This document shows, in pieces, positions 1 through 64,000 of a stretch of 64,000 nt of DNA (positions are counted from its first letter, which is position 1; each line of letters opens with the position of its first letter). The translations under genes and the position numbers were made by a program. The stretch is from Adineta vaga (taxonomy: Eukaryota; Animalia; Rotifera): contig CP075494.1 in the NCBI GenBank assembly GCA_021613535.1, positions 4,712,001-4,776,000 on the forward strand, written 5' to 3'. The notes under the pieces were generated by a model. It was given only the letters and a program-made list of their open reading frames with translations, was not told the origin of the DNA and did not search any database.

Positions 1-160
1 AGTTGCTGTGCTATAATAATAATAATTCATTTATCTTATCTACTTTATTTATCATTTTCTACTCCCACGTTGCAAGAACGAAGTTAAAGTCAAAGAGGAG
101 GAGAATGATATAAACTATCAAATTCTTGCTATTGCATAGGAACTTTTGTTATTTACTCAT

Positions 161-360
161 TTTGATTATATTTGTCGTTTTATACAACAGAACCAAATCA
201 TTTAAGTCATCTTATCTCATTCTGATGATACTATAGATCAATATCGTATTTTTTCTTTATAACATTTTCTCACTGAACAATCGTCTCATCTTCGTTCTCT
301 GACATTATTTAACATTTCACAAATTCGCATTTTGAATCGTCTACAGTTTAATTTTTCACC
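161..360 (+). pseudogene. Degenerate fragment of an F-box/LRR-type gene
   Basis: Frame from 161 reads FDYICRFIQQNQII*VILSHSDDTIDQYRIFSL*HFLTEQSSHLRSLTLFNI, with two stops. It resembles the FHSLCKRILP..NEIISIDLSDEDNT..FINLQSLSLYHI segment of the intact gene at 53230. Confidence 0.5.
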
Positions 361-806
361 AAAAGATGATCAAATTGATTTCTCTTATCTTTCTCCATAT
401 GTGGAACGTCTACATTGTTCATTTTTATATCGTCAATATTGAAATAATAGATTTGATTGAACAATTAGATAATTCTTAAAAGATGCATCAATGACTTATT
501 AAATACTTATCTTGTTTAACAATGAATTATACGTTTTCTTATGATATGCAAAGAATAATGAATGAGTTTGAGGATGCGAATGGACTCAATATTAATACTC
601 ACACCCACGTCGTTAGGATTTATTGACGTTGCTTTTATATCAACCAATGTGTAGGAAAAAAACGGTATGATAAGCAAATGATTTGATTTATATTTCTTTC
701 TCTTTCTGTCTCTATGATTTATTGAGAATAAGATTATCATATTAAAGAAATCTATTACTAAAGAGAAAAAGGTCATTTCTTTTTGTTATCGAAATAGAAT
801 CAAACA

Positions 807-2212
807 ATGATGTTTTTATCGTTGGTGATGCTTGCTACTGTCTTCAATATTGGAGGTAGCAATGGCTTAAACTGTCCAAATCAACAATCAATCAATAAGT
901 TATTCGAGAAAGTTCATATTCCAGGCGCTGTAATCATTGTAGTCAATGCCACTCATACGCTCTACGAACAAACTTTTGGCTATCAATCTTTATTACCGAA
1001 ACAACCGATGAATGTTGACACATCGATATTTTCTCTTGGTTCCATCTCAAAAACATTCATTGCTACTGCTGTTATGCAACTTGTCGAACAAGAACTCATT
1101 GATCTTGATGCAGATATTAACAAGTACTTATCGGAACCTGAGAGACTTATTTTTCATCCACGTTATGCGTCGTATGCCATCACTCTACGTAGATTACTCT
1201 CACATTCAGCTTCCACATATGTCAGTCTTCCAGAACAATACATTCAGCATAGACCAGGTGATGATGCGTTCACTGAATCGTTGGCTGATATATGTTTTAG
1301 ATATGTAAATCCAAACACAACAAACTGGTTACCGAAACCACCAGGTACTGTTACATCGTATTCAAATATTGGGGCAGCTCTAGCTGCATTGGTTGTTGAA
1401 CGAGTAGCAAAAATGCCCTATATCAACTATGTTAAAGAAAAAATTCTCAAACCATTGGGTGTTGATATTACTAAAACTGGTGTACGTCTAGTCGATTTTG
1501 CCAGTACAGAAGATATTGTCAAGCATTATGCCTATGCATCGAACATAACTCATTTCGAACAGTGGAACAAAATAATGTCTCAATTAAATATTACAACGAT
1601 GCTAGTAAATAAAATTTTGTAACTGATGAATGAAATTGATTATGATTGTTTTTTTCTTCATAGGACAACTTTCCTACATGGCTTTACATTCCACATTTTA
1701 GTTTCAGTGCATATCCATCTGGTCTCTTGCGTATGCCAGCTCGTACTTTATCAAAATTTCTTCAGATGTACCTCAACAATGGATCTAATATTCTTCATCC
1801 TCGATCTATTGCTGAAATCCGAACCGTAGTTGGTGGCGGTCTTATACCAGTTTACAATCAAGATTTGAGTATGAATTCTTCAGGACAACGACCATCATCA
1901 CAATTTGGTCTTAGTTGGTATTGGGATACTATGAGCGATGGTCGTCGATATTTTGGTCACGGAGGTTCCTTGCCAGGCATAGTTAATTTGATGTTAGCTA
2001 ACGAAAAGAACAACTTAGGTGTAATTGTTCTTTCAAATGGAGACATCGTTGCACCAACTGATCTATCAAAAGAAATTCTTGAAACATTAGAAAATCTTCA
2101 TATGTCCCTTTTTGCTTGTTTCGACAGCATTCCAATTCACTCGTTCAGTTTTAATTTAAAAGCAGTTCCCATTGTTTTTTTTCTCGCTCTTCTGTCTCTT
2201 TTTTACTTTTAG
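807..2212 (+). CDS. Secreted serine beta-lactamase/AmpC-like serine hydrolase; 2 exons (807-1604, 1664-2212)
   Basis: Signal peptide; SxxK (SISK), LLSH, YSN (SYSNIG) and HGG (FGHGGSLPG) motifs. The GT-AG intron 1605-1663 joins ORFs 807 and 1727 in frame. Hydrophobic C-terminal tail. Confidence 0.9.
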
Positions 2213-2405
2213 ATAGTTGAAAGATTCATTTTCATAATTATGTACACTCTTCTGAGTTATTTCTATTTCATGAATGATGTATATAATTAGTTACATATTA
2301 AATGTCTCTGCTGATTATCAATGATTGTTTTCATTATTTTTACTACAGGCATTTGAAAATAAACTGGATATTTCCAAAATTTAATTCTAAAGAAAAGATA
2401 AGATA

Positions 2406-3504
2406 CCCATGTAAACATGAAACGCACAATAGACGCGCTCTTGAAGTTTATTGAACTGCGTTCGCACGCAGTCGCATTTAGAAACGCGTCACTACGCAAC
2501 CCAGAAGTATTATCTAAATGCGTTTGGCTGCAAAGATCTTTGAAAACGCGTTGAGATGCATTTCAAAAATCTTCAAAAGCATCTGAACGCGATTGAAACA
2601 CCTTTTAAATGCGTTTCGACGCGGTTTTTGCCTGAATCGCTTTTAAACGCAATTGCTTGGTGCGAATTCGAGGTGTTTTTTCCCAAAAGAATATTTGTAA
2701 TCTGTCTTATAAGTAATCTCAAATCTTATTTTTTTTATTTTGGAAGATATTAAAATATGTAAAATCTTATGTAGAATATATCACTGTCAGTCAAAATCGC
2801 GTGAATGAGTTTGAGAGTCTTTAGTAAACTATTGATCTATCTTGATAAATGAAGTATGTCAAAGTTATAGCTAAAACTATCGTTCGATGTATTTATATGG
2901 ATCATTTGAATTCCATTTATTATTTTAATAAGAAGAATTTCTCAAAAATAATTCATCATCAGATCTTAGAAACAAATCTGTCTAATATTTATTATACAGA
3001 ATAGACGATAAAAAGACAGTTTATCTAAAACTATTAGGCTTATTTAAAAATATATTAAAAAATATTGACATTTGTTTTTGGAAGAAACGATAAAATTATT
3101 TTCGTTGATATATCGAACTTCTAAAGTCAATGATCGACTAGATATCGATTTGAACAAGAATTGATTTCGAGTAAGTATAGCTCATAATGTATGTTCACAA
3201 CTTCTGATCAATGGTTCACACGTTCAAATCTGCTTCTAGACATGTAAGTAAAATATTCAATTCATTTGCCAAAGTAGGCTAAGACCATCCAAATGTAATA
3301 TTGATGGCGACTCTGTTCGAATCTGAATCGCATTCAGACGCAGTTTGAATTCGACTGCGTTCAGATGCAACTAATTTTTCGAGCGCGTAAAAAAGTCAGG
3401 AATGTTTCATCCACGCTGCGTCTCGCTGCGTTTTGATTGCTGTAATCCAGACGCGTTTTAGGCGCGATTGAGACGCCTTTTCACACAAAAAATATTTACA
3501 TGGG
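2406..3504. mobile_element. Non-autonomous DNA transposon / MITE with short TIRs and TA flanks
   Basis: TA|CCCATGTAAACAT at 2404 and ATATTTACATGGG|TA ending 3506 (13-bp TIR, 1 mismatch). Both subterminal regions are enriched in AACGC/GACGC/GCGTT motifs. No transposase ORF. Confidence 0.7.
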
Positions 3505-3860
3505 TAATAAGATATATTTATAGAATTTTATGACACTGCCTTAACACAAGATTTCGTAAATATGTTAAAACGATGAGTCAATAAAAATAAGTATTATGTC
3601 GGATTACATGTCTGAAAAAGAAGAAAAAATGCAGTCTACATTACTGTTGTACGTGCGTTTTGATATTTGTTCTTCTCTGGTTTTGTCCATTGGTGGAGTG
3701 TTTTATAACGATATATATGATCAAATAAATGTATGGTATATTTTCTCTCTTGAAAAACAAAAGTATTTTATTATAAGTTATCGCGTAAAAGAGTGTCTTT
3801 TTCATCATACGTCTTTTTTAACATATATTTCTAGAATAAAAGAAAAATCTCTTTTATATT

Positions 3861-5127
3861 ATGGCTGAAAATTCGATTAATACTGAAGATGAAACACAAG
3901 ACAGACGAAGTAATGAGAATAACAAAGGTTTTCCCGCATTTCTAATCGTTATTTTACTTATTATTATTTGGATACTGTCAAATTTCACGATATTCGTGTG
4001 TAGCATTTTACTCGTCCTGGCTGCAAAGTTAATCACTTCGAGTGTCCAAACAAGAGAAAAAGTCATCGCTACTCCTTCATCATCCGGCATTATTAACTCA
4101 GAACCACAAACAACTATTAATTATCTGACCGAAATGCGTAATAGAGGTCAGTTAAGTGTCAATAGCAAAAAACCTTTTTAGAAAATGTCTTTAGCATGAA
4201 ATCTACAAACGAATTGTTATATTTCTATTTAGAATCTGTTGCTGAAACTGTTGCAAACGGTGGAAAAGAAGAAGATGAGAAAGGTGTTGTCCAAAAGGAT
4301 GATACTTCAACCACTCCAGCTGATCCTACTGCAACATTATCTGAAATGTCTGAAGAAGCACTTAATATGTTGATTCTCAAAGGTACGGAAAAACTCTGAT
4401 GAAAGATTTTCTTATTAATATCATCTTCTTTTTCCGTCTACAGATAACCTAGATGGATTATTATTCACAAAACAAGACATTGCAACGCTGGAAAATTCAA
4501 ATTCTACTGGACTAATCAGAGGTAAAATTTCAATAGTATTTCAATGTATAGATTCATGTCATATTTCTATCTCTTAATCTAGATCCATTGGTGACACCAT
4601 TGATATCAGAGTCATCAACTCCAAGTACACCAGTTGATAGTAATTCCGCATTTGTAACAGAAAATCCTATGAAAATAGCTATCTCCTATTCGGGAAAGGA
4701 GAGAAAACGTGTTCTAAACATTACTAGAATTGTACAAGGTCGTCTGAAGACACCCGATTGTCCTGAGCCTGTTTTTATTGATCAAGATTATCAACATGAA
4801 GTTTGTCAAGTCAACGGTCACAATTATGTTTGTGCAATTTACGATCAAGCACACTTAGTAGTTGTCTTTTTATCACCGTCATATCAAGATTCCACGCATT
4901 GTACGGGTGAATGGCGAACAATTGTTGACCGATTTATCACCGACACAAGATACAAAAATGTTAAACAACTTCTTCTGATCAAGCTTGGTGATTATGATGC
5001 GAAGACACTGGGTCTTTCTAAACGAGATTTCCCTCTTGATGGAACCCGAATAACCAATACAGATATTGCTGAAATAATTCTGAACCGGTGGGACGCTGTA
5101 GAAAAACACCTTGCGCAAACTAACTAA
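3861..5127 (+). CDS. Membrane-anchored TIR-domain protein (TIR_2-like), ~352 aa; 4 exons (3861-4146, 4233-4382, 4444-4521, 4583-5127)
   Basis: Three phase-1 GT-AG introns give one open frame. N-terminal hydrophobic hairpin, acidic/Ser-Thr linker, then IAISYSG...VFID...LVVVFLSPSY..STHCTGEW, which matches the TIR beta-A, beta-C and alpha-C Glu pattern. Confidence 0.8.
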
Positions 5128-5247
5128 TAACTTTCTCTTTTGTATGAATCAATAAGTGACTACTTTTTCACATAAATTTTCAAAATTTATAAAAAAAAAA
5201 GAATTCTAATATGCTTTATGAGTAGTCTTTGATAATGAATGATATAG

Positions 5248-6749
5248 TTACAACACACTTCGTTTTAAATAACAGTTTACAAGTGCTAGTCTATTTGTAC
5301 ATGTTACTGTCACTGCATGTCCATCTTCATATGTCCATCCCACTGGTGTCGAATGTCGATCCGATAATGTTCGAATACGACAAAACGAACTTCCATCACA
5401 TTTCAACTCATAATCATATGCAACTGCACCTATATCACTTTCACCTGTTTCACGACATACACTTTCATTCACTCCACTTCGATAAAAGTTCGCCATACTA
5501 CCATTGCGATCATCCATACAGTTTCCCATTCCTAACAACATCCATGTCGATGCTGCACTCACTTGTTCACTACTTGTACTACCACCAGCAGCAGCAATAA
5601 ATAAATCTAATGCAGATGATGTTGTTGCTGAATCTCGAGATGGATCACAACTATTCGATGATGATGATGTTTTATTCCACAATAATCCAAACAAACCATC
5701 AGATTCACATCGATCTGTTGTCCAAAGTGAGATGGCATTTTGTTGAATAAAGGATCGATACTTATCAATATGCAGTGGATCTTTGAGATATGGTATGAGA
5801 TAGTTAAGATGACGAATAAAGATACCTTTGAATAGTTTTTGATCATTATCACAATTTGGTTCACATGGTTCTTTGAGTATTTGACCTGAGGGTGGATATG
5901 TCAAATGTTGAATAGTTGCATCGGCAATGTTCTGAGCAATGTTCAACAGTGTGACATTGTTTGTTGCATTTGCTAACAATGCTAATCCTGATAAGATGAC
6001 ACCTTGATTGTATGTCCATGTTGTTTGATTATTGTTGAGACATGTATCATCACTAGAATAAAATTGAAAAAAGTGTTTGATTTGCTGATAGAATAAAGAT
6101 CATACGTGAGTCCATCATTGATGAGATAGTTGTTATTGATCATATGAGTTTGTTCAAACCAATACCATTCTTTGAGAGCCCAATTGAGATAATAAGTAGG
6201 TGATTTGTGGAGTAATGATGTATAAGGATGTAGACGCATACTACTTGCTAAGAATAGCTCATTAGTAATAGCATTTTTATATGGTCTTGTTGGACACCAA
6301 CGAAGTCCACCTTGACATTTCTGGGAATCCCATGCCTTCTTTATGATCGTTTCATGGATAAGTGCAGCACGATGTAAATATTTAATATTTTGATCAATTT
6401 TATATATTTGAATCCAGGCAAGCAACCACCATTGATGATCATCATAACAATTTCCACCTGCAAATATATCAGTTCTTGCAAATGTATGTTCAAATACGTA
6501 CTTTACAGGCGAATTTCGAAGTGCCAATAGATTAGCTAACGATTCTAGTGTATTGCCAGATTGCCAGGCTTCTTCTTTTTTCCAATGTCCAGTTAGATTA
6601 TGATAATAACAAGCAACGAGTCTTGTTGCTGTTACTTCAGCCCAATTCAAAGCTTCATTCGTTGTAACCAAAGTCTCGATTCTTCTTGCAATAACAAATG
6701 TATGAATTAAAAAGATGAGAATGACAACGAAAGAAAACGATCGTAACAT
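5248..6749 (-). CDS. Secreted glycoside hydrolase family 76 (alpha-1,6-mannanase-like) with C-terminal Cys-rich domain, copy 1; intron 6053-6105
   Basis: Signal peptide; YDD catalytic pair, GGLRW, YKNAITNELF, LINDGL, WTYNQG (formed after splicing) and FKGIFIRHL motifs. Confidence 0.9.
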
Positions 6750-7195
6750 TTTATAGTATAAAAATGAAAACGATACAATTTCAGAGTTTCTATGCCTCTT
6801 CTAGGCGCGATAACAGAGATAAGAAGAACGACTAACGACAAAAGTCTTGAGAATCGTATATTTTTTTATCTAAAACATCGAGATCATAATAAAAAAAAAA
6901 TCTTGGATATAGTCGGATAGCGCAAATTTAGCTATATAAAACGCTAAAATATGACTATATACAACATGTGAGTATACTGTTTGAGTCTTTTTGATAACAC
7001 TCTCAAATTAGAACAATGTTCGTCATTCGATATTGATTTGATGATTCATACCAACTTTGACCACATCTACTTATTCATTCGTCGCCTATTTAGGTTATAT
7101 AAAAATATGTCATTGACACATATCGGTCAATAAGAGAAAGCATGAATATATTTACATTTATAAGCATATAGAAATTGTCATACATAAAGATAAAT

Positions 7196-8994
7196 ATGCC
7201 ACAGTCATTTGCTCAATTAAATGATTTACCAGATGAGTTTTTTATGATTATTTTGAAGAAACTACACAATATTGAAGCACTCTATTCTTTAATAGGTTTT
7301 AATACACGACTTAATACAACTGTCCTAGATTCGATTTTTACAAGACATTTAACAATAACACGACCTTTTAATGGTTTTGATCAACTTCCTGATGCAGTAC
7401 TTGATCGGTTTTGTCTTGAAATTTTACCTAAAATCCATGATAAAATTGAATGGATTGATGTTGAATCACCGTCTTTAGAACGTGTTCTTTTTTTAATAAA
7501 CTATCCTAATTTAAATGGACTTGGTTTATATGATCTTTCATCCGAACGAGCTCGAGATCTCTTTACTAGTAAGATATCTTCAATTTTTTCGATAATTGAT
7601 TAAAATGGAACATTTAAATACATAAGAAATGAATTCATATTATAAGAAAAGAGAATAGAACAGACTATTACAATTAGTTCTTGAAAAAATCTTTCCACTG
7701 TTTATTAAGATTCAAGTTTATTAATCTCTGTTTTCAAAAGTCAACTTTCATCACTTGTTATTGAGATAAATAAATGTCAAGGACTAGAGAGTCCGGTCGA
7801 AGATATAAATATATTTATATTAACACAAATCATTACCAAGTTTACTAATTTACAATATTTAAAATATGGCGCATCTTCCTCTACTTATCATCAGTTAACA
7901 TTGTGTTCATCACTTACGAATGTCTATTCTTCAACTCTATTAGAATTACATGTCGTATTAGACTCTTATGTTGATTGTCTTTATTTACTTGATGGTCGGT
8001 TCAGTCAACTCCATACGTTGTCTGTCTTTATCTGTTCTTTCTCTGGCCCTTCATTAACGAAGATCAATAATGAAGTAAGTTACTGATATTTTTAAAACAG
8101 CTTTTTCTTATTCAGGTGCGTTTATAATACTTTTACGAAAATTAATTCTTTGTTTTCTAGAAGAAACTTCCGAATTTAAAATGCTTCTCGTTTACTCAAA
8201 ATGGAATGATATATATCTACAATACTTTTCTTGTTCCACTTTTACGGCGAATGCTAAATTTAGAACAACTCGGTTTGTATTTTATCACTGATAAATCACT
8301 TATTGATGGTTATAGTATAGAAAAAGATTTTACGAATTTCATGATAAAAATAAATCAATTCAGATTTAGTATCCATTCAAGTGTTACTGTTAATCAACAG
8401 GGTAATTTCCTATCAAATGAAGATATTCAAAACACATTCATAAATTTTAAAAACGATCGGATTATATCATCTGTTGATCATTTTTTACACGAAAATCTCT
8501 ATCATTGCCATGTTTATTCATATCCATATACATTACCATGTTATGATAACATAACAAATAATTTTCCTGGTAGATTATTTCAATGTGTTCATAAAATATC
8601 ACTAGTGGATGAACGTTCTTTTGAACATGAATTTTTTATTCAAATTGCTCAATGTTTTCCATGTCTGAAAAAATTTATCTTGCATAATCGAGAAGCACAA
8701 AAGAACGAAAATCAACAATGGTCTATCGTAAATTATCCTCATCTTATTGAACTTGATCTTGTTCGAGTTCATGAAAATTATGTTGAACAATTCTTAGATG
8801 AGAGAAAAATGTCTTTACCAAACGATGTTTATCTTCTTGTAAATTATAATATTCTAGAAAAAGTAACACACACTTTTACAAGAGATGCAACACGAATGAA
8901 TTGTTCTAAAATTAATCATTTACTACTGTTCAATGAACCAGATTTTGCTCTTAATCTAAAAGATTATTTTCCTAATGCTAAAATAGAGTGGTAG
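7196..8994 (+). CDS. F-box-like/LRR protein; 3 exons (7196-7568, ~7710-8074, 8161-8994)
   Basis: N-terminal LNDLPDEFFMIILKKL F-box-like motif; DCLYLLDGRFSQL, HVYSYPY and FEHEFFIQIAQCFP segments typical of the expanded bdelloid F-box family. GT-AG introns keep the frame. Confidence 0.8.
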
Positions 8995-9030
8995 TCGACT
9001 ATTTATTAAATAAAACTTGGAAAAGGAATT

Positions 9031-9310
9031 TCTATTATTGTATGTTTGTTTTAGTATAAAAATACGGTGAATGATGGTTTCAAAGTGAAATTCAACGATC
9101 ACCTAACTCATGATGGGTTAGTTATTCTCTAACATAAAAAATACGTTTTTAATATTTTGTTTATATGCCAAATATGATTCTTATTGAAAAGGATGGAAAG
9201 GAATTTTAGAATTAATTATTAATATTAGTGAGCGATATTATTACTGGAGGGTTGATTTTATTTATTTTCACGATATCATAGTACGTCACTAGGTATAACG
9301 AACGAAATAC
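9031..9310. repeat. Dispersed non-coding repeat; inverted copy at ~21940-22223
   Basis: Blocks tctattattgtatgtttgttttagtataaa, acctaactcatgatgggtta, gattcttattgaaaagga and ctaggtataacgaa all occur reverse-complemented at 21940-22223. Confidence 0.8.
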
Positions 9311-9774
9311 ACATATTTACTACATAATTGGTAATTGAAATTGAAATATGGAGAAAATGTATTTACTTGAAGAATAAGATGTTTTAAAAACGAGAATTTT
9401 GTCGAAATACAAGCTAATTCTTGAAAGTTACACATATGGAATATTATACGACGATAAATGAGTTCAGGAAATCCAACTGACGAGAGAAGAAACGATGAAT
9501 CTGTAAATTTGTAAATAATGCTGGAGAAGATGAACTATTTTCGTAAAAATAATCAATCGTTAATACTATATGGCTGATATTTTCTATGATTTCTTCATAT
9601 AAAATAAAAGTAAAATGAGTAAACGAGCAATATTATTTGACTAAAATTTTGAATATTTATAAATAATATGTAACACATCTTTTCTATTAACTGTAAATCG
9701 ATTTTCTTTTCATTGCTCTTTACTTAATGATTCTTATGGAATAAATGCGAACGATGAATTATAGAATATCATTT

Positions 9775-11480
9775 TTAATTGATTAAAAAAGTTTGAAGTC
9801 GAGTTTGATACAGTTTCCAAATCGTTTCGATAAATAAATCAAAATCTTCTTTAGTACTGCGATGACTTACAATACATACACGTATATAAACTCGATTTTC
9901 AATAGATGTCGAAGATGGAAATGCAATACCAGAGGAATATATATCTTTCAGAAGTTGATTATTAAATAAATTCATCTGTTCATAATCAGTTGAGTTAAAT
10001 TCTTTTGGTTCAAATCGAAAGTTAACGATATTTAATGAAACTGGACGAACAACACGTATAATGTCCTGATGTTGTTCTAATAATGATAGAAAATATTGAG
10101 CTTGTTCACAATTATCAGCAATTTTCTGACCAAGTTTTATAAGACCATGTTCTTTTAATGTACACCAGACTTTCAAAGCACGAAACGAACATGAAAGTTC
10201 AATACCTAAATTATAACACCAATGTTTATTATCGGTATTGTTTCGTTCAGGTTTAGATAAGTATGGTGAAGTCACAGCAAAAGTAGACTCAAGATCAGTA
10301 TGATCTCGAATTAATATACAACCAGCATCAAATGGACAATGCAACCATTTATGAAAGTCAAATGCTACAGAATCAGCTTGATCAATACCTGTAACCAGAT
10401 GACAACGTTGAGGATCAAGTATAACAAAGCTGCCAAATGCTCCATCGACATGAAACCAAATATTTTCTTGACGTGCAATCGAAGAAATTTCCAGAAGATT
10501 GTCAAAAGCACCCGTGTTCACTGTACCTATCGAACAAATACGTACAAAGTTCAAATCGTATCTATTTTTGTAGTTCTATTTTCTCCAGAATATTTACCTG
10601 CATTACCAATAACACAAAATGGAATAAAACCTTTCTCTCGATCACTTCTAATTGCTAGTTTTAGTTCGTCGATTTTTATTTGAAAATTTTCATCCACTGC
10701 TATGTGATGCAATGCACTAGAACCAAGACCTAATAATTCTAAGGCTTTTTGTACACATACATGTGCTTCTACGGATGCATATGCAATTAATTGTCGTTCA
10801 TGTATAAGACCATTTTTGCGAACATCAGCTAATATGCGTTGACGAGCTGCTGCCATACTAATTAAAGTAGCAATAGAGGTACCACTTACGAGTAAACCAC
10901 CTGTAATATCCTTTGGAAAGCCAAAAATTTGACGCATCCATTCAATAACTGTTCGCTCAACAAATGCAGCACTATGGGTACTTGAACAAGCATTGATGTT
11001 GATTGTCGCTGAAATCATATCTGCAAGAACACCACCTAACGTTCCTTCACCCGATACCCAACCCCAAAATCGTGGATGTACATTGCCTCTAGCATAAGGC
11101 ACAACATAATTAAATACATCACGACAAACAGACGATAAGGATTGACCTTTGCTTGGTAATGGTTCATCTTCTATAGTTGTAATCACAGTGCTGGGCATTA
11201 TTTGCGATACAGGACGATCTCGTACATATTGAATATAATCTAAAGATAGATTAAGGGTTTCATGTGCTATCAATCGAGCTGATGTCCAATCGACAGGATC
11301 GAGCGATGAGCTTTGTGTATTAGTTAATGATGTTGAAGAAGATAATTTCTCCTCTCCGATTTCATTAATTATGTTGACGATATTTCTTTTCCATTGATTC
11401 AGTGATTCAATGTCTTGTATAGGTTCATGTAATTTAACCAAAATTTGTCCAGTTAAATCTTTTAACTTTAGATCTGCCAT
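9775..11480 (-). CDS. Group II PLP-dependent amino-acid decarboxylase (aromatic-L-amino-acid/glutamate decarboxylase family), bacterial/fungal type; intron 10527-10597
   Basis: HPRFWGWV, GLLVSGTSIA, GNAG|TVNTGAFD across the intron, WFHVDGAFG, DFHKW (PLP lysine) and RALKVW motifs. Confidence 0.92.
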
Positions 11481-11851
11481 TTACAAAGAAGATATCTTCT
11501 AAAATGATATATGCTGTTATGTTTAATATTTTTCTTTTCTTTTGTCAAGGTTTTTTGATGATAACAATAATATTGATAAGCAAGAAAATATCATTCTGTT
11601 TCAATTTTTTTCAATGTTCTATTACTATTAGACTAAAAAAACTATAGAAGATAATTACTTATCATATTGAAATCAGACATATTCTGACAAGGATGCGATG
11701 AGTTTCTATCAACTGGAATAGTTTTCTAGTCATCAAAAATTCAAAAACTCTAAAAGACAATCAATAAACTCAGTTCTTTTTTGCAGCAAACGTATCGATG
11801 GTAGAGTGTGTTACTTCAAAAAATGTTTGTTTAAAGAAAATATAACTAGAA

Positions 11852-13350
11852 CTAATTCGTTCTCAAATAACAGTTCACAAGTGACATTCCATTTGTACAT
11901 GTCACTGTCACTGCATTTCCATCTTCATATGTCCATCCCACTGGTGTCGAATGTCGATCCGATAATGTTCGAATACGACAAAACGAACTTCCATCACATT
12001 TCAACTCATAATCATATGCAACTGCACCTATATCACTTTCACCTGTTTCACGACATACACTTTCATTCACTCCACTTCGATAAAAGTTCGCCATACTACC
12101 ATTGCGATCATCCATACAGTTTCCCATTCCTAACAACATCCATGTCGATGCTGCACTCACTTGTTCACTACTTGTACTACCACCAGCAGCAGCAATAAAT
12201 AAATCTAATGCAGATGATGTTGTTGCTGAATCTCGAGATGGATCACAACTATTCGATGATGATGATGTTTTATTCCACAATAACCCAAACAAACCATCAG
12301 ATTCACATCGATCTGTTGTCCAAAGTGAGATGGCATTTTGTTGAATAAAGGATCGATACTTATCAATATGCAGTGGATCTTTGAGATATGGTATGAGATA
12401 GTTAAGATGACGAATAAAGATACCTTTGAATAGTTTTTGATCATTATCACAATTTGGTTCACATGGTTCTTTGAGTATTTGACCTGAGGGTGGATAGGTC
12501 AAATGTTGAATAGTTGCATCGGCAATGTTCTGAGCAATGTTCAACAGTGTGACATTGTTTGTTGCATTTGCTAACAATGCTAATCCTGATAAGATGACAC
12601 CTTGATTGTATGTCCATGTTGTTTGATTATTGTTGAGACATGTATCATCACTAGAATAAAATTGAAAAAAGTGTTTGATTTGCTGATAGAATAAAGATCA
12701 TACGTGAGTCCATCATTGATGAGATAGTTGTTATTGATCATGTGTGTTTGTTCGAACCATTGCCATTGTTTGACAGCCCAGTCGAGGTAATAGGTAGATG
12801 GTTTGTGAAGTAGTGATGCATAGGGATGAAGACGCATGGTACTTGTGAAGAAGAGTTCATTAGTAATAGCATTTTTATATGACTTATCTGGACACCAAAA
12901 AATACCTCCTCGACAAGTTGTAACATTCCATGCTTTGTTTACTACAATATCATATATATCTGCTGCGCGATTTAAATACTTTATGTTTGGATCTATGGAA
13001 TAGGCTTGTACCCAACCTAATAACCACCATTGATAATCATCAAAACAATCTCCACCAACGAACATATCCGTTTTGACATATGTTTGATTAAATACATATT
13101 TCAACGATGTATTTCGCAGATGTAAAAAATTAGCTAGTGATTCGAGAGTATTACCTGATTGCCAGGCTAATTCATTTTTCCATATACCAGATGACTCATT
13201 ATAATAACAAGCAACGAGTCTTGTTGCTGTTATTTCTGCCCAATTCAAAGCTTCATTCGTTGAAGAAGTACCATCTACAGTTTTTGTTATTTTTGACGTA
13301 TAAATAAAAGAGATCAGTATGAAAAACGAAGAAAGTGATCGGAACACCAT
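11852..13350 (-). CDS. Secreted GH76 alpha-1,6-mannanase-like protein, copy 2; intron 12651-12703
   Basis: Same motifs as copy 1 (FDD, YKNAITNELF, WTYNQG). The 3' half, including the intron, is nearly identical to 5290-6143. Confidence 0.9.
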
Positions 13351-13910
13351 TACAGTTTAAAGAATAAGAACTCTTGTGTTGTTTGATGAAAGTCGCATAA
13401 TTCAGAGGCTCTACCTTCTCTTTACACAAAAAAACAGAGATAAGAAGAATGGTGAGATAACTTTCAAATTCATTATACCCTGTATCTGCACAGATATATT
13501 TATTGATGAAACATGTTTTTTCTTTTTCAAAGTAAATGACGAAAAAATAATATTTTGATTTATGTTTATGTAAAGAATATGACCATCGATATTTCATTAG
13601 TCTCGAAATAAATAAAAAATAAAAAGGTTGTCGATTCTTATATTTTTATTCTATACATCAATACAGTGATTTAACAAATCAAAAATAAATGGTTCTCTTC
13701 TACTGTGTATGCATTTATCTAGTCCGCTCCGCAATCAAAACAGTACGATCGATATTATGTTTTTTTCTCTTTCTCGTTCTGTTAGAGGGTATATACAGTC
13801 AAGCAAATACATGATAACATTTGCCACTGTATATTCACATACAGTCCATATATGAGATAGAAAAGTAACGTTAATACTTTTTTAGTATTGTCACCTATGT
13901 TAATCTTAGA

Positions 13911-14744
13911 ATGTCGATGAATAAAGAAAAACATTCAATTCTTGTCACTGGTGCTAATAGAGGCATTGGTTTCGTCGTAGTAAAAAAGCTTCTTGAAAAC
14001 TCATCGTCAAACAACACAACAATTCTTCTCGGTAGTCGTGATCTGAAACGTGGCCATGATGCATTGATACAGTTGAATTCTCCATCTAATGTTCATGTTC
14101 TTCAATTGGATACATCATCGCATGAAAGTATAATTCATGCCATCGATGAAATCAAACAAAATTATGGTGGTCATATAGATATTGTTATAAATAATGCAGC
14201 GATTTCAACAACAGAAATTAGTGTTCCTACTGCTCGTGAATTATTTGCAACGAATTATTATGGTATTAAAAAGTTAAATGAATATATTATTCCGCTTATG
14301 CAACCAAATGGTCGAATCATTAATGTTTCTAGTCGAGTTGGCTTGAATACATTACAAGAATCTTCTGAAGCTATTCAAGAGAAATTTACTTCTTCGACAT
14401 TAACTCAAGATCAACTTGATCAATTAGTTGAAGATTTCATTTCAGGCATAGAAACGAACAATCTGGAGAATCTTGGTTATAATTCCAAATCAAAGTTCTT
14501 TGTATATGGTGTTAGTAAAATGGCACTAAATACACTTACAAAAATTGAAGCACGTCAATGGTCCAATACAAAAAATTTACTTTTTCTCAGTGTTACACCT
14601 GGATTTTGTGCAACAGATATGACGAATCATGCTTCCGATGCTCGCTCAGCTGAAGCTGGTGCAGATTCTATTTTATACGTCGTTAATGCTCCTCAAAATG
14701 AATTACAAAATGGTGGATTTTATCGTGATGGACTACAATTGTAG
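13911..14744 (+). CDS. Short-chain dehydrogenase/reductase, carbonyl-reductase-like
   Basis: TGANRGIG Rossmann motif, NNAA, IINVSS, YGVSK (YxxxK) and VTPGFCATDM. No intron. Confidence 0.92.
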   Translation: MSMNKEKHSILVTGANRGIGFVVVKKLLENSSSNNTTILLGSRDLKRGHDALIQLNSPSNVHVLQLDTSSHESIIHAIDEIKQNYGGHIDIVINNAAISTTEISVPTARELFATNYYGIKKLNEYIIPLMQPNGRIINVSSRVGLNTLQESSEAIQEKFTSSTLTQDQLDQLVEDFISGIETNNLENLGYNSKSKFFVYGVSKMALNTLTKIEARQWSNTKNLLFLSVTPGFCATDMTNHASDARSAEAGADSILYVVNAPQNELQNGGFYRDGLQL

Positions 14745-15155
14745 ACTAATGACAATATTTTTTCCATATTTTTTACCGACAAACATTGTTTTTATTGTAC
14801 GTTTGTATGATTCTCTTCCTTTTGATTCATGGTGAGAATGTATGTAATCTTACCGTTGTTTGTGCAATAACGATGAAAGAACGCTCGTTACAATTGTGTC
14901 CATGTTTCATATTTGTCCTTGAGATAAACAATGATTGTTTTTGTATTTTTTATGGTTTTAGCAAATTGTACAAATATAATAAACCTAGGTTGAGCCCTTT
15001 TGTACTCAAATATATCTTTTTTTTATCCTTCGTATAAGATCATTATTCTTCTCGTTTGTACTTATTCGAGGCCAGGTGTGAAAATCTTCTCGATAAATAT
15101 CAAGTACAAAAGATCCAAGTATAAATAAACTTTGGTTGTAGGTTTTTGGTTAATA

Positions 15156-15620
15156 ATGGAGAAAAACGAGATTATCTGTCTGTTGGGTAATCATGGTTGT
15201 GGTAAATCAAATGTATCTCAATTGATCAATTCAAAGCAGGAAAATGGTAAGATCATTGCTATTGAAAATAATGACGAATTGGCGTCTCAATATGGTTTTG
15301 ATCCAAGTTCAATCACTAAATTGATATTTGAATATCCATTTGATGATGACAATTTCAAGAAAATCATCTTACCCGATCGAACATACAATAATCAACAAAT
15401 CTATTGGATTATTTTAGACTGTGACACTGAAATACTTCTGAAAAGAATTCCATTACGATCAAAACAAGATATTTGGCAAACACGAAAAGCATTACATTAT
15501 TATCAGCAACGTTATCGTCATTTGAGTGCTCATTTTGGTATACCATTTCTTGATACAACTCATTTGAATTCAGAACAAGTTGCTACTCAAATCCTTGATA
15601 TTATTCAAAAATATCCAAAT
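15156..15620 (+). other. Domain of fusion: P-loop nucleotide/shikimate-type kinase-like
   Basis: IICLLGNHGCGKS Walker A; WIILDCDTEILLKRI lid-like segment; PFLDTTHLNSEQVATQILDII C-terminal motif. Boundaries approximate. Confidence 0.65.
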
Positions 15621-18600
15621 TATTATCATTATTATCGTCAAATTGGTACACAAATTTTGACGTATGAAATAATTGAAAAAAATAATCTTGAAAATCATCT
15701 TTATCAGATTATTAAATCTGATTCAATTCCAGATTTACCTGAATATGTTGATGAATTTCCAATTATCGATCAACAAAAGTTATATACAAGATGGTATGTA
15801 ACTCATCATTCATTGGAAATCGATCACGAGAAGAATCTTCTTCGAATTGGAGTTTATAACTTATCAATTACAGGACCTATATTTAAACTTGTGATTGAAG
15901 GTGAATCAAAAAAGATCTATAAAGACATCAGTGGAAATCCAATAACAGAAAATTTAGCATTTATTGTATTGAAATCGACTATTTATTCCCATTCTAAGCA
16001 GATAACAGGAGAGATCAACACACTCGGATCCATTCGCGCATGTGGTTCTCAATTATTTTTGGAAATGATTTGGCGAAATGATTTAAAACATTCCTATCGT
16101 TCAATAAATTCCAATGGTATTATTATAAGTGATTTTGTTGATAAAATTTCTCCAATTGAAATTATTGTCAAACGATATTGTGAAGGAACCGATAAAAATT
16201 CATATTATGGAATTTTACAAAATGAAAATATCGTTTCATTGAATACCAATGAAGAATATCGATCTGGTCCTTATGTAAGATTTGATTGGAGGAATCCGAA
16301 TCATATTTCACCAACTACAAAGAGAGCATTGAGTGAAAATATATATTATTATATTTATGAACAATCAGTTGGTAAAGAAGAATTTTTCAAGAAAATTCTA
16401 TCAAATAAACAGTACGCAGTACCGGTAAGGAATGAATTGTCAAAAGATAGTTTTATCGATATGTTTTAGATGGGTGATAAAAATATCAGTGAAGATCTTC
16501 TAACTGATGTTATTGATATAAAACAAACAAGATTAGCAGTTTTAAAAATGTTTATGATCATTCAATCGTATTTTTCTCGTATTAATTTAATAATAAAAGA
16601 TGTTTGTTTTATGCTTGATGAAAATGGTGAACAATTCTGGAGTGAAATTAATCAAGATTGTATGAGAATTACAATGAAAGATGAGAATCAAACAAAATTT
16701 GATAAAGATATATGGCGTACAGGTGGAACATCATCATCTAAACAAATCTTACAGAAATGGAATGATTTTAATCAATTATTTCAAGAATATTTTCGAAAAA
16801 ATCGATTTCATCAAACAGAATTATTCAATTTTAATTCGTATTTCTATCAAGAAGAAATTTACCGATTATTAAGAGATAAAAATCTAACAATTCCAAAACA
16901 TTTACAACAGTTATGGTTAAATATTCAAGGTAAAACTCCTCGTCGAATTCTTGTGACTATGGATATGTTCAATGGACAACCAGTATTAGTCAAAAGTTCA
17001 CAAGTTTGTGAAATTCATAGTAATGGAGATTATCGACACGCAATAGAGAAACTTTCAATCTTTCCTGATATATTAATCGTTGATCTTGATGGTGCTTTTG
17101 GTGAGATCGATACAATGAATCGTCAAATTATTAAACAATTAGCTCAGAAATATTATGTTCATACAGGTGGTGGTTTACGATCGTTAACTGATCTTGAAGA
17201 AATGTTGAATTCAGGTATTCGTCGATGTGTAATGGCAAGTGGTGAAGATTCGCTGATTGAAAAGATGCCTAAAGATCGTTTGATTGTTGAAATTAGTATC
17301 AATGAACAAAATGAAGTACTTATTCATGGACGTCGAACAAATACACATGTGAATATCATGACGAGAATTCATCAATTGATTGCAATTGGTGTAAATGTCA
17401 TTAGTATTACTTTCGTTCAAACTGAAGGTCATTTATCGGGAATTCCTCGTCAACAAATACATGATTTGATTTTACAAATTCCACATGAAATGGAAAAAAT
17501 ATACATAGCTGGTGGAGTTAGTTCATTGGATGATTTGGATTATTTATGGTCATTTCCTCGTGTAATTCCAATACTTGGATCAGCGATATGGAAGAATAAA
17601 TTGACAATTGGAAATATTTATAATCGAATGATATACTTTGATGAAAATGGTCTTGTACCAGCGATTCTTCAAGATAGAAATGGATTAGTCAAAGGTTTAT
17701 GTTATATGAATGAAGAAGCAATCGATAAAACCTGTGAAAATCGAGTTTTATATCGATATTCAAGAAAATTACGACGCATAATTATGAAAGGTGAAACATC
17801 AGGTGATTTACAACAGATAATTCAACTTAGTCTCGATTGTGATTCTGATGCAATATTAGTTACTGTTGATTCACAGAAACCATTTTGTCACACAGGAAAT
17901 CATAGTTGTTTCGATATACAAACAAGTTCCAAATCTAATCTTGCTACTCTAGCTGATCATATTCAATCGCGAATGCTTACAAGTAGTTATACAGGAAAAA
18001 TACAACAGAATCCGTCATTAGCTTTAGTGAAAATCATGGAAGAATTTTGGGAAATTGTTGCTGCAAATCAAGATAATCAACTAGTAGAATGTAGTGATCT
18101 ACTTGTTCATTTGATAATGTATTTAAATGGAATAGGAGTATCGATTGAAGATGTTTATAATGAATTAAATCGACGAAGATGGATGGCAAGATGTTTGATG
18201 CCAACATTGATAGAAGAGAAATCAAAAGAAATTATCATTGGAATAACAAATTCTAAATATACGAATAAAACAGATGAATTTGCTGAAAAAGAATTAGGTA
18301 TACGAATCATTCGACAACCAGGTCGTAATCTTCATGTCAGTGGACAAATAGTTGATGGAGAAAAATTTTGTCAATATTTCGGTTCGGATACCAATTTTCA
18401 GTTTTCATTATTTCCAAGTAAACCAAAAGATATGAAATGGTTATTAGGAGCACAACGTGTAACACACATCATTACATTTGATACTATTATGAAGAATTAT
18501 CCGAAGATATATTCTCTTGTTCATGAAATAATTGATCCGACGATTTGTGTTGCATTTCTACGTCGACAAGGTGAAACTATTGAACCAGGAAAATGGACGA

Positions 18601-18887
18601 AGAAAAATAAAGCATTCATTGCTACTGAACATATCTGTCAAGTAACAAGATTTTTGGAAGAAAAAAATGTCAATCGAGAAACATATCATTTGGATAAAAT
18701 CACTGGATCATCAGAAGGATTTTTAGTCAATACAAAGAAATATTTATTGGCTGATGCAATTGTTGAAAGTGGAAGAACAGTGAAAGAAAATCAATTAGAA
18801 ATATGGAAAGTCATTGTACCAAGAGGAGAAATACACATTGGACTTTATGAATTTATCCATATGAAGAATATGAAGCAAGATGAATAG
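15156..18887 (+). CDS. Multifunctional fusion, ~1228 aa: P-loop kinase-like + SAICAR synthetase (PurC)-like + HisA + HisI (PRA-CH) + HisE (PRA-PH) + short HisG (ATP-PRT); 2 exons (15156-16424, 16470-18887)
   Basis: A 45-nt phase-0 GTAAGG...TTTTAG intron joins ORFs 15132 and 16470. Domain motifs are given in the sub-features below. Confidence 0.85.
15882..16780 (+). other. purC: Domain of fusion: SAICAR synthetase (PurC)-like ATP-dependent ligase
   Basis: IEGESKKIY, PIEIIVKRYCEGT, IIKDVCF, WSEINQDCMRI and FDKDIWR correspond to the PurC motifs EGK.K.IY, P.E.VVR...G, D.K.EF, DEI.PD..R and DKD.FR. Spans the intron; boundaries approximate. Confidence 0.75.
16938..17612 (+). other. hisA: Domain of fusion: HisA-like TIM barrel (ProFAR isomerase)
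   Basis: LVTMDMFNGQPVLV, IVDLDGAFG, TGGGLRS, TEGHLSG, IAGGVSSLDDL and ILGSAIW motifs. Confidence 0.8.
17631..18179 (+). other. hisIE: Domains of fusion: phosphoribosyl-AMP cyclohydrolase followed by phosphoribosyl-ATP pyrophosphohydrolase
   Basis: HisI motifs: FDENGLVPAILQD, YMNEEA, YSR, KGETSG, DCDSDA and CHTGNHSCF. HisE motifs: SSYT, KIMEEFWE, ECSDLLVHL and EDVYNELNRR. Confidence 0.92.
18231..18860 (+). other. hisG: Domain of fusion: short-form ATP phosphoribosyltransferase-like (no C-terminal regulatory domain)
   Basis: KPKDM, ITFDT, IATEH, GSSEG and LADAIVESGRTVKENQL resemble HisG R..DI, G.D, IATKY, GSVE and ADAIVD.V.TG.TL..NGL. The protein ends shortly afterwards. Confidence 0.75.
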
Positions 18888-19782
18888 ATTAGTAACAGAC
18901 AGAAAAAGAATTTTATTTATGCCTTTTTTTATCCATGTTTTCTAGCAACTTTGATGTATTATTCAAACAGGAAATTCATATTCGTATTCGTATTTTAAAG
19001 ACTTAGCTTTAAGTGATGAAACAATGAATCAAATCTTAAGGTTTCTTCACATTTCCTTTGATAATCAATCTTAGAAATAACAATTTAAGTTATTCCATTG
19101 AGAGGTTGTGTCCATCGTTGAAAATGATCGTATAAGATCAAAAATTTCGTTATTTCTATTAAATAGTGTCTGACTTGCTATTGTTATAACTAGTTCGATG
19201 TTAGAACATCAAATGACTGATAATTCTAGCAACATTATGTCAAAGTCTATATTCAAGTAACGATTGCTGATAACACATAAAATTGAAGAAGCATTGAAAG
19301 ACAGTGCACCAGCAAGTCATGATTGTCTTTACTTTGGGACAACTTTTATCAGCATCTCCTTTAGCAGATGAAAATACACAACAACTTTTAAGTAAACATG
19401 CATATGGCTAGAATCGACAGCTGATAATTAGGATTGAAATGGTCAAAGGTTTTGATGATGATGATACAATTCGTTGGACAATAGATGAGAAAGTTTCCAT
19501 TGCTATAATGCTCTGAAAAAGAATCTAAAATAATAACTTGATCTACTCTGAACAAAAACTACTATTCATTTAGTGTACGTTTTTTTATAGTGCTTTTTCT
19601 TATTCTGTAACTATATGTTGTCCATACAGATGACGTATAAGAGAACCACGTGTGTTTTTGTATATGCCGTGTTGCGAAAGGTTGTGCAATAGGTTATGAT
19701 AAGGAAAGAATATATATATATATATATTATTCTTACAAAACACATTACTTTGACGACATCGAGCGTATCAGCAGTTTATATT

Positions 19783-20838
19783 ATGGCTTGTACAGGAAAT
19801 AACACACTTGATGACAATAAATCTCCTACCGAAGTGGAAGTACTATTTGATGCCGTTGAAACAAATAATATAGCTGCTGTGGAGCGATTTACAAAAGATG
19901 AACTCAAACGTTTATGTCAAGTTCGTCATTTATTCGTTTCTGCATGGTCATCACCAGAAAAAGAAAAACAAACAGCTTATCAACGTGCTTGCCTTCTTGG
20001 TCGTACAAATATTGTCCAATGCATGTTAAATGCAGGTGTTCAAGTCGATCAAATTTATGCAGGTGGTAATTCAGGATACACAATGCGTGGCGCGTTTCTT
20101 TTTGCTTGTCAATCACGTTCCATGCCAACTATATTTGCACTACTCAATGCAGGTACACCCATCGAAGAATTAGGCTCATGTTCTCTCAGTCATGCTGACA
20201 TTTTTATACCTGGTGTTTCATTTCAAAACCTTTCAGCCTCTTGGGAAAATATCTATCCAATTCACTTTGCTATCGTTGATAATAATTTGGAATTATTACA
20301 AAAATTACTTACATCTCATACAAACAAGTTGCTTACAATTCATTGTTTTACTCCTTTGCATATCGCATGTCTTTTCAATCGATCAATCACCATGATTGAC
20401 CTATTACTTTCATATGGAAATGCAAATGAAGCAATCATAGCTAAAACAAGTAGTAATAAGTTTCCTGATCAGTTAGCTACTGATCAAATAATCATTGATT
20501 ATCTTCGACCTACACGTCTGTTGGCCTATGCAGAAATGGAGAAAAAACGTCAGCAAGATGAGGCGAATGATTTGAAGTTACTTGAAGAAGGAGTCAGCTT
20601 TCAAATATTTATTTTAACTCTAACTGGTAAAACATTGACAATGATTGTTAAAGGAGAAGACACTGTCGAGGTTTTAAAAGAGAAAATTGATGGCAAAGAA
20701 AATATTCCATCTGACCGTCAGCGAATTATCTATGCTGGAAAGGAACTTCAAAATGGCCGTACACTTTCTGACTATGATATTACTAAACATGTGAATCTCC
20801 ATCTTGTTATAAATTTAAATGGCGGATATACACATTGA
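19783..20838 (+). CDS. Ankyrin-repeat protein with C-terminal ubiquitin-like domain ending LNGG-YTH
   Basis: Ankyrin motifs TAYQRAC, YPIHFAI and TPLHIAC. The C-terminal [12 protein letters not shown]...[30 protein letters not shown] aligns with ubiquitin. Probable start ATG 19783. Confidence 0.9.
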
Positions 20839-20879
20839 GAATATTTTTTTTGTCATTATTTCATTCTAGATTAATTTTT

Positions 20880-21839
20880 ATGCAAGTGATGAACCAAAGC
20901 GTCGAAGATCTACCCGATGAATTATTCTTGTATATTTTCACTTTTCTCCAACCTAAAGATCTTTTTAATGGATGGTATAATTTAAATTATCGTATCAATA
21001 CAATTGTGTGTTCAACTCACATTCATATTACCATCAAAGATAATGATGATTTCAATGGTTTCCTGCCTTATTTCAAACACTTTTCTTCACAAATTACACA
21101 TCTGAAAGATGAACGTTTCTTTCCAAATCCTAAGATTGACCTATGTTCATTACCTAACATTCAATTTCTCTATTTAACGCAATGTTCAAACGAACAACTT
21201 CAAAATATTCATCCTAACAATCAGTCTTATTTAACTCATTGTTTTTTGTTATCAGCAACATGGCAATTCTATGAGAGAATTCTTTTTGGACAACCGCGTT
21301 TTCCTCATCTTATGTCAATTGGTTGCCCAAGAAGTGGTTCTATTTATCTACTAAATGTAACGCATGCTACGAATAAAATAATTCGTCGCCTTCACCTACA
21401 ATCAGCATCACCAGAAATTCTTTATAAATTTATTGAATATCTTCCGTGTATTACTTCATTGATAATTAATTATTTCTATGAAAATAATTCATCTTCTCCA
21501 ACATTATTTACAAATTCAAAGATTCATCGTTTAACTATTGTTCATCCATTATCATCTCAACTGTGTTTCGACCAGCTTCTCTCGTCAGTTGGATTTCCTG
21601 AACTCATTTATCTTCGTATAACATTCGGTATGTGCGACTTTCAAGAATTAGCTTGTATTCTGACAAAATTCTCGCGTTTAAAACATTTTATTCTTCAAGT
21701 GAATACATTCACTCCAGATTTCAATTTAAATGCTACTCGTCTTATAAGTTCTTGGTTTACATCATTGAATTATAAACGCTTTGTCAATAAATCGAAGGAT
21801 GAGCAAGCTGTTCTAATTAGCAACACCCAGATATATTGA
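20880..21839 (+). CDS. F-box-like/LRR protein
   Basis: VEDLPDELFLYIFTFL..KDLFNGWYNLNYRIN F-box motif followed by LRR-like LxxL repeats. Confidence 0.8.
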   Translation: MQVMNQSVEDLPDELFLYIFTFLQPKDLFNGWYNLNYRINTIVCSTHIHITIKDNDDFNGFLPYFKHFSSQITHLKDERFFPNPKIDLCSLPNIQFLYLTQCSNEQLQNIHPNNQSYLTHCFLLSATWQFYERILFGQPRFPHLMSIGCPRSGSIYLLNVTHATNKIIRRLHLQSASPEILYKFIEYLPCITSLIINYFYENNSSSPTLFTNSKIHRLTIVHPLSSQLCFDQLLSSVGFPELIYLRITFGMCDFQELACILTKFSRLKHFILQVNTFTPDFNLNATRLISSWFTSLNYKRFVNKSKDEQAVLISNTQIY

Positions 21840-21939
21840 TATTTACATTTTTTTATATCTCTATTTTCTAAGGAATAATTTGTTAAGATAATCATTTAAT
21901 CCTTTTCAATTAGTATGGTGTTGTGAAAATAAATTGATC

Positions 21940-22223
21940 TATTTCATTCGTTATACCTAGTAACATACTGATTAAAATTCCTTTCAATCCTTTTCAATAA
22001 GAATCTCTTTCATCATATGAACCAATTATCAATAAAACTATTTATATTAATTTAAAAAATCGAGGTTAAATTGATTTTTTTTAACAAAGAACAAAATATT
22101 AAAAACTTCTTTGTTTAGGTTAGACGACAACTAATAACCCATCATGAGTTAGGTGATTCTTGTATTTTACTTTAAACCGTCATTCACTTTATCTTTATAC
22201 TAAAACAAACATACAATAATAGA
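21940..22223. repeat. Inverted copy of the 9031-9310 non-coding repeat
   Basis: Reverse-complement matches as listed for 9031-9310. Confidence 0.8.
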
Positions 22224-22397
22224 TGAGAATATCTTCATTATCTTTTTCGTACTAAAAGAATTCACTTGACTAAAAGCTATAAAATAAAAAAATAAACATA
22301 TTAAAAGAATATGATTTCTTACTTTCCAGGTCAAATGGACTCTATTCGAAATTATACCGATACTCCCCTTACCAAAAGGTTTTTTTACCCTTCTATC

Positions 22398-23060
22398 AAA
22401 TCGTGAATGCTTACAAGTAGTTATACAGGAAAAATACAACAGAATCCGTCATTAGCTTTAGTGAAAATCATGGAAGAATTTTGGGAAATTGTTGCTGCAT
22501 ATCAAGATAATCAACTAGTAGAATGTAGTGATCTACTTGTTCATTTGATAATGTATTTAAATGGAATAGGAATATCGATTGAAGATGTTTATAATGAATT
22601 AAATCGACGAAGATGGATGGCAAGATGTTTGATGCCAACATTGATAGAAGAGAAATCAAAAGAAATTATCATTGGAATTACAAATTCTACATATACCAAT
22701 AAAACAGATCAATTTGCTATAAAAACAATATTTCGGTTCGGATACCAATTTTCAGTTTTCATTATTTCCAAGTAAACCAAAAGATATGAAATGGTTATTA
22801 GGAGCACAACGTGTAACACACATCATTACATATGATTTCATCTGATCATCAGAAGGATTTTTAGTCAATACAAACAAATATTTATTGGTTGTTGCCACTG
22901 TTAAAAGTAGAAGAACAAAAAAAAGGATATCAATTAGTAATATGGAGAGTTAATGTAGCAAAAAGAAAGGAGAAATACATATTGGACTTTATGAATATAT
23001 TCATATGATAAATACTATGCAAAATGAATGAAGAAATTGACAGAACGAAAAAGATTTTTA
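22398..23060 (+). pseudogene. Truncated duplicate of the 3' (HisE-HisG) part of the His/Pur fusion gene
   Basis: 22405-22720 is near-identical to 17971-18290. After that come two internal deletions, frameshifts and increasing divergence up to the old stop/3' UTR. Confidence 0.9.
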
Positions 23061-23371
23061 TGTAAGTGAGTAATATATAAGAATAAATCATTTCGTTCTT
23101 CGTCATCGCATGTCGTATTGAATTACATAGCGTCTCAAAGAAAATACATTATTCACAAAAACTCATTTTTTGCTTTGAATTTACTTCTAATAAAACGTTT
23201 TCTTTTTACCGTTACCTTCTTTTTAAATAATAAAACTTCTATTTAGTGTCTCAAAGTGAATACATCTCGCTATATACCTCAGTCAACGATGAATAATACT
23301 CTTATTTATATAAGATAACAGGTATGCTGTATATCGAACACATTCATATTCATTATTTTCGTCGACAAAGA

Positions 23372-26066
23372 ATGTCACCAACAATTTTTTTCTTATTCTT
23401 ATTATCATTGAATATCACCCGTGCATTTGATGCTGGCTTTCTTGAGTTAAAATCAGCCCGTCAATTAAATAAAGATACAACACATTATGGTATTACTATT
23501 TGCGCACTTTGTCGTGCGACGATTGATTATTTAAAGTCTTTACCAAAAATTGATACAGCCTATCTCGAAACGAAATTTAATGAAACAAACGGTCAATGTC
23601 CAACGAATCTATTGAATGACATCGTTAGTTTCTTACAAGCAAATCAACAGTCAGGTGTTAATCCTTGGCAATATGTAACAACGATTCGAACGATTGCTTC
23701 ATCGAATACAAAAACTGATTTAAAAGAAATGTTTAATACCGATAGTCATTTTGATAGTGAACGATTCGTGGGTGGATCACAATTAGTTTTGAAAAGATAT
23801 CAATCATCAATTAATAGTATAAACAATGCGGGCAATTATGATCAAGCACGAAAAACATTTGGAGAAATGTTACATACATTGCAAGTAAGTTTTCTTCTGT
23901 TATCATCTCACAGTTTGGTTTTGTATTTTCTTTCTGTTTGTATTCAAAGGATTTTTATAGTCATTCAAATTTTATTGAACTAAATTTTACATCACCAAGT
24001 GATGTTCTTGGTGAACGAATTTTTCAAAAAGAAGAATATGCACCCGTAGATATGCGAACATGTATTAGTTGTACAGGTTCGAGTTGTCAAACGCAATCAA
24101 ATTTAGATGAAACGATCCTTAAAAAGAAAATTCTAACAACAGGTTATTTCATTCCCAAAGGTGCGGGTTTTCTCTTTGGAAAAAAACCCAAAGGAAAATG
24201 TTCACATGGTGGTTCGTTTGATGGTTCATCAACGGATGAACCTATTGGTGGAATTAATAAAGATAAATTAGATTCTGTTCATGGTCATTTACATTATCAA
24301 GCAGCCGGTATGGCCTATCAAGGAACAGTGAAGATTCTTCGACAATTTCGTAATACAATTGGTGATGAAGCATTTGGTTTATTTTTAACATTAAAAAAGA
24401 ATTTACATAGTTTAGTCATTTCTATTGATACAGCATGTTCTATGGCGGATTATGTTGAATTAGCAAAGAATATTTCAATAAATATTGTGAATCAATATGG
24501 TCAATTAGAATTTGCTCCATATAATTATATTCTAATATCATTTACAGACAGTACAGCAGAACTTATTGTAAATTCTCGTAATCCAAATGATTTAACGAAC
24601 GCCATTGAAAAATTAAATTCATGTAGAAGGAGAAATTCGACTGAAGGTGAATTATATTATCACAGCTTAATTGAAGGTTTAAAACAATGTGAATATGCGT
24701 CAGTTATTTATACATTTACAGATTCACCAGCTCGTGATGCATATTTAAAACATCAAGCACGTGCATTAATTCGCAGTAAACGTGCAGTTGTCTATTCATT
24801 TATGGGTGAACAAATGAAACGAAGATCATTATCATTAGCTAGAGTACAAGAAGATTCAATTGATCCATTAGATGGAAGAAATAATGATACAGATTTAGCA
24901 TCTATCAGTGGTGGATTAACTTATCCAATTAAAGTTGAAGATCGACCAGTGATTGCTGAATTTATTCTTCGAAGATTAGAATGGACTAGATTACAATCTA
25001 TTTTCATGTATAAAGCAAAATCAACATCAGGAATGTTTTATATCGATGCATCGATCAATGAAGTTCATTTAGATATTTCATCGATGGGTAAAAAAGGATA
25101 TTTTTAATTCATTTTAATATAAAATCTTCTTCTTATATAGGAGAAATCGATAATCTTAGTCAAGTTCAATTGACGAAACCTGATAATACTCTATATTCAT
25201 TAACTGGAAATTATATTCGAACAAAACATCTTTATATGTGGAAAATTTTACAACCGATGGTTGGTGCATGGCGTTTAACAACATCAAATCTATCTGAAAT
25301 CTTTGAACATGACGTTCAAATTCAAGGCAAAACAAGTTTGATTTGTTCTTCAAGTCTACAGAAAGAAATGGAACCAGATAAAGATAGTAGTGGCTATACA
25401 CAATTAACAACAGAACCTCTCATCGATAGTGATCTACTTGTCTTAACAACTTGTGAAAATTTGCAATCGTCAGTTGCTGAAATTTCTCTAATTGATCAAA
25501 CTGGTAAAGTTTTGAAGAGTTATTCACCATTTCAATTTGATCAACTTGGAATTCTAACAAGAATTCGTGTACCACGTGAACCATTTCGAATTCAAACCAT
25601 TATTATTTTATCGAATGGTGAAAAAGTTCAACGAATTGAAAAACAATTAATTTCGCCAACACTTTTTACTATTGAATTATTCGATCAACCCTATATTGTC
25701 TCGGAAGGTGAAACTATTCAAATGAATTATACCGTTCGAAGTGCTTCAACAGAGAAAGTTTCTTTACGTTTACGGATATATGATACATTGAAATTAATGG
25801 GTACTGATGGGATTGTAAAAGAAATAACATTTACTAATGAAACATCAGGAACAAGTTCTATTACATTACAGAAAAAATATCAACAGAAATTGACAACTGA
25901 TTTAGTCATCTTTGCTGTGTCGACACCAAATAATCAATCGAAGACATTTACATATGAAAACGATGAAACAGTTTCAGTCTATTTGGAAATTAATTTAGGA
26001 ACTACGATAAAAATAACGCAGAGTTTACTAATTTCTCTTCTATGCTTTATTTGGCATATGTCATAA
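23372..26066 (+). CDS. VWA7: VWA7-like secreted/anchored protein (HET-C-like N-terminal domain + vWA + beta-rich region), ~858 aa; exons 23372-23884, 23950-25087, 25141-26066
   Basis: Signal peptide; HFDSE, LHTLQ|DFYSHSN, KCSHGG and GGINKD motifs; vWA segments LVISIDTACSM and YTFTDSPARD; hydrophobic C-terminus. Confidence 0.85.
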
Positions 26067-26225
26067 TACAAAAAGACATGAGAAAATTTTTTCCGAAAGC
26101 CGAACATTATTGAAAAGCAGAGCTTATTTTTCTGACTGTTTCTAATTTATCGAATAAGTATATAATAACAGAGGAATGAAAAAACTAATTATTCTGTCTA
26201 CTCATTTTGAAACAGAACATTAGAA

Positions 26226-27350
26226 ATGTCAGTCGCAAGTAACGAAACAATTTTCAATGATGATGAAGATTCTACTTCGTCAAGCTTGGAAACACCATTC
26301 AGTCGATCAGTTAAATTCACTTTCTTGCTCATTTGTCAAGTTGCTTCAGTTCTATGTAGTTTGATTATATTTTCATCGTTCGCTCGATTACGAGAACTAC
26401 GAGCAAAACAACATAATCATGTGTAAGTAATCTCCATTTTGATAGATAACTATTACGAACATATCCATGCATAGACTTATTTTTCTCACTAAACAATTGG
26501 TAGACTATAATTCTAAGTTAAAAATATTTATTTTAGTGTGATTTGCTTATTGATCTGCAATTTTCTCATTGTTACAATTGAATTACCAGTGACACTTACC
26601 TATCTTCATTTTGATCAACTTGTTCCAGCATCGAATAGAATCTGTCTCTATTGGATGTTTGCATATAATTTTCTTTTCACATCAAGTTTATGGATCATGG
26701 GTATTGCTTCAATTCAACGATATATTCTCATTTTCCATGCCCATATCATGAATTCACATCTCAAGCATTACACACCAATCATTCTCCCGATCCTCTTTCT
26801 TTTCATTTGGTATGTTGTACTTATTCTCTTCTACCCATGTCAACAAGAATATGACTACACTCAACTTTGGTGTATTGGTCCTTGTTTTTCATATCAAGGC
26901 TCAATGGGAACAATCGATTGGATACTTAGTTCATTCATTCCTGTTGTTTTAACAGTTATTTTCAATGTTCTACTTATTCTACGAGTAATTTATCAAAAAT
27001 ATCGAATGCGACGTGGTCGTACATGGCGTACAACGCGTAAACTTGCTCTACAATTGTTTTCGATATCTTTTCTTTTTCTGAGTATCTATTTACCGTATGT
27101 CCTTATTGCGTTAATTCGACTATGGTTTGATCCATCTTTTCTGATGTTTTTTGGTGTACTTTATTTAGTGTATATTGCATATCTTGTTCCATTACTGATG
27201 CCATTCATATGTTTAGTCAGTCTTCCTGAAATTGTCTTGAGAATGAAGAAACTATGTTGTAGTGGTTTCAACAATCGCGTCGAAGCCATCGGACATCGAA
27301 ATATTCCGATGACAATGACTTCAAGACGAGTGAATCAACGACCAAATTAA
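26226..27350 (+). CDS. Orphan class A (rhodopsin-like) GPCR, copy 1; intron 26423-26536
   Basis: Seven hydrophobic segments, ASIQRYILIFH (DRY-equivalent), Cys in TM3 and ECL2, PFICL..LPE in TM7. Confidence 0.88.
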
Positions 27351-27497
27351 ACTAACTTTATTCGATAGATTTTACTTTTTTGTTCGATCTTTTAGCTAAG
27401 AGGTTTATTGTCTCAAATAAAATAAGATTGCCGACATTACATAGTTCATCTCTATTTTATTCACAATTGCATAACAAAACGGTTACTTGGAGTAGTA

Positions 27498-27883
27498 GGA
27501 TATGTCAAGAAATTCGGAAAAGAAAAATCCGGAAAAGAAATAAAACATGTTTGTGAACATGGAAATCTCATACCCGATATCCGCTCAGCGAGATAGTATG
27601 AAAACAGAGAAAAAAAAAGAAATGACCAGATGAGTAATCGAACCTCGGTCGTACCGAACTTTTCGACGGAATCTCTCTTTTGGTAGCTTCGAAGAAATAA
27701 ACTTCTTATCAAATTGTCTCTCACATCTTCATTATTTCTACTTGTTGTATCTTTTATCACTATTACACTACGAATAAAATTTTCCTTGATTTTTCACTCT
27801 TCAGATTTTTCTTTTTCCGGATTTTTCTTTTTCCGGATTTTTACTTTTCCGGATTATTATTTTCCGGATTTCTTGACAACACC
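27498..27883. mobile_element. MITE with ~24-bp TIRs and subterminal TTTTCCGGA repeats (MULE-like?)
   Basis: Left end GGATATGTCAAGAAATTCGGAAAA versus reverse complement of right end GGTGTTGTCAAGAAATCCGGAAAA. Four tandem ~15-bp TTTTCCGGA units on the right, two on the left. No clear TSD. Confidence 0.75.
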
Positions 27884-27918
27884 GTTCAAATTTTGTCATT
27901 TCAATAATGATAAAATCA

Positions 27919-28810
27919 ATGAGAAATCTTGTAAGTTCTCAAGTAAAGAGCATTTATTGTCAAGCACTACTTATTATTTTATTTGGATTTACTCTTATTC
28001 ATCCTATGAAATTTAATCATAGTATTTTCTGTAAATATAAATCAAACAAATAATCAATTAACAACAAATGATTCACTTGTTATTAATCGTACTGATTTTT
28101 ATAGTCCATATGGTTATTTTGTAAAATATAAAGATGAAGTTGCATTTTCAATTCAGTTTAAGTCGCAAATAGTTCTTAAAAATGTAGCATTTCTTGATCG
28201 ACTTCTTAAAGATTAGAATTTATTTGAAAATTCTTTTATCCTTTCGTATTAAAATAAGTTATGTTATCCATTGGACTAAAGAACTACTGAAATGTATTTA
28301 TGCTTAATTGATATTTATTTGTTTCTAATTGTATGGAGTACATCATGAAATCTTGGTAATTACAGAAAAGATAATGTTCTACGTCGGGTGAACTACGTTT
28401 CGTCTCACTCTTTTCGAACACCCGCATCCTCAATTACGAACACCCTGTCTTTTTTCTTCTGCTTGAAGTTCGTAATGAAAAGGTGAGACGAAACGTAGTT
28501 TTCCCTCCACGTCATTGTTAAAAATCATTTCTATTAAATCCTTTCTTCACATTCATCGGTGTAACTTATAGATACAAGTGTTGAATATCTTAATTATCGA
28601 TTGATAATTGCAAGCAATGATAAAGAATATGGTGAAGATTTCGCTGCATTAACATTGTGTGAACATACTATTGTTACGGCAGGGGCAGACATATGGTTGG
28701 TGGGCTGGATGGTTAACTGGTAGAGACGTTGCTCAAGATTTTACATATCTGGTACCGAATCAATTTTGTATTACAGAATATTATTTTCCACTTTAGTATC
28801 TTTTTCTACA
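27919..28810 (+). pseudogene. Alpha-1,2-fucosyltransferase (GT11)-like pseudogene
   Basis: Type II TM start MRNLVSSQ..ALLIILFGFTLI; GYFVKYKDEVAFSIQFK; C-terminal GEDFAALTLCEHTIVTAG/TYGWWAGWLTG (GT11 motif) with a 4-nt frameshift and large deletions. Confidence 0.7.
28386..28505. mobile_element. 120-bp MITE with 23-bp TIRs and 8-bp TSD
   Basis: GGGTGAACTACGTTTCGTCTCAC ... GTGAGACGAAACGTAGTTTTCCC; flanks TCTACGTC / TCCACGTC (7 of 8 match). Confidence 0.8.
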
Positions 28811-29106
28811 CAATAGTTCCATTTTATATATAAGTATTCGATTTAGTATAGATTTGAAAATCAGAATGTAAAGACTATACTGAGTACATAATATGTTCAA
28901 TTAGTGCTCAATTGTTGTTTTCTAATATTTCACTCTTATAATAAAATTGGTACTACTCGATATTGAGTAAACAAATTCGCATTATTTTAACAATAAAAAT
29001 TATTTTTTATGAATGAATGCTGATAGATAAACTTTGACGAGAGGCAATCATGTACATTTACATTCATCCACATTCTCGCCCGTTTTAGCCACAGAGAAAA
29101 AAAGGA

Positions 29107-30041
29107 TCAGTTATTTAATGATGTGAATGTGAACAATCTAATAAGAACAATATTATCGACATCTCCATTATTATAGATAAAAACCGTGCGAGTCATTGTA
29201 ACAAGAACTTTGAAAGAACGAGTGCTGACTGGTACAAGTTCATTAGCTTGTCGAAAAAGCAATGAGCTTGTATTGTTGCGATCTACCGCTAGCACTGGTT
29301 CAATAGTTGTAGTATTACTTATTGCTTGATTTGCTTGATCGAAGAACATCAATGACACCTCAGCTTTGTCATTTTGATCGGAATAACCACCGATCCAAGC
29401 TGAGAAGCCGAACCAAATAGTTTGATTATCAATAAAGGCAGGATCAATGAAATCTGTGATGTTTCCTGTTTGCCACATGCTGGTCACTAATGATTGATGG
29501 CTGTAGACCACCAGAGATCCAATTGGTATAATATACTTATGTTATCGGTCCGCTGTAGTTCCAGCCGGTTGGACTTGTAATATTGTCATCTAACTAGCAT
29601 GGACCGGTTTCTGCATTACCATTCGTTAATACATTGCCAGTAAATACTAAAACAAAATGAACTAAATTATTGTTCATTGTGTGAAAGCAAATTGCTTTGT
29701 TGACTTACTCAGATCATTAGTTCTGTTTGTAAAATTGATCACACTACTGGAATTGTTAAGTATTAGTTTAATATTCACTTGCTTGAGTTGAGCATAGTAG
29801 AGAATACAAGTTTGCGAGTGCTTTGTTCAAAACTCGCTGTAATACACCAACGATTAGCATAATATTGGCAGGCGCATCTATTCTGTGTTATTACTGGACT
29901 TATCGTCAATATTCGAGAATTATCATTCATTAGAATAAAATCAGCAAATCGATACACAATCATATTTATTGGGAATGGTGTTGTAAAGCAAGCAAACAAA
30001 ACAATCATTGATCTTACCAACACTCTGTCAACCACGCCCAT
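29107..30041 (-). pseudogene. Pseudogene of a secreted protein (PAN/apple-like N-terminus + carbohydrate-binding-like C-terminal domain)
   Basis: N-terminal hydrophobic segment and CACQY..NRWC; then GNVLTNGNAETGPC*LDD..PTGWNYSGPIT* with two stops; then FSAWIGGYSDQNDKA..DVDNI. Confidence 0.6.
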
Positions 30042-31079
30042 TGACTGAAACTATTTTATTATACCGCTCGTTTTTTTTTTCTTTTCTTTTCTTTTCTTAT
30101 TATGAAACAGTTATCTTGTGTTACATAAAGCGTAAAAACTGAATTAAAATTTTTTTTGTACTACTCTATGATTGTATTTCACATAAAATCAACGAATCAG
30201 TAAACTAATTAACATAAAAAGAGAAATATGCGTGCAGAAAAAAGATTTTACTGAATAATACAGAATTTCTTCAATGTTATTTTCTCTGCTCTGGAATGAA
30301 CGAGTATGGTGGCATTCAGATGATCATTAAAATAAAACGAATCAAAATTGCAATCGCGATATGGTTGACCCACACCCACATCCACACCCTGTATACAACA
30401 GAAACATTTAGTATATATTTTTTCGCAAACCATGACATAGAAGTCTGATTTTTGCTCTTCCGAGCAATGTGATCAAAACCTATTTTTTTTCTATTATCTC
30501 AACGAACTGTTAAAATCATCATTATTACTTTTTTCTGATCGATGAAACTGATACACGAGTATATTCAATGAGTAATATCACACGAGAAATAAAAAAAATT
30601 TCGTTCGCACGTTATCACCCATGAACACAATCTATTCGTAATTTCTTCGCTCAAGAACATCGATGTCTTTCAATCTTTTGATAATTCTTAACAATGGTCA
30701 ATCAACATACCTGATTATCTCTTAAGAAACAAAATCTTGATTTTTAGTGTTAACTCATAGAATCTATCAATTATTCTTAAACCGCGATGATGACGCTTTA
30801 AAGTTAGCCTATATTTCCTACTAGTTGTATTCTTCATTCCTAGCAACTAGACGTACTCAGCTTTACAAAACATAATCGTACCGTTAGATAATATCTTTGT
30901 CGATCGAACATGAACGTTCTATTCGTATTCTCTCATGGAATGCGTACACTTTTGTGTAGTTCAAGGTTTGAAGACATGTGGAACAAACCAGATATTTCTA
31001 GATATCCACGACGTTATGAATTTTCATGGAAAGAAGTGCATTTTGTCTAAAACGGCTGAAAATCAATTAAAAATGATGG

Positions 31080-31340
31080 ATTAAATATTCATGTGTTAAT
31101 TAAAGAAATAACTGGACTTCAATTATAGGAAAAGGCATTAACAAAAGCTGACAACAGATTTAGTCATTTTTTTCTGTGTTTGACACTAGATAATCAAACG
31201 AAGGCATCTACACATGAAAATAATAAGACAGTTTCAGCTAAACTGAAAACTGATTCAGTGTTTGTGACAAAATAAACACATATTTTACAAATCCTTCTTC
31301 TATGTTTCATATATCGCATGCACCTATAAAAAAAGATGAG
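31080..31340 (+). pseudogene. Decayed remnant of the 3' end of the VWA7-like gene
   Basis: Aligns by eye with 25790-26085 (acaacagatttagtcat...catgaaaa...acagtttcag...cttctatg). Confidence 0.7.
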
Positions 31341-31500
31341 AACGCAGCTTTCAATACAAGATTATTAATAGAAAAGGTTCAACTTTTTGACTGTTTCTAA
31401 TTTGTTAAATGAATCTGATAGCAAAGGATTAAAAAATACATCCATCAAATATTGTAAAAACTGACATGCACTTTTCTCATTTTAAAATATACCATCGCAA

Positions 31501-32622
31501 ATGTCAGTCGCAAGTAATGAAACAATTTTCAATGATGATGAAGATTCTACTTCGTCAAGCTTGGAAACACCATTCAGTCGATCAGTTAAATTCACTTTCT
31601 TGCTCATTTGTCAAGTCGCTTCAGTTCTATGTAGTTTGATTATATTTTCATCGTTCGCTCGATTACGAGAACTACGAGCAAAACAACATAATCATGTGTA
31701 AGTAATCTCCATTTTGATAGATAACTATTACAAACATATCCATGCATAGACTTATTTTTCTCACTAAACAATTGGTAGACTATAATTCTAAGTTAAAAAT
31801 GTTTGTTTTAGTGTGATTTGCTTATTGATCTGCAATTTTCTCATTGTTGCAATGGAATTACCAGTGACACTTACCTATCTTCATTTTGATCAACTTGTTC
31901 CAGCATCGAATAGAATCTGTCTCTATTGGATGTTTGCAAATTATTTTCTTTTCACATCAAGTTTATGGGTCATGGGTATTGCTTCTATTCAACGATATAT
32001 TCTCATTTTTCATGCACAGCTGATGAACTCTCATCTCAAGCATTACACACCAATCATTCTTCCGATCCTCTTTCTTTTCATTTGGTATGTTGTACTTCTG
32101 TTCTTCTATTCATGTGACCAGCAATATGATTACACACAATTTTTGTGTTTTGGTCCTTGTTTTTCATATCAAAACATAACTGGAACAGCTGATTGGATAC
32201 TTAGTTCATTCATTCCTGTTGTTTTGACAGTTATTTTCAATGTTCTACTTATTCTACGAGTAGTCTATCAAAAGTATCGAATGCAACGTGGTCGTACATG
32301 GCGTACAACGCGTAAACTTGCTCTACAATTGTTTTCGATATCTTTTCTTTTTCTGAGTATCTATTTACCGTATGTCCTTATTGCGTTAATTCGACTATGG
32401 TTTGATCCATCTTTTCTGATGTTTTTTGGTGTACTTTATTTAGTGTATATTGCATATCTTGTTCCATTACTGATGCCATTCATATGTTTAGTCAGTCTTC
32501 CTGAAATTGTTTTACAAATGAAGAAACTATATTATAATTTCAATAATCGTGTGAGACCTATCGGACATCGAAATATCCCGATGACAGTGACTTCAAGACG
32601 AGCGAACCAAGAACTACATTGA
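31501..32622 (+). CDS. Orphan class A GPCR, copy 2; intron 31698-31811
   Basis: Paralogue of 26226-27350 with the same exon structure. Confidence 0.88.
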
Positions 32623-33752
32623 ATGAACGTAATGGAGTAGTATTATATTACTGTGCTTTATATTGTTTGTCTTTTTTCAAAAGGCTCTTGCTAAAAATAA
32701 ATATTTTTTTCCACATTAAAAATCTCAGCAAGTAAATTCCTTGAGATGACAGAACCAATTAGTTTTTCCATGTTCTCAAAATAACCGAACAATGTTTTGA
32801 AACTTTTCAGTGAATCTTTGTAATTGTATCGTCTGAGAGTGTTTGTTTGGTAAATGATGAAAGAAGGAACATCCATACCACTTATATATTAACTGTTGAA
32901 GTGTAATATCAGACATCTTATTGTAGTTCCAATCTCAACAAGGATGTCATAATCTCCAAGTGGTTTGTTTGAAATGTAGATAATAAATAGAAACCGATTA
33001 TAATCTCGTATATCTTTCAACTAAATAATTACTATCATATATAAGGTTGTAGATGACGTATGCTATGACATGTGTAGAAGGCATTAACTACTATGGATAA
33101 AGGAAACTTTTGTTAATTATGCTAAGAGAGAAAGAAGAATAAGGACAAACTTATCAATTATACATATCAGTATAATAACTATTGTCTTATTTTCAATAAC
33201 TACTGACAAGAACAAATGAATAATTGTACAAAGATATATCGTATCTATTCTCCGATACTTATTAATAACAGTATGTCGTTATCTTGCTAGAAAATCTAAT
33301 CAACTAATAATGATGTTTCAAGAATGAAGAGATGTCATGAAAAAGTTTTCAATATAACATTTCTAAAAGAATCAACTGTTAGAGAGCACTCTAACAGTTA
33401 TTCTTTTCTTTTGTTCAGGTGGGGGCGTCTTGAGGGTATATAAGACGCAGTTATTTCTATGAATAAAGGAGAGAGAGAATCACAGTTCTTATCGATTCTT
33501 AATTTAATTGGTTACAGTCAAGGGACCTGTGTAACATCAACGAATATTTGTAAACTATAACAAAACAATAGAATAAAAATACTAGTACTTATTTTCCTTT
33601 TTTGATTATTCTGCCAACGATGTTGATTGAAAGAAAAAGAAAAAGAATAGATTGACAAAGAAAGTCTTTTCTTAATATTATCTCGATTAGATTATTCTTA
33701 TTACGTACGTTTTCAACTAGCAAAAAAAGAACCACTACCGAATCCTTTGGTA

Positions 33753-36700
33753 ATGAGTGATCGATCACCTAGATTTTCCAAACGTTTATTTATTGCTGCT
33801 CGTTCAGCTCTTATTCGTAATGCATATGAATTGAATTTATTTTCCGGTAATCCATTTTGGTCTTCATCACTCAATTATTCAGAACAAATTCTTAGTACTC
33901 GACTTTTTCTTCTCTTTATTTCTATATCTCTTCTAATAATCATCACATATGCTAGTATCATTGTTCGAACACATAGTATTATACTCGATAACTTCTCTCT
34001 TGTTGAAGTCGAATCTTTACAAGCTCGTTATCCAACAACAATAAGTATTCCTTGCACTCAAGTATCGATTCCTTATCATCAATTTATTCAATTATCACCC
34101 ATCGTTCATCAAATATGTTCAAGTTCATTTATTGATGAACAATGGATTTCTTCTCTCTTTCTTCCCAATGCAACATCTCATCATATTCTTGATTTTCGTA
34201 CATTTTCTTTTGCACAATTTCAAGCGTTAGCATTACTTTGCAATATAGCAAAACAAGCAGTTTTCGATGGATATCAAACATTTAATTCAACAAATTTAGT
34301 GACAAATTATCTTTTTTCACGTACAGAATTCATGGAAATAAGTCATGTTTTGATAAATAATCTTTGGAATAATACGATCGCAAATGAATATCGTACAGCA
34401 AAAATTGTCTCAATGAATATTGCACAAAATCGAGTAATGTCAGCATTACGTACTAATTTCTATATTAAATCAGTCTATCTATCAAACGTTTATATTATCT
34501 ACAATGGACTTTATTGGAGAGAAAATCAAACATCTGAATCTGTATGTGGATGTCTAATAGAAGGTAATCAATGTGTTTATCCAGCCGGAATTTTTTACAA
34601 TTCGACAACAGTTGAATTAGATATGGCCAATAAATCATTTTTATCAGCATCATCATATCGAATTCTTGGTCTTATGGCCGGTTGTTTACCTCTTGAAACA
34701 ATCCGACAATCAACACTTGAATGTCTTTACGAACAATCCTGTTTAGATATTTTAACACTTCAACCAAATATTTCTCGTCCGCGACCTTTAAATAAGTCTT
34801 TAACAAAATTTCCTTTAAATACAACAATTGGTTTTATGTTTGATAAATCACTTTTTATCGAATCTTGGCAAACTAAATTAAATTTCGAAGATTACTATCA
34901 GGCTTGTGCTCCTCAATCACTTACCTATAGTTATGAGAGTCGATTTCGTCTTGCATCCATAATAACTATATGTATTAGTGCATTTGGTGGATTAGTTATT
35001 GCTTGGGATTTCGTGACACCAGTTATTGTTAAAATTTGGACTTTGATAAAATGGAAAAAACAACACATGAAAACTTCAAATCAAATCGATAATGAACAAC
35101 AAAACCTAAATGTAACATCTCATGTTCATCGAACAATCTATACATTTAATTTATTTCCACCGGACGATGAAAATGATGTAGAAGAACAATATATTGGCAT
35201 TGTTACTACTCGTCTATATATTTTATTTTTATTTATCGGTCTTCTCGTTCTTAGTTGTTATACATCTCTAGTACAACGTACACAACAATATACAGTTCCA
35301 TTTCCATCATTAACTGAATTTGAACGATTAGAATCTCTTTATTCTTCAACATTAATTTGTTCATGTACACGATTTTCGATGTCCTACAATCGAATTCTAT
35401 CAGTATCTCCTCGATATCATCAGATATGTTCAAGTGAATTTCTCGATGATATTTGGTTATCCTATTTCGACATGAAAGAAATCAAATTGAATACAACATT
35501 CTTTCCTGTAATTGATTTTCGACATACAGGTGATTCATTTTTCATTCTATTACGTGTTTTATGTCAAGCATCACAAGAAACAGTAGAAAATGCTCTTCGT
35601 CTATTTCGATCTCGTCGTTTAATAACAGTAAATACATATTCACGTAAACAATTCGTTAATGAAATGCAAACACGTCTTAAACAATTTCAACAGCAAACAA
35701 TAACATCATTTAGTAATCTTCTCGAACTGATTCGTTCTTCAATTCAAACCAATCGTCTTGTCACTGATCTATTAACGACTACAGGTTTTTCAAATTTGTT
35801 CAATAAACAAACATCAAGATGGGAACCACGATTTTATTCTCGAAATATTGGTAATTGTTCGTGTGCGTTCTTCGCTGATTGTATTCGTCCACAAGGCTTC
35901 TATTTACAGTCGGATATAGTTACTTCGGAACCAAAGGTTATTGTACCGGGATTAGTTTTTGGTTGTTATACAATTGATTCTCTTTTTCTCTCGACTCTCG
36001 AATGTTTTTTTGATCAAAAATGTCTGAAACTTCTCATCGATATGCGTCATTTCGATGCTACTGATCTATTCTATTCAGTAGATGAACGTGTTCATAAAAT
36101 TAAACTACTTCGTCATAAAAATAGTCGTTTTCTTCCTAATGCAACTATACAATCGATTGTTTCACAATTATTCATCGAAAATTGGAGAACGTCAAGAAAT
36201 TTTACCGCCTACTATATACGATGTGCTCCCAAGGAATGTACATATACACGAACGGAACGTTTTGATAAGGCATATATGATTGCAATGATGCTTGGATTCT
36301 GTAGTGGATTAAGTGCTGTCTTGGAAATTATTCTACCAGCATTTGTTAGATTTATTAAAAAAAGAAATAATTTAGAAACAACAGGTAAAAAGTCATCATT
36401 ATATTTTAATTTTTTTTGATTGTCTATTATGTTGTAGACAATGCATCACAATCTCCTGTTGCGACAGAAAATTCAAATTTATTTTATAGAATATATAAAA
36501 CAATACGTTCATTAAATTTATTTTCTACTGACACATCTTCTAGAAATCATCAAATGAGACATCAAGAAATAATTGCTACTCGTATATATATTATTCTTTT
36601 TCTGTTGAGTTTGATTGTGGCTGTTCTTTATGCTGGTCCCTTTAGCGAGGAAACTAAAACGACGATCATTAAATTACCAACTGTCGATATTGTCAATAAT

Positions 36701-37631
36701 CTTCGCCATAGAAATATTTCGACTCTATCTTGTCCTTGTTCAACAGCAGCTGTTCAACACTCGAAATTCTTATCTACAAATCCGCATTATCATTCAATGT
36801 GTTCAAGTATGTATACGACACCTTCTTATTGGATTGAATTGGCAACAAAAGGTGATAAAATATCGACTGCACTCAGTGCTCATTATCGCGTATTAGCATC
36901 ATTTTGTCAAATAGCTAATCGTACAATAGGAACTGCTCAAGATGTATTCGGTAGTCAAGAATTGATTACAATCGAACCAATGATACATTCATCATTTATT
37001 ATTCAAACAGATGCTCTTCTATCAACATTTATTTCTCAAATTTCAGCTGATTATCGTCGTACGCTCACATTTATTATTCGTTCATTTGGCGTTAACCAAC
37101 TATTCAATGTGTTTACAAGTAACTGGAAACTTAATTTTACTGATGAAAATGAACAACATATTATAAAAACATATCCACGCCGTTTTTCCTCTTCTAATTG
37201 TACTTGTGCGACATCATTTGATTGTATTGAACCTGTTATTGAAGGTATTGTTAGTGGTTGTTTTCCATACGATGGATTTCGTTTATCAACATATGAAAAT
37301 CTTTCTTTGGGTCAATTAAATGATCAACTTTTTGTAACAAATTGGCAAAATAAAAGTAATTATACAGCATATTTTGATACATGTCATCCCTTGGAATGTC
37401 AATATACATTACCTGATAAAAACAATCCAATTTATATGTTTACGACTATTTTGGGATTGTATGGTGGTAAGAGAAAATATTCATTGAAGAATGTACAAAA
37501 TATTTATTTTGGATATTTAAGGTTTGATTTATACGTTTCGTTTGATTATTATTCAATCGTTGAATATATTACGTTGGTGGTCAAAACAACATCAACAAGT
37601 CCAAATCGAATTATCTGACACTAATTCATGA
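33753..37631 (+). CDS. Large membrane protein (~1256 aa) made of three tandem TM-[Cys-rich ectodomain]-TM modules; exons 33753-36384, 36438-37466, 37522-37631
   Basis: Three repeats of (L/F)NLF..(S/A/T)TR(L/I)(F/Y)-TM, C.C, ICSS, C.C...C, GC.., LF(I/V)..W, Y(Y/F)..C.P...Y, then a TM ending in a GG/SG motif. Both introns are GT-AG and keep the frame. Confidence 0.8.
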
Positions 37632-37733
37632 CATTTACTCGTTGATTTCAATATATTTAATTTACTAAGGATTATTTTTTCTAAAACTAATTTATGATAA
37701 TCAGACGAAAAAAAATGTAAAGTACATTAAATA

Positions 37734-38890
37734 TCAATCTTCGGAAGCGACGACAAAATCGTTTTCAATATATGTTCCTCGAGGAAAAGCGAGTACTTCC
37801 TGAAGTCTTGTTGCGTTGTCTATTGGTGAAATCGATTTATTGCCATCGATTGTGTTTGAAACAATTTGTTTTCTAAGTAAAGATAAAATCGTCATTTTTC
37901 GAGTTGCGTAAAATTCAACTATTTCTACCTTATTGATTTCGAATAGCAATCACAGTGTAACATTAAAAAAATTGTAAGAATTACGATAGCAATTAATAAG
38001 AGAATAATAATCACGAGAAGAATGTGTATGAAACGATCACTGAAATAAAATTTTGATTTCTAAAATATATATTGTAGATGATTTGAGCAAGTAATTATAA
38101 TATTTCTACCTGATTCGTATTTTTCGCATTCATTGAATCAATCAATAATATCTGATGTGCTTCATCAGATGCACTAGCTATATTGGTATTTGGTATTGCT
38201 TTACTCATCTTATTCAAATAGATCTAAAATCAAATTTTGTTAGAGTAATTTAAGACAGTATTTGTATACAGATATAATTTAGAACTAACACAAAATATGC
38301 GCAGCATTTTGATTAGATTCAATTTAGCTTAAGGTTCTTTTTAATTGCGATTTTATACAATCACAAGGTAGATACTTTTTCATTTGACAGTATGAAACGA
38401 GAAAAGTAAATACATACATTTATAACATAAAGATATAAGGATATTGAAAACCAACATTACTTCCCAATCATTATCAAGGTGACGATTATGTTGTAGTTAG
38501 ACGAAATGATACTTTTCACTTAAAAATAATACCTACATTTACTCATTAGCATGTGTTATTTCTTATTCACATATATATCTACTTGACAAAAAATGAAAAT
38601 ACCATACAACTAATCAATACTATCTTGTTGAAGTCGATATAGACAGTTCACCATCATCGGTATTTGGAATGTAAATTAAATGTATTTGTGACATCTCATC
38701 AAACATGAGTATAACTTGTTTACCAAGAGAATTGGATATAATAAGTAGATGTTTTGTATCATATTCGTTTGAGATAAATTCTGCACATTCATCTGATTCA
38801 ATAACCACGCTTGAATTTCATCCTCAAGATAATTTTACATTTCAAAATAAACGCACGTGTACATTTTGTCAAAACATTATCACTCGATGA
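37734..38890 (-). pseudogene. Highly decayed remnant of a receiver-like/ART-type gene
   Basis: ECAEFISNEYDTKHLLIISNSLGKQVILMFDEMSQIHLIYI resembles the N-terminal receiver-like domain of bdelloid TPR/ART proteins. Downstream LFEI...QEVLAFPRG is an ART-like fragment. No continuous frame. Confidence 0.4.
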
Positions 38891-38994
38891 TTTCTTCGTC
38901 GATTGAACACGGACGTTTTATTTTTATTTTTCTAAGAGTATTCATAAGATATCTCAAGATCCCCACGAGATATAAATGACCTTTAATTATAAAA

Positions 38995-39180
38995 AAAGAC
39001 GGTCACCAGAGATTGACAACCGATTAAGTTATTTTTACTGTGTCAACAACAGGTAATCAGTCAAAACAGTTTTGGTTAATCTGAAAATTAATTCAGCATT
39101 CATGATAAAAATAATCTACAATTTTCTAATTGCTTTTCTATCTTTTATTTACCATATGCCCTTGCAGAATAAGACGAAAA
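38995..39180 (+). pseudogene. Second decayed remnant of the VWA7-like 3' end
   Basis: ttgacaaccgattaagttatttttactgtgtcaaca...gataaaaataa aligns with 25890-26080. Confidence 0.65.
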
Positions 39181-39316
39181 CACAGCTTTCAAAAGAAGAT
39201 TATTCAGAAAAACAGCTTATTTTCAAAATTTCTATTGATTTGTTGAATAAATAGAATCAGAAAAGATAAAAAAAACTGGCTATGCTATCTTCTTATTTTG
39301 AAATAGAACATTAAAA

Positions 39317-40456
39317 ATGTCAGTCGCAAGTAATGAAACAATTTTTGATGATGATGGAGATTCTACTTCGTCAAGCTTGGAAACACCATTCAGTCGATCA
39401 GTTAAATTCACTTTCTTGCTCATTTGTCAAGTCGCTTCAGTTCTATGTAGTTTGATTATATTTTCATCGTTCGCTCGATTACGAGAACTACAAGCAAAAC
39501 AACATAATCATGTGTAAGTAATCTCCATTTTGATAGATAAATACTACAAAAATATCCATGCATAGACTTATTTTTATCACTAAACAATTGGTAGACTATA
39601 ATTCTAAGTTAAAAATGTTTGTTTTAGTGTGATTTGCTTATTGATCTGCAATTTTCTCATTGTTACAATTGAATTACCAGTGACACTTACCTATCTTCAT
39701 TTTGATCAACTTGTTCCAGCATCGAATGGACTCTGTTTCTATTGGATCTTTACAAATTATTTTCTTTTCACATCAAGTTTATGGGTCATGGCTATTGCTT
39801 CAATTCAACGATATATTCTCATTTTCCATGCCCATATCATGAATTCACATCTCAAGCATTACACACCAATCATTCTCCCAACTCTCTTTCTTTTTATTTG
39901 GTATGTCGTGCTTATTTTCTTCTATTCATGTGAACAACAATTTGATTATACGCAACTTTGGTGTATTGGTCCATGTTTTGCATTTCAAGGCACAATGGGA
40001 ACAATCGATTGGATACTTAGTTCATTCATTCCTGTTGTTTTGACAGTTATTTTCAATATTCTACTTATTCTACGAGTAGTCTATCAAAAGTATCGAATAC
40101 AACATGGTCGTACATGGCGTACAACGCGTAAACTTGCTCTACAATTGTTTTCGATATCTTTTCTTTTCTTAAGTATTTATTTACCATTAATCATTATTTC
40201 ATTAGTTCGAATATGGTTTGATCCATATTTTCTGCTGCTTTTTGGTGTACTCTACATGGCTTATAGTGTATATCTTGTTCCATTACTGATGCCATTCATT
40301 TGTTTAATCAGCCTTCCTGAAATTGTCTTAAGAATGAAGAAACTATGTTGTTGTGGTTTCAACAATCGCGTCGAAGCCATCGGACATCGACATATTCCGA
40401 TGACAGTGACTTCAAGACGAGCGAATCAAGAGCCACGTCGAATGAACATAGTATAG
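39317..40456 (+). CDS. Orphan class A GPCR, copy 3; intron 39514-39627
   Basis: Paralogue of copies 1 and 2 with the same exon structure. Confidence 0.88.
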
Positions 40457-40764
40457 AACAGTATTATATTACTTTGCTTTGTATCGTGTAGGCTTTTTCA
40501 AAAGATTCTTGTAAAAAACTTTCCAGTGAATTTTTGTACTCATATGAATACAATGGTATTGACATACGTAGTTCCAGCAAGCAAATGGAAATAATAACTT
40601 GTACTTTGTGAAAAGTGAGATATAAATATTTAATATCGCTATATTTGAAGGAGTTTTTAGAGAAGCATTCTCTATAGATAAAACGTATTCTGTTTTATTT
40701 TTTAATCGTGATAAAAAATATTTCTTCACTTTTTTCGGTAATAATCAATATCTATCATATTTAT

Positions 40765-42822
40765 TCAAAGATTGCTTCTAATCTTTTGCACATACTCTTT
40801 AGTGCCACGTTCTAAGTTTCCTTTTATAATAGGATCATTCGTAAACTCAGACCATGAGGCAAAATCCATTATTTTTAACACTGCCGGATATGTATCAATA
40901 GAAGCTTTCCAAGATTGTTCATCTCCAGCATCAACCAAACCTCCTAATCGTTTACTCGATAAGACTTCTGGAGGCGGTATTGAAACGATCCATTCACACT
41001 CTAATCCACCCCCTAGTCAAGGAGCTCGAGGTGTACATTTCTGAGATTTCGTACCAGTAGTTTGCTTTTTTATTTTTTGCTCTGTCATGTCACCCATAAC
41101 AGTTCTCAAGACTATATGTGTTCCGAACGTATAAAAGAATTGACTGTACAAATCATAATTATATTCAGCTGTCAGTTGAGCAAGAGCATTTCGTGAAAAA
41201 AAGTTTAGTTGACTTTTTGATCGATCTATTTTCAAACGGTAAACAGGATATGGTTGTTGAATAATATCTATTATTGAATTGGGATTTGAATTAAATAAAT
41301 CTCTATATTCTTGTGTATTTAATAGACGTGAGAATTCCCCACCATCAATTTCTCCACTATTGAGTACGTCATCCCATTGTTTGACTATTTCTTCTGCATT
41401 ACTGAATGTACGAGTAAATACTTGTGTATCATCAACTGGATTCGACTGTTGAAAAATGACTTCGTTGAATGTAACGAGAGAACGTCTAGTACTGGGAACT
41501 ATAGATAACTTGGATTCATCATAAGTTAAATTCAATGCCATAAATCTAATATCACCATTAGCTATATCTAATCCCATTCCAACACTTCGCAGCATTCTAG
41601 AAGATCCTCCAGTGTCTTGTCTACCTGAGAGAAAAAAGGATGGAGTTGTACCTGGACAAGTGATACCAGTATATGAAGAATATGGACATAGAGCTGCACG
41701 TGCTTCAGGAGTAATTTCAAACATTGTTGACCGTTTTCGTTTCGATGTTGGACATGTTGATGGTGGCGGATCCGGTACAGATTGAAGACGTTGAATATAT
41801 TCTGTTGCTTCTGTTTCTACTTCAGATCTAAAATGCAATGTAGCATTCATAAGTATTTCTCGCTGTTGACTATCTTGCGGTAACAACATGTAAATTGGTT
41901 GCAAACGATATGATACTGGACGTGGTTGATATTTAATTGTTGGTACCCATTCTTTCCATTGTTGCATAGGAATCGATTCTGTACCACCTAACAATAAAGC
42001 TTCGCTAGTAGTCGTATTCTGAAAGGTTTCATCAAGTATAACAGTTGTATGATACGAGACCGAACTTGAACGAAATATTCCAATTGGATCATATTTTTTT
42101 CGTACTTGTTGCTTAATCCATGATTCATTTCGTACAATTAACATACAACTTTGAAACCAATCTTGGGCCCAAACTAAACCGCCCATATCAGATTCTGTCA
42201 CAATGTGTGTACCAAATGAATCGAAAAACTGACGAAATTTTAAAATATTATTCGCATCCGATGCATCAAATGTTTTAGGTAGTTCATCCAGTACTCTTTT
42301 CGCCATGGAACTCAATGTTGGCGGTGGAAATGTTGCTACCATCAAATTGTACCATATAATCTGTCGTAAAGTAAGAAGTAGGCTGTTGGTATTTTTATAT
42401 ATACGTTCGTATATATAACCGATTTCTTTTGTTCTATGAGATGAACCAAAGCCAAGAAAACCACTCTTATCTTGAGTTACTGTATATATTGATTGAGAAA
42501 AATATTGATGAACATCTTTCACTATATTAGTACGTTCAGTGTCCAATAATTCCGATTGTGGAAAAACGAAAAAACCATGAGGAACTCGAAATATAGAAGA
42601 AATATTTGATGGATCAGTCCATGTACTCAAATCACTTATTTGATTGATATCTATGAGACATTGTTTACTTTTCAATGTTGTGATATCAAAACCGCAACCA
42701 ACTACATCTATACCAGCAATCATCGGCGTCTCATGAATATAATCTCTTGCTTTCAATGTAAACGAATTGACAACTATAAACAGCATATCGACAAACAAAC
42801 CAAATAATGTTATATAGAACAT
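40765..42822 (-). CDS. Secreted protein with two MACPF domains; in-frame TGA at 41017-41019 followed by 83 more in-frame codons
   Basis: Signal peptide; GCGFDI; MACPF signature FGTHIVTESDMGG; linker with SKRKRS; second domain GMGLDI...FGTHIVLRTVMGD. After the TGA, RLGG..WKASIDTYPAVLK..W..F..DPIIKGNL completes the second MACPF. Confidence 0.8.
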
Positions 42823-42949
42823 GATCTGAAATCGAAAGAAAATATAGTGTTGTTATTTCAAATACGCTCAAGTAGATATATTTTATCAAAATGATGCGGA
42901 TAAATAAAAATTGTATGAAAAAAAAACGATATTTTGAATTATTTATGAT

Positions 42950-44127
42950 TTATTGTAATTGTTGTAAACTTGGATAAGTTCCCGATTTCAAATAATAATC
43001 AATTGTTTTTTGTAAATGTGTTTGAACTGCTGGATATTCAGCAACAAGTTCAGTAATTGGAGATACTGTACGATTAATTGCAACAGGTTGTTGCCAAGTT
43101 TTATCTAACCAAACATTCCATTCTAATTCACCTGCTTCGGTTTGCACAGGTGGATGAAATTCTGTAATTGCATTTGAATTTTTTACAAAATCTTCACTTA
43201 ATTTCTCCGCATAACTACCACTATTAATATTACCGGATAGAGTAGCCATTTTATATTGAAAATTAAATGAAACTTGTTCAGATATTTTCTCATATGAATG
43301 ACTATTCGTATACGTTGTATTAATAAATGAATACATGCCTGCTTTTCCACCAACGATTACCGATGTTACATAATGTGTTCCATAAGCGTTTGTTACTTGA
43401 TTGTAAATACTTTGTCCATATTCAGTTGTTCGTGTACCAATTTGTTGAAGACGTTGAATACTCAAATTGAAATTTCGATCATAACTAAAACGAATAAATG
43501 TAAAGATCATTGTGTTTGAATATTTTGGAATCTAACGAAGATTTTGACCTTACGGAAGAATAAATGCTGGTGGTAATTGCATTGAATACATTCCCCACCA
43601 TTTGCCTGAAATAGCAACAGCTTGTTTGCCATCTTTTGTCGCATTGAATGCATTTTCTAACATTTTATTATAACCAATACTAGCTTTTATAATACCAACA
43701 CTTATTCCAACACTGAATGATGTTGATTCAAAATATCTTTGAACAAAAGAATGATTTACATAATTAAAGTAATGTTTAATTGAATATAATTTTTGTAAAA
43801 CTCTTCAAATGTGCTAACGACTGTTTCACAATAATTTTCTGTTCGTAAACTAACATCTGTCACTTGAACAACAGCTGGCGTTTGAAAAACTTGTATTTTT
43901 CCATCGGTTTTCAGTTCATACAACATACCTATTTCATCCGAGTTAAAAATCGCAGCTTTTGTTTTATCACCTTTATCCACCGTTTCCATATCATCAATAC
44001 TTTTCATTTTCAACGCATCAAAACCACTCTTCAAATGTCCTAGGCCAGGTATATTCGGACTGGATGAAGTACAGATTCCAACTAATAATATTATGACTAC
44101 ACATCCTATCAAATTAAAGTTCGTCAT
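42950..44127 (-). CDS. Secreted single-MACPF-domain protein; 3 exons (first donor non-canonical, possibly a pseudogene allele)
   Basis: Signal peptide, GFDAL, YGTHYVTSVIVGG signature. Intron 43485-43553 is canonical. Predicted intron 43737-43789 starts TT instead of GT. Confidence 0.8.
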
Positions 44128-45097
44128 TTATATTCGAAAGTACCAAAATTGTATTTGTTGACAACTGAGTTTATACTCAAAAAGTAGTTTTTGAATAAAA
44201 ATTTCAATTTCTATAAATCGATTCATAAATTTAAGTTTTTGCATACATTACATTAACTACACACTATTGATATTGAAGTGCTTTTATCACATACAATGAA
44301 GTGTATGGTCCTTTTGATCAATAATTATTCCTATTTCGTATATTTATTCTGCAAATCAAAATTATTCAGAATCTTGAGGGTGTGAGTGACATTGGTTCCT
44401 ACTGTATTTTGGCTCAAACTAGAATTGTAAAATGAAGTTTTTTTTTCTAAATATAACTTATAGCTGACAATATAATACCACTGATCCGTATTCGAAACTT
44501 TCACATACTTTTTCAAAGTTCTTGATTCTTGTTTCTGCCAGCTTGTTCTTATTTGATTAGACATTTGATGTCAGTATAGAGATTCTTGAAGAATTGAATT
44601 ATTTAAATATTTATAAGACTATTCTTTACTATCATGTCAAGATGAATCGTTGATGATATGGAATTCCACTATGTATGACATTTTCATCTTTCCAAGAATA
44701 TCCAGGAAACATTTTCTTCAGATACAATCAGTTTCATAATAAACCTTCTTTCTAAAAATTTTACTTGAATGAAGCCTTGATGAGAGGTTAAAAAGGAATT
44801 ATTCGATATCTTTAATGATCACTCACATATTGCATATTTTCTCCAAAAGAATCGAATGATAGCTAAAAACAAGTTTCATGTTGTCATATTGATTGTAATT
44901 CAAGTTAAATGTCCATCATTTTCTTTTAGATTTATTTCAAATAGATCAAGCCAGCAAATGTTATACAACGACAAGATTAACGTTGGATGTTTAGATATGA
45001 AAGTAAAGTGAACAATAAAGAAAACCAAAAGAAGGAAAGGGTAGACAACAGAGTGTTTCAATTATTTCGCATAGTAAATCTTGGATAAAACGAATTG

Positions 45098-46126
45098 TTA
45101 TGCATCCACATGTGGTACATTGGCTTGTTGAGTAATTTGTGGAGCCTTTGGACGAATAGTAGTTGTTTGTATCACATGGACTCGTCGTTGTTGCTGCCCA
45201 AATAATAATTTTTGTTTTGCTTTAGCTCGTAATTCCGGTAATGATAAACAAGTGACAAATGGAAAGAGAAAAGTAATGTTATACCACAACAATTTTGCGT
45301 AAACCATACCATATACTGCAATATTTCCTGGTAAACCAAATTGATAAGCCAAAATTATTCCAACCCATGGTGTATTGAATAGTAAATAAATGATTGATGT
45401 CGATACTAGTTGAATCACCATCTTACGTTGCTTCCGCCAATCAATTGTTTGATGTGTACGAGCTTTTTGCCGTTGCACACGAAGAATAAGAACTATACTA
45501 GATATTAATATAGTTAAAGTTGGAGTCAATTGATGAACTATGAGATCCCATGTTCCTAATGGTGTTCTTGTAAATGCACATGGAGCATAGAGACCTCCAT
45601 TAAGAAAAGCATCAAATGTTGCATCACAAGATATACCAAAGTAAACTATAACATGATAAGTTAAAGAATAAGTGATAATGAACATGATTGGAAAATAATG
45701 AAAGAGAAAACGTTTCATGCTTGTACTCATCCATCGATCATAAAATATGAGTATATGTCGTTCGACTGTAGCCCAACTAAATAATCCAATTTGCAATGAA
45801 TAAAGAAAATACTCGAGGAAAGCCCAAAATCGATAGAAATCGTATGATGCTTGCCAAGGTGTTGGAGTTGCATCATTACGAATAAACCATGGAACAGTAA
45901 CTGTTTCATCAATTAAACAAATAAAAAGCAGCACAATAAAGATGTGATTATGAAATGCACGACGAAGTGTACGATCAAAAAGTAGAAAATAAAGATTAAA
46001 TAAAGTACAACTCAAAGATAATATATTCCAACATAAGAAATACCAAAAGCGAACAGCTTGAGGAACTCGAATAGTTGCTGCAGAATTTAAAGAATCACTT
46101 AACGTAGTATTGACGATATTTGACAT
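45098..46126 (-). CDS. Orphan class A GPCR (intronless coding region)
   Basis: Seven TM segments, WATVERHILIF and FPFVTCLSLPELR; same broad family as the three tandem GPCRs. Confidence 0.88.
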   Translation of the reverse strand: MSNIVNTTLSDSLNSAATIRVPQAVRFWYFLCWNILSLSCTLFNLYFLLFDRTLRRAFHNHIFIVLLFICLIDETVTVPWFIRNDATPTPWQASYDFYRFWAFLEYFLYSLQIGLFSWATVERHILIFYDRWMSTSMKRFLFHYFPIMFIITYSLTYHVIVYFGISCDATFDAFLNGGLYAPCAFTRTPLGTWDLIVHQLTPTLTILISSIVLILRVQRQKARTHQTIDWRKQRKMVIQLVSTSIIYLLFNTPWVGIILAYQFGLPGNIAVYGMVYAKLLWYNITFLFPFVTCLSLPELRAKAKQKLLFGQQQRRVHVIQTTTIRPKAPQITQQANVPHVDA

Positions 46127-46860
46127 TATTTGTGAGATTCGCCCGACGATTGTATCTAGGAAATTGATTGTTTGTGTTTAAGATGGAGGAATAATATGAG
46201 AAAAACAATCTATTAATATATGTTTTCCTATTTTTTTTCTCTTTCCTCTGTTCTCTCAGAAAATATTTTCTCGATCTATTTTTTCCTCTCTTTATCTTTC
46301 TACCTTGCTGATCTTTTTTCTATTGTATATGTAGTTTTTAAAATATGACCTAAAATATGGCAAATAAAGGTTTATGTAAAAAACAAGAACAATATATTCG
46401 ATGAACGATCGCTTATTTCTAAGCAAAGAATTTTCTATAGATAATAATCTTTCTAAAAGAAAAGGAACAGTTACATTTGTTTAACTACTCCGATGATTCG
46501 AGCCGACAGAGACCCGTAGTAGATTAATGCTCTGCTTCACGGATCCGTAACACATTTCAACCCGATTAACAAGAAAACAAGCAAACCACGTGTAAAGCAA
46601 GAAAATATCCTTTCTTCATCCTAACGAGCAACGATCTTTTAAATTCAAAATCGCAGACGTCTATCAACCAAAAATAGATAAAGATGTCGAATGGATGCTC
46701 ATATACCACGGCATTCATTCTGCACTTCTTCCTTGGTAAAATGTCACATATTTTAAGAATACCTACAGAAAATAATTTGGATAAAAACCACCGTTTATCG
46801 TTCTCGTCAGAACCGAGGTTCTAGGCAGCTTTTTAAGATGCGAATAGATTATCTGACTTT

Positions 46861-46884
46861 CACCACCACCACCACCACCACCAC
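46861..46884. repeat. (CAC)8 microsatellite
   Basis: Direct reading. Confidence 0.9.
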
Positions 46885-47409
46885 TGAACTGGTAATCATT
46901 TAAAAAAGTATTGGTATAAGAAATGATGTTGAAAATGTCAAATATAAGTTTCACGAAGCGTCCAAAAAGAAAGAATATCAACGGTTGTATAAAATAATAT
47001 TTTACTATTTCAGTTACGGTAGCTGTTATTGATATTGTCGAAGACAGAATCATGCTAATGTACTCGAAACACTGCTTAGATCAATATAACTTCTATAGTT
47101 GCAGTTTATATATAATAAAAGGAAAATAATATCACGAATTCCTTGAAAAAATTGAATTAATTATTTAGTGCATTAGACGTGAATAAATGTATCTTTTTGA
47201 TGGTATACAATAAACCAAGTGTAAAATAAAAAAATATCATTGTGACAGAGAGGCTCTCATCATAGTATATATATGTTTACAGTACATTTTATACAAGATA
47301 AAATGACATGTAGATCAGTAGAGGGTGAAGTGAGTCGAAATGGCGAATATTACTTGTCTATATAGGTAGATATTTTAATAGAAAATTCTTTACAAAATTC
47401 ATCAAATGC

Positions 47410-47830
47410 TTATATTTGTCAATAGAATTGTTTTACCTCGTCAGATTCAATCTACTGACAATAATATTTATTTATTATTCTTTGGTATATGGCATTTACT
47501 TACTTGTGGTTCAGGATTACCTCTATTAATGTTAATACTCTCATAATTAACTATTCGAAATATTCGTCATCGTTGAGTATTATCAATAACTATATACTCA
47601 AATAAAGAAAGAAATTCGAATTTACATAAAATCAAATTAAAAGTAAACTTCAATTAGCAAAAGAGAAGCTATTAAGTAATATTGTTGGAACAATATCGTC
47701 AATAGGACATAGTATAACATTTTTTATATTTACTTTAACAAGTAAAATGTTTCGATAGCAATTAATTGCTCGAGAACAAGAGTGTCTTGATGGCTTATAC
47801 TCTTAAGATTATCATCAACAAAATAAATTT
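47410..47830 (+). pseudogene. Decayed GPCR fragment
   Basis: YSLVYGIYLL and SGLPLLMLILS*LTIRNIRHR* resemble the TM5/ICL3 region of bdelloid orphan GPCRs. Multiple stops and frameshifts. Confidence 0.4.
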
Positions 47831-48354
47831 AAAAAAAAACCTTAGTGAATTCTTTTTATTGAAGAATATTATTGTTTGTTTATGGCATATAACGAAGAAT
47901 ACTGAATTAATAGAGAACAACATTTATAAAAAAATAGAACGCAATTTGAAATAAAAGGAAGACATGAAGCAAAACAAATTCATTATGACATAAATAACCA
48001 AAATGCATAGAATGTGAACAAACAGGTTATACGGTTTTAGCTGCATTAATAATTAAATTTAATCAACCAAATAGTGTATTGAGATGGTATTGAACATCTG
48101 AAGAACAATCATAATTAAATGAAATTGTCTTTAATTTTAATCAATTAGACATTTGTTCGTGTAATATAGTATTTCATTCATGGATAATCTGTTTTGCCGC
48201 TGATTGAATTGAATCTGTAGTTTTGAAAAGAGCAATGATCACCGTTGTTGTTGGTGTGTCAAAAAATAACGCTCGTCCGAAGTGACTCGCTTGAACTTCG
48301 ACTGAAATATATTAATATCCACTGAGTTGGCCAAGTATTTTACTGAAAAACATC

Positions 48355-48425
48355 TTGAGGATGTGGGTGAGAGTGAGATTGACCAATAAATATACTACTC
48401 ACGTACCCTCACCCACACCCTATCA
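48355..48425. repeat. Short imperfect inverted repeat built from TGTGGG/TGAGGG-like units
   Basis: tgaggatgtgggtgagagtg ... accctcacccacaccct. Confidence 0.6.
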
Positions 48426-48979
48426 GAAAATTGTAAAAAAATAATGGCATTGTTCTTCTTATGCAGATATTTCACTTCAATTTATTTGGTGATAACTACG
48501 TCGTTACTTTCAAAGACGTTGAAATCAAGTGCAGACTTGTGAGGTAAACCCCACACGTGAGTATAAAGAAGAATAAAAAAACATTCGAACAATCTCAATG
48601 CATAAACTCACATTATAGAGCATTTTGGTGTTCTTTATACAATATTGAAAAAATATCGAATATATCCTCAAATATTGATGTAGTATTTCAGTCACCCACC
48701 ATAGTAATTTGCATTCAAATATTAGTTAAACGATGTAAAACATCGCATAACGAATATCCTATTTATTTATCTTTCCACCTCATATCAGTTTTCATTGAAA
48801 ACAAAAGGAACAGAAATCACATCGAGACGCTTTTTATTTTGGCATTTCTTCTGCTTTGTGGTTTTTTTCTCTGCTACTAAGACAGTCGCGTCGAAACGAA
48901 ACCCAAAGGTAATATATAATAGTCAATGAAAACAAATCAAAAACAATTTTGTCTTGAAACTTTTTCTTTGTAATAGAAA

Positions 48980-50884
48980 ATGTCGTGCAATTTATCCATC
49001 ATCAAAGAGCAGAACGAAAAGGAGAATGATAAGTCCATTGATACATACCAATATCATGTCGCCCCGCTGAATCATACAGTTTACTACATATCGTCAGCAT
49101 TTACCAATGTTCAAGAACTGCAAACTGAATATGGTGCGCGATATCAGCATGAAAAATGTGCATTGGCTGAATTGAATAAACGTTTTCGTATCTTTGTTGA
49201 TCGTGTTCAACAGTTGGAATCAGAAAATGCAAAATATATAGCACTTCTGACCGATTGTCGACCGAATATTCGTATTATCGGCACAGAATCCGAAGAATGT
49301 TATCTCGGAGTACAATCTGATCTCATGAAAATTAATAGTGAAAAAGTTAACTCTGATTTGGAATCCGAATTCTTTCAGCTGCAAATTGGAACATACAAAC
49401 AGTTGGTTGATTGGAAAGATGGACGGCGTTTCAAATTCGAACAAGAATTAAATCAATCATCATCCGTTCTCACTAATCTACGTACATCCTATGCAGATTT
49501 GCAGCGGCAAGTTGACAGTGTTTATGCAACATGGAAAAATACATTTCAACAGCATTTGGCTATAACAGTTGACTGGCGCGAATCCAAGAGACAAACATTT
49601 GCGTTGTTACTCAGTGTAGAAGCCTTGAAGAATCAAATGATATTTTACAAGAATTTGGTTTCGTACTTAGAACAGTGAGTGCATATCTTTTTCTATTCAG
49701 ATATATTCTTTTTTTGATTTAAACAGATTTGAATCATTCACAGTTGATTTCAAACAATTTTCGACGCTTGAATTTGACAAAATTGTCAAGAAAATACGTC
49801 TTGATTTTGAACAATTCTATAGAACAGTTGGTCTTAAATTAACCGAGTACTATCAAACGAAAATGGAACAACTGAAAACAGAAGTTAAGAAAATAGTGGA
49901 CTATCAACAAAGTGAGGTCGTAGTAACTCAAGGACAGACACTCAATGCGGAATATAAGCAAGTGCAGAAAATTTATTCCGACAAAAAAGAAGTGATAGTG
50001 AAGCTGGAGGCTACGTATTGTAAATCAAATTCATTGTTTTGATTCTTATTTAAAAACATGTTTCATATCTTAATTAGCTAAGTTAGAATCCGAATTACAA
50101 TCCATTCAAATTGAAAACCAACAGAAACTTGAATCACAGACAAAAGATCTACAGAGTTTACAGGAAAGTATCATGACTGTCGTCTATAATATCGACGAAG
50201 CGCAGCAACGGTTAGCATATTTCGCTAATGGTTACGAAATCAGATCAAAATGTTTTTTTTTATTTTTTAGAAAAATTGAGTTAGAAAGTGAAATTATTGT
50301 CTATTGTAATTTATTGGATGCCAGTCAAATACAGAATCAGCAAGTGATCGTCTCCTCTTGTCTGCCAATTGAAAGTACAACAACGAGAAAAACTGTCGTC
50401 AGAACCAATAATAAAGGATCGATTAGCATTCGTGAGTGTCCAATTGAAAATGTAGTGAAATAATACTAATTTTTTTTTGTAAAGAATGCCCTCCTGATGG
50501 TACATACATTAGCTTGATGAATCATTCCAAAAGTGAAAAATTCAATATTTCGAGATGGATCTTGAAACGACGTCTCGATTCAAAAAGAGAATTTCGATAT
50601 ACACTACCCGATCAAGTTTTACTTGAGCCAGGTCGTGAATTAAGAATCTATTCTAAGCAGGGTGTTTCTGCTAATAAAGTACCACCAATTGGTCATTGTA
50701 TTATTTCGTCATTACGTCAGGAATATATCAATAACAATCTCGATTCATGGGGTATGTCGTATTATTCTATTTATTGATTAACCCTTGCTGTTGCCTAGGT
50801 ATATGTAACACCGCCGAAACGCTATTGTTTAATGAAAATGGTGAAGAAAAAGCATTCTATTCACAAGCAATTGCACCCGACTAA
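48980..50884 (+). CDS. Intermediate filament protein with lamin-tail domain (protostome cytoplasmic IF type); exons 48980-49674, 49727-50019, 50078-50210, 50271-50431, 50485-50751, 50799-50884
   Basis: Coil-1A LNKRFRIFVDRVQQLESEN; coil-2 end LESEIIVYCNLLD; LTD segment CPPDGTYISL.N..ISRWILKR..FRYTLP..SWG..LFNENGEEKA. No CaaX. All introns GT-AG and in frame. Confidence 0.85.
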
Positions 50885-52241
50885 CTACAACACAAAACTA
50901 CTATTGATGAAAACTGTACTTAGTTCTTGCATTAAAGTTTATTGCTTTCTAACGTTCTATTAGAGATTTTTCATCTAAGAGAAAACTAACATATGTATCG
51001 AAAGGTGTGGATGTTTGATAGCTGAAATATATACACCCTCACCTACCCAAAGAAATAAGATATGTGAAAGAAAAGAACGAAAAAAAACATGTTCATCATA
51101 GTTAGATGAATATTGATATATGAGCGATAATACGAAGTATAATTTATGCAAAATATGATGGTTTTATAGTGTTTCATTCATTGATAGATTATTCTATTTT
51201 TGTTGATATCATTTCAATGCAACATTCTGAAACATTTCGTAAGAAATCTCTTAATCAATGATACAAAAAAATTTGCTCTTTTTCTCTGGATCACTAGTTA
51301 TAACAAAGAAATTGAATTCGGAATTATCAAACATACAATGTATAGGTCATTCATTCATTTTTCTATGATTTAGAAAAGATTTAGAAAGAACAAAATCAAT
51401 TGCAACAATCTTAATCGAAGAAGATTATTGCCTTTGATAAGCTGATTCTTCTATATAGTTTTACAATTCACAAGAGATACGCAAATGAAATAACCGCAAA
51501 AGACCAAGTATTCATGTCTTACAAATACTTACTTTTGGCCGTTGAATATTTACATATAGATTAACTACTAGAGAACAAAAGTAACTAAATCGATACAATG
51601 TGTCAAATTTCAATAGCACTATGAGTACGCAATGACGAATAGTAAATATACAAGAATTTTTTTTTGCTTTATGGAATAATGGATCCTGAAGGTATTAAAC
51701 AAGAAGGTTTAGACGAAAGAAAGGTGGATTCACTATAGTTACAAGAGCATTTTCAATAGAAACAAGTATGCATAAACTAAATAAATTTTGTGAGATATTT
51801 TGAAAAAAAGTCTTAATAAGAATTGGGCTACTGAACAATAGAAATCTTTTATTTTCATGTATTTGTTCCAAATATTCTATCAACTAAAGAAATGGAAAAA
51901 AACAATTTGAAATTGATTCGTTTTTCGTATAGTTTATATGCATACAATTATATGGTTTTTTAATATTATTTTAAAGAATCCTGTCTTTTAAGACAAGACA
52001 ACTAAACATTTTTTCCCTGTCTCAGATGCGTAATTTCTTTTTCATTTAATAAACTGGATTGCGCCCAACAACGTACATATTCCATCAATTTACAAAAAAT
52101 AAAGAAAAAAGTTTCTCTCTCCTACGCGTTTGATCGATGTAAATATATATAAACGAAATATATAGTGTAAACAATATACATTAACACAGTCGATAGCAAC
52201 CAGCTTTCTCTTGAAATTCCAATCATCAGCATCTTATATTG

Positions 52242-52493
52242 ATGATATCGAAATTATGGTTTATCTTTTTTATTGCCTTAATAGCGACTATATCTATGGT
52301 AAGAATGGCCGACGATAGTAATGGAGATGTTATGAATACTGGCGAACAAAATTTTAGTCTGCGTGATCTGATAGAGCAGACCTTTGACAAGCGTGACAAA
52401 TGTCAATCTTCAAATTGTTGTAATCTTATTACTCGTGTTAAATCTGTCTGTAGCGGTCGTCGTTGGGGGTATTTCCAAATAGATGCTTCATAG
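52242..52493 (+). CDS. Small secreted Cys-rich prepropeptide
   Basis: Signal peptide, acidic pro-region, KR dibasic site, mature DKCQSSNCCNLITRVKSVCSGRRWGYFQIDAS. TATA-like TATATATAAA ~95 bp upstream. Confidence 0.65.
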   Translation: MISKLWFIFFIALIATISMVRMADDSNGDVMNTGEQNFSLRDLIEQTFDKRDKCQSSNCCNLITRVKSVCSGRRWGYFQIDAS

Positions 52494-53229
52494 TATCAAA
52501 CAATTTATAAGACTGACAGAATGAGAGAAGACTATAATTAAGAATAACTTTGCAGCAAGTTTTCAAACATTAAGTTATATTAATTATCAAAAGCTATTTC
52601 ATGTTGACCTAAAGAAATCGAATTAAATATCAAAGAAATCATTTGATAAGTACGGGTCGAAACCAAGCATAAAACCAGTTGCGAAATCCGTTGAAAGGAT
52701 TTACGCCAAGATTAGATATAGTGACTTTAATTGATTTTTATTGTTCATATAAATATATTGATTTGCTACCGCGATTGTTTATTGTTATAAGAATCTATCT
52801 CTTTGTATTCGCATCATTTCATCACGTAGGTAGATGTTCTATTTTTTCTTTCATTTGAGTATTTCATATCACAGATTGGTGAAGAATGGAAAGAATGTTT
52901 GATACGAGGAAAGAACTAAAGACGTGACGCTGCAAGATTCACTTTCATAATACAGTGATTATTGTGACCAATAGGCGGTTTTCCTTGATTACCTCTTAAA
53001 CAAGACTTGGATTCGAAAATTTAATTTGACTAAAATATCTTATTTAGTATACGGATGGAAGTTTTCAATATTAGAACTCTCGACAAAGAGACAAGACATG
53101 TGGCGCCATCATAGTGTATACAATCTGCTATTGATGCGATGAATCATCAACAGGAAAAGCGCACATACCAGAACCAGAAGTTTCAAAAACATCTTTCATA
53201 TTAAATATAAAAGAAAATAAGACCGAGAT

Positions 53230-54954
53230 ATGAAGTTTGAATTAATACCAAATGAAATTATACTCAATATATTTGAATATATTAATTCAATCGAACTTCT
53301 TCATATATTTCATAGTATCAACATTCGTTTCAATCAACTTCTTTATATTCATTTACAAACTCATTCACTTAATTTTCGTTCAATATCGAAAGAAAATTTT
53401 CATTCACTTTGTAAAAGAATTCTTCCGTTAATAACAAATGAAATCATTTCAATCGATTTATCCGACGAAGATAATACTCCTAATTTATCAATATTATTTT
53501 TTTCTTATGGTTTTCATTTTAATCATTTTATAAACTTACAATCACTTTCATTATATCATATTTATCCAATAAATTTAGTTAATAAAATTCTATTAGATTG
53601 TCCATATTTAATTTATCTTAAAATTAGTAAATGTAGTTTCGCAGATGATATAAACATATCTCAAATTTGTCTAAATAATATTTGGAATTTAATTCAACTT
53701 AAATATTGTTATTTGGATATACCATTTTCTATTGATATATCTTTTCCATTACCAGAAATAATTTCATTATCTATTGAAGATTTATCTATTGTCAATGATA
53801 CAATTAGTTTAAGTAAATTAAGTTCTTTATTTCACTATACACCTAATTTACGAAAACTTAATATAACAATTGACGATACATTAGATAATAATGAACCATT
53901 CTCATCAGTTAAGATTTTATTAACAACATTAAAAATATCTTATACAGGTGAATTTAATAATCTATTCAATTTTATCCGAAATTTATCGAATTTATCCGAA
54001 TTAATTATCGAAATCAATGATGTTTATATTGATGGATATCAATGGGAAGAAATGATTCGAAATTATTTATCAAACTTAAAACTATTTCATTTATTAATGT
54101 TTTGTAATATTAATTATGAGAAAAATTTAAAGAAAAAAATTGAACAATTATTTAAATCATTTCAAACAAAATTTTGGATTGATGAATATCAATGGTTTAT
54201 TCGATGTGATTATCATTTAGACAATGAAACAATACAACTTTATACACTTCCGTATGGTTTTCAATATTTTTATGATTGCCCTAGTAAATCATCGAAATCA
54301 ACATATCCATTCAAACAAAATTATCAATTATTTACTAATGTAAATTTTCTTATACTTGATTCTTATTTATTAGAATTTGTTTCTAATTATCCAATTCAAT
54401 TTTCAAATATTAAATATCTTAATTTATCATTTCCATTTAATCATAATCTTTGGTTAATAATACCGAAATTTCATCGATTAAAATCACTTAAAATAATAAC
54501 AATTCAACATCCTGATGAAAATGATCAATCATTTATTGACCTTCGTTTATTAATTAATAAAGTTATTAATCTATATTCATTAACAATTGATTATTTTATT
54601 ATATCAAAATTATCATTAGAATTAATTAAGAATAAATCTATTCATCGACTTAATTTAATGGTTAATGATGGACATTTTTATAATTCGGAATGTATTTTAT
54701 TAATTCGATTATTATTAAATGATCAATGTGAAATTTTATTAATTAATATTGAAAATAAATCAATTGTTATTGATTTAATTAAGAAAATGCCTAATCTTCG
54801 AGCATTAACATTTCAATGTCAAGATGATCAATGGATGGAATCTTTATCAATAGAAGATGAAACTCTTCGATGGTTAAAACATAACTTACCATTTCATTGT
54901 TTAGTGGAAAGAGATCAAAATGAAATGTCTAATATTCGTGTATGGATTCGTTAA
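53230..54954 (+). CDS. F-box/LRR protein, intronless, 574 aa
   Basis: FELIPNEIILNIFEY F-box; IDGYQWEEMIRNYL, FQTKFW..QWFIRCD, LYTLPY and MPNLRAL...IRVWIR segments. Confidence 0.88.
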   Translation: MKFELIPNEIILNIFEYINSIELLHIFHSINIRFNQLLYIHLQTHSLNFRSISKENFHSLCKRILPLITNEIISIDLSDEDNTPNLSILFFSYGFHFNHFINLQSLSLYHIYPINLVNKILLDCPYLIYLKISKCSFADDINISQICLNNIWNLIQLKYCYLDIPFSIDISFPLPEIISLSIEDLSIVNDTISLSKLSSLFHYTPNLRKLNITIDDTLDNNEPFSSVKILLTTLKISYTGEFNNLFNFIRNLSNLSELIIEINDVYIDGYQWEEMIRNYLSNLKLFHLLMFCNINYEKNLKKKIEQLFKSFQTKFWIDEYQWFIRCDYHLDNETIQLYTLPYGFQYFYDCPSKSSKSTYPFKQNYQLFTNVNFLILDSYLLEFVSNYPIQFSNIKYLNLSFPFNHNLWLIIPKFHRLKSLKIITIQHPDENDQSFIDLRLLINKVINLYSLTIDYFIISKLSLELIKNKSIHRLNLMVNDGHFYNSECILLIRLLLNDQCEILLINIENKSIVIDLIKKMPNLRALTFQCQDDQWMESLSIEDETLRWLKHNLPFHCLVERDQNEMSNIRVWIR

Positions 54955-54967
54955 ATTATTTTTATCA

Positions 54968-55040
54968 TGAGGGTGTGAATGTGAGGGTGTCATCTTATCA
55001 TCTACACACATCCAATCATCACCACTCACACCCACCCTCA
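54968..55040. repeat. Short imperfect inverted repeat of TGAGGG/TGTGGG-like units between convergent genes
   Basis: tgagggtgtgaatgtgagggtg ... cactcacacccaccctca. Confidence 0.65.
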
Positions 55041-55184
55041 AGATGAAGATAAGTGTTACACCTGTATTACATCATTAGATATACTTAAAAAATAATTAGA
55101 AACTATCGAAAGAAAAACAAAACGAGTTTCTGATGCATATTGAATTAGCAAATTTTAGTGTTGTATACATTTTTTTCGATCGCC

Positions 55185-56024
55185 TTAAACATTAAAAAAT
55201 GAAAGAAGTTGTTGTATATCATCAAACGCAAAGCATGGTTGTGGTTGAGTATGCATCGCTGAACTATCCAATGCACCGGAATAAATGCCAAATTTTCGTG
55301 CACCATTTGTATCAAATGCTGAACCAGCGACATGGAAAACTTTCGTTAAATCACCATGTACTGCATTTAATGCTTGAGCATATATTTCTGAACAAGGTTT
55401 GAAACAATTAACAGGATAATCCGATGATAAAAATAACGAAATATTAACTGATGATGGAAAAGCATGTAAAGCAGCTTTTAGTGTATTCGTATCACCATTC
55501 GAAAGCAATCCTATTTGATATCTTTTACTTAATTTTTCAAGAACATCTACAATACCATCATGTGGTCGTAGATTATGCCATGTAGATAACAGTTCATTAA
55601 AAGTTGAACTTTCTTCAGGTACTCTATCAGATAAATGAAATGATGCTAAAAGTTGTATTAATGATGAACGAATCACCCATTGAAAAGGTTGATGTGTCAC
55701 TAATGATGAAAATGATTTTCCAAAATAGGAGGCATATGCATCTAACCAATCGTTAGTAAATTTTTTGATTTCATTCGATGATAACGATGGTAGAAGTACA
55801 GCAATATTACGTTCTAATGATGATTCAGTAGACATTAACGCACCAAATAGATCAAATGTTATAATTTGTAATGTTGATACATTCAAAGAAGAACAAGATA
55901 TGGACGAAAAAATATTCTTCAACACAATATCAGATGTTTTGTAATTATTTGGTAAAGCTGAACTTCGAATAAATGCATTCAAAAAAAAGAGAAAAAGGTA
56001 AAAATACCCAGATACACGTCTCAT
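55185..56024 (-). CDS. HAD-superfamily hydrolase (2-haloacid dehalogenase-like) with signal peptide
   Basis: Motif I ITFDLFGAL, motif II LLSNGD, motif III FKP, motif IV HVAGSAFD; N-terminal hydrophobic signal. Confidence 0.85.
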   Translation of the reverse strand: MRRVSGYFYLFLFFLNAFIRSSALPNNYKTSDIVLKNIFSSISCSSLNVSTLQIITFDLFGALMSTESSLERNIAVLLPSLSSNEIKKFTNDWLDAYASYFGKSFSSLVTHQPFQWVIRSSLIQLLASFHLSDRVPEESSTFNELLSTWHNLRPHDGIVDVLEKLSKRYQIGLLSNGDTNTLKAALHAFPSSVNISLFLSSDYPVNCFKPCSEIYAQALNAVHGDLTKVFHVAGSAFDTNGARKFGIYSGALDSSAMHTQPQPCFAFDDIQQLLSFFNV

Positions 56025-56504
56025 GTTTTTTTTGTCCTTTGAGATATAAAATGAAATAGTAGACGATACTGTAGTATTGAAACAATAATGTTAAATCATT
56101 GAAGGGGATTTATAGTGGATTAAATCCTTGCTATTTTTTTTTTATCAAATCATCTCGATTTGATAATAGAAATGTGATTAATTTAAATTTAATGCATTAT
56201 TTTAAAACATTTTTACTTTGAATTTGTCCATATCGTACATAATTTGTACTATTCAAAAGAAAAGGAAAAACATTATTTTGTCTCACTTGATTAAACACAC
56301 TGTAAACAGTGTACATATATACATATCATTGAAATTATGCACAAAAAGAATGAAACAATACATAAATCCTTAAGATATATACGTGCATTTATTATCTCAT
56401 TATAGAAACATTCCGACAACGTCAAGGTGAAGCGTGACAATTTATAAATATCGATTGTATCTCCATTGCTTCATAATTACAATTAACGTTCTTCATAGTG
56501 GGCC

Positions 56505-58455
56505 ATGTCTATGGATAAATACAGCAATCGAACACAAGGAGTCTACAAAATGCTTCGAGTTTCAGACATTGAAATGCGTCCATCTTATTGTCTAAGACTT
56601 ATAACTGGATTCGAAGACAAACCGATCGTTTCTCTTGAAGATGCAGTTAAACCACTTCTTTCTATTCTACCAGCGGTAGATATGCATGCATACGCGGCTA
56701 AACAACTTTGTAAAAAACCACCACCTGATGGACTAACTATTGATGAATCTGCTTCAATTATGCTCTACTCAATGGGTTGGCAACCATTGACCGAAAGTCT
56801 ATCTTATGCATTAAATTCTACAATAGGTCCTGGAAGACCTGAAGAATTGGAGATTTGGCATGATTATTTGAAATTATTTCTCACCGCTCTTTCACGTCTT
56901 CCACCTGCTGAATGTACTGTTTATCGTGCCGTTAATTTTGATGTGAGTCCCTACTATGTTCAAGGTAACTGTTTTACGTGGCGAGGCTTTTCATCCTGTA
57001 CGAATTCTCGTAGTGTCTTTCAATCTGAATATATTCAACCAGATTCTCCCAGACGATCAATTTTTTCAATCAAATGTCAAACAGCAAGAGATATTACTCA
57101 ACACTGTTATCTTTCAAATGAATCTGAATTTATTTTACTTCCTGATACAAGATTAGGAAATCACGGAATTATTTTTCAATCCGATGATTTATGTATATTC
57201 AGTCTAGAAGAATATAAATCACCGATAATTTTTAATTGTAAATTTTATGGTAAGTAGGAATAATAAAAATCAAAAGAAAATATAGGAATTTTTTTTCTTT
57301 TTTCATTTTTTAGATGAAAGACTTGGATTATCATTTTCGGATACTGATGAATCCAATCCAGAGGTGACACAATACATAATTAAACACACGAGTGCGCGCG
57401 TCGATCAGAATCTATTAACTACTCAAGATTCTACTTCTGATTCAAGCTTAACAGTACAAATTGATACTTCTGGAAAGAAAAAATGGAAACAAAATGGTAT
57501 TACTATCGCTGGAGGAAACGGTGAAGGTTCGAAACTTGATCAGCTATTCTGTCCATCAGCGATATATATTCATGATGATCAAACTTTATACATTGTTGAT
57601 AGTCATAATCATCGTATCGTTGCATGGAAATCTGGTGCATCAAAGGGTGAATTAGTTGCCGGTGGTCTTAATATGAAATCGAAAGTCAATCAATTGGATA
57701 AACCAGTGGATATTGCTTTTGATAGAAAAACGAATAGTTTTATTATTGCTGATTCAGGAAATAATAGAGTTGTGCGTTGGTCTCTAGGTGCTGCAGAAGG
57801 TGATCCTTATATTCATGACATTCAATGTACGGCTGTAGCAATCGATGAGCATGGGTATCTTTATGTATGTGATGAGCAGGATAATTGTGTTCGACGATGG
57901 TTAATGAAGAAGAATGATGGAACAGCGAACGAAAGAAGTGGATATGTTTTCTTCTTGGATGAAGGAAGACATGATGTAAGACCATGGCAAATGGATAAAG
58001 GTTGTGCTGAAATTGTAGCTGGTGGAAATGGACGAGGACAACATGTTAGTCAATTGAGCGAACCTAATCGTATATTTATCGATCACGAGGAATCAATTTA
58101 TGTAACTGATCGAGACAATCATCGTGTTATGAAATGGAAGAAAGGCGCAACAGCAGGTATTGTTGTTGCAGGTGGTCATGGTCAAGGAGCTTCTCTAAAA
58201 CAATTGTCAGACCCACAGGGAATCTTTGTTGATGAACTAGGTGATGTTTACGTAGTTGATACTGCCAATTGTCGCGTTGTTTGTTGGCCGAAAGGAGCTG
58301 AACAAGGATATGTTGTTGTTGGTAATAATGGTGAAGGAGCACAAGCAGATCAGTTGCATCATCCTCAATCTATTACATTTGATCAAGAAGGAAATCTTTA
58401 TGTCGCTGATTCTCTTAATCATCAAATTAAAAAATTCAATCTTGTTCAAAGTTAA
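56505..58455 (+). CDS. ADP-ribosyltransferase (R-S-E type) fused to NHL-repeat beta-propeller, ~628 aa; intron 57250-57313
   Basis: LTIDESASIMLYS, VYRAV, WRGFSSCT and NESEFILLP (ExE); NHL repeats AGGNG.G..L.QL..P..I.VD..G.LYV.D..NHR. The phase-1 intron joins the two ORFs in frame. Confidence 0.9.
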
Positions 58456-58996
58456 GACTATTTAGTTTGTACGAGATTTATGGAGAAAAAATAACTTTTT
58501 GTCGCTTTTAAGTCATCTAATTCATCAATAAATGTAGTAATTTTAAATATTTTTAACGTTTAGTAACGTATATGAGTATCTAAAACGTCTCGATATTTTC
58601 AATAAGAGTACTAACTAAAAGGTTTGCTTTAAATTGTTTTCAGGATTCTAATATTAACATGACTATAGTCTCTGCTTCAGCGAAACAGAAAGACTGATGA
58701 CGAATACCATTTCAAACAAACAATACTTGAAAAAAAGGAAGAGATTCTTTTGACATATACGCGTACTTATCATATATATATATAGAATACATGACTTTTC
58801 TACTTTAAATAACAGAACTTATAATACGATGACGTTATTACGTTATAATTAGTTACAAAAGATTTATTCATTTGATGAATAGATCTTATGTATATTTTGG
58901 AAACTATGATTCATAATTTCTCTCTTTCTCTATACAACACTGATATAAAATGCTCCTATTTAGCGATAGAATCGTTACTATTTCTCAGTTGCCAAA

Positions 58997-60106
58997 ATGA
59001 TACAAACCTGGATTATTCGTCTGTTTTCTTTGCTTTTGATTGTTCACAGTACATACCAAACTTTGTATTCCTGCGATCCAAATTCTCCTTGTGGTTGCTC
59101 TCAAAATTTTGTTTCAACAAATGCTGCCTCTAACACATGGTCTTGAGCAGTATCGCTTAAACTTGGAGATTACATATGTGGTGATACTATTATTCATGAA
59201 TCTTACATTATGACAGCAGCCCATTGTCTTGCTCATGATTTTCAACTATGGGATATAACAGTTTTTGCTGTTTCGCTAAAACTTTGGAAAGGTCTATCGA
59301 ATTCGATCACGAAAATCATTAAGCGTCCAGACTACAATGCCAAGTTGCATACCAATGATATTGCCATATTGAAGTTAGCTACTCCATCGGATTTATCACG
59401 CAAATGATCTGGCAAAAGTCTGTTTACCATCAATATTTGTTGGAACAGAAGAATATCCTACATCAGGTACTAAATTATTGACAGTCGGCTGGGGTACACT
59501 TTCATCAGGTGGAGATCTTCCAGATTATTTACAACAAGTGACAATAGAAGCGGTTGGTTCACAAACGATATATTGTCAAAATATTATTTCAAATCTAGCT
59601 CTTCAATTGTGTGCAGGAACAATGCCTGGCGGTGGTAAAGGTAAGTTTGATTTAACTGTCTAATAATAGTCGTATTACATAATTACAGAGGAAAGAGAAC
59701 TATGTATGATAAAATCTTTGTTTTTAGATACATGTCAAGGCGATTCTGGTGGTCCTTTGATGGTGTTCAATTCGAATCGACAATGGGAAATAGTCGGAGT
59801 TGTCAGCTATATGGTAACCGGTGCGCCTTACCACGTTTTCCTGGCGTTTATACTCGCGTATCATCCTATTCGAATTGGATCAATGAAACAATTCCAAAAA
59901 GTTTACGGTCAGCAACGCCATGGACAACGACAACGTCAACAACAACTACAACAACTGCAATAATATCTTCTGCAGCATTCATAACACCATCAACAACTAC
60001 TGAAAAGACGACCGAAAGACCGTTTGGTAACTCACCAGATCCCATACGATTCAACATCGGTTTCGTTTTTTTCCTTTTTGCTTTTTCTATTCAAATGTTC
60101 ATTTAA
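58997..60106 (+). pseudogene. Trypsin-like (S1A) serine protease pseudogene with Thr-rich stalk and hydrophobic tail
   Basis: TAAHC, NDIAILKL and CQGDSGGP are present, but the IVGG activation segment is missing. There is an in-frame TGA near 59143 and frameshifts near 59400 and 59810. Confidence 0.8.
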
Positions 60107-60634
60107 TAATTCTGTATGATCGATTAAATATGAAAGAAATTGAAATATGATTCGTGATTTAAACTTCAAGTATACATTCTGTTATTGTTTATCAAGTAGT
60201 GAGATTTTTCGCGGAAGAAAATTTATTGACACACTCGTTCTATATTATCTATGATAAATAGAAAAACAAAAACATAGTCATATATCTATAGTATTGTTGG
60301 CGACTATTTGTAGAGAACTTTTTATCATTTGTGTTTGAATTTATGATAAAAAATGTCTATTTTTTCATGGAGTAAATGTGATCAAATACGTTGAATCATT
60401 TTTATTCGGTGGCCGACGTAAACCTGAATCACTCTGACAATCATAGACATCTCCAGTTAAAACTGAAGCTAAAAATGCCTGGTAATGACCATTTGATGAT
60501 TTAACTTATAGATATTTGCGAGAGTACATCAATATGAATTGAGAGTGATTTATTTGGAAAGGAAAAAAAAGTATGGCAATCTATTGTTATGAACGGAAAA
60601 AGGTTTGATTGTTTTGTTAAATATAAGAAAAGAT

Positions 60635-61608
60635 TTATTCGCTGCCACCGCCAAATATTCCATTCAAGATCGAATTGCTCTTACATCTAAAGAAAAAGTA
60701 TCTTTAAAAATGAAAAACGATTAAGCAAACAGTATTGATTATACCCATCGACGAATTGTTGTCTGTTCAATTTTTGTCCTTTATCAACACCGAACAAAGC
60801 AAAGATATCAGATGTAATTTGTGTTACATCTAGTTGCGCTGCTTCTTCCTTACTAAGACCCAGTTTTATCTAAAGAAAAAACATTATCAAGAAGCAAATC
60901 AAAAGCAATCTTACTCCTTTCTCTAAAAAATCTGTCACTTCATTGAAGCTAACATGTTGATCACCTGATATATCGATCCTGCATACACAACATAAAGAAA
61001 TCTTAGTATCTTTCATTTATAAACTATACTATAATAAACCCTACATATCAAATGCAAATTGAAGTGTACTATCTGGATTATTTTTATTTCCCATACAGCT
61101 AGCTAATACAAATTCAGTAAAATCAATGGAACCATCATGATTCGCATCGCATATAGCAAAGACATTCCTACAAATAATTTCATTTTCTAACGCTTTAAGA
61201 TACGAGAAAATCTTCCAAACATACTCGACCATTAAAGCAAGTCCTTCTTCATTTCCAACCAATTGCTTGTAATATTTACAGAATTGTTCTTTATTTATTT
61301 TACCTGTTCCATTTTCATCTCCTATTTGAAATGACTTAAAATCGAAAGAGATAGTATTGATGAAAAAAAAATCCTTTTCTTTTATACTTACTTCATACAA
61401 TTCTCGTATTTCTAGATAAAGAAAAAGAAGTCAAAAATACTATACTACGATTATTTGTTACTTTTATTTACCTTGTTCACTCAATTTGGAATTGGCCTTG
61501 AGTACAGCAATTTCTAATAGAAAATACAATTTTTTCTCAAATCTATGACTTGGAAAAAATGGAAATACCTGAATCTTGAAGTTTTTTCGAATGTTGCTTG
61601 TTTGACAT
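60635..61608 (-). CDS. EF-hand calcium-binding protein, neuronal calcium sensor/recoverin-like; multi-exon
   Basis: MSNKQHSKKL..EIAVLKANSKLSEQEIRELYE; EF loops DENGTGKINKEQF, DANHDGSIDFTEF and DISGDQHVSFNEV; ends CKSNSILNGIFGGGSE*. Confidence 0.8.
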
Positions 61609-62660
61609 CTTACTATAGTAATAATTTAGATGCAAAAATCAATGGGTTTTTATAGATTCAGACTAAATAAGAAGTAATTTTCTACGCAGTTGCTTTTTCT
61701 TTGCCGTTAGTTAACAATGAAATCTTACAAATGACAGATTTGATTGAGAATCACATCAAAACATCAATTTTGAGATGAATTTAAAACTGCGCATCTATTC
61801 CATTCATAACGAATTCTAAAGCAATAATCGAACTGTAGAGAACTAAAAACTAGGTATATTAATTTTGAAAATCAACAAGAATTGTTTCTTTCGAATCTTG
61901 AAATGTTGAGATATACTTTGTAGAAGATAAATTGTTCCATAAATAATTCGTCGATCAGAACTATTTATATATGAATAACTTTCATATTGCTTCCATCATT
62001 TAAATAAAACCATAGTAGAACAATAAATTCTACACAATCAAAAAAAGAAAGCATATTTGTAGGAATCCTTAGTGCGATTTCGAACGATATAAAATGAATG
62101 TTAAAATTCCAAGACCAAATCTAAGTATTGCACATGTGACAGAACTTGCAAGATAGGATGAAATTATTTATGTCTGAATATGATTTTTGTTTCATCTGAA
62201 TAAAATTATTTGATAACATATGTATGTTTTTGAAGGATAGTTAGATGGATGAAGAAAGAAAGTTTCTTTTAAAATGATGTTATTGCTCGATTCGATACGT
62301 TACTGTGTGACTACTCATTTTACCTTATCAGATTTGCCATTGTATTATTCATCCGTTCTTATCAATCCTTTGTTTTTTCCCTTCACTTTTTCAGAGTTTA
62401 ATTCCCTGTGTGTCACAGAATCTGCTTGCTGTCAAGCTTCTTTTTGTTAGTTCAATATTTATTAATCTTTATGAGTAAGCGTATCTGAACCATTTATTAA
62501 GGAAAACATTTGAATTTACTTTTGCGGAAGATTTTGGACAGTGGTATCGTATAATATAAATGTTTATTCAAAACAAAAAGAATACATCTTATTTATTATC
62601 AGATATAAAAGTAGATTACAATTCATAGGTTTAATAAATGAAAACCATATGTATCGTGTG

Positions 62661-63644
62661 TTATGCAGTTGTTGATGCTGCTGAATATGCTCGTCGATTT
62701 CTATGATGACGGTAGTAATAAACACCGGTAATTCCTACGATAATGCTAATAATAATAAAACAAGATAGTCGAATTAAAATTTTCGCGGAAAAATTGTTTT
62801 TTCTGATTGATAGGAGGTCTTTTGTCTTTGGTGGTTTTCCCATTGAACTATTTCGTGATGATCGATTTCGACGACGACGTAACCAGCTTACTATTGGTTT
62901 AAAATAATCAAATAAAGTTGCCGTTTCATTCCAAACAAGCCGAAATGTTGATTCATCATTACAATTATCTCTCGTACAAATATATTGAACTGTTTTATAT
63001 TCAATCGATCGAAAATCGATACTTTCCATTTTCATCGATAAATCAATCGTATTCAAATCGAGATCATCTATACAACCTGCTCCAAGCACACTATAATTTC
63101 TCATTGCAGTATATTCAGCAATACATATTCCACTTGAACAATCCGTGGATTTTCCTGCTATATCACATCTACTCGAATGATTGCCAAATGTTAATAAATA
63201 GATCAAATTCATTTGTATAATTTCATGTTTTATCTTAGCTAACCAATGTATCCATTTTTCGATAAACATTCGATCACATAAATTATTTGTCGAACAAGTA
63301 AAATCAATCGTACTTGTAACTGGATTATGTTCTTTCGTTAACGGAAACCATGTTTCGAAACTAATGTAATTCTCGGTAAGGTTTGTTGTTTCACCAAAAT
63401 CAATCGTGATATTACTATTGGCAATATTATATTCAATATAGATAGTAACATGACATACACTATTCTTTTTATATGAGAAGATTGTTTTGTTGTAAAGTTG
63501 TTGAAATGTACTTGAATTGTGAGTTGATAAGAGTTCAGTTCGAGAAATTTCCAAGGAACTATTTGTAATACAAAGTAATGAACATATGTTTTGTAGAGAG
63601 ATGAGAATCAATAATAGAATGATGAAAATGTTAAAAATTAGCAT
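62661..63644 (-). CDS. Type I membrane protein with Cys-rich ectodomain (possibly two Ly6/uPAR-like domains)
   Basis: Signal peptide; FTCSTNNLCD and YICTRDNCN motifs; basic stalk; TM ILIRLSCFIIISIIVGITGVYYY; short basic tail. Confidence 0.7.
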   Translation of the reverse strand: MLIFNIFIILLLILISLQNICSLLCITNSSLEISRTELLSTHNSSTFQQLYNKTIFSYKKNSVCHVTIYIEYNIANSNITIDFGETTNLTENYISFETWFPLTKEHNPVTSTIDFTCSTNNLCDRMFIEKWIHWLAKIKHEIIQMNLIYLLTFGNHSSRCDIAGKSTDCSSGICIAEYTAMRNYSVLGAGCIDDLDLNTIDLSMKMESIDFRSIEYKTVQYICTRDNCNDESTFRLVWNETATLFDYFKPIVSWLRRRRNRSSRNSSMGKPPKTKDLLSIRKNNFSAKILIRLSCFIIISIIVGITGVYYYRHHRNRRAYSAASTTA

Positions 63645-63681
63645 CTTTGTGGTTTATTTTTATTTTGAAAGAACTTTCTTT

Positions 63682-63703
63682 TTCTTCTTCTTCTTCTTCT
63701 TCT
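63682..63703. repeat. (TTC)n microsatellite
   Basis: Direct reading. Confidence 0.85.
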
Positions 63704-64000
63704 AACATATAAAGGAAGAAATTGAAGGTAAAAATGACATAATAGACAAGAGCATATACAAGAAAGAAAGAGAGATAAGAACAAAATATATAACAGAGAA
63801 TCAAAAGAATGAAGTGCAATTCAGAAGAACAAGCCTGTTTTACTATAACAGAAGAGAGATAAATAAATTATATAACTCTCTAGTCTTTTGTTGTTTTTTT
63901 TATTCAAATAAATGAACGATATATATTTAATGAGAAAAAAATTGACGAAATACTACAATTAATCACTGAACAAACTAAAAAGAAAGTGTTTTGATTTAGA

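What the first reader, a model, noticed from the sequence alone, without database searches (positions are those of the whole stretch)
15156..18887. Six-domain kinase-PurC-HisA-HisI-HisE-HisG megaenzyme encoded by an intron-containing gene in an apparent animal genome
Seen: one 45-nt GT-AG intron joins a ~1228-aa ORF carrying, in order, a Walker-A kinase-like domain, a SAICAR-synthetase-like domain, HisA, HisI, HisE and HisG. Established: HisG, HisE, HisI and HisA catalyse the first four steps of histidine biosynthesis (ATP + PRPP to PRFAR); animals lack this pathway; the familiar fusions are HisIE and fungal HIS4 (HisI-E-D). HisF/H, HisB, HisC and HisD are absent from the protein and from this window. 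Inference: this is not ordinary His biosynthesis. It looks like a self-contained assembly line that opens the adenine ring to PRFAR (an aminoimidazole-carboxamide ribotide) and passes it to a PurC-like ATP-dependent amide ligase and a kinase. It could make an undescribed AICAR/imidazole-nucleotide metabolite or signal, or act as an ATP-to-AICAR shunt. Probably horizontally acquired.
Basis: partly seen in the sequence, partly recalled or inferred. Interest (0 to 1): 0.93.

Follow-up and report, generated by a model that had tools for sequence, protein, structure and literature searches.

The report
Rotifer Cns3-like pentostatin-pathway megaenzyme
A bdelloid rotifer carries an expressed, spliced gene, apparently captured from a giant virus, that is a longer relative of the fungal enzyme Cns3 (needed to make the adenosine-deaminase-inhibiting drug pentostatin) and includes the histidine-pathway steps an animal otherwise lacks.

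Summary
Window 15156-18887 (+) is one gene of Adineta vaga. Exon 1 is 423 aa, a 45-nt GT..AG intron lies at 16425-16469, and exon 2 is 805 aa. Together they equal the annotated 1228-aa protein I4U23_023280.

Contigs from three public runs (two studies) show the spliced form. Domain order is P-loop kinase, SAICAR-synthetase-like, HisA, HisI, HisE, short HisG. The genome shows no HisD, HisB or HisF, so this is not ordinary histidine synthesis.

The protein is homologous to Cordyceps militaris Cns3 (CCM_04438; BLASTP E 4e-91 and 2e-47), the kinase-HisG protein required for pentostatin. In bacteria, pentostatin and coformycin likewise need a HisG homolog, a SAICAR-synthetase homolog and an SDR.

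The rotifer form keeps intact HisA/I/E domains that Cns3 lacks. All domains are under purifying selection (dN/dS 0.07-0.19).

The same six-domain protein occurs in Klosneuvirinae giant viruses and many virus-like metagenome contigs. Bdelloid genes nest inside a Fadolivirus-containing clade (support 100).

Best reading (about 0.6): a self-sufficient route from ATP (or dATP) and PRPP to a coformycin/pentostatin-type diazepine nucleotide. Orthology to bacterial PenC/CofB could not be tested, and the product is unproven. I class it as a new variant of a known kind.

The parts
13911..14744 (+). Short-chain dehydrogenase/reductase (277 aa) 411 nt upstream on the same strand. It is a candidate, not proven, for the 8-keto reductase step (the PenB/CofA role).
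   Evidence: Pfam adh_short E 5.6e-28. It belongs to the large metazoan carbonyl-reductase-1-like family with many rotifer paralogs. An SDR also sits directly upstream of the ortholog in A. ricciae and was duplicated along with it. No SDR lies within 10 kb in Rotaria sp. Silwood1 or in the viral loci. It is transcribed.
15156..15755 (+). Exon 1, first part: N-terminal P-loop nucleoside/nucleotide-kinase-like domain (aa 1-200).
   Evidence: Walker A is GNHGCGKS, with G11, G16 and K17 invariant in the family. Weak Pfam AAA_18 hit. AF2 model pLDDT 89; best PDB folds are AK6/hCINAP and guanylate, adenylate and deoxyadenosine kinases, E 5e-4. It aligns with the NK domain of Cns3.
15756..16424 (+). 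Exon 1, second part: N-terminal half of the SAICAR-synthetase-like domain (aa 201-423).
   Evidence: Invariant EGESK, STIYSHSKQ and RFDWRNPNH motifs. The AF2 model of aa 201-578 has pLDDT 88.9, and its top 38 PDB matches are all SAICAR synthetases.
16425..16469 (+). 45-nt spliceosomal intron (GT..AG). It is in frame and ends in TAG.
   Evidence: Sequence. Exon 1 plus exon 2 equals P0001, and viral homologs have no insert here. Contigs of X7 and X2 skip it, and an X1 contig joins 16424 to exon 2.
16470..16934 (+). Exon 2: C-terminal half of the SAICAR-synthetase-like domain plus linker (aa 424-578).
   Evidence: Pfam SAICAR_synt covers aa 424-514 of P0001, 27.6 bits against a cut-off of 20. D467, E482, D486, R489 and DKD.WR are invariant in 54 homologs.
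16935..17630 (+). HisA (ProFAR isomerase) domain, aa 579-810.
   Evidence: Pfam His_biosynth E 1.8e-21; TIGR00007. D588 and both GG phosphate sites are conserved. The second catalytic acid is Glu697 in 52 of 54 homologs, where Salmonella HisA has Asp.
17631..17930 (+). HisI (PR-AMP cyclohydrolase) domain, aa 811-910.
   Evidence: Pfam PRA-CH E 3.9e-25. The DCDxD and C-H..S-C metal motifs are conserved.
17931..18200 (+). HisE (PR-ATP pyrophosphohydrolase) domain, aa 911-1000.
   Evidence: Pfam PRA-PH 30 bits against a cut-off of 21.3; NF002747 HisIE E 6.9e-43. The EExxE and ExxD..H motifs are conserved.
18201..18887 (+). Short-form HisG (ATP phosphoribosyltransferase) domain, aa 1001-1228, plus the stop codon. 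The protein ends soon after the PRPP loop, so there is no C-terminal regulatory domain.
   Evidence: TIGR00070 hisG matches exon-2 residues 635-783. The genome-wide HisG scan scores 26.9 bits, over the cut-off. The PRPP loop D..V.SG.T...N is conserved. The region aligns at 31% identity with the HisG end of Cns3, E 2e-47.
22392..23028 (+). Decayed partial duplicate of the 3' third of the gene (aa 920-1228), with stop codons.
   Evidence: the genome search 'own' with P0001 found three fragments at 92, 90 and 57% identity, carrying TGA and TAA stops.

Best explanation
The gene encodes a self-sufficient, extended ortholog of fungal Cns3.

Proposed mechanism. The HisG domain couples PRPP to ATP (or dATP). 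HisE, HisI and HisA convert the adduct to the ring-opened HisA product (PRFAR or its deoxy form). Instead of passing it to HisF/H, which the rotifer lacks, the SAICAR-synthetase-like domain cyclises it, as CofB does in Streptomyces, to an 8-keto-(deoxy)coformycin 5'-phosphate. A reductase, possibly the SDR next door in Adineta, and a phosphatase would finish a coformycin/pentostatin-class inhibitor of adenosine or AMP deaminase. The N-terminal kinase either supplies or recycles the adenine nucleotide substrate, or phosphorylates adenosine as reported for Cns3.

Origin. The gene came from a Klosneuvirinae-like giant virus into the bdelloid ancestor, gained introns, and is kept by selection.

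Shown: gene structure, splicing, domain content, homology to Cns3, absence of the downstream His pathway, purifying selection, and nesting within the viral clade.

Inferred: the chemistry of the SAICAR-like domain, the product, and the roles of the kinase and the SDR.
For: (1) Homology to Cns3. A profile of kinase-SAICARlike-HisG proteins retrieves CCM_04438 of Cordyceps militaris at E 1.6e-173 and P0001 at 9e-208. Direct BLASTP of P0001 against Cns3 gives aa 7-572 vs 9-571 at 33% identity, E 4e-91, and aa 917-1219 vs 574-871 at 31% identity, E 2e-47. The Cns3 locus shows the published neighbours: an oxidoreductase, an HD protein and a PDR ABC transporter.

(2) Literature. Cns3 is required for pentostatin, via its HisG part, and for 3'-AMP, via its kinase part (PMC8719641, PMC12648386). 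Bacterial pentostatin needs PenA (HisG homolog), PenB (SDR) and PenC (SAICAR synthetase homolog) (PMC12648386, PMC8706298). The adechlorin/pentostatin cluster also recruits a HisA homolog (PMC13055916). The CofB reaction on the HisA product is my own recollection of Ren et al. 2020, PNAS 117:10265; that paper was not readable here.

(3) Independent genomic linkage. The SAICAR-like family is fused or adjacent to HisG, P-loop kinase and HisA/I/E in at least five different orders.

(4) The SAICAR-like domain has the PurC fold but forms a separate family. Its profile finds only 315 proteins among 1.84 billion representatives, so the very numerous canonical PurC clusters are evidently not reached. 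The housekeeping PAICS genes lie elsewhere in the genome.

(5) The genome has no HisD, IGPD or HisF.

(6) Catalytic motifs of all six domains are conserved in 54 homologs. dN/dS is 0.07-0.19 per domain. The spliced transcript exists.

(7) An SDR lies directly upstream in both A. vaga and A. ricciae.

(8) Bdelloids form one clade (support 100), sister to P0024 (100), and then to the Fadolivirus clade (100). The contexts of related contigs look like giant viruses.
Against: No authentic PenC or CofB sequence could be obtained, so it is unknown whether they belong to this SAICAR-like family. The best 80 prokaryotic relatives include no Streptomyces. Among 400 sampled Actinomycetes genomes, only the one used as the centre had a hit.

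Cns3's chemistry has not been reconstituted in vitro according to the papers I could read, and none of them mentions its SAICAR-like domain.

The SDR is an ordinary metazoan CBR1-type paralog. It is not linked to the gene in Rotaria, in viruses, or in most prokaryotic operons.

The prokaryotic operons carry Ham1/ITPase, and some loci carry PurA. That would also fit a role in purine interconversion.

The HisA domain has Glu for the second catalytic Asp, and Arg where Salmonella HisA has Trp145, so its substrate or reaction may differ.

No Cns1, Cns2 or Cns4-type partners were found in the rotifer with the queries used.
Confidence: 0.6

Rival explanations
1. Purine interconversion or salvage shunt. 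The enzyme burns ATP and PRPP down to PRFAR, and the PurC-like domain releases or derivatises the AICAR moiety (ZMP/AICAR or a SAICAR-like compound). This feeds IMP/GMP synthesis or makes an AICAR-type signal. It is the first reader's idea.
For: Ham1/ITPase is the most constant neighbour in prokaryotic operons. An adenylosuccinate-synthetase-like gene sits next to the viral gene in Bodo saltans virus and next to the operon in L008. Many carriers are CPR or DPANN episymbionts and predatory bacteria, which from general knowledge often have reduced nucleotide metabolism. No SDR is conserved with the gene.
Against: The only characterised homolog, Cns3, is tied to pentostatin (PMC8719641, PMC12648386). 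The PurC fold is not known to cleave PRFAR. A. vaga has normal PAICS genes and adenosine/AMP-deaminase-family genes, so it needs no such shunt. Spending ATP and PRPP to make AICAR is wasteful.
Confidence: 0.17
2. Kinase-centred nucleoside-analogue pathway as in Cordyceps. The main product is 3'-AMP leading to a cordycepin-like toxic nucleoside, and the His/PurC-like part only makes the protecting deaminase inhibitor.
For: In Cns3 the kinase domain is reported to make 3'-AMP for cordycepin (PMC8719641). The kinase domain is conserved in nearly all forms of the family.
Against: No Cns1 or Cns2 homolog was found in the A. vaga genome with the C. militaris proteins as queries, and none is seen next to the viral or prokaryotic genes. 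The kinase travels with HisG and the SAICAR-like gene even where no cordycepin genes exist, which suggests a role within the same pathway.
Confidence: 0.08
3. Ordinary first half of histidine biosynthesis, completed by other rotifer genes or by food or microbiota.
For: HisG, HisE, HisI and HisA are all intact and conserved.
Against: No HisD, IGPD or HisF is present in the 100.8-Mb assembly, while the same searches hit all 14 control genomes. PRFAR is a phosphorylated intermediate that is not exchanged between organisms (general knowledge). The His domains are permanently fused to a kinase and a PurC-like domain, and the protein is homologous to Cns3.
Confidence: 0.03

Closest known systems
Cns3 (CCM_04438) of Cordyceps militaris, the 'bifunctional cordycepin biosynthesis protein' of the cns1-cns4 cluster that also yields pentostatin
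   Same: It has the same N-terminal P-loop kinase, the same SAICAR-synthetase-like domain and linker (33% identity over about 590 aa, E 4e-91), and the same C-terminal short HisG (31% identity, E 2e-47). It falls in the same protein family in the trees.
   Different: Cns3 has 871 aa and lacks the HisA and HisI domains (P0001 aa 573-916 have no counterpart). The segment of Cns3 that aligns with HisE does not keep the EExxE motif. Fungi have their own histidine pathway to supply those steps, whereas the rotifer does not. No Cns1, Cns2 or Cns4 partners were found in the rotifer. In the tree, the fungal clade is nested among six-domain proteins, so Cns3 looks like a reduced form.
Bacterial pentostatin, coformycin and adechlorin clusters: PenA (HisG homolog), PenC/CofB/AdeA (SAICAR synthetase homologs), PenB/CofA (SDR), AdeK (HisA homolog)
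   Same: The same set of recruited enzyme families is present: HisG, a PurC-like enzyme, sometimes HisA, and an SDR (PMC12648386, PMC8706298, PMC13055916). The pathway logic is also the same, branching from the early histidine pathway.
   Different: Here everything except the reductase is on one polypeptide, and a kinase is added. The neighbouring SDR is a metazoan CBR1-type gene linked only in Adineta. Sequence relationship to PenC or CofB could not be tested.
Six-domain proteins of Klosneuvirinae giant viruses, annotated as 'phosphoribosyl-ATP pyrophosphatase' (Fadolivirus algeromassiliense, P0016) or 'bifunctional PR-AMP cyclohydrolase/PR-ATP pyrophosphatase' (Bodo saltans virus, P0065)
   Same: They have the same length and domain order, at 54% and 41% identity (identity to exon 2). 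Bdelloid genes nest with the Fadolivirus clade.
   Different: The viral genes have no intron and no adjacent SDR. The rotifer gene has one intron in Adineta and apparently at least three in Rotaria, is AT-rich like its host, and lies between ordinary rotifer genes.
Known histidine-pathway fusions: HisIE, fungal HIS4 (HisI-HisE-HisD), and long or short HisG
   Same: The HisI-HisE order is the same as in HisIE (NF002747, E 6.9e-43). The HisG is of the short form.
   Different: The HisA-HisI-HisE-HisG order joined to a kinase and a PurC-like domain is not a histidine-synthesis architecture. HIS4-type proteins appear only as distant hits that cover about a quarter of the query.

Membership tests
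Cns3-type kinase/SAICAR-like/HisG proteins | Significant full-length sequence homology to C. militaris CCM_04438 | tested here: met
   BLASTP E 4e-91 (aa 7-572) and E 2e-47 (aa 917-1219). Both proteins hit one profile strongly.
Cns3-type kinase/SAICAR-like/HisG proteins | N-terminal nucleoside/nucleotide kinase domain | tested here: met
   Walker A is conserved. The AF2 fold matches small-molecule P-loop kinases. Substrate was not tested.
Cns3-type kinase/SAICAR-like/HisG proteins | C-terminal HisG-family domain | tested here: met
   TIGR00070 and PF01634 hits; PRPP loop conserved.
Cns3-type kinase/SAICAR-like/HisG proteins | Clustered with Cns1 (oxidoreductase), Cns2 (HD phosphohydrolase) and Cns4 (ABC exporter) | tested here: not met
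   The cns locus was recovered in C. militaris. No Cns1 or Cns2 homolog was found in A. vaga with those queries, and none is among the flanking genes scanned (window 8.2-26 kb).
Cns3-type kinase/SAICAR-like/HisG proteins | Produces pentostatin and/or 3'-AMP | not testable with these tools
   Needs enzymology or metabolomics.
Bacterial PenABC / CofAB diazepine-nucleoside pathway | HisG homolog plus SAICAR-synthetase homolog encoded together | tested here: met
   Both lie on one polypeptide. Fold confirmed.
Bacterial PenABC / CofAB diazepine-nucleoside pathway | Dedicated NAD(P)H short-chain dehydrogenase (PenB/CofA) in the cluster | tested here: inconclusive
   An SDR is adjacent in A. vaga and A. 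ricciae. It is a CBR1-family paralog and is absent next to the Rotaria and viral genes.
Bacterial PenABC / CofAB diazepine-nucleoside pathway | SAICAR-like enzyme orthologous to PenC/CofB | not tested
   No named PenC or CofB sequence was reachable. There is no Streptomyces among the best 80 prokaryotic loci, and no hit in 400 sampled Actinomycetes.
Canonical histidine biosynthesis | Steps 1-4 (HisG, HisE, HisI, HisA) present | tested here: met
Canonical histidine biosynthesis | Downstream enzymes (HisF/H, HisB, HisC, HisD) present in the genome | tested here: not met
   There is no PF00815 hit and no PF00475 hit. The only PF00977 hit is this gene's HisA domain. HisH and HisC were not searched.
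Canonical SAICAR synthetase (PurC/PAICS) | PurC fold and Pfam SAICAR_synt match | tested here: met
   27.6 bits against a cut-off of 20. The top 38 Foldseek PDB hits are all PurC or PAICS.
Canonical SAICAR synthetase (PurC/PAICS) | Groups with housekeeping PurC and serves de novo purine synthesis | tested here: not met
   The family profile finds only 315 proteins among 1.84 billion, far fewer than canonical PurC alone would give. PDB PurC proteins score only E about 4e-6. PAICS-type genes lie elsewhere in the genome. The domain is always tied to HisG and a kinase.

The most novel reading that the evidence does not exclude
A single-polypeptide pathway from ATP and PRPP to a diazepine nucleotide (a deaminase inhibitor) is an old and widespread invention. 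It would be carried by many giant viruses, perhaps to protect the adenylate pool of the infected cell or to block host deaminases. It was captured once by bdelloid rotifers, making them animals that synthesise a pentostatin/coformycin-class compound. In fungi it was reduced to Cns3. In CPR bacteria, DPANN archaea and predatory bacteria it appears as a HisAIE-HisG-SAICARlike-Ham1-kinase operon. The kinase and Ham1 would then be unrecognised core parts of this chemistry.
Probability: 0.35. Interest if true: 0.85.

Novelty: new variant of a known kind. Interest (0 to 1): 0.72.

Why it matters
Pentostatin is a clinical drug, and coformycin-type compounds are among the tightest-binding known inhibitors of adenosine and AMP deaminases. 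Their biosynthesis has so far been described only in actinomycetes and a few fungi.

If this reading is right, three things follow. An animal makes such a compound with a gene taken from a giant virus. Dozens of giant-virus lineages carry the complete route on one protein, which would point to manipulation of host purine metabolism. The six-domain protein would also be a ready-made, self-contained catalyst for producing these nucleosides in hosts that lack a histidine pathway.

The finding also reinterprets Cns3. Its unmentioned middle part is a PurC-like domain, probably the ring-forming enzyme, and Cns3 looks like a reduced descendant of the six-domain form.

Finally, it adds a clean, well-supported case of virus-to-animal transfer, followed by intron gain, to the bdelloid record of horizontal gene transfer.

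Tried and rejected
- The Ren et al. 2020 paper (PMC7229688) is not held. A search for '8-ketocoformycin'/'CofB' returned only unrelated papers.
- phmmer of the exon-1 part of the SAICAR-like domain alone against the PDB found nothing. phmmer of the HisG domain alone against the PDB also found nothing. phmmer of the kinase domain found only Walker-A matches to ABC proteins.
- The listing of cluster members gave almost no names for metagenomic relatives.
- The ESM Atlas search confirmed only SAICAR_synt-like neighbours from CPR bacteria.
- PenC/CofB hunt: the genome-contig scan with bacterial members returned CPR, Myxococcota, Bdellovibrionota, Planctomycetia, Bacteroidota and others, but no Streptomyces. 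A sample of 400 Actinomycetes genomes gave no further member at E 1e-25. This is a sample, not proof of absence.
- Defence-system idea: there is no PADLOC model for the SAICAR-like or HisG parts.
- Cordycepin branch: no Cns1 or Cns2 was found in the rotifer.
- Literature: no held paper links bdelloids or giant viruses with pentostatin, coformycin or cordycepin. No paper was found discussing the viral gene. The A. vaga spaceflight transcriptome paper does not mention this gene.
- One call failed on a parameter slip ('of' needs a G handle) and was corrected.

Full report
**1. What is in the sequence**

ORF listing shows two ORFs in the same frame, 15132..16469 and 16470..18887, separated by one TAG. 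The stretch 16425..16469 starts with GT, ends with AG and is 45 nt long.

Inside one script the two exon translations were compared, as a string equality only, with a database protein that the exon-2 search had returned. That protein is P0001, 'hypothetical protein I4U23_023280 [Adineta vaga]', 1228 aa. Exon 1 (15156..16424, 423 aa) followed by exon 2 (16470..18884, 805 aa) is identical to it. From then on P0001 was used by its id.

The genome is therefore that of the bdelloid rotifer A. vaga: 100.8 Mb in 6 pieces, with the window at C5:4712001-4776000.

**2. The intron is real and the gene is expressed**

Intronless homologs from giant viruses align across the junction without any gap (..KP|FGDK..).

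Logan contigs of public runs were laid on 13800-18950:
- A 1119-nt contig of run X7 and a contig of X2 skip exactly 45 nt with GT..AG ends.
- A contig of X1 ends at 16424 and goes on with the first 16 letters of exon 2.
- The X7 contigs tile 15140-18950.

These runs come from two studies. Their RNA nature is the tool's guess, but a precise GT..AG skip of a stretch that the genome assembly retains is what cDNA looks like. Contigs cannot give expression levels.

**3. Domains**

Pfam and NCBIfam hits on P0001 and the exons:

| Domain | Residues | Score |
|---|---|---|
| P-loop (AAA_18, weak) | 7-104 | E 0.0013, 19.6 bits (cut-off 29.4) |
| SAICAR_synt | 424-514 | 27.6 bits (cut-off 20) |
| His_biosynth / HisA | 582-801 | E 1.8e-21 |
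| PRA-CH / HisI | 833-904 | E 3.9e-25 |
| PRA-PH / HisE | 917-992 | 30.2 bits (cut-off 21.3) |
| HisG (TIGR00070) | about 1058-1206 | E 3.7e-6 |

Two AlphaFold models built from family alignments are confident:
- The SAICAR-like part (aa 201-578) has pLDDT 88.9. Its 38 best PDB matches are all SAICAR synthetases or PAICS, with E down to 1e-11 and target TM-score up to 0.80.
- The N-terminal 200 residues have pLDDT 89.2 and resemble small-molecule P-loop kinases (AK6/hCINAP and guanylate, adenylate and deoxyadenosine kinases; E 5e-4).

In an alignment of 54 full-length homologs the diagnostic motifs of every domain are almost invariant:
- Kinase: Walker A.
- HisA: D588 and both GG phosphate sites.
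- HisI: DCDxD and C-H..S-C.
- HisE: EExxE and ExxD..H.
- HisG: PRPP loop D..V.SG.T...N.
- SAICAR-like domain: a set of its own motifs (EGESK, RFDWRNPNH, D467, E482, D486, R489, DKD.WR).

One peculiarity stands out. The second catalytic acid of HisA is Glu in 52 of 54 proteins, where Salmonella HisA has Asp, and the Trp145 position holds Arg.

The protein ends shortly after the PRPP loop. The HisG is therefore the short form, without the C-terminal regulatory domain.

**4. Not histidine synthesis**

The whole genome gives no match to histidinol dehydrogenase (PF00815) or IGP dehydratase (PF00475). The same searches hit all 14 control genomes. The only His_biosynth (HisA/HisF) match and the only HisG match are this gene.

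Housekeeping PAICS-type SAICAR synthetase genes lie elsewhere, at C2:4019657 and C5:13431478.

**5. What it is related to**

The exon-2 search found the same roughly 1220-1270-aa architecture in three kinds of source:
- All sequenced bdelloid genera: Adineta ricciae and A. steineri, Rotaria spp., and a partial Didymodactylos protein (62-79% identity among the rotifer homologs).
- Giant viruses: Fadolivirus algeromassiliense (54% identity), an 'uncultured virus' on a 1.6-Mb contig (44%), and Bodo saltans virus (41%).
- Dozens of metagenome contigs.

The contexts of several of these are dense, intronless and rich in ORFans. They carry tRNA synthetase, DnaJ, SET, dsRBD and protein-kinase genes, which is giant-virus-like.

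A profile of shorter relatives (about 900-1090 aa; kinase, SAICAR-like, HisG) then retrieved named fungal proteins. Among them was 'hypothetical protein CCM_04438 [Cordyceps militaris CM01]', which UniRef calls 'Bifunctional cordycepin biosyn...', at E 1.6e-173. This is Cns3. Its locus shows the published neighbours: a GFO/IDH/MocA oxidoreductase (Cns1), an HD protein (Cns2) and a PDR ABC transporter (Cns4).

Direct BLASTP of the rotifer protein against Cns3 gives two blocks:
- aa 7-572 against 9-571: 33% identity, E 4e-91 (kinase, SAICAR-like domain, linker).
- aa 917-1219 against 574-871: 31% identity, E 2e-47 (HisE region and HisG).

Residues 573-916 (HisA and HisI) have no counterpart in Cns3. 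The Cns3 segment aligned to HisE does not keep the EExxE motif.

**6. What is known about these relatives (from papers read here)**

- Cns3 has an N-terminal nucleoside/nucleotide kinase reported to make 3'-AMP for cordycepin, and a C-terminal HisG domain needed for pentostatin (PMC8719641, PMC12648386).
- In Streptomyces, pentostatin needs PenA (HisG homolog), PenB (SDR) and PenC (SAICAR synthetase homolog). PenB and PenC were used to mine coformycin clusters (PMC12648386, PMC8706298).
- The adechlorin/pentostatin cluster also recruits a HisA homolog, AdeK (PMC13055916).
- From my own memory of Ren et al. 2020 (PNAS 117:10265, cited in PMC12648386 but not readable here): coformycin branches from the histidine pathway after HisA. 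The PurC homolog CofB cyclises that intermediate to 8-ketocoformycin 5'-phosphate, releasing ammonia and erythronate-4-phosphate. The SDR CofA reduces it, and a phosphatase finishes.

None of the Cns3 papers I could read mentions a SAICAR-like domain in Cns3.

**7. Independent genomic support for a HisG / PurC-like / kinase pathway**

A profile of the SAICAR-like domain searched against 1.84 billion representative proteins finds only 315 proteins. The very numerous canonical PurC clusters are evidently not reached. PDB PurC proteins score only about E 4e-6.

The hits show the domain fused in many different orders:
- HisG, kinase, SAICAR-like
- kinase, SAICAR-like, HisG
- SAICAR-like, Ham1, HisG
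- HisA, HisI, HisE, HisG, SAICAR-like

Unfused versions form a recurrent operon: HisA-HisIE, HisG, SAICAR-like, Ham1 (ITPase family), P-loop kinase. It occurs in Parcubacteria, Saccharibacteria, Uhr-, Falkow- and Vogelbacteria, Polyangiaceae/Myxococcales, Bdellovibrionota, Planctomycetia and Woesearchaeota.

A second type runs SAICAR-like, kinase, HisG, sometimes followed by HisA and HisIE. It occurs in Aquimarina, Chitinophaga, Bacteroidales and archaea.

So many independent arrangements tie these activities into one pathway. They also show that the kinase belongs to it even where no cordycepin genes exist. Ham1 may stand in for HisE where HisE is missing, or it may clean up a triphosphate; this is inference.

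**8. Origin**

A tree of the SAICAR-like domain was built from 130 rows with IQ-TREE (LG+G4, SH-aLRT support) and rooted on the prokaryotic members.
- Bdelloids form one clade (99), sister to the virus-like contig protein P0024 (99).
- These join a clade containing Fadolivirus (94).
- The fungal Cns3 clade (100) is nested among six-domain proteins, sister to P0067 and P0247 (99). P0247 lies on a 1.02-Mb virus-like contig.

A tree of the full-length proteins (66 rows, 1235 columns) gives support of 100 for each of three nodes: bdelloids; bdelloids plus P0024; and that pair plus the Fadolivirus clade.

This fits a single transfer from a Klosneuvirinae-like virus into the bdelloid ancestor. It also fits Cns3 being a reduced derivative. 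Both inferences depend on the rooting and on a quick search without bootstraps.

After transfer the gene gained introns. There is one in Adineta. In Rotaria sp. Silwood1 the tblastn match breaks at two further places.

It is under purifying selection in every domain. A. vaga against A. ricciae gives dN/dS of 0.07-0.19, although dS of 0.7-1.5 is close to saturation.

A decayed copy of the last third lies at window 22392-23028. A. ricciae has tandem partial copies.

**9. The neighbouring SDR**

The gene at 13911-14744 is an adh_short protein on the same strand, 411 nt upstream, and it is transcribed.

In A. ricciae an SDR again sits directly upstream, and the SDR-plus-gene unit has been duplicated. 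This would fit the PenB/CofA role.

However, the SDR is one of many metazoan carbonyl-reductase-1-like paralogs. None lies within 10 kb of the Rotaria gene or of the viral genes. I treat it as a candidate only.

**10. Mechanism proposed and its status**

| Status | Statement |
|---|---|
| Shown | One spliced, conserved gene with six intact domains |
| Shown | Homology to Cns3 |
| Shown | No downstream histidine pathway in the genome |
| Shown | Nesting within a giant-virus clade |
| Inferred | HisG, HisE, HisI and HisA make the ring-opened HisA product from ATP or dATP plus PRPP |
| Inferred | The PurC-like domain cyclises it to an 8-keto-diazepine nucleotide |
| Inferred | A reductase and a phosphatase finish a coformycin/pentostatin-class deaminase inhibitor |
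| Inferred | The kinase feeds or recycles the adenine nucleotide |

The rotifer has at least four adenosine/AMP-deaminase-family loci. Any such product would meet targets both in the animal and in what it eats or is attacked by. What the compound is for, whether chemical defence, protection of another nucleoside or control of adenosine, is open.

**11. Rivals**

- A purine-interconversion or AICAR shunt is kept alive by the Ham1 and PurA neighbours, but it has no biochemical precedent for a PurC fold.
- A cordycepin-type pathway lacks Cns1 and Cns2.
- Ordinary histidine synthesis is excluded by the missing genes.
- A known anti-phage defence system is not supported.

**12. Limits**

- No authentic PenC or CofB sequence could be reached, so membership of those enzymes in this family is untested.
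- Cns3's chemistry rests on genetics described in reviews.
- RNA evidence comes from contigs whose RNA status is guessed.
- The trees are quick searches.

**13. Verdict**

The interpretation needs correcting. This is not a wholly new kind of pathway. It is an extended, self-sufficient variant of the Cns3/PenAC/CofB logic for diazepine nucleosides, sitting in an animal and widespread in giant viruses, where it appears to be unrecognised (annotated only as a histidine enzyme; no paper found).

Noticed in passing
window 22392-23028 (+): A decayed partial duplicate of the 3' third of the gene (aa 920-1228). It is in three fragments at 92, 90 and 57% identity with TGA and TAA stops, about 3.5 kb downstream of the intact gene.
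   Followed up: partly
L010 (Adineta ricciae contig CAJNOJ010000447.1) 3471-15334: The SDR-plus-megaenzyme unit is tandemly duplicated. The order is SDR, partial copy (aa 1-516), SDR, full gene, then a copy of aa 429-1223 annotated as a 939-aa gene. GH76 and VWA7 flank it, as in A. vaga.
   Followed up: partly
L015-L043, L054 (prokaryotic genome contigs); L007, L008: A recurrent operon of HisA-HisIE, HisG, SAICAR-like, Ham1/ITPase and P-loop kinase occurs in CPR bacteria, Myxococcota, Bdellovibrionota, Planctomycetia and Woesearchaeota. I could find no description of it. One bacterial contig also has a histidine-phosphatase-family gene and a CTP_transf_like gene after Ham1.
   Followed up: partly
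L068/L069 (Aquimarina) 6347-11269; L064 (Arthrobacter sp. HY1533) 6389-9679: A second operon type in cultured bacteria. In Aquimarina it has a 469-aa protein with a Pol-beta nucleotidyltransferase motif, the SAICAR-like gene, a MazE/AbrB-like small protein, a P-loop kinase and HisG, with an SDR on the other strand. The Arthrobacter locus shows only an unannotated 485-aa ORF, the SAICAR-like gene and a P-loop kinase. There is no PADLOC match for the core genes.
   Followed up: partly
L002 (Bodo saltans virus) 6860-7870: A short (336 aa) adenylosuccinate-synthetase-like gene lies directly upstream of the viral six-domain gene. A full-length PurA also abuts the operon in L008.
   Followed up: no
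P0415 (Cns3) aa 216-578 and 574-660: The middle of fungal Cns3, which the papers I read describe only as kinase plus HisG, is a SAICAR-synthetase-like domain (Pfam 26.8 bits). It is followed by a segment that aligns with HisE but lacks its EExxE motif. In the tree the fungal clade is nested among six-domain virus-like proteins.
   Followed up: partly
window 9775-11480 (-) and 11852-13350 (-): A PLP-dependent decarboxylase and a GH76 glycosidase are each split into two ORFs, presumably by short introns. GH76 is a fungal/bacterial-type family, so it may be another foreign gene next to this one.
   Followed up: no
window 19696-21839 (+): An ankyrin-plus-ubiquitin-domain ORF (380 aa) is followed immediately by an F-box ORF (334 aa) in an overlapping frame. 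They may be one intron-containing gene.
   Followed up: no
P0048 (EukProt, Nyctotherus ovalis transcriptome): A full six-domain homolog (1229 aa) appears in a ciliate transcriptome. It could be a ciliate gene, a virus of the ciliate, or contamination.
   Followed up: no
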